A stretch of DNA of 63,228 nucleotides, filler included, from Nemertoderma westbladi (Eukaryota > Animalia > Xenacoelomorpha): assembly GCA_032718475.1 (NCBI GenBank). It is 3 parts of 3 records of this genome, joined end to end, with 100 filler letters (N's around TTAATTAATTAA, not from the genome) between each part and the next. Parts side by side here need not be neighbours in the genome. Positions count along the whole stretch, not along the records: positions 1 to 27,920 come from JAUCBJ010006394.1; 2 more parts are not named here. One strand, 5' to 3'. The stretch's first letter is position 1; each line of letters opens with the position of its first letter. A program made the translations under genes and the position numbers. Under the pieces are notes generated by a model. That model worked only from the letters and a program-made list of their open reading frames with translations, ran no database searches and was not told the origin of the DNA. Positions 1 through 63,228 of the stretch are shown here, piece after piece.

Positions 1-1024
1 GGATCACTCTGGCAATAGGATGTAAGTTGGGCCACACTGAGTTCTGATTGGATGACTGATATGGGATGCATTTCAATGTGAGGAGGTGGGCTTATAGTTG
101 AGATTTCTCCAAACTCCTCGAGGTTCGTTGCTTCCTGAATGTGACCCACATCATCCTGATACATAACGGATTCTACTGCAGGTTTTATTTTATGAATCGA
201 TGTGTTCAGACTGTTGTGGTCTACTAACAAGCTGTTATACACAGACTTAACTGCATCTTGCTGATCTTGGAATGATCCACTATTTTCTGAGTGCTTTGTT
301 TCTAGCTGCAAGTCTGGCTGGATATGTGCTGGCAGCTTATTTTTCTGCATAATGAGCCTTGAGAAAGTCAAGTTGCTCCCATTAGGGGAAAATTGGCTGC
401 TAGAATATGTTTTCATGCCATTATCGTGCTGCAACTCGGGTTGGCTTAGCACAGGAAGTAAATCCTTTTGCATGGGTAATCTTGAGCAACTTTCAACTGC
501 TTTCATAAACTTCCCCATTGATTCCACTCTATCACAGGTATCGAGTTCTGGTAAATGCTTAATACTTGTTGAGGTTTGTTGTAAGTTTCGGCCGCTTAGA
601 GTATTTAAAGTGTTGCGGACCAAAGATAGTGTTTTGCAGACCGAACTCTGCTGGTAAGATTCACTCTTCCGGACTGGATCAGCTGCCGTTTTATCAAGCT
701 TACGATCCCCAATAATACCTTTAGGATCCCTTCTTAGAGGCAAACGTATTTCGATCGGTTCCAAATCTGACTTATTCCGCTTTGAGTAAAATATCTCCGC
801 AAAGTCTCCCAATCATTACGAATTAACTGCAACTCTCTGTACTTGAGTGTCAAACTGTCCCCAACTGTCGCCTCTTTAGCTTCCAGCTGTTGTCGTCTAA
901 TCTCTGAAGCCTTTAAAATACTACCAATCTTCCCAATAAATAGTCCCATCTCTTTTCTTGCTGACACAGATTTATCATGGAGTTTTTCGCATTCGAATAT
1001 CTCTAATCTTAAATTATCCACTTC
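1..1024 (-). CDS. Large coding exon of an unidentified coiled-coil/low-complexity protein gene; runs off the window edge; contains an apparent 1-nt frameshift near 785-812
   Basis: Acceptor tttccag|GAA GTG GAT at 1025/1024 is phase-compatible with the 3996-4157 exon. The ORF-track frame stops at 734, but the -1 frame is open from ~811 to position 1 (KRNKSDLEPIEIRLPLRRDPKG...SYCQSD). Confidence 0.6.
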
Positions 1025-1490
1025 CTGGAAACATAAATTTTGTTTTAAATTAAGCAGATATGCTAAATATTACAAATATATATATATTATACCGGTTAAG
1101 GTGGTCCAAAATTTTTTTTTGAAATACCAATGTGCCAAATGGTGAAAAAATAAGCTGTGAAATTTGTTTTCAATTTGGTTGAAGTCTACCAGGTGCCCAA
1201 CGCCACCAAAGTTATCCCACTACAATCGCTATCATTGCATTGGTAAGGTCGCGATACGGCATTTTGCCACTAGACACACTTCTGGTGGTCATATGAGGAC
1301 AATTTATAGCTTGTTAGAAGTGCCATTGTCATTGATTTAGTGGCGGTAGGTGATACTAAAACTGTTAACAACTGTTAATATTTCTGATGTGCATGCCATT
1401 CTTTCTAAAATTATTAAACCTACTCATATTTTGAGATGTTTTCGGACTGTACCTGGTATTCCATAATGATTGCCCCCCCCCCCCCCCCCT

Positions 1491-2236
1491 TGCCAGCCAA
1501 AACTGCCAGACTGGCACCTTAGTGTAATATATAATTGGAAAGAGAATTTAATTCTGAGCTAGCATGTAAAAATTTAGGGTACAATACAAAAGTATAAAGA
1601 TTTTATAGGCTATTCTTTAAACTAATCTTATTTTTCATCAATATTTTTTTATTTAATCACAGTTCAAAAAATATAATTTATCCAGCATTAGTCATCAGCT
1701 TTACAGCCATGTTTCCCCTTTGCACCATGGGGAGCTCCTCGATAGTGGCAAAGGATGTTGACCCTTAAAAGGGCTGTTTTGGTTTCAGTTTGATTATGCC
1801 ACAGAATCACGATCCTCTCTAAAAGTAACATCTCTGATCCTGTCAACCATATGTTTTTCTTCGGAGCCATCGAAGATTGCACTGGAACTTGTCATTTTAA
1901 TTACTTCTGTTAGGCCTAATTCAGTAAAATTACCAAAGAAACACTAATACCGGTAACTGAATACTGTAATATATTGCAATACAACAAAATTCAGGCAGTA
2001 ATAACTGTTTAAACAGGGCTGCAAAGCTGATGACTAACGCTGGATAAATTATATTTTATTTTTTTTTAATTGTGATTAAATCACAAAAATTGAAAAGTAA
2101 GATAGATTTAAAGAATTGCCCATAAAATTTTTATACTTTTGTATTAGACCCTAAATTTTTGCATGCAAGCTCAGAATTAAATTCTCTTTCGAATGATATA
2201 ATTACACTAAAGTACATGTCTGGCTTTTCGATGGCA
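1491..2236. mobile_element. Foldback/MITE-like element with ~220-bp imperfect inverted arms, intronic
   Basis: 1491-1714 is the diverged reverse complement of 2011-2236 (e.g. gaaagagaatttaattctgagct vs agctcagaattaaattctctttc). Confidence 0.75.
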
Positions 2237-3995
2237 TATAGTTTTCTGCGCATTTTTTTTTATACATATATATTGGACATGTAAACAAATTTAACAACAC
2301 CAGATTTATTTTTCGAATAGAATACCAAATCATCAGCAAAGAATATAAATTTTAGAGTTGCGGCAATCTGGCACAGTACTAAGGCTAAATCAGCAATAAA
2401 TATTAAAAAGCATGTCAGCGAGAAACTATCACCTTGTATGATCCCACTGGAACTGCCTGATAAGATCTGAATATTTTAAACCGTCGAAAACTTTCACTGA
2501 ATTCTGTAGAATTTATTTTATCAAAAATTACATTTTTCATTTTATTCCGAAAAAGTTGTAGATTTTATATAAGAGTATGGTTCGGTTGACAAGGCCGAAA
2601 GCTTTCCAAAAATCTACGAAAACAACATAGCGCTAGTACTAGTACTCTTTTATTAATTATTTTAATTATCGGGGCTGGTTTTGGTTCCCTTCCCCTTTTA
2701 GAGAATCGTAATAATACTTATTGAGCAGTTTAGTGGGATAGCGCCCTAATTGACACACACATTATATAGAACAATACAGTATTATAGGCAGCTGGATTGT
2801 TTCAAATGCTCGTTGTAAATTTTGTCGGTACCACACTGTTATCTGACTGTTGGCTAGTTTTTCCAGTAAGTTACATTCATCGTGGAGTTTTTTTATTGTG
2901 GCTGATAAGTTCTTTATAACGTTTACGTGCAAACCAAAATAGCAAATCTTCTAGTAACGTCAAATCAACTTTCCTGCTCTAAGAGGCGGTTCTGGGTTCT
3001 CGACAGTTAACAGTTTACTGTTGGGAATAATTATCGTTATTGAGACTTTGTGATATTTCCGATGAAGGTTTACTTCAATAGTCACCAAATTGGAGGTTGG
3101 GCTATTATAGTCTTGCAAATTTTTTTTTATAAAGATAAGATCGATATTACCTTTCCCTATATTGTCTATATTATTTAAGTTTAAAATAACACTACAGTAA
3201 CTGTTGAATTTCGGATAAATATTTTGAATTTGAATTTATAAATCTTATTTCAATGTTGGCAAATGGAGAAGGTTCCATGAATTGTGGAATTGTGGAGAAA
3301 AGTATCAGCTGGAGATTGGTGGTGCCGCCTAGGAGAAATAAGGTTGCAATTTGAGAGGGCGATGGTTCCTTCCAAGGAGGTATGACCAAAAACTTTTGGT
3401 GTAATCTCAAAATTAACATAACATAACCAGGAATGTATTCCTAAATATGTAACTAGATAGGTCCTATCATAGGAAATTGCATTTAATTTAAAATTATTTT
3501 TTTGAAACTACGTCTTATAGCCTATATATATAATTTGTAACAGTATATCATGATCGCTTAACCACGATTTGTATACATTTTAGGTTGATGTCAGATTCAG
3601 ATTTGATGGTTTGCCCACTTCCCTTCGTCCCACTTCGCTTTCAAAGCGCAAATCGATATAGTGGGGGTAGATCTGAGTCTTTAGTGAAAATTCTTGAATT
3701 TTCTTAACATTTTTTTAAGTTTATTTGTTTTTATTTCACATTGAAGAAAGAAGGCGTGACAATATTTATACGCATAATTGTTAGGTGTGCTATGCAGCTA
3801 ATTTCGAGCTTTGTTTCACTTTCATTTTAAGATTATATTTTAGTGTATTCAAGGACTATTACAGAATTATATACATATAGATATAGTAGGCCTGAGTCCT
3901 TGAGTTTATTGAATTGAAATAATGATGAATTACAATTTCATTCTAAATATCGCTAATTTAAATCTTCCCAACGATATTGTAATATTCCCACCAAC

Positions 3996-4157
3996 CTGAT
4001 TCTCTGCAACCAATCGCTTTATCGTAGCATTCATCCTCTCCTCGCTTTGTTTCTTATCCGACTCTATTTTATCTATCTTATAAAGCAACTCGGCATTGTC
4101 TCCTTGCACTCTTTTAGTTGATTTTTCGATGTCGCCCAAACAATATTCAAGAGATTC
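3996..4157 (-). CDS. Internal 54-codon exon (ESLEYCLGDIEK...LVAENQ), coiled-coil-like
   Basis: Acceptor tttattcgcatag|GAA and donor CAG|gttggt; 162 nt, open, phase 0/0; charged heptad-like composition. Confidence 0.65.
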
Positions 4158-5231
4158 CTATGCGAATAAATTATTATAATATAATAATATTATTAGTGTA
4201 TTAACTGTTTATTAATAAAGGATACAATATTTAACAACATTAAAAATAAAATTGCTATAAAACTAAATATAAAACTGCAAATAATAATAATTAATATAAT
4301 AATATTGTTTTAATAATAATAAATAATATAAACATTCGACTTTTAATGGCGATATTCTTATTCTATTTCTTTTAGAATTGAAGTATTATGTGGATTTATG
4401 GATATAAATTGCGGACATACATTGTATCACTGTCTGACTGTATCCATGTATCAGGTAGGCCTACCGGTAGTAATCAGTACTTACAGGTCCAGCACCGCTA
4501 GCTGAATCGTTACGGCGTCAGTCTTCCTACCTGGCTGCCTGGAGGATACCACTTACCAGCTGCCTGAAACCCAACCCACCTGGACGTCATTGTCGACTTT
4601 GCAAAGCTGTAGGCCTACTCAACGAAAGTTATACCAGTCAGCCAGTAGCCTAAAATTCTAGCAAGCAAACGCAGTTCTGCAGTATGACCAAACGATCTTT
4701 AAAGATACCAGTAGGCAAACTGGCTGACTGGTAAGCGAATGACAATTAACGTGTACAGGTGTATTACCGGTAGTAGGGCCCTATAGATTTTAGATAGCCC
4801 TAGGCCATACTGACATATACAGATATATATTAAAGTTAGAGAAGACTTTTATGCTTAGCTGCTTAGGACTGTCTGACTGTAGGACTTCCCGGCACACCTC
4901 CATCAAGAGGTAGAAGATTAATAAAAACTACCAATGGATCGTATTTGGATAGGCCTAGTTCCTCAAAGCGCAACGGGAGAACAAATTCTTCCACAAAAAT
5001 CGGGTGTGAGTCATATATTTTGTCACATACCGGTATGGTATCGCTAAGGGAGATTATGATCATCATGACAAATTAAACAAAGATCATACCGGTAATCTGG
5101 TAATGTTATATCCAGATGTCAGTAGGCCTAGCCTAGCTTCATCATCATCATCTTATGTCCAAGCAGCCAAGTCAGCAAGCAGCAAGTGCAGAAGTGCCAC
5201 CGCCACCATTCTGCCATTGCTAGAATTGCTA

Positions 5232-8200
5232 CCGTAGAACCTGCCAACTTTGACCCACGTTCGACATAAATTGATAAATATCTTTAGCACATTTGAATTT
5301 ACCACCAATTTTTTTTCACCATTCAATGAGTTGGTTGGTCAGCAACAAGCCTACAGCTTATCACTGGTAGATAGCCAGTGATAGGCTGTATTTTTTTTAA
5401 AAACCAGGGTGGGCAAAGTTGCATTAACAAATTCCAACTTTGGCCCAAGTGTTCATCAGGCAAGAAAACATGCTACTGCTGCTTTGGGCTACACTAGAAA
5501 ATATTTAACACAACTTTGTCCCAATCAGTAATAAATAAGTTATCCAATAAAAAAAACCCGATGGTAAATCTCCTATCTGTTCAAAAGTTACAGATACTAC
5601 ACTACTACCAAACCAAAGTATTTACCTTGTAGGTATGCAGCATATTCCCCTTGTAGTGCTTGTAGTCTATATTTTCTCTCATATGAACTATTATTTTGGA
5701 GGGCCGGCCGGCGGTTGTGAATGTAAAACAAAGGGAATGGATAATGCCGGTCTACTGTAGTACAATTACATAGGGTAGTAAACTAGGTTTGTTTTGTATC
5801 TTCCATGTACAGTACATTTATACACACAATTACACGGCTGTCGCAGTTTTTTAAGCGTCTCGCAATCCTGCTAGTGTTATCCTCCAAACGGGAGCTTGCC
5901 TACTCCCAGTGTGTTGAGTTGAGCTGCGTAGTTTCTCTCGTCTCCGGGCAGTCCTGATGTGTCTGCGCGGGTCCCGTTCGAGTCCTCGATCCAACTTGCG
6001 AATGCAGGGGCGAACTACAGGGCGTAGACCCCTGCGGCGTTTTGGACGGCGGGTGACCTTGTACTCATTTTGTATATGTATTGCTATTGCTGTTGTTATT
6101 GATATTATTATTGTTTGTTAAAATTTATATTATTTTCTTAATGTTTTTGAAATTATTGTTTCTGTTATTTCACGTTGCTTTTATAGGCAGTAAAAGTATT
6201 ATATCGAATACACAACCAAATAACCTTTCAGTTTCAAATTGCACTTCAGACTTTTATACATAAAACAATTAGGTATGATAACAGTTACAGTATCACTTAA
6301 ACACATCGATAACAATTGAATTCTATCGATGCTATATTGACATTAATCAAGTCACGGAATGGTTCTGTGCAGGCTCTATGGAACCAACGAGCACAACTAT
6401 CACACCCAACAGTGCGATCATAATCTGGAGGGACAAACGGTACCAAACACTGAGCACATTTGTTCTCGTCTATAATGCTCCCCTCAGGCTCACTATCTTC
6501 TCCCTCTGCGCTATCATCTCCCCCCTCATTCTCACAAGCTGGCTCAGTAAGCCCTCCATCTTCATAGGAAAGGAGACTTTCCAAATCGTCAAGGAGACTA
6601 CAGTCCGATTCCGAATCACTCTCACTGCTAGACACAGGCGCAGCAACACTCCTTCCTGCCTCCACATTCAATCTTGTACGTTTCGACCGCCTGGGTTGAC
6701 TAGGAGCATTACCCCCTCTCAATTCTTGTAGCTGATCGATTAGAGCGCCATCTACAGCTGCTCCCGCTACAGCTGGTTCAGGACTGTCCTGGGGCAAACA
6801 CTTCAAGACCTCATTCCTATCGAGTGGAAAGATTCCACATGCTCGAAACCCAGAACGAACATTGTTCTCTTTACACCCTTGCTGAATTAAACTATTTAAC
6901 ATCTTCGGGAATTCCTCCTTAGATAGTGTTTCACCTTTCCTGTCAGCAAATCTACCCATCTTCCAGTCATGGAGTAACTGGCGCCAGATACGCTTCATAG
7001 GGCCAAAGAAGGCCTTATCCAGTGGTTGAGTTAGGTGTGTCGAGTTGCAAGGCAGGCACACGAAATGAATATTGTGTCTCTTACATGCCCGAAGAACATC
7101 CTCATTCAGATGTGATGATAGATTATCACCTATCATCACCTTTATTGAACCAATCTCAAGTGATTTAAAATATGGAATAGCAATGGTATTGAACCAGTCA
7201 GCAAACACAAATTCATCGAACCAACCGGACTTAGTTCGCCCATATCGTGTCCCAGGAGGCCCATCTTGAATCCAGGTATCATAGAGATGGGTAGACCTGT
7301 AAACTACATAAGGACTTAATATATGACCATCAGCTGCACCTGAAAACATAACGGAAGTGGAGGATTTTGAGTGATCTTTTACAGCTTGTGGATACTTTGT
7401 TCCTCGACGAACAATAGATCGCTTTTTCCCCGGATCGTCTGTAAGGTTCGTCTCATCATAATTTATGATGTTAGATGGTGGGATGTCTTTTAATTCGACT
7501 TCCAGATTGTCGAAATACTTATTGATCACATCGCTATCGACCTCAGCTCGTTTTCTCTTTATATTCTGTGTCAATCTGTACGTCAACTTATTCCGCTTTA
7601 TGAAACTTCTCATAAATTGATAGCCTGGAACATTATTCTTAAAAACACGCACTGATCGACCGAGGCGATTGAGGTAAGATTGTATTATGACTTGCGCATC
7701 AATTAGCGTTAGTGGGAATCCATATTCTGATACAGTGCAGAACCGTTCGGCCAATATCTGCTCTTCTTGATCCGAAAAGATGCGCGGATGACCAACTTCT
7801 CCAAGGTGGCGTTTCTTTATTCGATTTTTCAGAGTGGATCGAGGAATATTGTAGTGCCTACTTGCGTCTCGTTGCGTCAATTCCTTGCCTGCTATTTTAG
7901 CCAAAGCCTCCTCCAGCTTCTCCTTTGTATATTGGCGGTATTGCCGTGCACCACACTTCCTTCTCTTTAAATTTGGAGCCATGATACAGTATGATATGAT
8001 ATGATAAAGTAGGGTGGTAGAGGTACTGGTAGACAGCAAGCAAGAACAACAGGGCTGAAAGAACAACTTTGTAAACTGATAACTGAATAAAGGTTCTCTG
8101 TAAAGCCTGTATAGCAATTTGGGCCAAAGTTGGTATTTAATAGCACATTTTCAAAGGCAACTTTACCCACCCTCTAAAATTATAGGAGACAATCGGGGAA

Positions 8201-8538
8201 TCTTAAATTTTAAAAATGGGAACAATATTTATTACCATTAGAACTCATCTAGAATAAAAAATTGTCACTGCAATTGATGGTTATCACTGCAGGGTATAGA
8301 CCTTTCAACCCTACTTTTGGAACACACATTGCACCTTTTTTCAGGCCTGATTTCTCTACACTTCCCGGAATACCTGATGATGTGCTACATATGCATATGA
8401 TTGGGCATATGCTAAACTTCATTTACTAAAAAAAATCGGTTTAAAAAAATTAACTTCCAGTCTGAAAACAACGGAACTCAAAAAAATAAAAATTGGGCCA
8501 AAGTTGCCCTCATGGGCCAAAGTTGGCAGGGTCTACGG
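5232..8538 (-). mobile_element. pogo-family (Tc1/mariner superfamily) DNA transposon, apparently full length
   Basis: 26-bp TIRs CCGTAGAACCTGCCAACTTTGACCCA (5232-5257) and 8513-8538 with 2 mismatches; TA on both sides (5230-5231, 8539-8540); subterminal caactttg(g/t)ccca-type repeats near 5410, 5436, 5511, 8120, 8158 and 8494. Confidence 0.95.
6297..7982 (-). CDS. pogo-type transposase, 561 aa: HTH_psq + CENP-B-type HTH + DDE_1 (DD35D) + acidic linker + PHD finger
   Basis: First ATG in the ORF gives MAPNLKRRK. Motifs YNIPRSTL, NYDET, GDNLSSH-x-QPLD (35 residues between D2 and D3), and C-terminal CAQC...CDSCARWFHRAC...CYRC (C4HC3). Confidence 0.92.
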   Translation of the reverse strand: MAPNLKRRKCGARQYRQYTKEKLEEALAKIAGKELTQRDASRHYNIPRSTLKNRIKKRHLGEVGHPRIFSDQEEQILAERFCTVSEYGFPLTLIDAQVIIQSYLNRLGRSVRVFKNNVPGYQFMRSFIKRNKLTYRLTQNIKRKRAEVDSDVINKYFDNLEVELKDIPPSNIINYDETNLTDDPGKKRSIVRRGTKYPQAVKDHSKSSTSVMFSGAADGHILSPYVVYRSTHLYDTWIQDGPPGTRYGRTKSGWFDEFVFADWFNTIAIPYFKSLEIGSIKVMIGDNLSSHLNEDVLRACKRHNIHFVCLPCNSTHLTQPLDKAFFGPMKRIWRQLLHDWKMGRFADRKGETLSKEEFPKMLNSLIQQGCKENNVRSGFRACGIFPLDRNEVLKCLPQDSPEPAVAGAAVDGALIDQLQELRGGNAPSQPRRSKRTRLNVEAGRSVAAPVSSSESDSESDCSLLDDLESLLSYEDGGLTEPACENEGGDDSAEGEDSEPEGSIIDENKCAQCLVPFVPPDYDRTVGCDSCARWFHRACTEPFRDLINVNIASIEFNCYRCV

Positions 8539-9597
8539 TACCGGCAGAATTGCAGAATTTTATTATTCTGGCAGTCTGGTTCTGTGGTTTCAGATTCAGT
8601 TACGGAGCTGTATACCTTTATACTGTTATAGCATACGGCATAGGCCTAAGCAAAGCATAGCATGTATAGCAGTATAGTGCAGTGCAGTACAACAGTAGTG
8701 ATACCGGTACTGTAAAAGCTTTTGTGGGATAACTGATTCGTTTGCCTTGCTGGCCAGTTCCCCCCCCCCCCCGGTCGCTAGAATACTCTAAAAGGGATCT
8801 ATAGGTAAAATAGTGCAAGCTACCAGCTTATTGGCTGATGGGCTGTACGAGAGTATCTGGGTTCTGTTCGATCGGCCAACCAGCTTAGGGAGGTTGCCTT
8901 AGCCCTGCTGTCCGTATCGGCCAATAGAATTTGAGTGGGCGTTGATTTTGACCTATCCCAGAGCTACTGAACTGAATTTTCCTATCTCACTGCTCATCCT
9001 CTGTGTTGGACGGGAGCTTCGGGGAATAAGGGTAGTTGGTATCCTCGTATAGTCAGGTAGTCATATGATTTTATATGATTCTGTTGTTGTGTTCCCATTT
9101 TCGCCATAACACCGGCTTTTTGGGAAGAACTCTAGTAAAACTGCTTAAATTATCGAAAGTATAAACTGTTATCTAATCAATCAACCGATCAATCAACTAA
9201 TCAATCAATCTTATCTGATCTAATTAACTCACTATTAATCATATTGTTTGTACTGTTATTTACCGTCAGTTATTAATTGTATCTATTTGTTGATGGAAAT
9301 ATTGCTCTTTGGAGAATACTGATAAATCACCCAAATTTCCCAATTTTCTTGATACACTACAGGTTAGAGAGACAGGCTATATATAACAATTGCGATTTAT
9401 ATTAATGTGGTGTGTATTGAATCTAATGTTATTTAGCAGACCCTACATGAGTCAATTGCTGCTCTCTTTATGTGTGATCAAATTTACTGACGGTCGGCAG
9501 AATAGTGTGCATGATTGTGATTGGTAACAAAGCATTTCCTAAAGAATGCGCCTTATACTTTAATCATAAGCAGTATCGTTGCGTTTAGTATAAGTCC

Positions 9598-12500
9598 GAG
9601 AGAAAGCCGCCCCAATATTAGATTATTACAACAACATTTCCATTGGGTAAGAAAGTGGAGGAGAGCCAGCCCGACTCTCAATTTTTTGTTTATATTACGC
9701 GATCAATTTTCACTCATCTCGTCATGAACCCAAAAACATGTATGTAACCTTTTGATAAATTTGTTGGCTATGCGTTTGCGGCTGTTTAGGCGGGGTGTGG
9801 TAGGCCTACACTTTTCACACTGAAACATTTTGGTTGTGAAATGTTCAGGGCAAAGCGATCAGAGATATTTCATATATATTTTATTATGAGAGGAAGAAGA
9901 ACATACAACGTTATTTACTATATATGTAACATAATAATTGTTTTCGGGTTTAACTTGGAAGCCTCCCCAAATAGTTGATATACGATTATACTTAAAATTA
10001 TTTCCATGGTCATGGTCATTCACCCGTCTTTAGTTAGAAATTTGTTTGCATGAAAGACAGTTTAGTTTGGTTTTTACTGGTTATTATCTCTTATCTGACT
10101 GGGGTAATAATAAAGGATAGGATAAATGGAAGCAAAGTGTGACAGTAACAAATATTTCCCCGTCACCCTAGCATGTCTTAAGTATACGATATCTAAAAGG
10201 GGGAAGTTTGGATTCACTGCATAAATGCAGTTCACCAAACTTCCCCCGAATGCACACTGTAACTTCCCCCTTCCCCCAAATATCCACTGTTAAATTAATT
10301 TGAAGCGATATAATAAGTACAAAATTGTGCGAGTTTTTAATTGTGTAGTCAATTTGTTATTTGATCTCTATTTATTGTTTAAAGTGCATTTAATATCACG
10401 CTGGTTTTTTAGAATATTACAACCTTATGTTTTATTTATTAACCCAATCGAAGCCTTAATAAGGGCCGCTTATTTGTACGCATATCCCTAATGCGCTCAG
10501 TATGAGCCAAACAACATATTAATATGAAAATAAAGTATCTGCAAAGAAAAGAACCCAATGCTATATAATTTGACCTTATTAAAAAATTTGCACTTTTGCA
10601 CACTTATTTGTACAAGTGCACTTCAGCAGATCGTAATGGTGGTTCTTATTTAACAAACTTATGTTTATCCTCTACCGATCTACGATGGTGTATGATCAAG
10701 TGTCAGTCACTAAAAGTGTAAAAAATCTAATTTAATAAATCGTGACATTTGCGATTTTGGACCATATTCATGGGCATTTTAAGTCACTTTATATACATAA
10801 AAAGTTAAACAAATGTTACGATTATAGTTAGAAATCACTCCAAACTACATTTTAATCCAAAAAATAACATTCTACGATGACAATGGAACTGGAAATAATA
10901 GTGTTTGAAATATCGAAAAAATGTGTACTTTTTAAGTGCATTATGCACTAAGTGCACATGCGTCTTTTCCCAAGTTGTATCCTATTTCACACACTACAAT
11001 CTATCCTCTATCCAATGAAAAAAGTTTCAGATCAAACGGCCCAGTAGAACAGAAGTTATTGATGTTTAAAAATAATCACTCGAAAATTTCAAATTCTCTT
11101 GGTCACATAGTCTAGTGGTTATCAATCACGTTAACGATACTTAAGTTCGTGGGTTCGAAACCCAATATGACCATTCTTAATTTTTTGCAAAAAAAAATAT
11201 TTTTAATTTTTGACTAAATTTCGGTTCTGGTGCTCCAAATTCAATAAAATTGGTATATTCTTTGCCGTAATTTTTTTTTCTATCTTTTGAGAGGGGGTAT
11301 TTTTGGCCCCAAAAAAAATGAAAAAAAAGGGCCAAAATTACGCGATATTTTTCGACCCTTAAAACTCGTTATTTTAATTATAAATGTTAAGAAAAAAGAT
11401 AGTGGAGTTCATTTTCTACATTTTACAGGAACTTTTGGCGCAAAAAGTTAAATTATAATGTAATGGCGATTTATTAAAAAAAAAATTTTTCGTCCCTTTT
11501 TTATAAGTAGTATATTTCACACGATCGTCTGCCGCTTCAGTTATATAATAGCTATGGCGCTGTAACTACCGTTCAAAGATAGATAATTTGACGCTCTATA
11601 AGACTGTTTAAATAAGTCTCCCAGACCTTATGTATTTTTCGAGCTAGACGAGTTCCCGCGAAGCGAGTTTGAAGCGTGAAATTATAATTTGGGCCCTAAT
11701 TTTTTTAATATCGTATGCGCGGCAAAACCAATCGAATATTTGGATTCCCCGTATCGATATTAACCGTATAAAATGTACTTTAACCTTCAATAGTCAAAAA
11801 TAAAAAAGTTGTTAGTTATAAACTTTTTATTATTTTCTGGCCCTTTTTGGACCCCTTTGCCTACATATTTTTTGTACCCCCATTCGATAGGAATGTAGCC
11901 CCTGTGGTCTTCTACGCTTTCCGAAAAAGAATTGGCAGATTCCTACTAGCGTTGTCGAATTAAAAATTTTGGAAATAATTATTATGTAAAAAAGATGGAA
12001 AAAACGGACAAAGTTACGGCCCCTTTTTCCACCCGAAATATTAATAAATATCTTACCCCCATTCGATACGAAGGTAGTACCACTCTTCCCCTTTCCAACC
12101 GCGTTAATTTCGTCCCCGTACGATTAATATTAGCCGAGTCAGAGCGGATCCCGCAAAGCCATTTTGTCCGTTTTTTCAACTTTGACGGACAATTTCGGGA
12201 AAAAGGCGTGGTAATCTTTTTTGAAAAAAAAAAACGAATTCACTAATTAATCCCTTCTATCGTATCCCGGCGTCGGCTAAGCAATAACCTAGGGTTTTTT
12301 CGAGCCACTGTAGAGCGCCTTTCAAAAAATTTTTAAAATTGTCAAAAAAATGACGGTTTTTTGTCCACCGTGTCCGTCGAGGGGATAGATTTGCTAATGT
12401 TAGAGTGGCTAATATCTTAGAATTCCGAGTCGCTCCCCTGGTGCGAAAATAAAAAAAATTGGTCTGTTCCTTCATCGAAAAGTCCCCCAGAATCCCAAGT

Positions 12501-12610
12501 TAACCTATATAGTTAGCGATGGCCTGCGGCTTTAGGAGCGGCCGCGGTATTCACCTCCCTCATAGCGGCCGCGGCGGTGTTGCGTCAAATGGAGAAATAT
12601 TTATCCCACC
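9598..12610. mobile_element. Unclassified 3-kb non-coding insertion in the 5' LTR
   Basis: Absent from the 3' LTR (aagtcc|tagttc) and from the diverged antisense LTR copy near 27430; no clear TIR or TSD beyond CC. Confidence 0.7.
11101..11173 (+). pseudogene. Degenerate tRNA-Val(AAC)-like sequence / SINE head
   Basis: A box TAGTCTAGTGG, B box GGTTCGAAACC, acceptor-like GGTCACA/TATGACC, loop TTAACGA; anticodon stem does not pair. Confidence 0.5.
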
Positions 12611-13012
12611 TAGTTCTGTTTAAATAGATAAAGCGCCACGTCCTAAAGGAACTGTTAATATTTCCCGAAAGCCAATAATATCTGTCAGAAATTTATTAAA
12701 AACGATCAATCGAATAATACAGTAAGTTTACACTGCAACCTTACACTGCAATAATAAAATTTAAGCAGCCGAATTCAGCCTCCCGGGTGTAGATCCATCG
12801 GGTGAATGATCGCGCATGGGCTGACTTCGGGTAATGTTTGTTTATTAGCATAAAATATTGTCGTATGCTAAAGGTGTTTTAATTAACTAAAAGACATATA
12901 AATTTTGGCAGGTTAAACTGCTAAAGGTCTTCAAAAGCGCGAACAATAACAGTTTATCATCTTATTGCAGTAAGCAATAAGGTTGCAAAATACCGTAGTG
13001 ACCGGTAACCTG

Positions 13013-13141
13013 AACCGGTACTTCTGTAGGTCAGTAGGCCCAACTGCCAGAACCGGTACTGCTGTAGGTCCGTAGGTCCAACTGCCAGAACCGGTACTTC
13101 TGTAGGTCTGTAGGCCCAACTGTCCTAACCGGTACTGCTGT
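13013..13141. repeat. 37-bp tandem repeat (~3.5 copies) in the element leader
   Basis: accggtact(t/g)ctgtaggtc(a/c/t)gtagg(c/t)ccaactgccaga repeated. Confidence 0.85.
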
Positions 13142-13309
13142 ATCAGTACATTAGTATTATTCGAATTTGATTGGTGTATACTGGTAGGTCTTAGTACTTA
13201 ATCAGGGACTGCAGCCCTGAATTTTTATTGAGATTCTACTTATTTCTGTCGGTTTTATTTACTAGTAGGCTAATATTGAGCAGAAGGCGTGTGACCCTGC
13301 TCAGATTGT

Positions 13310-13890
13310 TCAGATAATTGTAGGCTGAGCTGCTGTCTGACTGTTGTTGGGTTTGGAGAGATTACGGCGTGTGTAGAGTTTGTCTGATAAAGTGCCAGTT
13401 AGTAAGTTGGGGCAGCCATATGCTGTAAGGTCAATCCCCTCTTAAAGAATAAGTCGTACTACCGTGTTAGAACGCATACTAACTAACAGTTTCAGAGTCT
13501 GCATATACTGTAGTTTATTTAGGCTTGATCGTGGTCTGTCAGCATTTTGGCTTGTGTTTGTTTGTGTAGTCTGTTCAGGTACCGTAATAGTTATTACTCA
13601 GATATTTTGTAGGCTGGATTGTTGTCTAGCTATTTTTAGGTCTGAAGGGATTGCTGCGTGTGTAGAGTTGTCTGATAAAGTGCCGTTAGTAAGTTGGGGC
13701 AGCCATATGCTGTAAGGTCAATCCCCTCTTAAAGAATAAGTCGTACTACCGTGTTAGAACGCATACTAACTAACAGTTTCAGAATCTGCACATACTGTAG
13801 TTTGTTTAGGCTTGATAGTAGTCTGCCAGCGTTTGGTTTGTATTTTGTTTGAGTATTCTGTACGGGTAGCGTAATATTTATTATTCAGAG
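13310..13890. repeat. ~288-bp direct tandem duplication in the element leader
   Basis: Block gttagtaagttggggcagccatatgctgtaaggtcaatcccctcttaaagaataag...aacagtttcaga occurs at ~13398 and ~13686. Confidence 0.9.
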
Positions 13891-15202
13891 TTTATGCGAT
13901 TATTCGCAACATTCATGTCCCCAAGTTTATTCCTACAGTAATTGTGCTTGTTATACATACCGTTATAGTTAAATTAACCCCGGTACTACACGGGCTGCTT
14001 GGCGTAGGACAAGACTGGTGACTTTGTGCTTCGGTCACTCCAGCAGATGCCGTGGTTCTTTTAACTGTTCAAGTATATTTAACTACTGATTATTTGTTAT
14101 ACCGGTACTTGTACCTAATTTAGGGTTTAGTGTACAGTGCTTTCCGGAGTAATTAGTGTGGGCAGTATATTTGTGTTGTAAAGTGGTTGATAGGCACATT
14201 CGTTAGCTCTATTAACTTCTGGGTAGGAACAATCCGTGATACATAACGTAGTACCTATAGCGATACGGTTATAGGTCGTCAGGCGGTAGTATTTTCCTAT
14301 CTGGACAGTGCAATATATTTACTACTACTTATTATTTCAAATACCGTAGTACCCTGTCCGTTGTAATAACCAGAATTCTAACCCTTTGTTAGGCTGGTTT
14401 GTAGACTTCCTGTAAAATTACCCTAAAAATTTCGTACGTAATATTTTGTTGTGTTTTAATTAGAGAATTAATCTCACCCATATCGTAAGTAATTTGTAGT
14501 ATTAAGTAACTTAGGTAAATTAGAATTATCAGTTTTAGTGTCTCAATAAGTAACACTTCACTGAGAGCGCACAGCTTCTGTGTAGTGATTCCCCCAGAAA
14601 TAATAACATTTATTTCAAATATTGACAAAAAACCCTTTTTAAACGGGTATATATCTATTATAAATCAACTCAAACGATTTATAAATAGTAGGCCTGCCAG
14701 ACAACAACTAGGTCTCAATATCAGTTGGACTACTGCTTAAATAACGGTAATAAAGTAAGTTAAAGTAACCAAGTAACCTTAAAATATTCAGAAATTCAAT
14801 TATTCTAAAAATAATTGACATACCGGTATTTACCATAGGCTTATTATATTTATTTCTATAAATTTGAGCTGAAATCATACCGGTATTCTGTAATTAATTC
14901 TAGTCCATAATTATACTTATATACTATAAGTGTAAGCTGTATACCGGTATTCACGATAGGCCTATTATATATTTATATATATTTGTGCTAAAATTATATA
15001 CCGGTACTCTGTGACAAATCTAGTCTGTAATAATACTTATATATATATTATAAGCATACCGGTATTCTAATATATTGTATATATATCACGTTACACTAAG
15101 TAACGGTATCGGTAATAAATCGCTAGGCTTGCGGTCATACTGAATTACCAGACTTGCTTTAACTGAAACTATAGTAGTAGACATTCAACTGTATAGCTAA
15201 AC

Positions 15203-18200
15203 ATGTCTGACACTCAGCAAAACCTGTCAGACAGTCTGATCGATACAACTATCTGTGACTCAGATAGGAGTGTGGAGCGATTAAGAAAGGAGTTCAGCTC
15301 ACCTCCTACTGCAAAAAAGGTCATCCCTCCAGTAGTATCAGACCCTAGGCTAATCCACCATAGGTCCATCATAGGTACTCGGGCACAGGTCAAACGGAAC
15401 CAAGAGGCAGTTGTCCTATCGCAGCAACATCTTGGTCAAGAACCTACTTCCCAGCGACCCGATAGCTCCAGTAGTTCGGATGCTGTAGAGCTGACCCCCG
15501 AACGCGGAGTGCAGATGACTACTACAGTCTACTCGGACCCCCTTCTTACCCTTCCTGCTGCAGTGCTAACTACTATATTCATTGCGGTGGAGGAACATCA
15601 AGCCGACTGGGCGAGGAATAAGCGAGCGACCCAAGATAATTATGCGGGATACGCCAGAGAAGAATTGATATCTATTGTCGAGTCACAATGGAACTTTCCC
15701 GGACTCGGACTCCCTTTGGATCTGTCCGAGGCTACTTGGGAAGATATACACAGGATGGGAGTGGCTAAAGATACAATGGATCCAGCTGTTTGGAAGAGGT
15801 CGGCAGCAGGATATGTGCAGGGATTCTTCGGCTCCTTGGAGCGATTGGAAGAACAACTGTTTCGACAACCTCAAGGACCTCAAGAGCAGGAAGAGCTGCT
15901 ATACCAGATACGCGAAAGAACCCTACGCATACGACTAATCCTCTCAGCCTTTGAGGAAACTTCCAAAAGAAGACAGGACACGTCGCTGCAGGTTGCTGTC
16001 AAAACTTGGTTACATCGGGTAGATCTCAAAGTACAGGAAACGGCCCAGTGGAAATCCCAGCTGGCTGAGAGATCAACCTATGAAGAACTAACTGATGTCA
16101 CCCTTTCTCAAGCGGAAAGCGAAGAGACCGCCGAGAAACCGCGAACTAGAGACGCTATCGACATTTATTTGTCCGACTATCAGAGATTCCTAGGAGACGA
16201 AGAGTTGAGGAGACGGCTGTTTGGACTTTCCCCTAATAGTGAAGGAACCAAGCTTGTGTTGGACTCAATCGATGCCGAAATGTTAGCTGCAAACCAAGCT
16301 GAATGTGATGAACAACTACGCCTCACTAGAGTCCGAGAAGAACAAGTAAAGAAAGAATGGATAGAGAAAAGAAGGGTGGCAGCAGCAGCGGCGGCAGAAG
16401 CAGAAGCCGAAAGAAAAGCAGCGGCGGCAGAAGCAGAAGCCGAAAGAAAGGCAGCAGTGGCAGAAGCAGAACGGAGAGCTTCTGAGGAGACTATCCAACT
16501 GGAGTTGGAAAATCTACAAGAGACGCAAGACAGTATAAATAAACAATTTACTGCTAATCAAATGCAGATGATGAGAAAATCTACTCCCAAGCGTCAGGGA
16601 TACACATCCTCGGAGGAAGGCGAGACCACCGATCCTGAAGGCGGAGGAAATAGATCTCATCTAAGTAGGCGTAGAAAAACATATTAGCGTAGAAAAACAT
16701 ATTACCGTCGCAAATTGCCTGATTTGCCCCCAGCTGTTAGAAGACAGCTAGCTAGCACAGACTTGAGTAGTATAGAACCTACAGCCCAAAGTATTAAGGT
16801 CAAAAGACTCCCTACAATAGTTGATGAGCCTGAAATAATTAGGCCTGTCGTTCCCAAAGTCACTTCTGTGTTAGAGACCCCTGTACTTCCAGAGCTTAAC
16901 TCTAAATTCCCTTTACATAGTACTACACTGCCTGTACCCGGTGGAACAGTCCAAGAGAATGTCCCTGTCCAGATAGCAGAGAGAGAAATCAAAAATTTGT
17001 CTCCCGTCGTCCCGCGTCAGCCCGCTACTATGTTGGCGACTCCCGCTTCGGCGGTTGAGTGGGTGGAAGAGGGACGGCGGGGGATGAATCTCCTGCTGGG
17101 ACAGATGCAGGAGACTGTCCACCAACTTAAGGGAACAGTGAGGGAAAGTAGAGCAGAGTTGCAAGAAGTGCAGCAAAGTATCGCGCTAGAACGCGACAAA
17201 TTAGTCAATATACAAAAGGGCATACCAATACCCCCTGTAACATTGTGTCAACCTGTTAGGTCTGAAGTATTACATGCGCAAGGTGTGGAGCCTACACGCA
17301 TCTATACTGCTAGTGAAGTTGAAACCCCTATAGCAAACCCTATTAAGGGTGATTATAGACCTGTTATTAATGATATTCCCTATAGACCTGATAATGATCC
17401 GAGAAATTTATATACCGATAATTCGATATTAAATAACACGATGGCCCAAGAAAGCTTTACGCGTCAGATGGCTAGAACAGAAGCCCGCCAAGCGGTCAAA
17501 GTGGGAGAGATCGTCAAATTCAATGGAGATGAGATGAAATGGTTACCTTTCAACGAATATTACAAAGATAGCATACAGAACTCTGTACTATCTAACGGAG
17601 AGAAACTTAGATTCCTCATTAAGTGCTTGGAAGGACCTCCCAAGTTAATGGCGTTAAAGTTTATTGGACATCCAGATGGATTAAGACAAGTTTGGGATAC
17701 ACTAAACATCAGGTATGGATGGTAACAAGGATAACATAGCTAAGTATTTGTATGCAAAATTAGTAGCCCCCCGACACTTCCTTAGTAACGGGATTATAGA
17801 ATTTTCCGATGAAATTCAGGAAATCTGTAGACAATTGGACTGGTTAGGTAAGTCTCATGAATATCAGAGTTCCATGGTTATTGCAGCAGTAGTATCTACT
17901 TTACCTAAGGGTGGAGTATGTACACGCTGGGACAAGAAAGTGTTGTACATGAATGAACAACAACGACGAAGTCCTACCATGGCTGATCTCATGTCCTTCT
18001 TAGATGGTGAGGTAAAACTACAACTCATCAAGCAGGCCAGAGAGAAAACATCGGAAAATAAGGTAAGTGAGAAACCCGTTTCTAGGAGAAGGATAATACC
18101 AGTGTGTTACACTGACGACGGCGAGAGCCAAGCTTCTCAAGAAGAGGACAGCGATAAAGACACAGCAAAATCTTACTATGACAACAAGACCTATAAAGAC

Positions 18201-19781
18201 GTAAGTAAATACAAGTCTCGCATCAGTGACAGGAGAGAACAGGTAACAACAACTCCTCCTACGTCTCCTAAGAGAATTCACGGAAGAAAGCCCGAAGAAA
18301 GAACGAGAGTGCATAACGTTACCCAAGGTAAGGTGAGTAACATCAAACCAAAATGTGCGCTGTGCGACGGGCCCCACCGTTTGAGTGCGTGTGCTGAATT
18401 TCTAAAGAAATCCCCTGTAGACAGACGTACAGTCCTGTGGAATAAGCGGTTATGCTATAATTGCCTCAGATCAGGACACCAACGGCGAACCTGTTACTCT
18501 GACGTAAAGTGTGCAAAGTGTGGCGCGAAACATCACATCTTGTTACACAGTGAGTTCGAACGAGACAACCCGAGTCAGGTAAGTGAGCCCGAACTACATG
18601 TCCAATTCAGTGATGTGAACGACACTGACCAAGGTTCTGAGTGGGAAGGATTCTATACAGACGAATTCTCCGATGCCAACGAATCCTGTTATCTAATAAA
18701 TACCACAGTGTATCGAGCACTTACGGATGAAAAGGACACTGACGAGTTTACTCCAACTCCTTTTGACAAACAACCATCTTGGAAAGTTCCAACTTCCAAC
18801 ATAGGAATAAGAGAATTTCCTGTAGTACAAGTTCGAGTTCATGGTCTCAACAAGAGTTACATAGTGAACGCCCTACTTGACTCCGGCAGCACAGGAACAT
18901 TCATCGATCAAGAACTAGCCGAAGATATCTTTGCTGGACAACCCAAGTTCCGGACTAAATTGAATATGTCAGGAATTATGCAGGTTTGGAAATCTACCCT
19001 AACGGCAGATTACTATGTAGGTGTGTTGTCCACCCCCCAGGATAAGTTAGGAACACAAGGTATAAGGTCAGTAAAAATGGTGGCTATAAAGAACTTTGCT
19101 ACTACTCAAGCAGACCTTTATAATTGGGACGAAGATGAGAGCATCCAACATCTTAAGATACCTCGATTCCAGACAGATTATCCTGGAGTGCAAATACTCA
19201 TCGGCCAAAACGCGCACGAGGCGCTCGAAACATTAGAGAAACGGCCTGCTCAACCACAGCCACTGCAAACCTATGCGGTAAGAACTAGAGTAGGTTGGTA
19301 CTTCACTGGCCCTTCCCGTAGAACTCTCAAAGAGAGATTACCTCAACAGCAGGTATACCAAGTAAAGGGGGAAGTGGAGAGCAGTGATGTGGACAATCCA
19401 ACTGAGGGAACACCATACTCCTCAGATAATGACGATATTAACTCCAATGTAGATCAATGGAGACATTGCCTTGGGACGATTAATCCAGCCGACATCGCTT
19501 CCAGAGGAGCAACTCCTCAAGAACTGATAGATACTCCAGGCTGGTTAGGTGGATCCGACTCCTTAAGTAAAGAAGAAGAAGAATGGCCTCCTCATCTTAC
19601 CACGGCAGAAATTAGACAGGCCAAGGGAGCGGAGAAAGTAACACAACAACTCAATCGCCCAGCTAGTCGTTTATGTTTACTGGAAAGAGACCGAAAACTG
19701 TCCGGAAACTATGGAAGGCAAGATACTCTTCCTACGACCACTTCCCTAATCCGACAAATATCTAGGGACTCCATAACGTAA
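15203..19781 (+). pseudogene. BEL/Pao Gag-protease polyprotein (about 1518 aa once an 18-bp and a 4-bp duplication are removed); RT and integrase absent
   Basis: KFNGDEMKW...L..RYG Gag region; CALCDGPH...C, CYNCLRSGH...C, CAKCGAKHHILLH; ALLDSGS; stub QWRHCLGTINPADIASRG; tail RPASRLCLLE. Confidence 0.9.
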
Positions 19782-21401
19782 TAACATATGGAGTGGGCGT
19801 GTGACTATATCATTTTATATTTGTTTTTATTTTATATTTATGTATGTATTATTGTGTAATTTTATTATAATCGTTTTCTTTAATTTTATTTAGTAGAATG
19901 TTATTTTAGAATATTTAGTAAATTAGTGCAATGTATTAGTGTTTATTACGTATTTAATTACTTACAATATATTTAGTGCGACGGCAAGAAATAATTATTT
20001 TTCTCTTTCCTTACTGTCCGTATTATATTATAAATGCGAGACTATAGTAAGATGACATGTCAGTACTTATTAAAGTACAATAAAGCCACTACTATATTTA
20101 AGTATTATTGGTAGGCAGAGTATTAGGAATGCAAAGTTCAGATCCTCGTGTCTCGGCTAAACCAAGCTCTGGGTAGACCTTGGAAACGACTTGCCTCTTC
20201 ACACTGACATTGCTTCGTGCGATATTGCTCTTCTACCTTATATTAAATAATACATATAGTAGCGTGATGTCCCTCTAACAGTAGCGTAAATCGCAAATAA
20301 ATCTGTTAAACTTTTTGACCATCTGTAATTCTAGTCGATTAAGATATCGTGGCACCCACCGATATACTTGAAAGACAAATTCTAGAATCAGTGGTTAACG
20401 TTCCCAGACAAGTTCTGGAATAAATCGGTGCCCATCCTAAATATTAATTTAATATTTATTAAAATCTGTAAAATTCCGATCCTTTAAAATTTCTAGTCAA
20501 TTAAAATATCGCAGTATTTACCGATATTCTTAAAGGGACGATTTTATAGAATTAAGGATCCTGAGTCCCCAGACATGCTCTGGAATAAAATTTGTGTCAA
20601 TTTAACATCAAATAATAAAATTCACGGGAATAAATTTAAATTCATATTCAAATGAATTTCATAAATTGTCATTTTGTGCAATTTATAACATTCCCAAAAT
20701 TCCAGTAATTAATAGATCATGGGAGCGGAGATTCATATTGAGTGTACTAGAGTGCGAGAATCTCCAACATAGAGTCAATAGCCGATAAAATTTATAAAAT
20801 CATGCATAAAGAGGATATTGACAATTAAAGAATTACTATTAAATAGCATCCCAGATCTGTATGCATGAGAATTACCCTAATTCTACCGCTAGTTTTCCAT
20901 AATGTCACCATGGCAACACCCACGCTAGAATTAGAAGCAAGTTAAAGGATCAATAAAAAGCTTGCCCCATTGCGTAGCCTAAGAGTATACATAGCGCACT
21001 ATTAGTATCCAAGGATACATAGTAATAACGTGACATTCTGGAAGACACTGACTAACGGACAAATGGCCTGCATGTGTGCAGTAAGTAATGATTGTATGGA
21101 ATTTGTGCGTTTATAGGTGAATGTTACTACTAAAGTGTGTTTACAGTAGCTAATCGCAATTGTAAAGTAGCCCTAACTCTACCGAGATAACCTTAAGTGG
21201 ATTCAAGCCTTTGGGACGGACAGTGGTGGGACTTGTGCCGGTTATCATTGTCGTGTTGTTGCTACATGTTGGTGTAAACACCGCGACAACGGTACATCGG
21301 CGCTGAGAAACCCACTGTCCGGGGGCAAAGACTAGTAGGCAGCGACGCCCGCTTGCCTAAATATTAACTCATACTGATATTAATAAACTCAGATAGCAGA
21401 T

Positions 21402-22851
21402 ATGACGGAATTGATAGAAGATGACCTTGGTATTAGAGAGCGATATACTCTACCTTTACAAGCGTTTGTGGATAGCTTGATACGCGGTGAAGCCGATCCG
21501 ACTATTACGGAGGACGATGGTCGTTATATCGAACCGCCGATGTCCCAAGAGCAACTTACGCGTGAATTGGACTATCGAAAATTAACCGCTCGCTATACGC
21601 ATCGTAATGGTACGTATATGGACTTCCTAACTACCGGCCATCCTATCGATTTACATGATACGGACGATGTATACACCGAAAGGGAAATGGTTCTATTTAA
21701 ATATCATACCCAGCGGAGTCGTAACGATAAACCGAGAATAGATCACGAAAATTATATTCGTAACAGACTGGGAAGACGAACCAATATGCCTAGAATCTGA
21801 GGAGATTCAGCCTATCGTGCCCGGAACAACGACAACGATTACCTCCTAGAATGGTATCAAGGTCCACAGTGTCTCACTGCGTACGATTATCGCCATGCCA
21901 ACTATGTTTCTCGGCAACGTTGTCGGTTATGCGCATCGAGAGACCATGTTACGCCCATGGACACAAACGTCCGCTGTTCCTATTTCCACGAACAACCGAC
22001 GATGGAAATTTATTGCGCGTATTACAGACTCAATAACTTGCACATTTTTGCGGTTTGCCCTCAATTTATGACTCAATGTCACCATTGTCAACTAAAGGGA
22101 TGCGCCAGTTTCGATTGCCCTTTTTAGTCACGATTTGGAAGGCGTAGATGAAATGATCACACTACGTTACATCAGAGCTTGGGAAGCGAACGCTGATTTA
22201 CATTGTGATTCGCGCCATCGTTATTATCCTGGACGCGCTTACGAAGGAGTTTATGCGTTCCATCCTTATCTATTCGCTTCTGTCGAACAGAAATCACGCA
22301 TATCAAGTTATGAACTATTGAAGCGCGTTGGAGAATGTATTTCAACTAAATATGTACGCAAATTCCTCAGGAGCATTAATCCGAGTGACATCCATTCTTA
22401 CAACTTAATAAACTTTATCCGTCAAGACCCTGCCTATGGAGACTTATTTGTCAACTCACACCCCGAGTTACAGGAAGTATATCGACGGCCTTACGAGTAC
22501 CGAGCCCGCGAACGCGAGTTGGAAAGAACCATTAAACCAAGGAAGTTTCTAACTACCTATGGTCCACCCACGGCCCTCGTGCAGACCACTCGTACAGGAC
22601 CCGTAAGAGCGGCTGTCTTGAAACGAGCTCTCAAAGCCGTTAGACCCCTCTCCCCGGACGTTGATGTCAATCAACCCGGTACTTCGACCGGCGGATATAC
22701 CGATCGTAATCCCATACCTTCTGATGCAATCATATTGCACCCTTCACCCAGGAGTTATAGCCCTCCTCGTAAAGTGGCTCGCCCCAAAGAGAAAAGGACT
22801 CTTGCTAGCTTTAAAAAACTGCGTAAACGCCGTCCGCGCAAGAAAGACTAA
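21402..22851 (+). pseudogene. Accessory Cys/His-rich ORF in the env position (about 482 aa reconstructed; one TGA and one +1 shift)
   Basis: Frame stays open for 108 codons past TGA 21798-21800; one extra T in run 22121-22125 links it to the 22135-22851 ORF; basic tail KKLRKRRPRKKD. Confidence 0.7.
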
Positions 22852-22929
22852 CTGTTTAGAGTATTTTTATATTTTAGAAACTGTGATTTTGTATATTTTA
22901 TAGACTTAAATCCCATTTTCTGGGAGCGG

Positions 22930-24151
22930 TGTAAAAGCTTTTGTGGGATAACTGATTCGTTTGCCTTGCTGGCCAGTTCCCCCCCGGTCGCTAGAATACT
23001 CTAAAAGGGATCTATAGGTAAAATAGTGCAAGCTACCAGCTTATTGGCTGATGGGCTGTACGAGAGTATCTGGGTTCTGTTCGATCGGCCAACCAGCTTA
23101 GGGAGGTTGCCTTAGCCCTGCTGTCCGTATCGGCCAATAGAATTTGAGTGGGCGTTGATTTTGACCTATCCCAGAGCTACTGAACTGAATTTTCCTATCT
23201 CACTGCTCATCCTCTGTGTTGGACGGGAGCTTCGGGGAATAAGGGTAGTTGGTATCCTCGTATAGTCAGGTAGTCATATGATTTTATATGATTCTGTTGT
23301 TGTGTTCCCATTTTCGCCATAACACCGGCTTTTTGGGAAGAACTCTAGTAAAACTGCTTAAATTATCGAAAGTATAAACTGTTATCTAATCAATCAACCG
23401 ATCAATCAACTAATCAATCAATCTTATCTGATCTAATTAACTCACTATTTATCATATTGTTTGTACTGTTATTTACCGTCAGTTATTAATTGTATCTATT
23501 TGTTGATGGAAATATTGCTCTTTGGAGAATACTGATAAATCACCCAAATTTCCCAATTTTCTTGATACACTACAGGTTAGAGAGACAGGCTATATATAAC
23601 AATTGCGATTTATATTAATGTGGTGTGTATTGAATCTAATGTTATTTAGCAGACCCTACATGAGTCAATTGCTGCTCTCTTTATGTGTGATCAAATTTAC
23701 TGACGGTCGGCAGAATAGTGTGCATGATTGTGATTGTGATTGGTAACAAAGCATTTCCTAAAGAATGCGCCTTATACTTTAATCATAAGCAGTATCGTTG
23801 CGTTTAGTATAAGTCCTAGTTCTGTTTAAATAGATAAAGCGCCACGTCCTAAAGGAACTGTTAATATTTCCCGAAAGCCAATAATATCTGTCAGAAATTT
23901 ATTAATAACGATCAATCGAATAATACAGTAAGTTTACACTGCAACCTTACACTGCAATAATAAAATTTAAGCAGCCGAATTCAGCCTCCCGGGTGTAGAT
24001 CCATCGGGTGAATGATCGCGCATGGGCTGACTTCGGGTAATGTTTGTTTATTAGCATAAAATATTGTCGTATGCTAAAGGTGTTTTAATTAACTAAAAGA
24101 CATATAAATTTTGGCAGGTTAAACTGCTAAAGGTCTTCAAAAGCGCGAACA
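22930..24151 (+). repeat. 3' LTR, 1222 bp
   Basis: TGTAAAAGCTTTTG...GCGCGAACA, followed by TSD GGTAC; AATAAA at 23959-23964. Confidence 0.95.
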
Positions 24152-25211
24152 GGTACATCACTGACTGCGACAACTTTTAGCAAAGGACTACTATCAGTAG
24201 GCCTATACACTATACCAGTATACCAGTACAGCAGTATATGGCTGTATGGCAGTATGGTATACAGTCTGACCGTTTATTTTTAAATTAGATATAAAGCGGT
24301 AGGCTATTGCCAGTGGTTCCATTTAAATAATAATAAATATAAATTACCATAAGCAAAGTATAGCATATAGGTAAGTAATAGGGGTCTACACTGGCTGAAT
24401 ATTGTAATGAAACGCTGAATTTGGTGAACGTTTTCGCCCTACCGGGCTACGTCAGACCTATTATATTAATAAAGTATAGTGGAGTAATTAAATTCAATTC
24501 GAAATTCCCGCCACCTAAATAAAGCACTAATTGAATAGATAGTTCTAAGTAAGTCCTGTATGTAATATTATATAAACAAAGTCAAAAACAAAGTCAAAAA
24601 AACAAAAGTCTCCAGAATAAAATAGATTTTTATCCAAACTTACATAAAGTAAAAAGCTAATCGTGTCTCTAAGTAACTCTCGTACTATTATTATAAAAAC
24701 AAAAACCCCAAAACGCTCAGTTTCTACTCAGTATAACAAGTAAGGTAATATACAGCAAAACACACATTAGCAACCCCCATATGTCTGTATGTGTAATATC
24801 CATTCCCTCCAAAACACAAATTCCAAAAGTATATATAGTCCAACATATGCAATATAAAATATATTATCTATATAAAAATATAGTCCAACAGTAGTGAACC
24901 ATAAAACAGCTCAAAGCAATCCTTAGTTAATTAAGATAAAACTATAGCATCTACTGTATAGATTATAGTTAGGTTAATGAATAAGTGCGCTGTGAATAAT
25001 AAGTGAATAATGAAAATATGCGCGCTGCTCGTTAAGTAAGGTAGGTTAATGAATAAGTCTAACTGTAGATTATGCAATGTATAAGTTTAAGTGAAAAATA
25101 AGTAATATATTGAAAATAATGCATAAAACAACAGATTAAGACAAACCAAAAACATTCAATATGCGCGCTGCTCGTTAAGTAAGTTAGATTAAAGTTAGGT
25201 TAATGAATAGT

Positions 25212-26560
25212 TTATTTTTAAGAAGGGCAACGCTTCAGACCCGTACAACTACCGTACCGCCCGGTATCTCTAACCTGTATATCATGTAAAATTATGGAAA
25301 CATGTATAATAATGGAATTGATTGATTACTTAATGCAGCATAAATTAATTACTAACTTAAATGGTTTTCTGAAGGGCCGCTCGACTGGTACGCAGTTATT
25401 AGAGTGCATTAATGATTGGAGAAATTTATCTGATAAGAAACACCCCTTTGATATTATTTACATAGATTTTGCTAAGGTATTTGATCGCGTAGTACATACA
25501 AAGTTATTGTGCAAGCTCGCGGGGTATGGTATTGCAGGTAACCTTCTTGCATGGCTGGAAGCATTCCTGTCAAACCGCACCCAACGAGTACTTATGGTAA
25601 TTGTTACTCAGATTATCGTGACGTCACTTCCGGCACACCCCAAGGAAGCGTAATTGGGCCTATTTTATTTGTTATCTTTATTAACGATTTACCAGAGCTA
25701 TTTGATAATGTTACATGAAAACTATATGCCGATGACGTTAAGGTTTATGGTGTTTCTTCCACACATTTATCATTAAGTGGTGCATTAAATATACTTGAGT
25801 CTTGGAGTGAACGGTGGCAGCTTACCTTGGCCAGCCACAAGTGTCAAGTAATGTACTGTACGTGGGTTTAAAAAACCCGGTGCATCCGTATTATTTAAAT
25901 AATGTTCAGTTGAATAAGTTAGATAATTTCAAAGATTTAGGTGTAACAATGTGCCCTGACTTGAAGTTTTACGTTTATTGTAGAGACAGTCAGCCAAGGC
26001 ATGTAAGATTATTAACATGATTTTTCATCGTTGCTTCCATACAGCAAATAAATCTGCACTCCTATTGGCATACAAATCATACGTATCAGACCTCTGTTAG
26101 AGTACAATACACAATACCTTTGTTTGGTCGCCCTACCTAAAGAATGCAATAGACATGGTAGAACGTGTCCAACCATATTTTACTCGCAGATTGTTTGCTC
26201 GATGTAAGCTGCCCTACACGAATTACTTAGATAGATTGATATGATAAAATTTACAACCACTAGAAGTTAGGCGTATTGTAAATGATTTGAAGATGCTATT
26301 TAAAATTGAGAGGGGTTTGATTGATTTGATTTGATTGGTTTGATTTCGAAAGTTTTTTCATGTATTGTAGAAGATCCGGGGTCAGAGGACACTCGCATCA
26401 ATTGTTTGTTTCCCAGTCCAGATCAATCATCTCCAAATTCTCTTTTACAAACAGGGTTGTACCCATCTGGAACTCACTGCCGGATAACGTCGTTGATTCT
26501 TTAACTGTAAATAGTTTTATTGCGAATTTATCTACTGTAGATTTGTTTCCCTTCTATTAA
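25212..26560 (+). mobile_element. 5'-truncated, degraded CR1/L2-group LINE (reverse transcriptase 3' half)
   Basis: FKKG..DP.NYRPVSLTCISCKIME, IYIDFAKVFDRVVH, YADD (~25724-25735), KDLGV, RGHSHQL, FTNRVVPIWNSLP; many stops and frameshifts. Confidence 0.9.
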
Positions 26561-26799
26561 TTTTCATAGATTTTTAATATAGTCTCCCTTCTGTAATTTT
26601 CAAATATTTTTAATATAGTCTCCATAGTATAGAGGCCCCCATAAGTGCAGCTTGCCTGGGCAGCTGGGTGGTCTTCCCCTCTTATTTTTAAATTTCGTAA
26701 GTTCGTTTCTTTTTTAATTAATTTGTGGTTCCATATAACTATTATACTGTACTCTGTATACAAATAGTTTTGTTCTTCGAATTCAATTTATTTTGTGAT

Positions 26800-27920
26800 T
26801 GTACGCGCTTTTAAAGACCTTTAGCAGTTTAACCTGCCAAAATTTATATGTCTTTTGGTTTATAAATAGACTTTAGAAGATGACAAATATTTAATACCAA
26901 TAAACACAACATTAGCAGAAGCCAGCCTAGTGCGCGTCCATTCACCCGCTGGATATACCCGGGAGACTGGATTCTGAGGGCTTAGATTATTATTGCAGTG
27001 TAAGCTTACTGTATTATTCGATTGATCGTTAATAAATAATTTCTGACCAATATTATTAACTTTCGGGAAATATTAACAGTTCCTTTAGGACGTGGCGCTC
27101 TATCTAGGTAAACAGAGATATGACTTATTGTTCGCGCTTTCAGACCTTTGGCAGTTTAACCCACCAAATTAAGATGTCTTCTAGATATTAAATCGGTTTT
27201 TAGTCTATGACAAGTATTTGATTCACTACACTAGTCGAAACCAATCCGTGCGCGACCATTCACCCGCTGGAGATTCCCGGGAGATTGGGTTCGACGGTTT
27301 AATTTTATTGCTATGTAAGCCTAATGTATTATTCGACTGACAGTACTATATAATCTCTGACAATATTATTCACCTTCGGTAATATTAACAGTTCCTTTAG
27401 GACGTGGCGCTTTATCTACATAAACAGAGTTATGACTTAAACTACTCACAACGATATGGCTTAATTATAATTCACATATATGGCGCATTCTTTAGGAATT
27501 GCTTCTTTAACAGACTCACTCATACACAATGCTGCACAATACTGCACACTAATCTGCCAATCTTCACGGATTTTAGTCACATATAAAAGGAACACAGACT
27601 GACTCATGTAGGGTCTATCAAATAACATTAGATTCACTTCAAACCACTTTAACATAAGTCACAATCGTTTATCTGTAACCCTTCTCTCTTACCTTCGGTA
27701 TATCAAGAATATTGGGTTTCGGGGTTATTTATCGTTATTCCAAATATAATTATTCATCCACCATATTATGAAGAACTGACAGTAAATAGCAGTATAAAAC
27801 AACAACTGAACACTGATTGTTATGAGTTTGCAATGTTTCAGCAGTCAGGATGTATGATCAGTCAGCAGTAGTCGTTAGTTAAAGGATATATGCCCTTTAT
27901 AATTAAACCTACTAGTGTAA
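26800..27920 (-). mobile_element. Diverged antisense LTR of the same BEL/Pao family with two tandem versions of the terminal ~310-bp unit
   Basis: Reverse complement shares gcgccacgtcctaaaggaactgttaatatt and ggttaaactgc(t/c)aaaggtct with the LTR; units at ~26800-27128 and ~27129-27438; homology continues to the gap. Confidence 0.85.
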
Positions 27921-28020
27921 NNNNNNNNNNNNNNNNNNNNNNNNNNNNNNNNNNNNNNNNNNNNTTAATTAATTAANNNNNNNNNNNNNNNNNNNNNNNN
28001 NNNNNNNNNNNNNNNNNNNN
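27921..28020. other. Assembly gap with artificial all-frame-stop linker
   Basis: 44 N + TTAATTAATTAA + 44 N; same design as 53618-53717. Confidence 0.97.
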
Positions 28021-30670
28021 CGTGACTTGATATATATTTTATGAATATAATCTATAATTCGGCGCGACTGATTTCGTAATCTTATTTAATAAAGGACAAC
28101 GTCAGTCTTTTTTTCTAACCTACAATGAAATAAAGTTATTTTATATTATAAATATGAAACCTATATTATGCACTTTATCAAAACCATGTATAATAGTGTT
28201 GTGGCAGTGTCCTCAAGAATTGATTAAATTTTCCGCTGTGGGCGATGCGAAAATTGTTGGAACTCCAAAAACGGTACACCGCTTCGGTTAGAAGCACATT
28301 TATCTCAATAAGAAAATTTCGATTGCCACGTCCATTTTTCTGCCATCAAAAATAGCACATCGATCAATTTATAGAGCCTAAATTTTCTAAAAATGCATCT
28401 CAGAAAAACCGAAAATAGCAATGTTAAAAACAATATTACACCAAAAATTAGAAAATGTAAAACCAACTTTAGATTTTAGTTTAGATTTTTGCACCGCTCT
28501 TAATCTTTGGTGCCCATTCTTGAAGTACTGTACTTCTTCCAATAGATAACTGGAACTGCGTCCTCGGAAACCCATATACATTCCATTTACCAAAATCAAG
28601 TGAAGATTCGTGGAAAAATTTGCAATTTAGCCCTTGAACATCCTTTTTACTTTGTTTGAAAATTGTCGTAAATGGTTTTAAATAATTTTTAAGTTGTATG
28701 GCTTTGAAATGTTGAACGGTATATAGTATACCCATATTGGCCAACAACTCTGAAGGTTATCGCATGCACGCAAGGTTGCAAAAATATATTGGGTTAATAT
28801 TACCATTATGTATTGTATTAAGTTGACACACTATAATGTAACGAACGGTAAATGTTAAAAATTTTATTTTAACAATCGAAAATATAAAAAATATGTAATA
28901 TAAACAATTTAAATCTAAAGGTCTAGCCGCGGTGTAATTTATCGCAAATAAAACGAATTGGAATTTATACATATTGGCGAATTCAATTTCATCACCTCAA
29001 AACTAAATATTGTTGCGCTCATCTTCTTGAATGATGTAGGAGTTTGACGTTGCCGACAGAAAGGTTGTTTTACATTTTTCGCTTCATTTGTAAGCTAAAC
29101 TGGTCTTAGGAGAGATTGTGGGGGGGGGGGGGGGCTACTCATCCCCAGATTACTCTTAATAATCTAACAAGGCGAAACGAACAAACTCACGGTAATAGCG
29201 TGCTACAGAACCGAGAGTAATCCCAATGAAAGAAACTCAATTTAACTTGAGTGAGCCATTTATACTGAAGCGAATTCCATTTACGGTCGACCTACTGGCC
29301 CAAACATAAAGTGCCCAACCCCTTACAGATACAGTCCTCTCCCCGGGTGTAATCCACCGCCTTTACCTCCAACCTGGGTTACTTTGGTCTCGAGGGGACC
29401 AACACTGTCCCTAACTCACTGGCCTCGCCTACGGTACCACACGCGCCTACAATAATGAGTGGACTAATTCGATTGAGACTTTTCCAAGAGTTTGAGTTTG
29501 GTTGCCTACAGTTACAGGATATTGGTGAGGAAAACTAAACTAAGGCGCGTGAAAAGGGTGTTTAATGCTAAGGTTACTAGCTAAACTCTTATGAAATTGG
29601 AAAATCTGAACGGATGACATTAACTACTTCATTTGAAATGAATTATAAAAAATATAAATCTACTACAATGCATGGTAAAACCGCACATGTGGCGAGTCAG
29701 CGAACTGTTATTAATTAATATTAAACTACAGTCGTTTTCCAACGGGGCGTGTGGGGGTGTGTGAGATAGAAGCCTTGCATAACTGTGGGATCGGAAGTCA
29801 ATATAACTAGCCAGTAGCCATAAAGCCATAGTACAGTATAATGGTAATCTTTAGATGGCCGCTTACTGTTATACAGAACTAAGGCCCCACATGTAATATT
29901 GTACATATTATTATGACTTTATCGGCTGTATAACTTTGGTATACCTTTACTATAAACGCTGCAAGGAAGTGTGAAACTATCCTGCCTAGAATAGTCAACT
30001 ATACTCGTCTCAATTACAAGCATCGTTGCGCTCGGCCTGTTTTGTTTGAAAATATTCTTCCAAAACTTAGACTGACAACCTTTATAACTATACAAAGACT
30101 CGAAACTGTGCGAGTAAAGGCTGATTAGCCTATAATACTAGACAGGTTCGTAATAAGATATTTTTTTAAATCTTTTCTTTAAATAATTTTATCTAAAAAA
30201 AAATCCAGTATAAATGAAAATACGAAAACAAAAAGAAACAGGTTTGAAAAATAATTAAATCGCAATTTTGCAAAATGATATTCCCATTTAACCGCATTAG
30301 CGTGCTGTGAAAAGTACAGACAGTTACAAGCAGTTACGCATTCCCGTATTAAAATGTTTTTGGATAAAACAAGATATTATATTTTTATTAAATCCGTTGA
30401 CGAATAACATAAAGACACGTATAAGATAACTTACTACTAAACTGCAACATATTGAGGCTACCGTTTGATTGATATAAAAGGAATAAACACTGAAAATGGT
30501 AGCCTATTATTCCCGTTTTAAAAGATCAGTCAGACGACAAAGATTCCCTTAACAGTTTTGTAATAATCAAGAAGTTTTAGGGATTTGAACGACGGCTCAC
30601 AAAATGAGTCAGGTCCCACCATATTTAACTTATCTGCACTCAGTTAATTAATCCGCGAAATCATAACTTC

Positions 30671-31816
30671 TCAATGAGCCATTAATTCAGTGCCCAACTC
30701 TTCCACCGATGGCTCGTAGGCCTGATCCGATGGGGTGACAACGACCCCCTCCCAGATACTCATATCTTTATCAACATTACTCGCTCCCACCAACCCGAGC
30801 ACATGCGGGTCCCCGCCGTGCGTCAGCACCCGCAGAAGCGTCTGCGCCGTGTAGCAGACGAGATCCTGCTCCTCCAGACTGAGATCCTGGTGGACACGCT
30901 TCTGGCCGTATTCGCAGGGATCCACGATCCCAAGCGATCCGGGAAGGAAAATTCCCGAGGAGAGTAGTTGTAGAACCCGTCTGTAGGCCGCGTTTATAGG
31001 GAGTGGATCCCCTGAGGGTGTGTTCATTACCGAGTAGTGAGCGAGTAGATCCAACATCCAAACGTGGATCGGCTGCAAACCCGAGAACCGACGCTGTAAA
31101 TCCTTTAACAGACGCACGAGAACCTTGATCGCGGAGTGGCTGGCGTACTCCTCGAACCATTTAGTGTGTCGAACCATCGCCAAGTTCATCTGGAGCCCTT
31201 TAAACGGGAGATGTAACTCCGGATCGAGTTGACGTAGATTGGGTGGGATTGTTGCTATGAGCAACCGGACACACGCCGACGGAGACTTTACCAGAACGCC
31301 ATCCTCTCCCGGAATAAGTGTGAGAACCTCTTTATTGTCCGCATCCTTCATGTTCTCTACGATTTTCTGTCCGAGACTCGCGACCGCCTGTATCGTAGGT
31401 AAACTCTTTAGTATAACGACTAAATCCGCAGTGTTACTCCCTGCCATCATCGTACCTTTCTTAAACGAACCAACCTGCTTCACCTCATCGATAGTAACCT
31501 CAAACTTATCGGGTGGAGCCACTATCAACGCCTCCACGGCGCTCTGTACCTTGGCTACCAGGTTCAGCACAGACGTCTGTTCCTCGGGGGTTGGGGTTAA
31601 GTCCTGGGATCGTTTAACTAGCGCCTGCTGGAAGGCCGATTCGTTGGGGGGCTCCCCGACTCGTGTGAAGTGGGACTCTTGCACCTGGACCATGTCGAAG
31701 GGTTGATGGACCACTAGCGGTTTCGGGGGTTTGTGTTGGAAGTTGGGGCCCGCACCCCCGCGGTTCCCACGCCCGCGGTGGTTACTATGGAAAATACCTC
31801 GACCACGTCCGCCCAT
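30671..31816 (-). CDS. ILF2: Interleukin enhancer-binding factor 2 (NF45), DZF domain, single coding exon, 381 aa
   Basis: N-terminal RG-rich tail, VGSFKKGTMM, ADLVVILKSLPT, TIPPNLRQLDPELHL, GIVDPCE, VCYTAQTLLRVL, WEGVVVTPS match remembered NF45 motifs. Confidence 0.95.
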   Translation of the reverse strand: MGGRGRGIFHSNHRGRGNRGGAGPNFQHKPPKPLVVHQPFDMVQVQESHFTRVGEPPNESAFQQALVKRSQDLTPTPEEQTSVLNLVAKVQSAVEALIVAPPDKFEVTIDEVKQVGSFKKGTMMAGSNTADLVVILKSLPTIQAVASLGQKIVENMKDADNKEVLTLIPGEDGVLVKSPSACVRLLIATIPPNLRQLDPELHLPFKGLQMNLAMVRHTKWFEEYASHSAIKVLVRLLKDLQRRFSGLQPIHVWMLDLLAHYSVMNTPSGDPLPINAAYRRVLQLLSSGIFLPGSLGIVDPCEYGQKRVHQDLSLEEQDLVCYTAQTLLRVLTHGGDPHVLGLVGASNVDKDMSIWEGVVVTPSDQAYEPSVEELGTELMAH

Positions 31817-32335
31817 ACCGACCGCGTATCTTTATCTGTTTATGTTCCGAACAGCCGAAAACAGGAATATGGAATATAAGTAGACTGGGCAGCTATGACT
31901 GTAGGAGAGGATAGGCTACCTACCGAAACTATATACCGGTAGGCCTATACCAGTATACTGCAGTACTGAATACTGATATAGGGTATAGTACTGTCAGACT
32001 GTCACTGTAGTATCAAAAAGTTAAATTGCAACCAGTAAACCTAAAAATGTAAAATCATCTACAGATCTACCGACATGTAGCAAGTCTACTGACTACTAAC
32101 AGTTTGCTGTTGATACCACCATGATATTCCTTCTTTTATTGTATGTATGATACATTTTTATATATGAAAAGCTCTGTATGATTGACTCATACATCGTCAA
32201 CAATTTAAAGAATTCTTCATTTTGAATTTCCCACACGTTTATTTGTAGAACGGAGTACGAATATCAGTAGTGTATCGGAGTATGTAATTAGTGTGTCTTA
32301 CTTGGGGACAGGACAAGTTCACTATGTTTCGCATT

Positions 32336-32348
32336 GTTGCCTAGTAAC
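32336..32348. promoter_or_regulatory. RFX X-box upstream of the lebercilin-like gene
   Basis: GTTGCCTAGTAAC within the palindrome cattgtt...aacaatg, ~175 bp before the ATG of a ciliary gene. Confidence 0.7.
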
Positions 32349-32523
32349 AATGTTGGCAAGATATTTCAATACATAGCTAATATAAAATTAGAGAGTAATA
32401 GAGTTACGAAATTTTATAATCACCATAAATACATTCTAAATTAATTACCATTTATTACTTTGAAAAAATGTAATATAATTGTTTCAAATATTTATAAGAA
32501 TTAATTTCGATTATCAAAACCAG

Positions 32524-34455
32524 ATGATGCCGACTAGAAACACCATCAATGCCAAACCTAATCAATTTTACGAGGTTGAAGTTCCTCAACATATAAAACT
32601 ACATCGTGAAACTCAACGAAATCAAACACAAACCAACGGGACGACCGTTCAAATCCAACAGCGCAGGGCCAATAAACCCACAGCATCTAAACATTACACC
32701 GCAAAGGGAAAACCGCAATCCACAATCACAAACGGTACGCGACCGCGTCTTCCGATTGCAAAAAAAGAAGTTATTGCTGATGACGATAATTATAGCGCCG
32801 ATGGTTTTGAAACAGATGAAGATGAAGTTTACGAGAATCATGAGGAGTTTGCAAAGGGAGATCATGTAATGCCAAATAAACCGTTTATATACGGGGAGCA
32901 CCAACATTTAGTCCATAAAAAAACTACGAGTAAGAGACAGACTGGGACACACAAGCCGCCAACGAGTGTATTACGGACGCCAACCAACGATGGTAACAGT
33001 TTCCAAACGTTACCAATAAATGACAGAAAAGTGAAAAAATTAGAAGATAAACTAACGGAATTCGCATCGACTATAGAACTACTTCAAGAGGAGAATAAAT
33101 TGCTCAAACGGGTGCAACGAAGATATGAACGCGCATTGGATAAGTACGAAGGTGAAGACGGTGATGTTGCTAGAGAATTTAGGGACCACGCTACAGAGGT
33201 AAAAGTGTTAAAAAACCGCGTAAAGATGTATAAGTCGAGAGATGAGGAAACATCGCGTAAGTACATGGAGCAAAATCACGAAATTATACGTCTCAAGGAT
33301 AAGATCATGAAGTTGAAGACTCTTGTTGATAAACATAACTTGGAAGAGCGTGAGACACTGGAATATAATCTCAGTGGACTTGAAAATGAGTTGGAGGTTA
33401 AAGATAAGCAAATATTGGATCTGGAGAAGAAGCTAATTCTTTCGCAGAAAAATTATTTAAGTGAGTGCAGCGGCGTGAGGGGAAAATTACGCCGAGCCGA
33501 GACGGAATGTGATCGTTTATCAACAGATTTAAGAGAGGCTAAATTCCATATCACTGAAAAAGAGAAGGAACTGAGTTTGAAGAATATTTACTCGCAGAGA
33601 ATCTACAAACATCCGGTCGGTTCTGGTTCCGTCCGTGGTGCAACGAATTCTGCAGAAAGTTTATCAGGTCGACAAAGAAATACAACGGTTATTGACAAGT
33701 CGACAATGACGTCGGAAGATATAGAATCGGATAGACAAAATGAAGACGCGTCGGAAAATCGACATAACAATGTCTTTGAAACTTCCACGGAATTAAACAC
33801 AGATATTATAGGTCACGGATCAGCTCATGATGGTAGTGATGATAGCGACAACATCGATGTCACCGAGAAATCTCATGAAATAGTGGATGAAAATCAGACG
33901 CCGAGTCCACAGCAAACTACTAATATAGAAAGTACAATAGATAGACAAGATAGAAGCAGCGAGATTGGAGTAGATTCTAATTACTTACAGACACCCCACG
34001 ACGATAATCCAGAACATGATGAGTTGGAATACCCATCAACATTGAATGTTATAAACAACACCGATGGTCCAGAAAGAGTCAACATTCAAGACGAAAATAC
34101 AAGCATGAATAAATCATTGGAACAACAGGAGCAACTTGACAATCATGTTGATGATAAAGATGAACAGAAGACCAAAGATGAAACAAGGTCTAATGACAAA
34201 GCAGGCGCCAAGGAAACACAAACTGATTTAAATAGTTTTGTTGTAAAAGATGTTAATTCGCAACAAAATGGGATACCTGTAAAAGGTGCAACAAGAGATA
34301 GTGGTGGTGCAAAAGCAAACATTTCTAAAAGAAATAATAAGCAAGAAGACGCAGGGGAATATAAACCATCTTATAATAAACCAATTAGAATGGCAAACTT
34401 AGGACCTCCTCTGCGAAAACAGTATCAAAAAGTAAAAAGCCCTAAAGTATCATAA
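32524..34455 (+). CDS. LCA5: Lebercilin (LCA5/LCA5L)-family ciliary coiled-coil protein, single coding exon
   Basis: EENKLLKRVQRRYERALDKYE...H..EVKVLK...NLEERETL...EKEKELSLKNIYSQR resembles the lebercilin domain; first ATG at 32524. Confidence 0.8.
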   Translation: MMPTRNTINAKPNQFYEVEVPQHIKLHRETQRNQTQTNGTTVQIQQRRANKPTASKHYTAKGKPQSTITNGTRPRLPIAKKEVIADDDNYSADGFETDEDEVYENHEEFAKGDHVMPNKPFIYGEHQHLVHKKTTSKRQTGTHKPPTSVLRTPTNDGNSFQTLPINDRKVKKLEDKLTEFASTIELLQEENKLLKRVQRRYERALDKYEGEDGDVAREFRDHATEVKVLKNRVKMYKSRDEETSRKYMEQNHEIIRLKDKIMKLKTLVDKHNLEERETLEYNLSGLENELEVKDKQILDLEKKLILSQKNYLSECSGVRGKLRRAETECDRLSTDLREAKFHITEKEKELSLKNIYSQRIYKHPVGSGSVRGATNSAESLSGRQRNTTVIDKSTMTSEDIESDRQNEDASENRHNNVFETSTELNTDIIGHGSAHDGSDDSDNIDVTEKSHEIVDENQTPSPQQTTNIESTIDRQDRSSEIGVDSNYLQTPHDDNPEHDELEYPSTLNVINNTDGPERVNIQDENTSMNKSLEQQEQLDNHVDDKDEQKTKDETRSNDKAGAKETQTDLNSFVVKDVNSQQNGIPVKGATRDSGGAKANISKRNNKQEDAGEYKPSYNKPIRMANLGPPLRKQYQKVKSPKVS

Positions 34456-35478
34456 TATCTTTGTGTCAACATACGAAATGTAATGGCGATTATTAATAAC
34501 AAGTAGCAATTTTTTAAAGCTTTTATCATTTGATATAGGTATGCCCAGCAAAATGGTATATTTTCGTCGTTTGGTATTTCCAGTTTGGTCTCATAATTGC
34601 TTGTACGCAAGCCACTGGTAATGGTAATTGCTAGTTTGTTTATAATGAATGTACGAAAAGTGTTTGAAAACTACAAGAAAAGTCAATTGCTAGTTGTTAT
34701 TAAAGGCCGAAATTATAGCGAAAATGTTGTTTAACTTACTGTTTATAAAATAATCTGGTATCTACTGTAGTAATCAACGACAGTTGTTTATGTTTAATGT
34801 GTGAGTTAATATTTTGATAGTACGGTTTTTTTACTTTTTAATTTACTAGTTGGCGTAAATTATTTAATTTAATCCCTAATAAAGTTAATTACCCTGGTTA
34901 AATAATTAATTTATAAATATTTTAAATATTATTGTGATATTATATGTATATTTTGTGTTTGAATGTGTTTATTGGGTGATGTCATAGTGTCAGCCTGCCG
35001 GCATTGCCCTACAGTAGTGCAATCCTCGAAACAATGTGACCACAATCACTCGCTCAGCCATACTGTACATATTCCAGACCGCCTATGTTCCCAAGTCTAA
35101 GGTCCCTGAGCAGCGCAGCAGGCTAAGTTATGTTATATAATACCGCACTACTGTATGTATGTATACCTTACATCCATCCCCATGAATGAAAACAACTACA
35201 GAATACCAATTGAGTCAGTATATTAACTGTAGCGAAAGTACGAAAGTCGTGAATCCTTCTTAGTATTTTGAACATGCGTGGACTTACCACAAGGTTGAAT
35301 AATTTAAAGAAATATAATATGCGTCGGGATTCCTCTATACCTTAGACTTCTGGTGGAAACACCAATAGATACCACTATGTACCTGGGCGTATAGCGGTTC
35401 AATCCATTGCATTGAATTCACATATCTCCTAGGGTCGCGGGTTCGATCCCAGCATGGAGGTCGCCGTTAGGGGAGTTT

Positions 35479-36650
35479 TCATCTGGAAAGGAATGCTTTA
35501 AAGGGACTAGCCACTAGCCAGTGCACATCTCTGGCTTGTATCCTTAAAAGGCAGAGCGTAGCTAAATGGGTACTAGTTTCTGGTGAGTATACATAGCTCT
35601 GTATGCAGTGGAGGATTTGTGCGCAATCGCTGGAGGGAGTCTGTTGTTGAGAGTATGGTTTGAGATGTGTACATTGTACATGACAAAATGAATCCGGCGC
35701 AGCATTCTTGTGAAAGTGCCATCCAGAGATTTGGTATCTTCTGCAGTTAGGGCCGAGCATGGACTCCCATATAAGAGTACTTGTACTACTGCTGTCAGAA
35801 ATAATCGAACCTTAAGGTTCCGTTTTATTATATGAGACTTCCAAATCCTGGATAGACTATTCAATGCTGCCCAGCCCATGCTTTGCCCTTGCGTATCCGA
35901 AGGTCTTCATCTGACTTCCGGAACCATGATCCCAACACCCACATGCTCAAGCAAGCCATCCCTAGAGATTATTCCCTTACGGTCAGGCATTTCTGGAGGG
36001 CTGTCAAGGTTCACTGTCATAATTTTGCTCTTCTTGGAGTTTACAAAAAGACCAACACAAGAAACCACCTGCTACAATGAGCAGAGAAGCCTTTGGGCTA
36101 CCTCTAGTGATTCTGACAGTACCCCTATATCATCAGCAAAGTCTCAGGAAGGTACTTTGCTGGATTTCTCCACTTCTTGTGGGTGTTACCATCACCCCAT
36201 CTAAAGTCTAAGGACATGTGTAGAACATAATAAACCACTTCGAAAAAGAATGGTGCCAGTTTGTCAAATGGTGCCAGAGTGTCACCCTGTAGGATTCCGC
36301 ACAAGACTTCGAATGGATCTGTGTCACTATCATCCGTTGACACAAATGTGGTGGAACCATCATAGAGTCGGATAGCTGTAATAAATTCCTCAAGAATCCC
36401 ACATGCTGGAAGTATGCTAAACATACTTGGTCGGGAGAATGAGTCGAAGGCCTTTAACAAGTCAACAAAGATAATAAATAGCCAGATGTCTGTTTTTTGT
36501 TGATAACTCTTCGAATATCCTTCTAAGTGCCAGAATTAGGCTCAATGGTCACACGACCTTTATTACGGAATCCAGTTTGGTTCTCACGTAACAGTCTTTC
36601 AACAGGATTCCTCATGCGATTTAATATAATTTTGCAGCATTACTTTGTAG
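35479..36650 (-). mobile_element. Degraded RTE-like LINE reverse transcriptase fragment
   Basis: IFVDLLKAFDS, GILQGDTLAP, FADDI (~36127-36141), LKVRLFLTAVVQVLLYG, LDGTFTRMLR; frameshifted. Confidence 0.85.
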
Positions 36651-37094
36651 CAATCGAGATAAACAAGATTCACAAAAAGATCCATAATGTGGACTTGCTT
36701 TTAAAGTCACTCGGGAAAATTAAGAATGAATGCTGATCCACTCCATCAGTAGCTGCTTGTACAGTAGATCGTGGTAGAGACATATTATGGCAAGGTTTCC
36801 TTTTAAGAGTAGGAATATGTTCATCACCATCCATTTCCATCAAGTCATCATAATAATAAAATTGGCACATGCTAGTGACAGTGAAAATCATTCTCAAAGT
36901 GAAAGAAACAGTGGCACGTTATTCTATCCAGAACAATAAACGAATCTCAATGGAACAGATTTAAGTTTAATTTTTGAGAATAATCAGATAATTTTAATTG
37001 ATGCTTTTTATTATCGACTTTCGTGAACCATTCGACTTGAAACAATGTAAATATATTTTCTTTTTGTCGTAAAATTGTTTAATCTCTGCAATAA

Positions 37095-37547
37095 TCTAAT
37101 ATATATAAATCTGCTCAGTTTGTATGTAAATTTGTATGTAAATTTGTATGTATGTATGTATGTCCATCGATACACGTCGTCAGATTTCGCTCTCACTACT
37201 TGCTTTGTGGCTCATTCGATGCGTATTAACACGATGCAGACAGCTGTCACTGTCTCCGGGATTAATTTTATACGTTTGTTTGCGTGAATACGTATTTTGT
37301 GTTCGTTCGGGCGAAATTTATCGAATTATTTCGGTTCTTCTATCGGTAATTAATGATTTAGAGGGGTAACATTTATCCCACCTGGTATAATATTAACATG
37401 GGTAGATTCGCCGTGTCACATTCTCACAAAGTTTTTATTTTATTCGAGTGTTTAATATAAATATGTATGATTATTTATTGATTAAAAATCAAATAGTGTA
37501 TAAATATGTCATATTCGCCAAGCACGATCGAATTGGCCTATTGTTAG
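37095..37547 (+). mobile_element. Short non-autonomous Helitron-like element
   Basis: A|TCTAATATATATAAA start, (GTAT)n microsatellite, GCCAA..TTGGC hairpin then TTAG|T end. Confidence 0.5.
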
Positions 37548-37821
37548 TGAATAGGGAAGGATTTTTATCTATATCATAGCAACGTTAAGGTAATTATTGA
37601 ACTCGCAGCTAGCTGGCTGGGCACAGATAAGGAGCAAGCCAGGCTGGAGTGTTGATTGGGGTGGGTTGTCTGTTGGGAACTGTCCAAGAGTAATTCTGCT
37701 TTCTCCATCAATGGCTGCATGGAAGGAGAGGTTTATAACATTTTAGCTATTTTATTGTTTTACTGTAGTAAATTGATTATTTCTGTAGGCCTTCTTACTG
37801 TATTATTATTATTTTATCTAA

Positions 37822-38842
37822 TCTAATATACCGGTATATAAAAATCAATTGTCTGTGTGTCTGTTTGTCATCGGCTATACAATCAAACCCATCTCGATGA
37901 AATCTCGCTTAATATAGCTTGTTAGAAAGGTCTCACCCTAACTCGTTGCAACGTAATATTCAGAGCCGTCTGAAGTTCCACCAACTGCCGCTAGAGGGTG
38001 AATTGTATTAATTGAAAATCTTCTCTAACTTTGTCATTTACAATCCGTTTAAGATAAAACTTTGCAGGTGTCTAATTTAGCAAAGGCTGCATTTTTAGAG
38101 ACGCAGATAAATCTGCATTTCTCCAGTCTGCAGCTAGAGGGCGAAATCACTGAAAGTGACCACCTTCTCCAACTTTGTTATTTACAATCCGTTTAGACTG
38201 GAACTTGGAAGGCATATATTACAGCATAGGCTATATCTTTACGGAGTCTTAGAGTCGTATACAGTTCCCCCGTCTGCCGCTAGATGGCGAATGGTCTGAT
38301 AGTGAAAACCTGATCTCATTTGGTTGTTTTTAATTCTTTTCAGCTGAAACTTGGTAGGTATCTACTACAGCATAGGCTTAATCTTTACGGAGTCGCTGAG
38401 TCGTCTATAATTCCCCAGTCTTCAGCTAGAGGGCGAAATGTCTGAAAGTGAACATTTTCTCGAAATTATGTTATTTACATGTTTACTGATTAAGCTGTAC
38501 TGTTTAAGCTGAAACTTGACAAGCATAGGCATCTTACTTCACCTTCACCATAAACTCCATCTTTACAGAACTGCAGCGCCAGCGCCATCTGCATTTCACC
38601 AGTCGCAGGTTGCAGGTAGAGGGTAAAATGTCCGAAAGTGATCATTCTCTCGAAATTATGTTATTTACAATAACCTGAAGCTAAAGTTGAAACAGTTATC
38701 TCCTATGGGGCGGTGTTTTATTTTATGATGGTCTCTGTTTCGATGTAGTTCTCCAATCTGCGACACATTTCTCCACACATATTCATATATCCTCTGCACG
38801 TGCACTAGAAAGCTGTGGCCCGAAGGGCCACAGGCTTTCTAG
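37822..38842 (+). mobile_element. Non-autonomous Helitron with internal ~145-bp tandem repeats
   Basis: A|TC start, TGTCTG microsatellite-like tract, 3' hairpin CTGTGGCCC-GAA-GGGCCACAG (38813-38833), CTAG|T end. Confidence 0.8.
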
Positions 38843-39161
38843 TACTACAGTACAATAATACTACACTACTTTTTCAATATCTTATTAATTATTATATTTT
38901 TTATTCAGTATCTTATTTATGTGTTAATGTTACTCATAATGATTAGGATCATCCAATTTATTATGTTTTTAAATGTTGTACTTTTACGGAAACGTACAGC
39001 AATAATTATTATTTATTACATGGGGAAAAAAGTAGAACTCTTTTCACTATTCGCCGAGGCATTATATTTACCGAGCGTCAGCGAGGTTAATAAAGGGTCG
39101 AGAGAATATTGAAAAAAAAAATGCTATACTACATGTTATATGTTTCTTCCCATGTAATACG

Positions 39162-39579
39162 TAATTTTATTCTTAAATTGGTACTTTTTTGTTGCTTAAA
39201 TCTTTAATAAAACGTACAGCGATATAGTGGAACAAAATAAATTGAACTGCAGTATTTTACTATATTGCTTCCATAGTTACTGCGAATTAAATTACTGGAC
39301 TCTTCAACTCCTGATGCTGCCGTACTCAATGTTAATTAATTTGGTGTTCTCGAATATTTATCCAATATGGGATATTGAGTTCCGTTGAGTGCGTGCATGG
39401 ATTAGAGCGTGCTTAGATTACTTTTCTACGTCAAGGCTCTTTGTACACATTTAATAAAATTTAAGAAATTCTCCAATAATATTTATTTTACTTTTTTCGC
39501 CGGGAAAAAATGTTAAATCAATGCAATATATGGGTTATTTTTTTTTGAGCGAGAAAGTAACAATTTAAGAATAAAATTA
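39162..39579. mobile_element. MITE-like element; a related fragment lies inverted in the HINFP intron (~59497-59602)
   Basis: Inverted ends taattttattcttaaattg(g/t)tacttt; internal gtgttctcgaatattta and gatattgagttccgtt are reverse-complemented at 59497-59600. Confidence 0.6.
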
Positions 39580-41203
39580 TTTTGTTCCTTTAACAGTTAT
39601 ACTGTATATTAATTTCACTTCAATAAGCAATTACAATTTTTATTAATCACACACTCATCAAGTTTCAATTGTTTTTTTAGTTGAAGCTTCTAGTTGCCGC
39701 CTAAGGTTGGTGTTAAGTTTTCTATTACGGTGTTCTAGGATGAGTCCCAGGCAGAATACATGAGTAGACGGTTATATTTGTTTGGAAAATATACAAAACA
39801 ATTAATATCTTTATTAAATTGTTCAACGACTTGTGTGTTGCAATTTTTTAATTGTGGTATTAAATTTAATCGACAAACACCCAATACTTATGTAGCCTTT
39901 TATTTACATACGAATTTGTCCACCTATACTGTCCATCATATTGTCCGTCATGTTTTAATGCTTTAAACCGTGTAATTATTTTAATGTATTTTAAACAATC
40001 CAAAATTACGTGTGTCGCCAAAATATCTGCCTCTGTACCGATTTCTATATATTTATATTATATTATATGGGATTTAAATCATTTTATTAAATCTTTATAC
40101 TGTAGGAATCTTAAGCTGTTAAGTAAAATATTTGTAATCCGTGTGATATTTTAATGTGTCCTTTTATTTAACTCCATTTTATTAAATCTTTTTATACTGT
40201 AGGAATTTTAAGTAAAATATTTTATAATCCGCGTGATACATATTTTAATGTACAGTATGTTCCATTTCATTTCGTTTTAAACCACTGTATTTCCAGGGGA
40301 CCCCCATGGAACGAGACATTGTCTCTTTAGGGCTATCCCCGACATCATATTTCACTTTGTTTCTTCTGGATCGGTGTTTGTCTATAGGTGATAGGGCCTA
40401 CTCCATACCACATTTATTTTCGTATTGCTGTAGGCCTATTGTTTTCATATTTTGATGTAAATAAAACAATTCCAATTCCGACCTACAGACCTAGTAGTGT
40501 AGTACTGTCAGGCTGTAGTAGGCCTACATCTGTACATTAGATTTTCAGCTAGCTCCACCCTCCCAAACCTCATAGCCTCAACCGACACTCAGCTCCAGCT
40601 GCTCAAACCTATCCGTACTCATTTTTGGCCCATGCGCATGCATGCCATGTTCAGTTCATGTATCAGTGTATTGCAGTATTGGAAAGTTTAGAAAGTAAAT
40701 AAAACTTATTAATAATTTAGCCTAGGCCCTATCTGCCTATTGTAATACTATATTTTTAGTTTGACTGTTTGTAGGCCTCAGGCAGTACCGGTTGCCGGTA
40801 GTTAGTATACGGTATACTGGTATACGCCTAACTGTTGACTGTAGACTGTAGGTTGACTGTAATATAGGCCTAACAGCCAGGTGACAGCAGAACAGCCTAA
40901 TCCAGTAATCTGGTATCTGGCATCTGGTAAGGTAATACTGTAATACAGTAATCTGGTAATAGCAACATCTTAAATTAATATTGAGGAATTTACTGATATA
41001 GGCCTGCATTGCTGCATTCGCAGTAGGCCTACGCCTGCCTACCTGTACCGGTACTTCTTTAAAAACATGACTGCATGAGTTGTTTGAAAAGTTTTTCAAT
41101 TGTTCAAACCAATATTATCAGATTATAGCCTAAAACCAGAAAACCACGATTCAGCAGAATTTCCGTAGTCGCTACACTCGCGATTTAATCCATAATAATA
41201 ACA

Positions 41204-41462
41204 CAGTCGGGGAGAAGTTCTATTTTCAACTGAGTTGAATTTTCAACTTTATTTTTTAAAATTCAACTTTTTATTAAAATTCAAAAAACAATAAACAATA
41301 AAAACAATAAAAACACCCCTTCTGTAACGTCTTGGCCCTTGGCACTTGGGGCCCTTCTGGGCCTCCTGCCATTTTAGAGTTCAATTTACAACTTCAAAGT
41401 TGAATTTTAAAAAAAAAGTTTTAAATTTCAACTCAGTTGAAATTTGAACTTCTCCCCGACTG
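41204..41462. mobile_element. MITE with ~65-bp inverted arms and a 6-bp flanking direct repeat
   Basis: CAGTCGGGGAGAAGTTC / GAACTTCTCCCCGACTG; ATAACA at 41198-41203 and 41463-41468. Confidence 0.85.
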
Positions 41463-41471
41463 ATAACAAGC

Positions 41472-42178
41472 AGACCTTCGCGCAGCACGTGGTGTACTGT
41501 AACTTACAGTACAACACGTGCTGCGCGAAGGTTTCTTAAACGTTTCAACAGCTTGTTACACAATGTTGGAGTACACTGGAGTACGCCACGTGCTGCGCGA
41601 AGGTCTCTTAAACAATGTTAACAGCTTGTTACACAATGTTACAGTGCACCATGTGCTGCCCCAAGGTCTCTTAAACGTAACGTTTCAACAGCTTGTTACA
41701 CAATGTTACAGTTCGCCACATGCAGACATGCTGCGCAAAGCTGCAAAGGTCTCAAACGTTTCAACAGATTGTTTCAGTACGGTACCCCACGTGCTGCACG
41801 AAGGTCTATTAAACGTTTCAACAGCTTGTTAATAATGTTACAGTACCAGAGTACAGTTCGCCACGTGCTGCGCGAAGGTCTCTTAAACGTTTCAACAGCT
41901 TGTTACACAATGTTACAGTTAGCCAGTTAGCCACATGCTGCGCGAAGGCTGGAAGGTCTCAAACGTTTTAAGAGATTTCTGCGTGAAGGTCTCTTAAACG
42001 TTTCATCAGATTGTTACACAATGTTACAGTATCCCATGTGCTTCACGAAGGTCTCGTTTCTCGTAAAGTTTCAACAGATTGTTTCAGTATCCAACGTGCT
42101 GCATGAAGGTCTCTTAAACGTTTCAACAGATTGTTACAGTGCCCCACACAGCCACATGCTGCACGAAGGTCTCTTAAG
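41472..42178. repeat. Degenerate ~60-bp minisatellite upstream of BICRA; first partial copy inverted
   Basis: cacgtgctgcgcgaaggtctcttaaacgtttcaacagcttgttacacaatgttacag about 11 times; agaccttcgcgcagcacgtg inverted at 41472. Confidence 0.85.
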
Positions 42179-42507
42179 GGTCCTACTAAAAAAAGCAATT
42201 TACCGCAACTAACCGCAATTTACCGCAACTAATTGTCCTTTTTAAGCAGCCTCATGGTCTAGTGGTGACAACCTTAGACTTCAATAAGAGAAGCAAGAAT
42301 AACGAATAACTAAAGCAGAATAACGACACTATATTCTAGGACATGGTGAAATTGATATAGGCAGATAGGCCTAGGTTATTACCGTACCGGTAACGGTATT
42401 TATTAATATTTTTTCAATACCGGTATGGTTTATTATGAAAGTGCGGCATTAAACAGTTAAACTAAATGTTAAATTAAATTATTCAGCTGTTATTATTAAC
42501 AATCATA

Positions 42508-44097
42508 ATGGACGACGATATACAGTCTTTCCTTGACATCTTAGAGGATAATTCCGGTCTGGAGAATTACCGGGAGTATTCCAGTTCGTCCCAATTCGCG
42601 GGCACCCCAATCACCTCTCAATCGCAAACCATGGCCATTAAACCCGAGCCACGTGTCTCGCCGCAATACACCGAACCCCCACCGAGCAGCAAACCAGAAA
42701 ACAATAGGTTCGTTATCGGTTTCGATTGGCCGCAACAACGCGGCCCTCCCAGCCCTATCGTGGAGACTGGCGCGATCTCCCGCAGTCATCCGCCGCCGGT
42801 CGAGACGACTCGATCCAACCTCAACTTCAACGTCCAGGGCAACGTCCACATCCATCTGAGTCCGGAGGGTTCCCTCGTACTCACCAACGCGGGCGGCCAG
42901 GCCATGACGGTCCCAGTGAGCAAATCCAGTCTGCTCCAGGCCCACCCCAACGACAAGGTCCCGTCGCAGCTCGTTAAACTCCTCGCCGGGAAACACCTCG
43001 CCCACAAGGTCAAACAGGAGCTCCCCGACCTCGATACGAAGCCGATGTTATCCGCCGTGAAGACCGAACCCGGCCTCTCCAACTGCGGCCATTCGGTTGT
43101 AAACGTGACGAATTCTACTAGAATTGATTCCCCCGTCGCTACCTCCCAGCTCCCAGGAGCTGTAGTAAAATCCTCCCAACTACCTGGAGTTGCAATAAAC
43201 TCCTCCCAACTACCTGGAGTTGCAATAAACTCCTCCAAACTCACAGGAGCGGTAATAAACTCCTCCCAGCTCCCAGGAGCGGTATTGCACTCCTCTAAGC
43301 TCCCAGGAGTAGTAGTAAACTCCTCCCAGCTCCCAGGAGCTGTAGTAAACCCCTCAAAACTCTCAGGAGCTGTGTTAAACTCCTCCCAGCTCCCAGTAGC
43401 ATTAAACAATTCCCAACTCTCTGGAGCGGTATTAAACTCCTCTCTCCCCTCCTCCTCCTCTATACTCCCCTCAACCGATAAGCCACTGCCTCCCGATTCT
43501 TGGATCTACCTCCAAACGATACAGGAGAAAACCAAACAGATCCTCGCTAATCCCAATATGTCCCCCAACGACAAATCGAATCTGCAATCCCTCCTGCAAC
43601 TCCAGGTTAAAATACTCAAGGGCGCGGGGAGTGGGCCTCGAGTCGAGAGCATGCCGCCCCCGGAGCGCACACCGAGCAAACCGGCTCGCAGCATCGTAAC
43701 CCGGGTGGCCAAACCGCGGGCGACCACCGCCAAACCGCAGCGCTCCTCGCGGGACACGGTGAACCGCCTGCTAGTGCACGACGCGCGGCTCGTCTCGGGC
43801 GGCCCCAATCATCGGGCCCCGTTTCGGAACTTTGGCGACGCGTTGACTCGCTTGCTGCCGTACCACGTTACCCACGAGCCGTCCCCCGAGCTGGCCGAGT
43901 CAGTGGACGCCGACGCTTTGGTCGCTAGGGGTCACCGACTCGTTACTAAGTACCACAGTCTGCTGCTGAAGGACTCACAGAGAGATTCAGCCTCGCAGGA
44001 GATGGTCATGTTGTACCGGATGTTTATACGGCAGCTCAAGGAGGAGAATACGGCGTTGAGGACGGAATCTCAGGGTGGGGCTGATGACTTCCGGTAG
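42508..44097 (+). CDS. BICRA: BICRA/GLTSCR1-family ncBAF subunit, single coding exon, 529 aa
   Basis: C-terminal PFRNFGDALTRLLPYHV...KYHSLLLKDSQR...EMVMLYRMFI matches the remembered GLTSCR1 domain. Confidence 0.85.
   Translation: MDDDIQSFLDILEDNSGLENYREYSSSSQFAGTPITSQSQTMAIKPEPRVSPQYTEPPPSSKPENNRFVIGFDWPQQRGPPSPIVETGAISRSHPPPVETTRSNLNFNVQGNVHIHLSPEGSLVLTNAGGQAMTVPVSKSSLLQAHPNDKVPSQLVKLLAGKHLAHKVKQELPDLDTKPMLSAVKTEPGLSNCGHSVVNVTNSTRIDSPVATSQLPGAVVKSSQLPGVAINSSQLPGVAINSSKLTGAVINSSQLPGAVLHSSKLPGVVVNSSQLPGAVVNPSKLSGAVLNSSQLPVALNNSQLSGAVLNSSLPSSSSILPSTDKPLPPDSWIYLQTIQEKTKQILANPNMSPNDKSNLQSLLQLQVKILKGAGSGPRVESMPPPERTPSKPARSIVTRVAKPRATTAKPQRSSRDTVNRLLVHDARLVSGGPNHRAPFRNFGDALTRLLPYHVTHEPSPELAESVDADALVARGHRLVTKYHSLLLKDSQRDSASQEMVMLYRMFIRQLKEENTALRTESQGGADDFR
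43141..43443 (+). repeat. Coding 30-bp tandem repeat (SSQLPGAVVN-type, ~10 copies)
   Basis: tcctcccagctcccaggagctgtagtaaac variants, all in frame. Confidence 0.9.
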
Positions 44098-44361
44098 GGG
44101 GGAAGGGGGGGGGGGGGGGGGTCCAGATGTGTTGATATTTAGGCATCACAATTTTTTTACACAAGCTGTTACTAATCAATGTACGTACTCGTACAACAGA
44201 CAGACATATTTTTATTCGATTTTCTATTTTTCAAAGAGATAAAATGATGATAATAATAAAGCGTGTTTAGTTGACAAGACGGATTTCTATTTAAGAATTA
44301 GTGATATATATAGATTTATATTCCATCCAGACACTTTATTGTGGGGCGATAACGCGATATA

Positions 44362-44963
44362 CAGAAAAGTGGCCAAACCAGAGTCATTTTTTGTAAAGAA
44401 TAAAGTTTCTTATAACCCAACATTGATATATATTTTGAAAGCTCAGAGTCTGTAGAATTAATGCGAGTATTGGCCGACCTTAAATATGATCTGTAAAAAA
44501 AATATACTGCTTGTCCCTTCCAGTCCACTGCCTTTAACCATAATTGCCGTTATTCAATTTTTGCCATTGGGGGACATTTTTAGTGGTGTAGTAGAAAACA
44601 AAATGTTCCAGGATCTCATGTATGCTAACTATACATACATCTACAGATTATGATGTTTCTTAAAATTAATAGACAAATTTTCGAGCTTTCATTTGGTTTT
44701 TATTGACTTTTATTGACATCAGATAGAAACTAGAGCTCCTTATTTAACTGCTCCTAATAATTGTTTTTGTCAAAACATCACGTTTTCCGTGGTTTTTGAG
44801 GATATCAAGCAAAATTGAATGCTATTTATTTACAGCGTTTAGCAAACATGGTTTCCTTGATGAAAATGTCTACCTGTAACATTTTATTTCATGAGATTTC
44901 ATTCAGTTGAATTGGAATTACATCATGATCTCACTTTTTTTTAATGTTTTGGCCACTTTTCTG
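44362..44963. mobile_element. Tc1/mariner-type MITE
   Basis: TA|CAGAAAAGTGGCCAAA ... TTTGGCCACTTTTCTG|TA. Confidence 0.85.
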
Positions 44964-45997
44964 TATATTGCTCCTTGTATGTTGTTAACAACAACGCTCT
45001 ATAAACACATTGTTTATGACGCCTTGGTTGTTAGCCAAATTCAAATTAAACAGGGTTGATTTTCAGTTTTTTCAGATTGTATTGAAGAAATTTATATATT
45101 TCTACCACAACATTCCTCACACTCACTTTCAGGCATTATGATTGTGGAATGCGAGATAATAAAAATGTAAGTAACTTAATTAATTGTATAATTAATTAAA
45201 TGGGTGTCGTAGATTTAGATATTGCTGTTAGTTATTTTTAGAACAGGATTATTCTAACTATAATTAATTCACGTGACATTTAATTATCCTTTTGAATAAT
45301 GTAATAGATGCCTTAATTAATTTTATTAGGAGGTTAATAATTTATTTAATTATTATTCATCTTCATGCAAAATGAGTATTAAAATTGTACCTTGTAAGAT
45401 ACCCGCTACTGACGTACAAGTAATACTAAACGACCTCGACATCCCAGTCACATACTTTTCTACAAATCTGAATCTTACTATTGAAAATTAAAATATATAT
45501 TTTAATCCTTTTCTTGTACAGGGCTGTTAATAAAATAACACTCGGTTGTATTGCAGAGAGTGGATCAGTAATTAGTTAAAAGGCCATGGAACAGCTGTGG
45601 GAAGTATGTGAACCTTTCTATCATTTAGAGTCGCTACCTATAGGTACTCAAATAGGCATTGTAGTGAAAAGGCTGAAACTGAAATCGAGATTTGCGAAGT
45701 TTCTCCGAGGAAATTCTCTGTAATTTTCTATACTTTTGTTCTATAACTCGCATATCAAGTTTCACCAAATTCCGATTTAGTCGTTCAAAAATTAACCGGA
45801 CAGGCGGACGAACATCGCCGGATAAAAAGATTTGGGGACAAGATGGCCGTTTTACGGTGCCGACAATATTGTAATTATGGCGCAATCATGAATTTATATA
45901 TTTTATATTACGGACTTGTGACAAAATTTCACTGGTCTTTTTCTATCCAACTAAATTCTGCATATTGCATAATTATTTATATCAAAATAACTGTGTA

Positions 45998-46281
45998 CAT
46001 CATTGTGTGAAAAGTAGCACTTTATAAACCGAGTGAATTATAACGACGTCAGTGAGGGAGGTTTACATAAACATAAATAAACATTATTATTATATATTTA
46101 TTCCAAACAGAGGTCCATGAAACATCAGTAATTTAAGTAGTACAACGAAAATAAAAGTACAAGACAAGTGAGGCAATATATTTAATATTTAATTTGAATA
46201 ATTCAATTTTATTAATATTTAGTTAAATACAAATAAACAATGTTGCTTAAATTCTGAATAATGCCTTTTCACACAATGATG
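45998..46281. mobile_element. TA-flanked MITE
   Basis: TA|CATCATTGTGTGAAAAG ... CTTTTCACACAATGATG|TA. Confidence 0.75.
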
Positions 46282-46608
46282 TACCTAATTTGTTTCATTA
46301 TGTCAACTTATCGGAGTTTCACGCTTAATTAATTAATTAATTAATCCCTCATAACGTTTAAAAATAAATATTAATGAATTAATATCCTATTAATGCAGCT
46401 AATGGGGTTGGTGCGCGAAAAAATTGTTGGGCTAGGAAAAAAATGAAAAAAAGGTAACAAGATGCCGGGATCGAGTGGCGGGTGTGTTTTTATGTAAAAA
46501 CACGAGGAAACGGTCGATGTGGCGGGTTTAAGTAAGAGCGGGAAGCCAATATTGAAAATCGGCTGTGATTGGCTCTGCATATTTGTCGTCACTACGCAGT
46601 GCTCAGAT

Positions 46609-47173
46609 AATTTTTTATATTGGTTTCTATGGAGGGAGATTTTAGATCCAATCAAATACACATTAAATCTCAATCATTTCACACGCGGCTTATATCAATT
46701 GAAAGCGGAGAGTCTTGCGCTTCTTTTGACACATTAATAAAATTGTGTTTACAATTACAAACTCGGCAGATTGCCTGACCAGTATGTAAGCAGTCAGCCT
46801 AATGCAGTATCTAAGTATAGCAGATTTACTTCATTAAGTAGGGTTTACCGGCGGCATTTTTAATATTCAAGTAGCCTACTGCCAATTATTACTGTCTTAT
46901 AGTACCGGCTGACCGGTATTACATGTTTAATGTTATTTTAAATATAATCTACCGTAATCAATACAGATTGGAATTCAGTACCGGTATTGCTGCTGGAAAT
47001 ACAGCTGAATACATATATTTATCAACGTTCCTCATCATGAATTTAAGTAATTGTAGTGTCAATAGACGCGCAAGACTCTCCGCTTTCAATTGATATAAGT
47101 GTGAAATGATAGAGATTTAATATGTATTTGAATCGATCGAAAATTATCTATCCATAGAAACCAAGATAAAAAA
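46609..47173. mobile_element. Nested inverted-repeat element with ~120-bp arms
   Basis: cttatatcaattgaaagcggagagtcttgcg (~46689-46719) vs cgcaagactctccgctttcaattgatataag (~47069-47099). Confidence 0.75.
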
Positions 47174-47495
47174 TGGCAGTGATTTTTTATGTCCTTTTAT
47201 TTGACTTTTTTTGTCCTTTTTTTTACGAATTATGCATAATGACTTTTGTTGTCCTTTTAATGACTTTTATTGTCCTTTTAATGACTTTTTATGTATGTAT
47301 TTCTTCAAACTGTCAGACTGCTGATTTCTGGACTGTCAGACAGTTGATTTCACTATGCCTGTGCCAAAACATTCCATGATTTATAGACTATGAGATAGAT
47401 TTCCATATGTGCCTGTGGTAAAAAGACTCTCTATATTTAATAGTTTGTGGTTGTTGTCGATAATCGATTACCACATGACGTAGCAAAACACTCAT

Positions 47496-48417
47496 TTTAT
47501 AGCCAAAATCAATTACCAATTGATGGAAAGGAGCAGGTTAAGGCCGAGTTTTCTAACCAAAACAATAAACAGTCACTTTACCAAATCAGGGAAAGGAGCA
47601 GGTTACAGAGAAGGGATTTTCTAACCAAAACAATAAACGATCACTTAACTAATTGGGGGAAAGGAGCAGGTTACAGAGGCGGGATTTTCTAACCAAAACA
47701 ATAAACGATCACTTAACTTATTGAGGGAAAGGAGCAGGTTACAGAGGCGGGATTTTCTAACCAAAACAATAAACGATCATTTAACTAATTGAGGGAAAGG
47801 GACAGGTTACAGAGGCGGAATTTTCTAACCAAAACAATAAACGATCACTTAACTAATTGAGGGAAAGGAGCAGGTTACAGAGGCGGGATTTTCTAACCAA
47901 AACAATAAATGATCATTTAACTAATTGAGGGAAAGGGGCAGGTTACAGAGGCGGGCCTTTCTAACCAAAACAATAAACGGTCACTTTACCAATTCAGGGA
48001 AAGGAGCAGGTTACAGAGGCGGGATTTTCTAACCAAAACAATAAACGATCATTTAACTAATTGAGGGAAAGGGGCAGGTTACAGAGGCGGGATTTTCTAA
48101 CCAAAACAATAAACGATCATTTAACTAATTGAGGGAAAGGAGCAGGTTACAGAGACGGGATTTTCTAACCAAAACAATAAACGATAACATTACCAATTGA
48201 GAGAAAGGAGCAGGTTACAGAGGCGGGATTTTCTAACCAAAACAATAAACGATAACATTACCAATTGAGGGAAAGGAGCAGGTTACAGAGGCAGGATTTT
48301 CTAACCAAAACAATGAACGATCACTTAACTAATTGAGGGAAAGGAGCAGGTTAAGGCCGGATTTTCTAACCAAAACAATAAACAGTCACTTTACCAAATC
48401 AGGGAAAGGAGCAGGTT
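47496..48417. repeat. 68-bp minisatellite, ~13 copies; a solitary diverged copy lies at ~62610-62665
   Basis: ttttctaaccaaaacaataaacgatcacttaactaattgagggaaaggagcaggttacagaggcggga repeated. Confidence 0.92.
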
Positions 48418-51267
48418 ATCCGTAACACTACTCAGACAGTAGTCATGATCCATTATTGATTATAAAACTAATACAGTAATAGGCCTAAATTATGTGAAAG
48501 GTATATCCACATTTTCCACAATCCTGCAATCCAGTTTGGCCTATCAATTATTTAAAATTTATTAGCACAACCGGTAGGCCTACCATTACCGTATTTAAAT
48601 GGTAGGCTACACAGTAGGCCTATAGCAGTACCGGTGCCGGTACCGGTACTAAAATACAGAAATACCTGCTTTATACCTACATCTGTCTGTACATACAATA
48701 CAGCAAAATAGTGCTATATATACTAATACCGGTACTGATAGCCTAAGAGAACAGCAGTAGAGAAACCGGTAGCATGGAACCTAACATTAGACTTTTGGAG
48801 GACATAAAAAATCAAAAAAAAAAGGACAAAAAAGGATTTAAACGGACAATAAAAATTATTGCGATAAAAAATTATCAGATCACTGCGTAATGACGTCAAA
48901 TATGTAGCAGCCAATCACAGCCGATTTTCAATATTGGCTTCCCGCGCTTACTTAAACCCGTCATTTCGACCGTTTCCTCGTGTTTTTACAAAAAACACAC
49001 CCGCCACTCAAATCAGGGCACCTTGATACCCCTTATTCAATTGTTTCTAGCCCAACAATTTTTTCGCGCACCATCCCTATTGCAGTTACTATACAACAAC
49101 TAACTGTACGATAAATAATCTTACATTTAGCATACAATGTTTATCATCAATGGGGATATAGGGAATACTCAATCACGTGTTCTATAACTTTATTGTTTCT
49201 AAGTTATTGAATACATACTTTGCAGCTTTATGAGGATAGCACCACAACGCTAAATAAATTGTCTTAATGTCACAAACAATAACTGATATAGAGACAATTA
49301 TTTGTTGTTGTGTATTCGGTGTCAAGCGGATTCACAGGCGATACAAATATAACACCTAGTATTTAAACGATTAACCCCCTATTGTAAATATGTCCAAGAC
49401 CACCTGCATTTCCTATGTATAGTTTCGCCTAATTAGATAATTTTCATTGCTTTTATGTCCCGGCCCCACTGAGTGTTTGTATTTTATCAACATTGACGTT
49501 CTGTTTCTTAGTTCAAACCTACTACTACAATCTCAATGCTCGATGTACCAGTTGTTGTTGTACCCAAAGCTCTCACTCTAGTACCCTACCCACCAACCTT
49601 AGTGCCATCCACACTATACACCGATATCCCATTTCATTCTAAAAAATTGTTCTTAGTTTTATTTTTCCCTAAAAGGTAGATGTGCTGTTATTTTTATCAT
49701 TCATTTTATTTTTCCCTTCTTTATAAATTATCTAACAACTAAATATTTCGTAAATTTTTTGTGTATATAAATTTTTCTATGACAGCTAAGCAATATTAAT
49801 ATGAATTAAATTTCCTAGATGAGACTTATTGTCAGCGTCTGTGTAGTATTTTCTTATTTTCAGTGGTTTTTTTTCTAATATTTAATGTCCTCATTTTTAA
49901 CACGAGGCACTGTTTGTTATTTATCATAATCAATGTGTAGTAATGTAATTAATTATATAATTCAGAATTAAAATATATACAATATTTCATTGAATTATTT
50001 CTTCTATTTATTCGACATTATGTGGCTCGTAGTCCCTAAGTCAGTGGTCCTTGGAAGGCCCAAGAACCTGTTGCCTACAAGTGGTTGTTAAGACATCCAT
50101 TGCGAGGTCACACGTTCGACACCACGCCAACCAGTTCGAGAATATATTGTATTTATCACTGGAGCTCTGATCGGGTTCCTGCAGCTATTACTAGTTTGTT
50201 TGTGGCTGGGTGGCTGGTTGGGTTTATGGCTGGCTGGGTTTGTGGCTAGAATGTTTGAACACTAATAAGTCGGTCAATCGTTGATGAAATGGAACCAAAC
50301 TTGGTACACATGTAGTCCATTAAGAAATTCTACACACATACAGACTTCTATGTTCCTCTGTCTTCTGCTAGGGGGCGAATTGACAGAAACGTAAAATAAG
50401 CTGTAATTATAGAACCAACCATCAGATTCATCTGAAATTCGGTAGTAGAAACCTACGAGCATTGCTTAATTAGAAATTCTACAGAGACTTTTACAGTTCC
50501 TGTCTGCCGCTAGTGGGGAATTGTTAGAGCTCCAGTTCATCGAGCTTAGCACGGTTTAATTAAATATGATAAAATAGCCTCGCGCAGATGTAACTTGCTA
50601 AATCCCATATCTCAGCTATCTCAATGCAAATTAGATTGTATTACATATTTCGAATCCTTGCAACCTTATCTTTCCTCGGTATCATCAGAAAGCTAGAAAG
50701 TTGAAGAATAACTGCGGTGTAACTGGTGCAATATCGACGGATACACCTTTTCCAAACGTTTGTAGCTAAAGAATGAAAGCAAAAATAAAACTTCTAGAGG
50801 AGGAGGGAGGTGGAACTAACTCTGTATCAAATTTTATGCAATCTCATTAAGATTTGTAGAAATGTTCGGGGGGGGGGGGGGGGGTCACAGAATCATGACA
50901 CTTTATTCCGGGGCAGAGTGTAGGCATTGTCTCTTCTATTAACATTTTTAACCAGCTTATATAATTAAAGTTGTAACTTTCTCATAAAACTGAGAGAATG
51001 AAAAATAAGTGTTGTTTGTATGTCGCAACGAGCTTTCTAACGAATTACCATAGTAACAGTAGTTGTAGTAATAATGTAAATAATGTAGCAATAATAATAT
51101 TGAGAAATCCAGTACATTTAAATATTACTATTTTTTATACACCACTACCTTTAATATAATATAGTAGCTTTTATGTTTAATTGAACATTTGTTTAACTCC
51201 TTCCATAGTGTAGGCGTTAAACAAACCTACACATCGGTAGTGAAATGTAGCTATTTGAAAAGAATTT

Positions 51268-52395
51268 GTTCTTCTAGAACAAATATTTTTTGTTCTAGAA
51301 CATTTTTTAAAAATTTGACAAATTTTCTAACAACTTATTTTTATGTATCGTATATTATTTAATTATCTATAATTTGCTCTCATGTCAAACAATCGATCAT
51401 GCGAATACTGAAAAGGCACAACGAAGAAGCTTCTTCAGAACCACCTCGCTGAATTTTGTTGGAAGTTCACAAAGAATCGTCACTTTATAGTATTTGTACT
51501 GCTACTAGTGTGTTTTGTGCACACCCACCCTCACATTTTTTATACTATCTAGTTTATGTTACGTTTTTTTAATGTTCTAGAACATATTGTCTATTTATTT
51601 TTTTATTAATTGTGTTCTAGAACAAATAATTGTCGTTCTAGAACAAAATTAATTAATTAGATATTTTTTAAGTTATCAAAGCTAGTTTTTTTATTTTATT
51701 TTTTTAATGTTCTAGAACATTTCGTCTATTCATTTTTGTGAAAAGTAATGTTCTACAACAAATATTTTTTGTCCTAGAACATTTAAAAAAATGTTATTTT
51801 GTGGTTTTTTTTATTTGATTAGTAAGTGTTAAAAACAATTACTAACAACTATAAATTTTCATTGTAGCTAGTGATTTTTATTAAATATGTGATACAAAGA
51901 TAACATAGAATAAAAAATTTACAAATTGCCTAGTTTTTTGTTTTTTTTGTTCTAGAACAAATAATATTTGTTCCAGAACAAAATTTTTATATTAAATGAA
52001 TAGATAATATGCTCTAGAACATTTTTTTTTAAAAGGAAACAAAAACTAGCTAGTTTAAAAAATTTATACAAAGATAACATACAATAAAAAATGAAAAATA
52101 TAAACAAATTAGCTTGTTTTTTCCTATTTTTTTGTTCTAGAACAAAAAATATTTGTTCTAGAACGAAATTTTTATATTAAATGAATAGACAATATGTTCT
52201 AGAACGTGTTTTAAAAAAAGTAACAAAAACTAGCTAGTATAAAAAATTTGACGGGGTTGTGCACAAAACACACTAGTACCATGTGTACCCATAAACTAGT
52301 TTTTGCTACTCTTTTTTTAATTTTTATGTCATGTTAGTTATTGTTAGGAAAAAATTATGTTCTGGAACAAATATTTTTTGTTCTAGAACATTTAT
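51268..52395. repeat. Foldback-like region rich in GTTCTAGAAC palindromes
   Basis: About 15 or more TTCTAGAA-type copies; inverted pair tactagtgtgttttgtgcac (~51503) / gtgcacaaaacacactagta (~52259). Confidence 0.7.
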
Positions 52396-53617
52396 TCAAA
52401 AAATGAACTAATTTAATTCGAAGTAATTGTCATGTGTAATGCATTGTTTAATTATCTATGAACATTAACTAATAGCTACCAATTTTTACGTTAGCTAGCG
52501 ATTTTGCAAGTTGGCTATTATTTTTGAAAGAGTGATTTTTTCAATTACACCCTTATATACTGTACTGTTCCTTTTATATTCCCACCACAACTACACAACT
52601 TTATTTTATAAATTTATTCCAGAAATTGTATTATTGTTGCTGTGGTTACAGTTGAAATAAATATTACCCTTACCCACACCCCTCCCCCCCCCCCCCCCCA
52701 CCCACATTTTTTTTAAATTTCAATCATATGCTACGAAATTTGGTATGATGATAGTTCGATAACTTTTTTTTACTGATGGCAGAGCCGGATTTCACTATTT
52801 ATTTATTTCTATACAACAAGCCTTTAAAAACGCATTTTTAGCAATATTTAACAATATCTGCTGGCTTTATATTTTGTGTTTTGAATGTAATCCGTAATCC
52901 AGATATCATATTAGAATTATTTGGTTTTGGCTATAATTTGGAATATACAGTAGGTGCCTAAGAGGTTATTCTAGATGATAGGTAAGAAAAATTGGCCTAT
53001 GTGAAGAATAACAGGATTTCACTTCTCGGTCGACTTTTTATTGGAATTTTATATATGAAGATTTTTTATTTTTTTTAATTTATCTTTATTAAGTGTTTTA
53101 TAGCGTTTATTTCTGTCTTATAACCTGTACATGTACTAATTCGTTTATTGTTTTGGTTAGATTCAGCCCTTCTGTAACCTGTGTTTTTGGTGAAAACCAG
53201 GTATTCTTCACATGAGGGTAACTGCAAAGTGAAATATAACGGCAGAAAGTCTGGTATTCTTCACATGGGCCGACAATTTTTTTTTCGCTAATTAATATTA
53301 GTCAATACTAGTTAAAAATAAAAAATCACTTGGTTGCGCTTAAAACCCTAAGGCTTTTACAGGTTTGAATCTAATCACATGAAAGTTTTTTATATGATAG
53401 ATCAAAGATGGAAAAAATTTTGTGAAAATAATTCTGCACCGCTAGGTTTGTTATAAATAGTATTAAATTTTATTAACAAAAAATTTCGAAAAGTTGTCTG
53501 ATACTTTTATGCAGGGTGGAAATTTTCCGACTAATTGCTCAAAAATTGTAGAAGTTCATAAAAAAAATATTTGGAAATAATTGACCTTTCATTATACATA
53601 GTAATAGTCATTTCAAT

Positions 53618-53717
53618 NNNNNNNNNNNNNNNNNNNNNNNNNNNNNNNNNNNNNNNNNNNNTTAATTAATTAANNNNNNNNNNNNNNNNNNNNNNNNNNN
53701 NNNNNNNNNNNNNNNNN
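53618..53717. other. Assembly gap with artificial all-frame-stop linker
   Basis: 44 N + TTAATTAATTAA + 44 N. Confidence 0.97.
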
Positions 53718-56700
53718 AGACGGGACAGTGTCCCACGGATGCTAGGGAGACGGGAAAGTGTCCCACGGATGCTAGGGAGACGGGACTGTGGCCCACGAGT
53801 GCTAGGGAGACGGGACAGTGTCCCATGGATGTTAGGGAGATGGGACAGTGACCCATGGTTGCTAGGGAGACGGGCCAGTGACCCGCGGTTGCTAGGGAGA
53901 CGGGACAGTGACCCGCGGTTGCTAGGGAGACGGGACAGTGACCCGCGGTTGCTAAGGATACGGGACAGTGACACACGGTTGCTATGGAGACGGGACAGTG
54001 ACCCGCGGTTGCTAGGGAGACGGGACAGTGACCCACGGTTGCTAGGGAGACGGGACAGTGACCCGGGGTTGCTAAGGATACTGGACAGTGACCCACGGTT
54101 GCTAGGGGACGGGACACTGACCCACGGTTGCTAGGGAGACGGGACAGTGACCCGCGGTTGCTAGGGAGACGGGACACTGACCCACGGTTGCTAGGGAGAC
54201 GGGACACTGACCCACGGTTGCTAGGGACACGGGACAGTGACCCGCGGTTGCTAGGGAGACGGGACAGTGACCCGCGGTTGCTAAGGATACGGGACAGTGA
54301 CCCACGGTTGCTATGGAGACGGGACAGTGACCCGCGGTTGCTAGGGAGACGGGACACTGACCCACGGTTGCTAGGGAGACGGGACAGTGACCCGGGGTTG
54401 CTAAGGATACGGGACAGTGACCCACGGTTGCTAGGGGGCGGGACAGTGACCCGCGGTTGCTAAGGATACGGGACAGTGACTCACGGGTGCTATGGAGACG
54501 GGACAGTGACCCACGGTTGCTAGGGAGACGGGACAGTGACCCACGGTTGCTAGGGAGACGGGACAGTGACCCGCGGTTGCTAAGGAGAAGGGACAGTGTC
54601 CCACGGATGCTAGGGAGACGGGACAGTGACCCGCAGTTGCTAGGGAGACGGGACACTGACCCACGGTTGCTAGGGAGACGGGACAGTGACCCGCGGTTGC
54701 TAGGGAGACGGGACACTGACCCACGGTTGCTAGGGAGACGGGACAGTGACCCGCGGTTGCTAGGGAGACGGGGCAGTGACCCACGGTTGCTAGGGAGACC
54801 GGACAGTGACCCATGGTTGCTAGGGAGATGGGCCAGTGACCCGCGGTTGCTAGGGAGTCGGGACAGTGACCCGCGGTTGCTAGGGAGACGGGACAGTGAC
54901 CCGCGGTTGCTAGGGAGACGGGACACTGACCCACGGTTGCTAGGGAGACGGGACAGTGACCCACGGTTGCTAGGGAGACGGGACAGTGACCCGCGGTTGC
55001 TAAGGAGACGGGACAGTGTCCCACGGATGCTAGGGAGACGGAACAGTGACCCGCGGTTGCTAGGGAGACGGGACACTGACCCACGGTTGCTAGGGAGACG
55101 GGACAGTGACCCGCGGTTGCTAGGGAGACGGGACAGTGACCCACGGTTGCTAGGGAGACGGGGCAGAGACCCACGATTGCTAGGGAGACGGGTCAGTGAC
55201 CCACGGATGCAAAAGGAGACGGGACAGTGACCCGCGGTTGCTAAGGAGACGGGACAGTGACCCACGGTTGCTATGGAGACGGGACAGTGACCTGCGGTTG
55301 CTAAGGAGACGGGACAGTGTCCCACGGTTGCTAAGGAGACGGGACAGTGACCCACGGTTGCTAGGGAGACGGGACAATGACCCACTGTTGCTAGGGAGAC
55401 GGGGCAGTGACCCACGGTTGCTAGGAAGACGGGACAGTGACCCGCGGTTGCTAAGGATACGGGACAGTGACCCACGGTTGCTATGGAGACGGGACAGTGA
55501 CCCGCGGTTGCTAGGGAGACGGGACACTGACCCACGGTTGCTAGGGAGACGGGACAGTGACCCGGGGTTGCTAAGGATACGGGACAGTGACCCACGGTTG
55601 CTAGGGGGCGGGACAGTGACCCGCGGTTGCTAAGGATACGGGACAGTGACCCACGGTTGCTATGGAGACGGGACAGTGACCCACGGTTGCTAGGGAGACG
55701 GGACAGTGACCCACGGTTGCTAGGGAGACGGGACAGTGACCCGCGGTTGCTAAGGAGACGGGACAGTGACCCGCGGTTGCTAGGGAGACGGGACAGTGAC
55801 CCACGGTTGCTAGGGAGACGGGACAGTGACCCGGGGTTGCTAAGGATACTGGACAGTGACCCACGGTTGCTAGGGGACGGGACACTGACCCACGGTTGCT
55901 AGGGAGACGGGACAGTGACCCGCGGTTGCTAGGGAGACGGGACACTGACCCACGGTTGCTAGGGAGACGGGACACTGACCCACGGTTGCTAGGGACACGG
56001 GACAGTGACCCGCGGTTGCTAGGGAGACGGGACAGTGACCCGCGGTTGCTAAGGATACGGGACAGTGACCCACGGTTGCTATGGAGACGGGACAGTGACC
56101 CGCGGTTGCTAGGGAGACGGGACACTGACCCACGGTTGCTAGGGAGACGGGACAGTGACCCGGGGTTGCTAAGGATACAGGACAGTGACCCACGGTTGCT
56201 AGGGGGCGGGACAGTGACCCGCGGTTGCTAAGGATACGGGACAGTGACCCACGGGTGCTATGGAGACGGGACAGTGACCCACAGTTGCTAGGGAGACGGG
56301 ACAGTGACCCACGGTTGCTAGGGAGACGGGACAGTGACCCGCGGTTGCTAAGGAGACGGGACAGTGTCCCACGGATGCTAGGGAGACGGGACAGTGACCC
56401 GCAGTTGCTAGGGAGACGGGACACTGACCCACGGTTGCTAGGGAGACGGGACAGTGACCCGCGGTTGCTAGGGAGACGGGACACTGACCCACGGTTGCTA
56501 GGGAGACGGGACAGTGACCCGCGGTTGCTAGGGAGACGGGGCAGTGACCCACGGTTGCTAGGGAGACCGGACAGTGACCCATGGTTGCTAGGGAGATGGG
56601 CCAGTGACCCGCGGTTGCTAGGGAGTCGGGACAGTGACCCGCGGTTGCTAGGGAGACGGGACAGTGACCCGCGGTTGCTAGGGAGACGGGACACTGACCC

Positions 56701-58034
56701 ACGGTTGCTAGGGAGACGGGACAGTGACCCACGGTTGCTAGGGAGACGGGACAGTGACCCGCGGTTGCTAAGGAGACGGGACAGTGTCCCACGGATGCTA
56801 GGGAGACGGAACAGTGACCCGCGGTTGCTAGGGAGACGGGACACTGACCCACGGTTGCTAGGGAGACGGGACAGTGACCCGCGGTTGCTAGGGAGACGGG
56901 ACAGTGACCCACGGTTGCTAGGGAGACGGGGCAGAGACCCACGATTGCTAGGGAGACGGGTCAGTGACCCACGGATGCAAAAGGAGACGGGACAGTGACC
57001 CGCGGTTGCTAAGGAGACGGGACAGTGACCCACGGTTGCTATGGAGACGGGACAGTGACCTGCGGTTGCTAAGGAGACGGGACAGTGTCCCACGGTTGCT
57101 AAGGAGACGGGACAGTGACCCACGGTTGCTAGGGAGACGGGACAATGACCCACTGTTGCTAGGGAGACGGGGCAGTGACCCACGGTTGCTAGGGAGACGG
57201 GACAGTGACCCGCGGTTGCTAGGGAGACGGGGCAGAGACCCGCGGTTGCTAGGGAGACGGGACAGTGACCCGCGGTTGCTAGGGAGACGGGACAGTGACC
57301 CACGGTTGCTAGGGAGACGGGACAGTGACCCACGGTTGCTAGGGAGACGGGACAGTGACCCACGGATGCTAGGGAGACGGGACAGTGACCCGCGGTTGCT
57401 AAGGAGACGGGACAGTGACCCACGGTTGCTAGGGAGACGGGACAGTGACCCACGGTTGCTAGGGATACGGGACAGTGACCCACGGTTGCTATGGAGACGG
57501 GACAGTGACCCACGGTTGCTAGGGAGACGGGACAATGACCCACTGTTGCTAGGGAGACGGGGCAGTGACCCACGGTTGCTAGGGAGACGGGACAGTGACC
57601 CGCGGTTGCTAGGGAGACGGGGCAGAGACCCGCGGTTGCTAGGGAGACGGGACAGTGACCCGCGGTTGCTAAGGAGACGGGACAGTGTCCCACGGTTGCT
57701 AAGGAGACGGGACAGTGACCCACGGTTGCTAGGGAGACGGGACAATGACCCACTGTTGCTAGGGAGACGGGACAGTGACCCGCGGTTGCTAGGGAGACGG
57801 GACAGTGACCCACGGTTGCTAGGGAGACGGGACAGTGACCCGCGGTTGCTAAGGAGACGGGACAGTGTCCCACGGTTGCTAAGGAGACGGGACAGTGACC
57901 CACGGTTGCTAGGGAGACGGGACAATGACCCACTGTTGCTAGGGAGACGGGACAGTGACCCACGGTTAGTAGGGATACGGGACAGTGACCCGCGGTTGCT
58001 ATGGAGACGGGACAGTGTCCCACGGTTGCTAGGG
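53718..58034. repeat. GC-rich 30-bp satellite (~144 monomers) with a 1768-bp higher-order duplication
   Basis: GACGGGACAGTGACCC(A/G)CGGTTGCTAGGGA; rare variant ggatgcaaaagg at ~55205 and ~56973. Confidence 0.97.
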
Positions 58035-58691
58035 CCCCGGTACAGCGACCAACCGTAGGGTCTTCATCTCCTTACTCTCGTACGTCGTGGTCTGCAACCG
58101 AATGAGTCCGTCCGGGCTCGCGATGTAGGAGAACCTCGTGTGGCCGCTGGGGGGCCGCAGACCGTGCGCCTGTCTGAGGTGCCGCCCCAGCGCGGCCCCC
58201 CACCCGAACCCCGTCTCGCTCTCACACAGATGGCACCGGTAGCGGTCCCCGACGGCCTCCCCGTTGTGCCGCTTCCGCGCGTGCCGCTTCACCGTGGACG
58301 GGGTGCGGGCCGCGAACTCGCAGCCCTCCACCTCGCAGCGGTACAGGCCCCCCGCGTTGTGCGTCAGGATGTGCCGCTTGATGTCGGCCTCGAACTTGCC
58401 CGCGTACTCGCAGACGGGGCACTGGTAGGGCCGGTCCTCCTGGTGGCGGGAGGTTATGTGGCGTTGGAGGGTGGACGGGAGGTTGGTGGTTACGGGACAG
58501 AAGGGACAGCGGTAGGCGTGTATGTGCTTCCCCATGTGGGCCTTCAGTAAGGACTCGGTGGGGTACATGCGTTGGCAGTGACTGCATTGGAACCGCTGGC
58601 ATTCCAACGGGGTCTGTCTACGGAGGTGGTCTAGCAGTCTCTCCCGGTTGGCGAACACTGACCCACAGGTGGGACAGGCGCATTCCTTTAC
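58029..58691 (-). CDS. HINFP: HINFP exon 2 (C2H2 fingers and PSGH.RF.Y...RLQ..YES tail)
   Basis: Acceptor gattcccag|GTA AAG GAA TGC gives VKECACPTCGSVFAN...LDHLRRQT, matching the remembered human EKVVACPTCGGMFAN...LDHIRRQT. Confidence 0.93.
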   Translation of the reverse strand, partial: VKECACPTCGSVFANRERLLDHLRRQTPLECQRFQCSHCQRMYPTESLLKAHMGKHIHAYRCPFCPVTTNLPSTLQRHITSRHQEDRPYQCPVCEYAGKFEADIKRHILTHNAGGLYRCEVEGCEFAARTPSTVKRHARKRHNGEAVGDRYRCHLCESETGFGWGAALGRHLRQAHGLRPPSGHTRFSYIASPDGLIRLQTTTYESKEMKTLRLVAVPGP

Positions 58692-59885
58692 CTGGGAATC
58701 ATTAATTAATTAACTAATTAATGGGAATATCACATTTCACACGAAACGGCAGAAGTACTGGTATAACTGATGGTATAATGACTGATGTTACTGATGGTAA
58801 ATGGTCTAACTGACACGATTAATATACCGTAAAACCCGAAATAATATATGTGCAATTGGTAACGTAAGAAATTCGGCGAAATTAAAGCTGTTCAGTTACG
58901 ATTTAGGGTTACAATGTACAATGGCACAGACAGACAGACAGACAGACTGCAGGTGGTTCTGGTTATAATTATGGTTGAGCGCTCCAATAACCCACGTATG
59001 GTTAAAACTTAATAAAAAAAAGCAAAATTATTTTTTTATTTAATTGAATAAAACCTAAAATTTCATACAAAAATTAAGAAATTTATCGAGAACCAACGAC
59101 GTGACGTAATTATTGCTGTTTTGACGGTTGTAACACCCACTAAATCGACCATTGTGGTTTCATTGCGTCTATGATAAAGTCTGTGCAGCAATTGCAATAA
59201 TCGAACTTATAACATACTGTAGAATGTTCTAGAACAACAAGTTTTGTTTCTACATTGTTACTTTTTCGCTCGAATATACCCCCAAATCGCGAAAAAGGTT
59301 TGCATCTATTTTACTTTTTTTCCCAGTGAAAAAAGTAAAATCAAATATATTGCTGGAATTTCTAAAATTTTGATAGAATACAGAATACATGTGTAGAAAG
59401 TGCATCGAAGTAGAAAAGGTTTCAGTAATTTGAGCAAAATCCATTCACACAATCAAACGTTATTGCAACTTCAGTGTCTGCGCGGCGAACTACAAAACGG
59501 AACTCAATATCCAATATTGGTTTATGTTGTTAAGCGGCTCTTTAGTTACGTAATAAATATTCGAGAACACTAAATTATTTAACATTGAGTAAGGCAACAT
59601 CAGTCCTGTCTTACTGTAGCCTACTGTATTATAGTTCAGTTGTTACTCCAGTACCGGTACTCATATCTGCATACCGGTATAGCCTATATTTGCGAGATTC
59701 CATTGCCTTTCAATTATTTTACTTTCAATTTCTGAATTTAATGGTTTTGGTTTTCAATTTCATGTTTCTGGTTAAATTTGATTAAAACCCAATAAAATCT
59801 TAAATAAAACCTTCGTTTTTCTACCGGCAGACCGGTAGGTTTTTTATTAAAACCTACCGGTAAAATAAAACCTAGTAAAAATAAC

Positions 59886-60473
59886 CTGACTGTGTTTCCT
59901 CATGTGCTCCTTCAACCAGTTGACCCGAGGAGCGGAGAACCCACAATCTAGCCAGCGACACTCGAACCGTGTAGGCCGACTCGTCTCCGCTCGTTTCGGC
60001 TCGCCACGCGCCGGGAGGTACTCGTTGCAATGGTCGGCTACGTGGCTGAAGAACAGCTCGGGGTGGTCGATCTCGGTGGTGCAGTCCCCGTAGCCGCATT
60101 GGTAACGGATGTCTTCGGGGATCCAGTTCCGGAGCGCCGACTCTTGGATGCACGGCTGCTGGTTGTAGTACTCGATCGTGCGCTGTCCGCGCCACTTTAA
60201 TTTGGAGTGGAACGTGTGGTACAGAACGTGTCGCTTCAGCCTCCCGATGTCTGTCTCATCGTCTACCGCGAAGTCGCAGTCCTCCCATTGACACTTATAT
60301 TTACTCCCAAGGTTGTTCTCTATAAACGAGTTAAAGTGTTCCTCAACATGCTGACCTAGACGGATGCTATTCTGCCACAATGTTCCGCACTGGTTCCACT
60401 CGCACAGTAAACCCATGTCCCCTCCGTGCGTCTCCTCCCGTTTCAGTCGCAGTGTTTTTCTTTTTCGATTCAT
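59886..60473 (-). CDS. HINFP: HINFP exon 1 (histone H4 transcription factor; 416 aa when spliced)
   Basis: LLCEWNQC, CQWEDCDF, RHVLYHTFHSKLK, RNWIP, LKEHMRKHSQ; donor CAG|gttatt, phase 0. Confidence 0.93.
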
Positions 60474-60899
60474 TACGGTTCTCTCTACCCAGCTACCGGA
60501 CCGGTACCGGTACTCATGTACAGATGTACTCTGGTCTGGTACTTGAGTTACCGGTAATCCAGTAATCAGTCAATCTTGATGTAACTGTAAGATAACGTTG
60601 CGTTAGGCCTACTACAGTACTGCAGTTTAAGTAGGCCTAACTGTACAGTACGTTGGCTGGTTGGTACATGCTGACTGATGGGGGGGGGGGGGGGGGGGGG
60701 GGGGATAGTATTGTTTAGTTAGCCGGATGCACTCCGGGGTTGTCATTATATAGTTGTATTTATTTTTTAATTAAATTACATAAAGTATGGGTTATATTTC
60801 ACTCCGCCGCAATACACACCAAATCAAATATTCACAATTAGTTATTCATGCACACACAAAACATACAATTTTGAATAAATAGAATAGGGGCATACTTGG

Positions 60900-61545
60900 A
60901 TGAAAAAGCTAAAAATGTTGCCATGTCATATTATCAATTAGGTAGGACTTTAGGCGTTGTTTAAAGATATTTCTGGATTTTATAGCTGTAACCTCACAGG
61001 GGAGACTGTTCCAAAATAGAGGGGCTCGGACCGAAATATAATTGTGGTCTATATTAAAAGCGAGTTAATGGGATTACTAATTTGCCTTGAGCAGATGATC
61101 TGGTGTTATAATGATGAATCTCAGACGATTTAGTACACAGATGAGAAAGCTGATGATCAGTAGTAGTAGATGAAGTGTCGAATAATAGTTGGCGTAAGTA
61201 AAAGTTATAGAGAGTTTGGAGAGGGAGGATATGTAGATTACGGTAGATATGAATATAAGAATCCCGATAGTGGCTGAATGTGATGCACCGCAATATTTTG
61301 TTTACCTTAGTTCTGAGTGGACGAATTGTTGTCGTATTGTGGAACCCCAAGATAATATGGCGTATGTAATATAAGGATGAATAAGACTAAAGTATAATGT
61401 GCGTAGAATCTGAAGGGTAAATATGTGTCTCAATTTATAAAAAATACCTGATGACTTACTAATTTTGGCTAAGATATAAGAAATGTGTGTCTTCCAATTT
61501 AATTTTTTATCCATCCATACTCCTGAGAATTTTGCGCATTCTACT
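60900..61545 (-). mobile_element. Degraded LINE 3' fragment (L2/Crack-like)
   Basis: GVWMDKKLNWKTHI...KISKSSGIFYKLRH...LYFSLIHPYITYAILSWG; HHYNTRS; APLFWNSLP. Confidence 0.8.
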
Positions 61546-61602
61546 TGATTTATAAACTAATTTTGAATTTTAACTTTTGGTAGTCCATTAACCCTTTCGA
61601 TA

Positions 61603-62400
61603 CCATGGCACATACGTCTGTTCCATGGGTAGAGCGCCATGTCACACACGTCTGTTCCATGGGTAGAGCGCCATGACACACACGTCTGTTCCATGGGTAG
61701 AGCGCCATGACACACACGTCTGTTCCATGGGTAGAGCGCCATGACACACACGTCTGTTCCATGGGTAGAGCGCCATGACACACACGTCTGTTCTATGGGT
61801 AGAGCGCCATGACACACACGTCTGTTCCATGGGTAGAGCGCCATGACACACACGTCTGTTCTATGGGTAGAGCGCCATGACATACACGTCTGTTCCATGG
61901 GCATTGCGCCATGACACACACGTCTGTTCCATGGGTAGAGCGCCATGACACACACGTCTGTTCAATGGGTAGAGCGCCATGACACACACGTCTGGTCTAT
62001 GGGTAGAGCGCCATGACAACACACGTCTGTTCCATGTGACACACACGTCTGTTCCATGGGTAGAGCGCCATGACACACACGTCTGTTCTATGGGTAGAGC
62101 GCCATGACACACACGTCTGTTCCATGGGTAGAGCGCCATGACACACACGTCTTTTCCATGGGTAGAGCGCCATGACACACACGTCTGTTCCATGGGTAGA
62201 GCGTCATGACACACACGTCTGTTCCATGGGTAGAGCGACATGACACACACGTCTGTTCTATTGGTAGAGCGCCATGACATACACGTCTGTTCCATGGGTA
62301 TTGCGCCATGACACACACGTCTGTTCCATGGGTAGAGCGCCATGACACACACGTCTGTTCTATGGGTAGAGCGCCATGACACACACGTCTGTTCCATGAC
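61603..62400. repeat. 34-bp minisatellite, ~23 copies
   Basis: ccatgggtagagcgccatgacacacacgtctgtt repeated. Confidence 0.95.
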
Positions 62401-62844
62401 ATTTATTCGATTTCCAAGAAGGGAAAATGTTGCTGGACTCTTAAGTACATGCTTCTATATGTTAGTGGCGCATTTCAGCTTGTATTTCTTAGAATAAGAT
62501 CTCCTCATCGAATAATGACCCCTTTTATTAATTAGACTGAATGACAGTGACTGGATGCAAATCCCATCTTGGAGAAGAATTAATATCCCGCCTCAATGGT
62601 ATATTCTTAATTTAGGGAAAAGGAGCATGTTACAGTAGCACGTTATTTTAACCAAAACAATAAACTAAACACAGTTCTGGTAACTGTTAACAGTTTTATA
62701 TTTTTGAGAGTAATCCGCTGTTATTTGCGTCGAATTTCTCCTGGAGAGGGATTAATTTTTATTGCCTCCAGTTCCACGCAACATACAACAATTGGGTTGT
62801 AGCCTATAACACTGCAGTTTAATATTTGGCAAGTAAAATCATCA

Positions 62845-62915
62845 GCATTGGTGGTTCAATGGTAGAATTCTCGCCTGCCACGCGGGAGGCCCGGGTTCGA
62901 TTCCCGGCCAATGCA
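62845..62915 (+). tRNA. tRNA-Gly(GCC)
   Basis: GCATTGGTGGTTCAATGGTAGAATTCTCGCCTGCCACGCGGGAGGCCCGGGTTCGATTCCCGGCCAATGCA: complete cloverleaf, TTTT terminator at 62924-62927. Confidence 0.97.
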
Positions 62916-63228
62916 GTTAACCGTTTTGTAAAAATATTGATATTTTGAAACTTTGAACAAACAAATTTGAACATGTATGTATATTATCATCAAAATATAA
63001 GTAACAATAATTAGGCATATTAATATTAAATATTTGGTAGGATTTATACATTGGCCTATAATATTATTAATATATTATGCAACAGACTTTACTATACTAT
63101 ACCTGTCATGAAATATAGATACTCGTCTTGTATACGGTAAATACATCCAGTCTATTATAGTCAAGGCCTACTAAAAGACAGGCCTGGCAGCCGACTGCCT
63201 GACTCAAAATCTTATGGGCCGACTATTA

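Follow-up and report, generated by a model that had tools for sequence, protein, structure and literature searches.

A BEL/Pao retrotransposon of Nemertoderma westbladi (Xenacoelomorpha; assembly GCA_032718475.1) carries, at the position of its primer-binding site (PBS), twelve nucleotides that are fully complementary to a word inside its own long terminal repeat (LTR), and self-priming is the best reading of this match. We judge it likely that some site in the LTR primes reverse transcription and, with less assurance, we favour the narrower view that the family primes minus-strand DNA synthesis from the 12-mer at position 9161, without a tRNA. The element lies in what we call the window, the whole stretch of 63,228 nucleotides analysed here (three parts joined by filler N's; positions 1 to 27,920 from JAUCBJ010006394.1), and all coordinates refer to it. 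Self-priming as put forward in the original prediction gains from a non-TGG junction that recurs across the family, from predicted stems resembling those of Tf1 and from the same signature in ten other loci; 9161 as the transcription start stays a prediction.

The element and its surroundings

The element spans 8711-24151, and the site of interest lies at the boundary of its 5' LTR (Table 1). In self-BLAST the 3' LTR aligns to 8711-9600 and 12609-12945, the gap between the two blocks being an insert. Between the two LTRs there are 2 mismatches and 2 gap openings; this near-identity, with GGTAC duplicated on either side of the element, marks the insertion as recent. The end of the LTR at 12945 is set by the end of the 3' LTR (24151) together with this duplication. 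The insert is itself a high-copy, non-coding repeat; a GC-rich palindromic stretch lies close to its right end, clear terminal inverted repeats were not seen in 9597-12608, and other contigs carry its ends in other contexts.

The gag-protease region reads, in order, DUF1759 (E 9.3e-05, under Pfam's cut-off), zinc knuckles, an aspartyl protease and then an RNase H tail only; the protease runs directly into this tail, and no RT or integrase frame was found in the element. The NPADxxSRG tail is present, PF05380 and PF18701 occur in 16 of 16 long homologues, and all domain-labelled protein matches are BEL/Pao. The element thus resembles the Belpaoviridae (Semotivirus) in its TG...CA LTRs of 1.2 kb, 5-bp target duplication, DUF1759 gag, zinc knuckles, protease, RNase H tail, purine tract and extra 3' frames, and differs from them in having no tRNA PBS, RT or integrase, so that the feature order PR-RT-RH-IN is not found in it. 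It is a recently inserted, non-autonomous BEL/Pao deletion derivative. Exact protein look-up recovered none of three proteins, a search of 1.84 billion proteins yielded no close full-length partner at E 1e-30, and an Rfam search of 8600-24300 gave no match.

Several other features of the window were recorded. The extra 3' frames sit in the env position, and the 108-aa frame has many Cys and His residues. The leader (12946-15200) contains 11 occurrences of ACCGGTA or its complement, the whole window 38, and the element is inserted into an ACCGGTA-type word (8701-8710). Adjoining the element, a 617-aa frame on the minus strand (6297-8150) with HTH_psq, DDE_1 and PHD matches is a pogo-like DNA transposase. 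Long single frames at 30671-31831 (-), 32479-34455 (+) and 42478-44097 (+) match ILF2/DZF, Lebercilin and GLTSCR1, respectively; the ILF2 frame encodes both DZF domains uninterrupted by any intron, its best identity being 60% among the matches listed. Tandem arrays occupy 53718-58034 (30 bp x 144), 47518-48418 (68 bp x 13) and 61603-62398 (34 bp x about 23).

Table 1. Features of the element and of the diverged LTR copy, in window coordinates
Position	Strand	Feature	Basis or remark
8706-8710	.	5' target-site duplication GGTAC	Same letters as 24152-24156
8711-12945	+	5' LTR, TGT...ACA, split by insert	Self-BLAST to 3' LTR: 98.4% and 99.7%
9070-9101	+	TATA-like TTTATAT (9070) and Inr-like CCATTTT (9095), candidate core promoter upstream of the candidate primer	Motif scan
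9133-9140	+	TATA-like word TAGTAAAA	Motif scan
9161-9172	+	Candidate self-primer ATAAACTGTTAT	12/12 complementary to PBS
9248-9271	+	Second look-alike site (ACTGTTAT, 9252-9259) and Inr-like TCAGTT (9266)	
9363-9439	+	Candidate 77-nt intron in LTR (donor, CTAAT, YAG)	Signals also in antisense copy
about 9597-12608	.	Unrelated repeat of about 3.0 kb in 5' LTR	Missing from 3' LTR; contigs join across
12647-12658	+	Third look-alike site AACTGTTA (12650-12657 within)	Block unchanged in both antisense units
12734-12754	+	U5 arms of two predicted 10-bp stems with leader; overlap AATAAA at 12753	Fold
12903-12926	+	Hairpin near LTR end	Retained in antisense unit 1, with altered pairs
12946-12957	+	PBS position ATAACAGTTTAT, directly after the CA of the LTR, without TGG	
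12961-12987	+	Leader segment: local hairpin (12961-12981) or U5-leader stems (12962-12971, 12978-12987)	
15197-19781	+	Gag-protease region, three open pieces (15197-16687, 16688-17725, 17706-19781)	
21387-22851	+	Further 3' open frames of 137, 108 and 251 aa	No Pfam match
22922-22929	+	Purine-rich tract GGGAGCGG preceding 3' LTR	
22930-24151	+	3' LTR, 1,222 bp, carries the 12-mer at 23374-23385	Self-BLAST
24152-24156	.	3' target-site duplication GGTAC	5 bp, matches 8706-8710
26800-27920	-	Diverged LTR of the same family, last 330 bp or so tandemly duplicated	Cut by N gap

The primer-binding position and its complement in the LTR

The original prediction described twelve post-LTR nucleotides that do not start with TGG, that are the exact reverse complement of a word inside the LTR, and whose match begins precisely at the LTR boundary, with TAGTAAAA about 28 nt upstream of the LTR word and an 8-bp hairpin behind the site. 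All of these observations hold. The first TGG past the LTR is at 13172, 226 nt downstream; ATAACAGTTTAT has a single occurrence in the window (12946), and its complement has two (9161 and 23374), one per LTR; the boundary is the one fixed by the 3' LTR and the GGTAC duplication; a motif scan places the upstream word at 9133, 28 nt before 9161; and the hairpin at 12961-12981 is present in sequence and fold alike. At offset 0 the match covers exactly 12 bp, without extension on either side. The proposed R+U5 of about 770 nt is right for the LTR as it stands in the 3' copy, where the primer word lies 766 nt from the LTR end, but not for the 5' copy, in which the insert of about 3.0 kb separates the two words.

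An LTR complement of at least 12 bases was found for two of 9,953 internal start positions (12946 and 21152) and for 4 of 18,870 positions outside, and the Markov expectation for such a match is 3.5e-4 to 3.0e-3, by order. No random internal word among 300 reached 12 with offsets of 0-4 and strict splice junctions allowed. These random-word odds overstate the rarity of the match, because ACTGTTA occurs three times in the LTR, as against 16 times in 31.5 kb elsewhere (both strands).

The next best LTR sites pair 9 of the 12 PBS bases plus one G.U, and we consider it unlikely that one of them (9252-9259 or 12650-12657), or a splice junction, is the true primer and that the word at 9161 is a promoter word or a relic of LTR duplication. 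Two further sites do pair with 8 core bases of the PBS, roughly the part that is fixed; the one at 12650, at 287 nt from the LTR end closer to the spacing of the relatives described below, falls within an unchanged block, and intron-like signals are found in both LTR copies. Yet all 12 bases pair at 9161, primer copying should favour the perfect site, and no strict splice junction in the window LTR matches the PBS, the sole relaxed match reusing the 9161 word itself. A splice-made primer from the candidate intron was also rejected, its junction (9363-9439) not matching the PBS. The region 9248-9271 marks the start of the part common to the 5' LTR and the antisense copy.

A fold computed for 12609-13010 contains two perfect 10-bp stems between U5 and leader (12734-12743 with 12978-12987, and 12745-12754 with 12962-12971; pair probability 0.68-0.97), the local hairpin at 12961-12981 being a competing fold of the same leader. 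On the 5' side of the PBS, a weak 7-bp stem with wobbles joins the LTR end to 12835-12841 (probability 0.48-0.77). The U5-leader stems and the LTR-end stem are together predicted to leave the PBS unpaired in a loop; holding it open while both stems persist would cost 1.8 kcal/mol, and the primer duplex would yield -11.0. In the local fold of 9090-9400 most of the 12-mer (9161-9172) is paired elsewhere, which counts against it as the primer. An alternative in which GCGCGA at the U5 end pairs with 12811 and the antisense copy carries a compensating change was considered and dropped, since the folds chose 12835-12841 instead. Similar stems also flank tRNA-primed retroviral sites, so that flanking stems mark a primer site without naming the primer.

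The overlap of the U5 arm with AATAAA at 12753 would also suit a structural role for the PBS-LTR pairing, in packaging, dimerisation or silencing of the 5' polyadenylation signal, with some other primer in use as at the unexplained hairpin site of GalEa. In these fungal elements a conserved hairpin replaces the PBS, according to the available part of PMC5445492; but the same text gives GalEa no LTR complement, whereas the window element has one, and the match sets in right behind CA, at the base from which minus-strand synthesis has to start. We regard a purely structural pairing as very unlikely.

The antisense LTR copy lacks an equivalent match, as had been noted from the outset: the aligned position is occupied by a different word, and none of the PBS forms tried has a complement longer than 8 bases in it. 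This absence counts mildly against self-priming. Interrupted by the N gap and lacking the family leader behind it, the copy offers no PBS for comparison. Its duplication junction (26800-27440, minus strand) reads ACA-ATAA-GTC; a template switch may have left the first PBS bases there. The antisense tandem unit starts about where the 3-kb insert begins in the main LTR.

The site in family contigs and in metagenomic relatives

Eight runs were listed, all consisting of contigs and none recorded as RNA, and four of them were aligned to 8650-13010. In these four the family is very high-copy, and contigs join across the 3-kb insert; the variants read over this span were 40 of 329 substitution rows and 12 of 62 indel rows, all outside 9161-9172. 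Contigs from three studies (X3, X4 and X5) cross the LTR-PBS junction (12895-13008), X6 being without coverage of the leader; two of the 32 pieces listed, both from X5, bridge the junction with at least 31 letters per side. Substitutions at 1% or more within 12895-13008 make up five rows, all at 12942 and 12955-12958 and none listed at 12946-12954, and indels near the PBS fall at 12954-12961. Across the family, the first nine PBS bases are mostly kept and bases 10-13 are variable, while single contigs depart earlier in the PBS and then rejoin a similar leader. No TGG site was seen among the 15 loose ends listed (of 34). A non-tRNA site, in which about nine core bases are fixed and the tail varies, is a trait of the family. 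Contig depth, which is no measure of copy number, was about 760-780 at 9207 versus 184,000-309,000 at 9137. Limitation of the 12-mer region to one-fifth of the family was considered and rejected, the low bin being due to an AATC tract. A search of metagenome contigs for the LTR-end pattern returned no matches.

The recurrence of the junction bears on two further explanations. One is that a normal tRNA PBS was lost or scrambled in this copy, the match being an accident of one defective insertion. The copy is indeed rearranged, without RT and integrase and with an insert in its 5' LTR; but the junction recurs in contigs of three studies, no TGG form appears among the loose ends listed, and LTRs that differ by 2 mismatches imply that this form was mobile recently, which leaves the accident scarcely credible. 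The other is priming in trans by a host RNA, for instance a tRNA half cut in the anticodon loop, with the LTR match arising by chance helped by the recurring AACTG motif. We think this improbable. If a host RNA were the primer, the whole site should stay constant as its nine-base core does, yet bases 10-13 vary and single contigs depart earlier still; the varying tail disfavours a fixed host primer, and an LTR-borne primer would allow it. Related families, moreover, self-match in different letters. The tRNA-Gly(GCC) gene of the window (62845-62915) pairs at most 4 bases with the PBS, and a tRNA-Asn anticodon half, also considered, would pair about six. No 18-nt PBS for the 3' end of tRNA-Arg or tRNA-Gly was found, there being no TGG before 13172, although the ICTV profile describes the Belpaoviridae as primed by host tRNA through such a site (PMC8742986). 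Half-tRNA primers with non-TGG sites are, on the other hand, reported for Copia lineages in the available portions of PMC6317226 and PMC5445492.

The self-match was also sought among relatives. Ten of the 64 parts of a metagenome collection were scanned and yielded 79 BEL/Pao loci, ranked by likeness to P0001; 41 of these, in which the gag start and some upstream DNA were visible, were hand-picked for examination, near-duplicates and fragments being left out. Viral contigs gave one locus with alignment A1 and none with the window protein and were left out of the analysis. A self-match of 11-15 bases in the own LTR was found in ten of 31 non-TGG loci (L002, L008, L022, L032, L034, L035, L036, L052, L053 and L057), an eleventh, L048, having been dropped as a local repeat; none of ten tRNA-type TGG loci has a self-match of at least 11, only about five of them showing most of an LTR. 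L002 had first been labelled TGG and was moved when a 13-bp match was found next to gag. Shuffle controls produced 23 matches in 820, including 5 of 20 for L032 and 3 of 20 for L052.

In nine of the ten self-matching loci (all but L053) the match crosses the junction of a GTRAG...YAG LTR intron, so that pairing arises only with the junction formed after intron removal; in L053 it is unspliced, as in the window element. Six have a 3-nt spacer after the LTR, the LTR end being set by two-LTR comparison only in L008 and L053 and elsewhere inferred from ACA or ATA before the match. The PBS and primer letters differ in every self-matching family, which is co-variation across families. All ten relatives' primers end in A plus a pyrimidine, followed in eight by C, and the window primer word ends in TAT and is followed by C (judged by eye). 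The window element thus shares with this non-TGG clade the lack of a tRNA site, pairing with the own LTR and the primer-end context, and differs in its direct rather than intron-derived match, in having no spacer, and in a primer lying 766 nt from the LTR end as against 51-200 nt in the nine relatives measured.

In an integrase tree (42 rows, quick mode), one branch with SH-aLRT 98 parts the ten self-matching loci from 11 TGG-type loci, L014 and L074 being labelled TGG-type by eye and L038 left out. The window element, which has no integrase, has a long gag-protease branch (1.93) in no starred set; 35 of its 69 protein matches are nearer the self-matching clade and 34 nearer others. The proteins thus give it no place inside that clade, a point against the self-priming reading.

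Transcription start, proposed priming and known systems

TATA-like words occur in the LTR at 9070, 9133, 9160 (TATAAA, 9160-9165, overlapping the 12-mer) and 9378-9386 (including TATATAA at 9380), and Inr-like words at 9095 and 9266 among others; these motifs are candidate promoter elements. Some of them speak against the 9161 primer: a start directed by TATAAA at 9160, at TCAGTT (9266) or from TATATAA at 9380 would exclude the 12-mer. With 9160 as the TATA box, or with 9266 as the start, the 5' part of the RNA would not contain the 12-mer and the reading would fail; with a start near 9097 or at 9161, it would hold. It also counts against the 9161 primer that it lies 766 nt from the LTR end, as against 51-200 nt in nine relatives, and that nine of ten relatives require splicing for their primer and the window element does not. 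In L008, one of the relatives, the primer is preceded by a TATA-like word some 130 nt upstream. By this analogy the primer does not have to stand at the very start of the RNA, and transcription beginning upstream of 9161 is compatible with self-priming. The original prediction held that a start far from LTR position 451 or so would refute self-priming; judged by L008 this is too strict, an upstream start being harmless and only a start past 9172 counting. The putative intron signals at 9363-9439 recur in the antisense copy, a hint that transcription may begin upstream of 9363.

Under self-priming, a transcript starting at or upstream of 9161 would fold back, the 12-mer would then anneal to the PBS, and RNase H supplied in trans would cut after 9172 to leave a free 3' OH, as in Tf1. 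Copying of the primer in plus-strand synthesis would keep the PBS and the LTR word exactly complementary while both drift between subfamilies. The window copy cannot complete this cycle by itself: RT and integrase are missing from it, and the 3-kb insert interrupts its 5' LTR.

Self-priming has been shown for Tf1 of Schizosaccharomyces pombe (PMC7175516) and proposed for Tj1 (PMC4600332), to go by the sections available of each. Like Tf1/Tf2, Tj1 and Tosmo of the Tf1/sushi group of Ty3/gypsy, as described in the accessible parts of these sources and of bioRxiv 10.1101/2022.12.06.519325, the window element has an LTR-adjacent PBS with some 11-12 bases complementary to the own LTR. The layout that Tf1 requires, by the same preprint text, is a central primer-PBS duplex with two duplexes between the neighbours of the PBS and LTR sequence. 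In the window element the fold gives candidate duplexes on both sides of the PBS that may correspond to this 'pretzel', the 5' one weak and the 3' ones in competition with a local hairpin. The window element differs from Tf1 in being BEL/Pao by its DUF1759 and its homologues and in a primer 766 nt from the LTR end; a primer at the RNA 5' end and RNase H cleavage, as known in Tf1, are predictions for this element. Its domain-labelled matches being all BEL/Pao, the element is not, on protein likeness, a member of the Tf1/sushi group (Ty3/gypsy chromoviruses). Self-priming has also been predicted for plant lineages, Tcn1 of Ty3/gypsy and, within Ty1/copia, TAR, Houba and Osr-1, where the available text of PMC6317226 looks for at least 10 bases complementary to the own 5' LTR within 0-5 nt after it. 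The window element has 12 at offset 0, these cases belonging to other superfamilies and hosts and being predictions only.

For BEL/Pao itself, replication is poorly understood according to the ICTV profile (PMC8742986). The terms tRNA and PBS are not mentioned in the available text of a BEL/Pao survey (PMC3118150), with which 7,861 BEL/Pao sequences are filed, or of the Sinbad paper (PMC554778), and the accessible portions of PMC3601003, PMC3286476, PMC8220671, PMC5443660 and PMC5445492 contain no case of BEL/Pao self-priming. A search of literature other than subscription journals, partly in excerpts, found no published case, in line with the original prediction, which knew of none.

A broader view, which we hold tentatively and at somewhat less than even strength, is that tRNA-independent self-priming is normal in a whole branch of animal BEL/Pao elements, mostly by way of a spliced LTR intron. 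The window element would then be an intron-free form whose primer lies about 770 nt inside a much enlarged R-U5 and is not necessarily the RNA 5' end, RNase H releasing a capped primer with a long 5' tail. The window copy, being defective, is of lower value than this general claim. If self-priming is true of these elements, BEL/Pao would be the third self-priming superfamily of LTR retrotransposons, beside Ty3/gypsy (shown, in Tf1) and Ty1/copia (predicted); it would explain BEL/Pao elements without a detectable PBS, and it would mean that tRNA-based LTR annotation misses a group.
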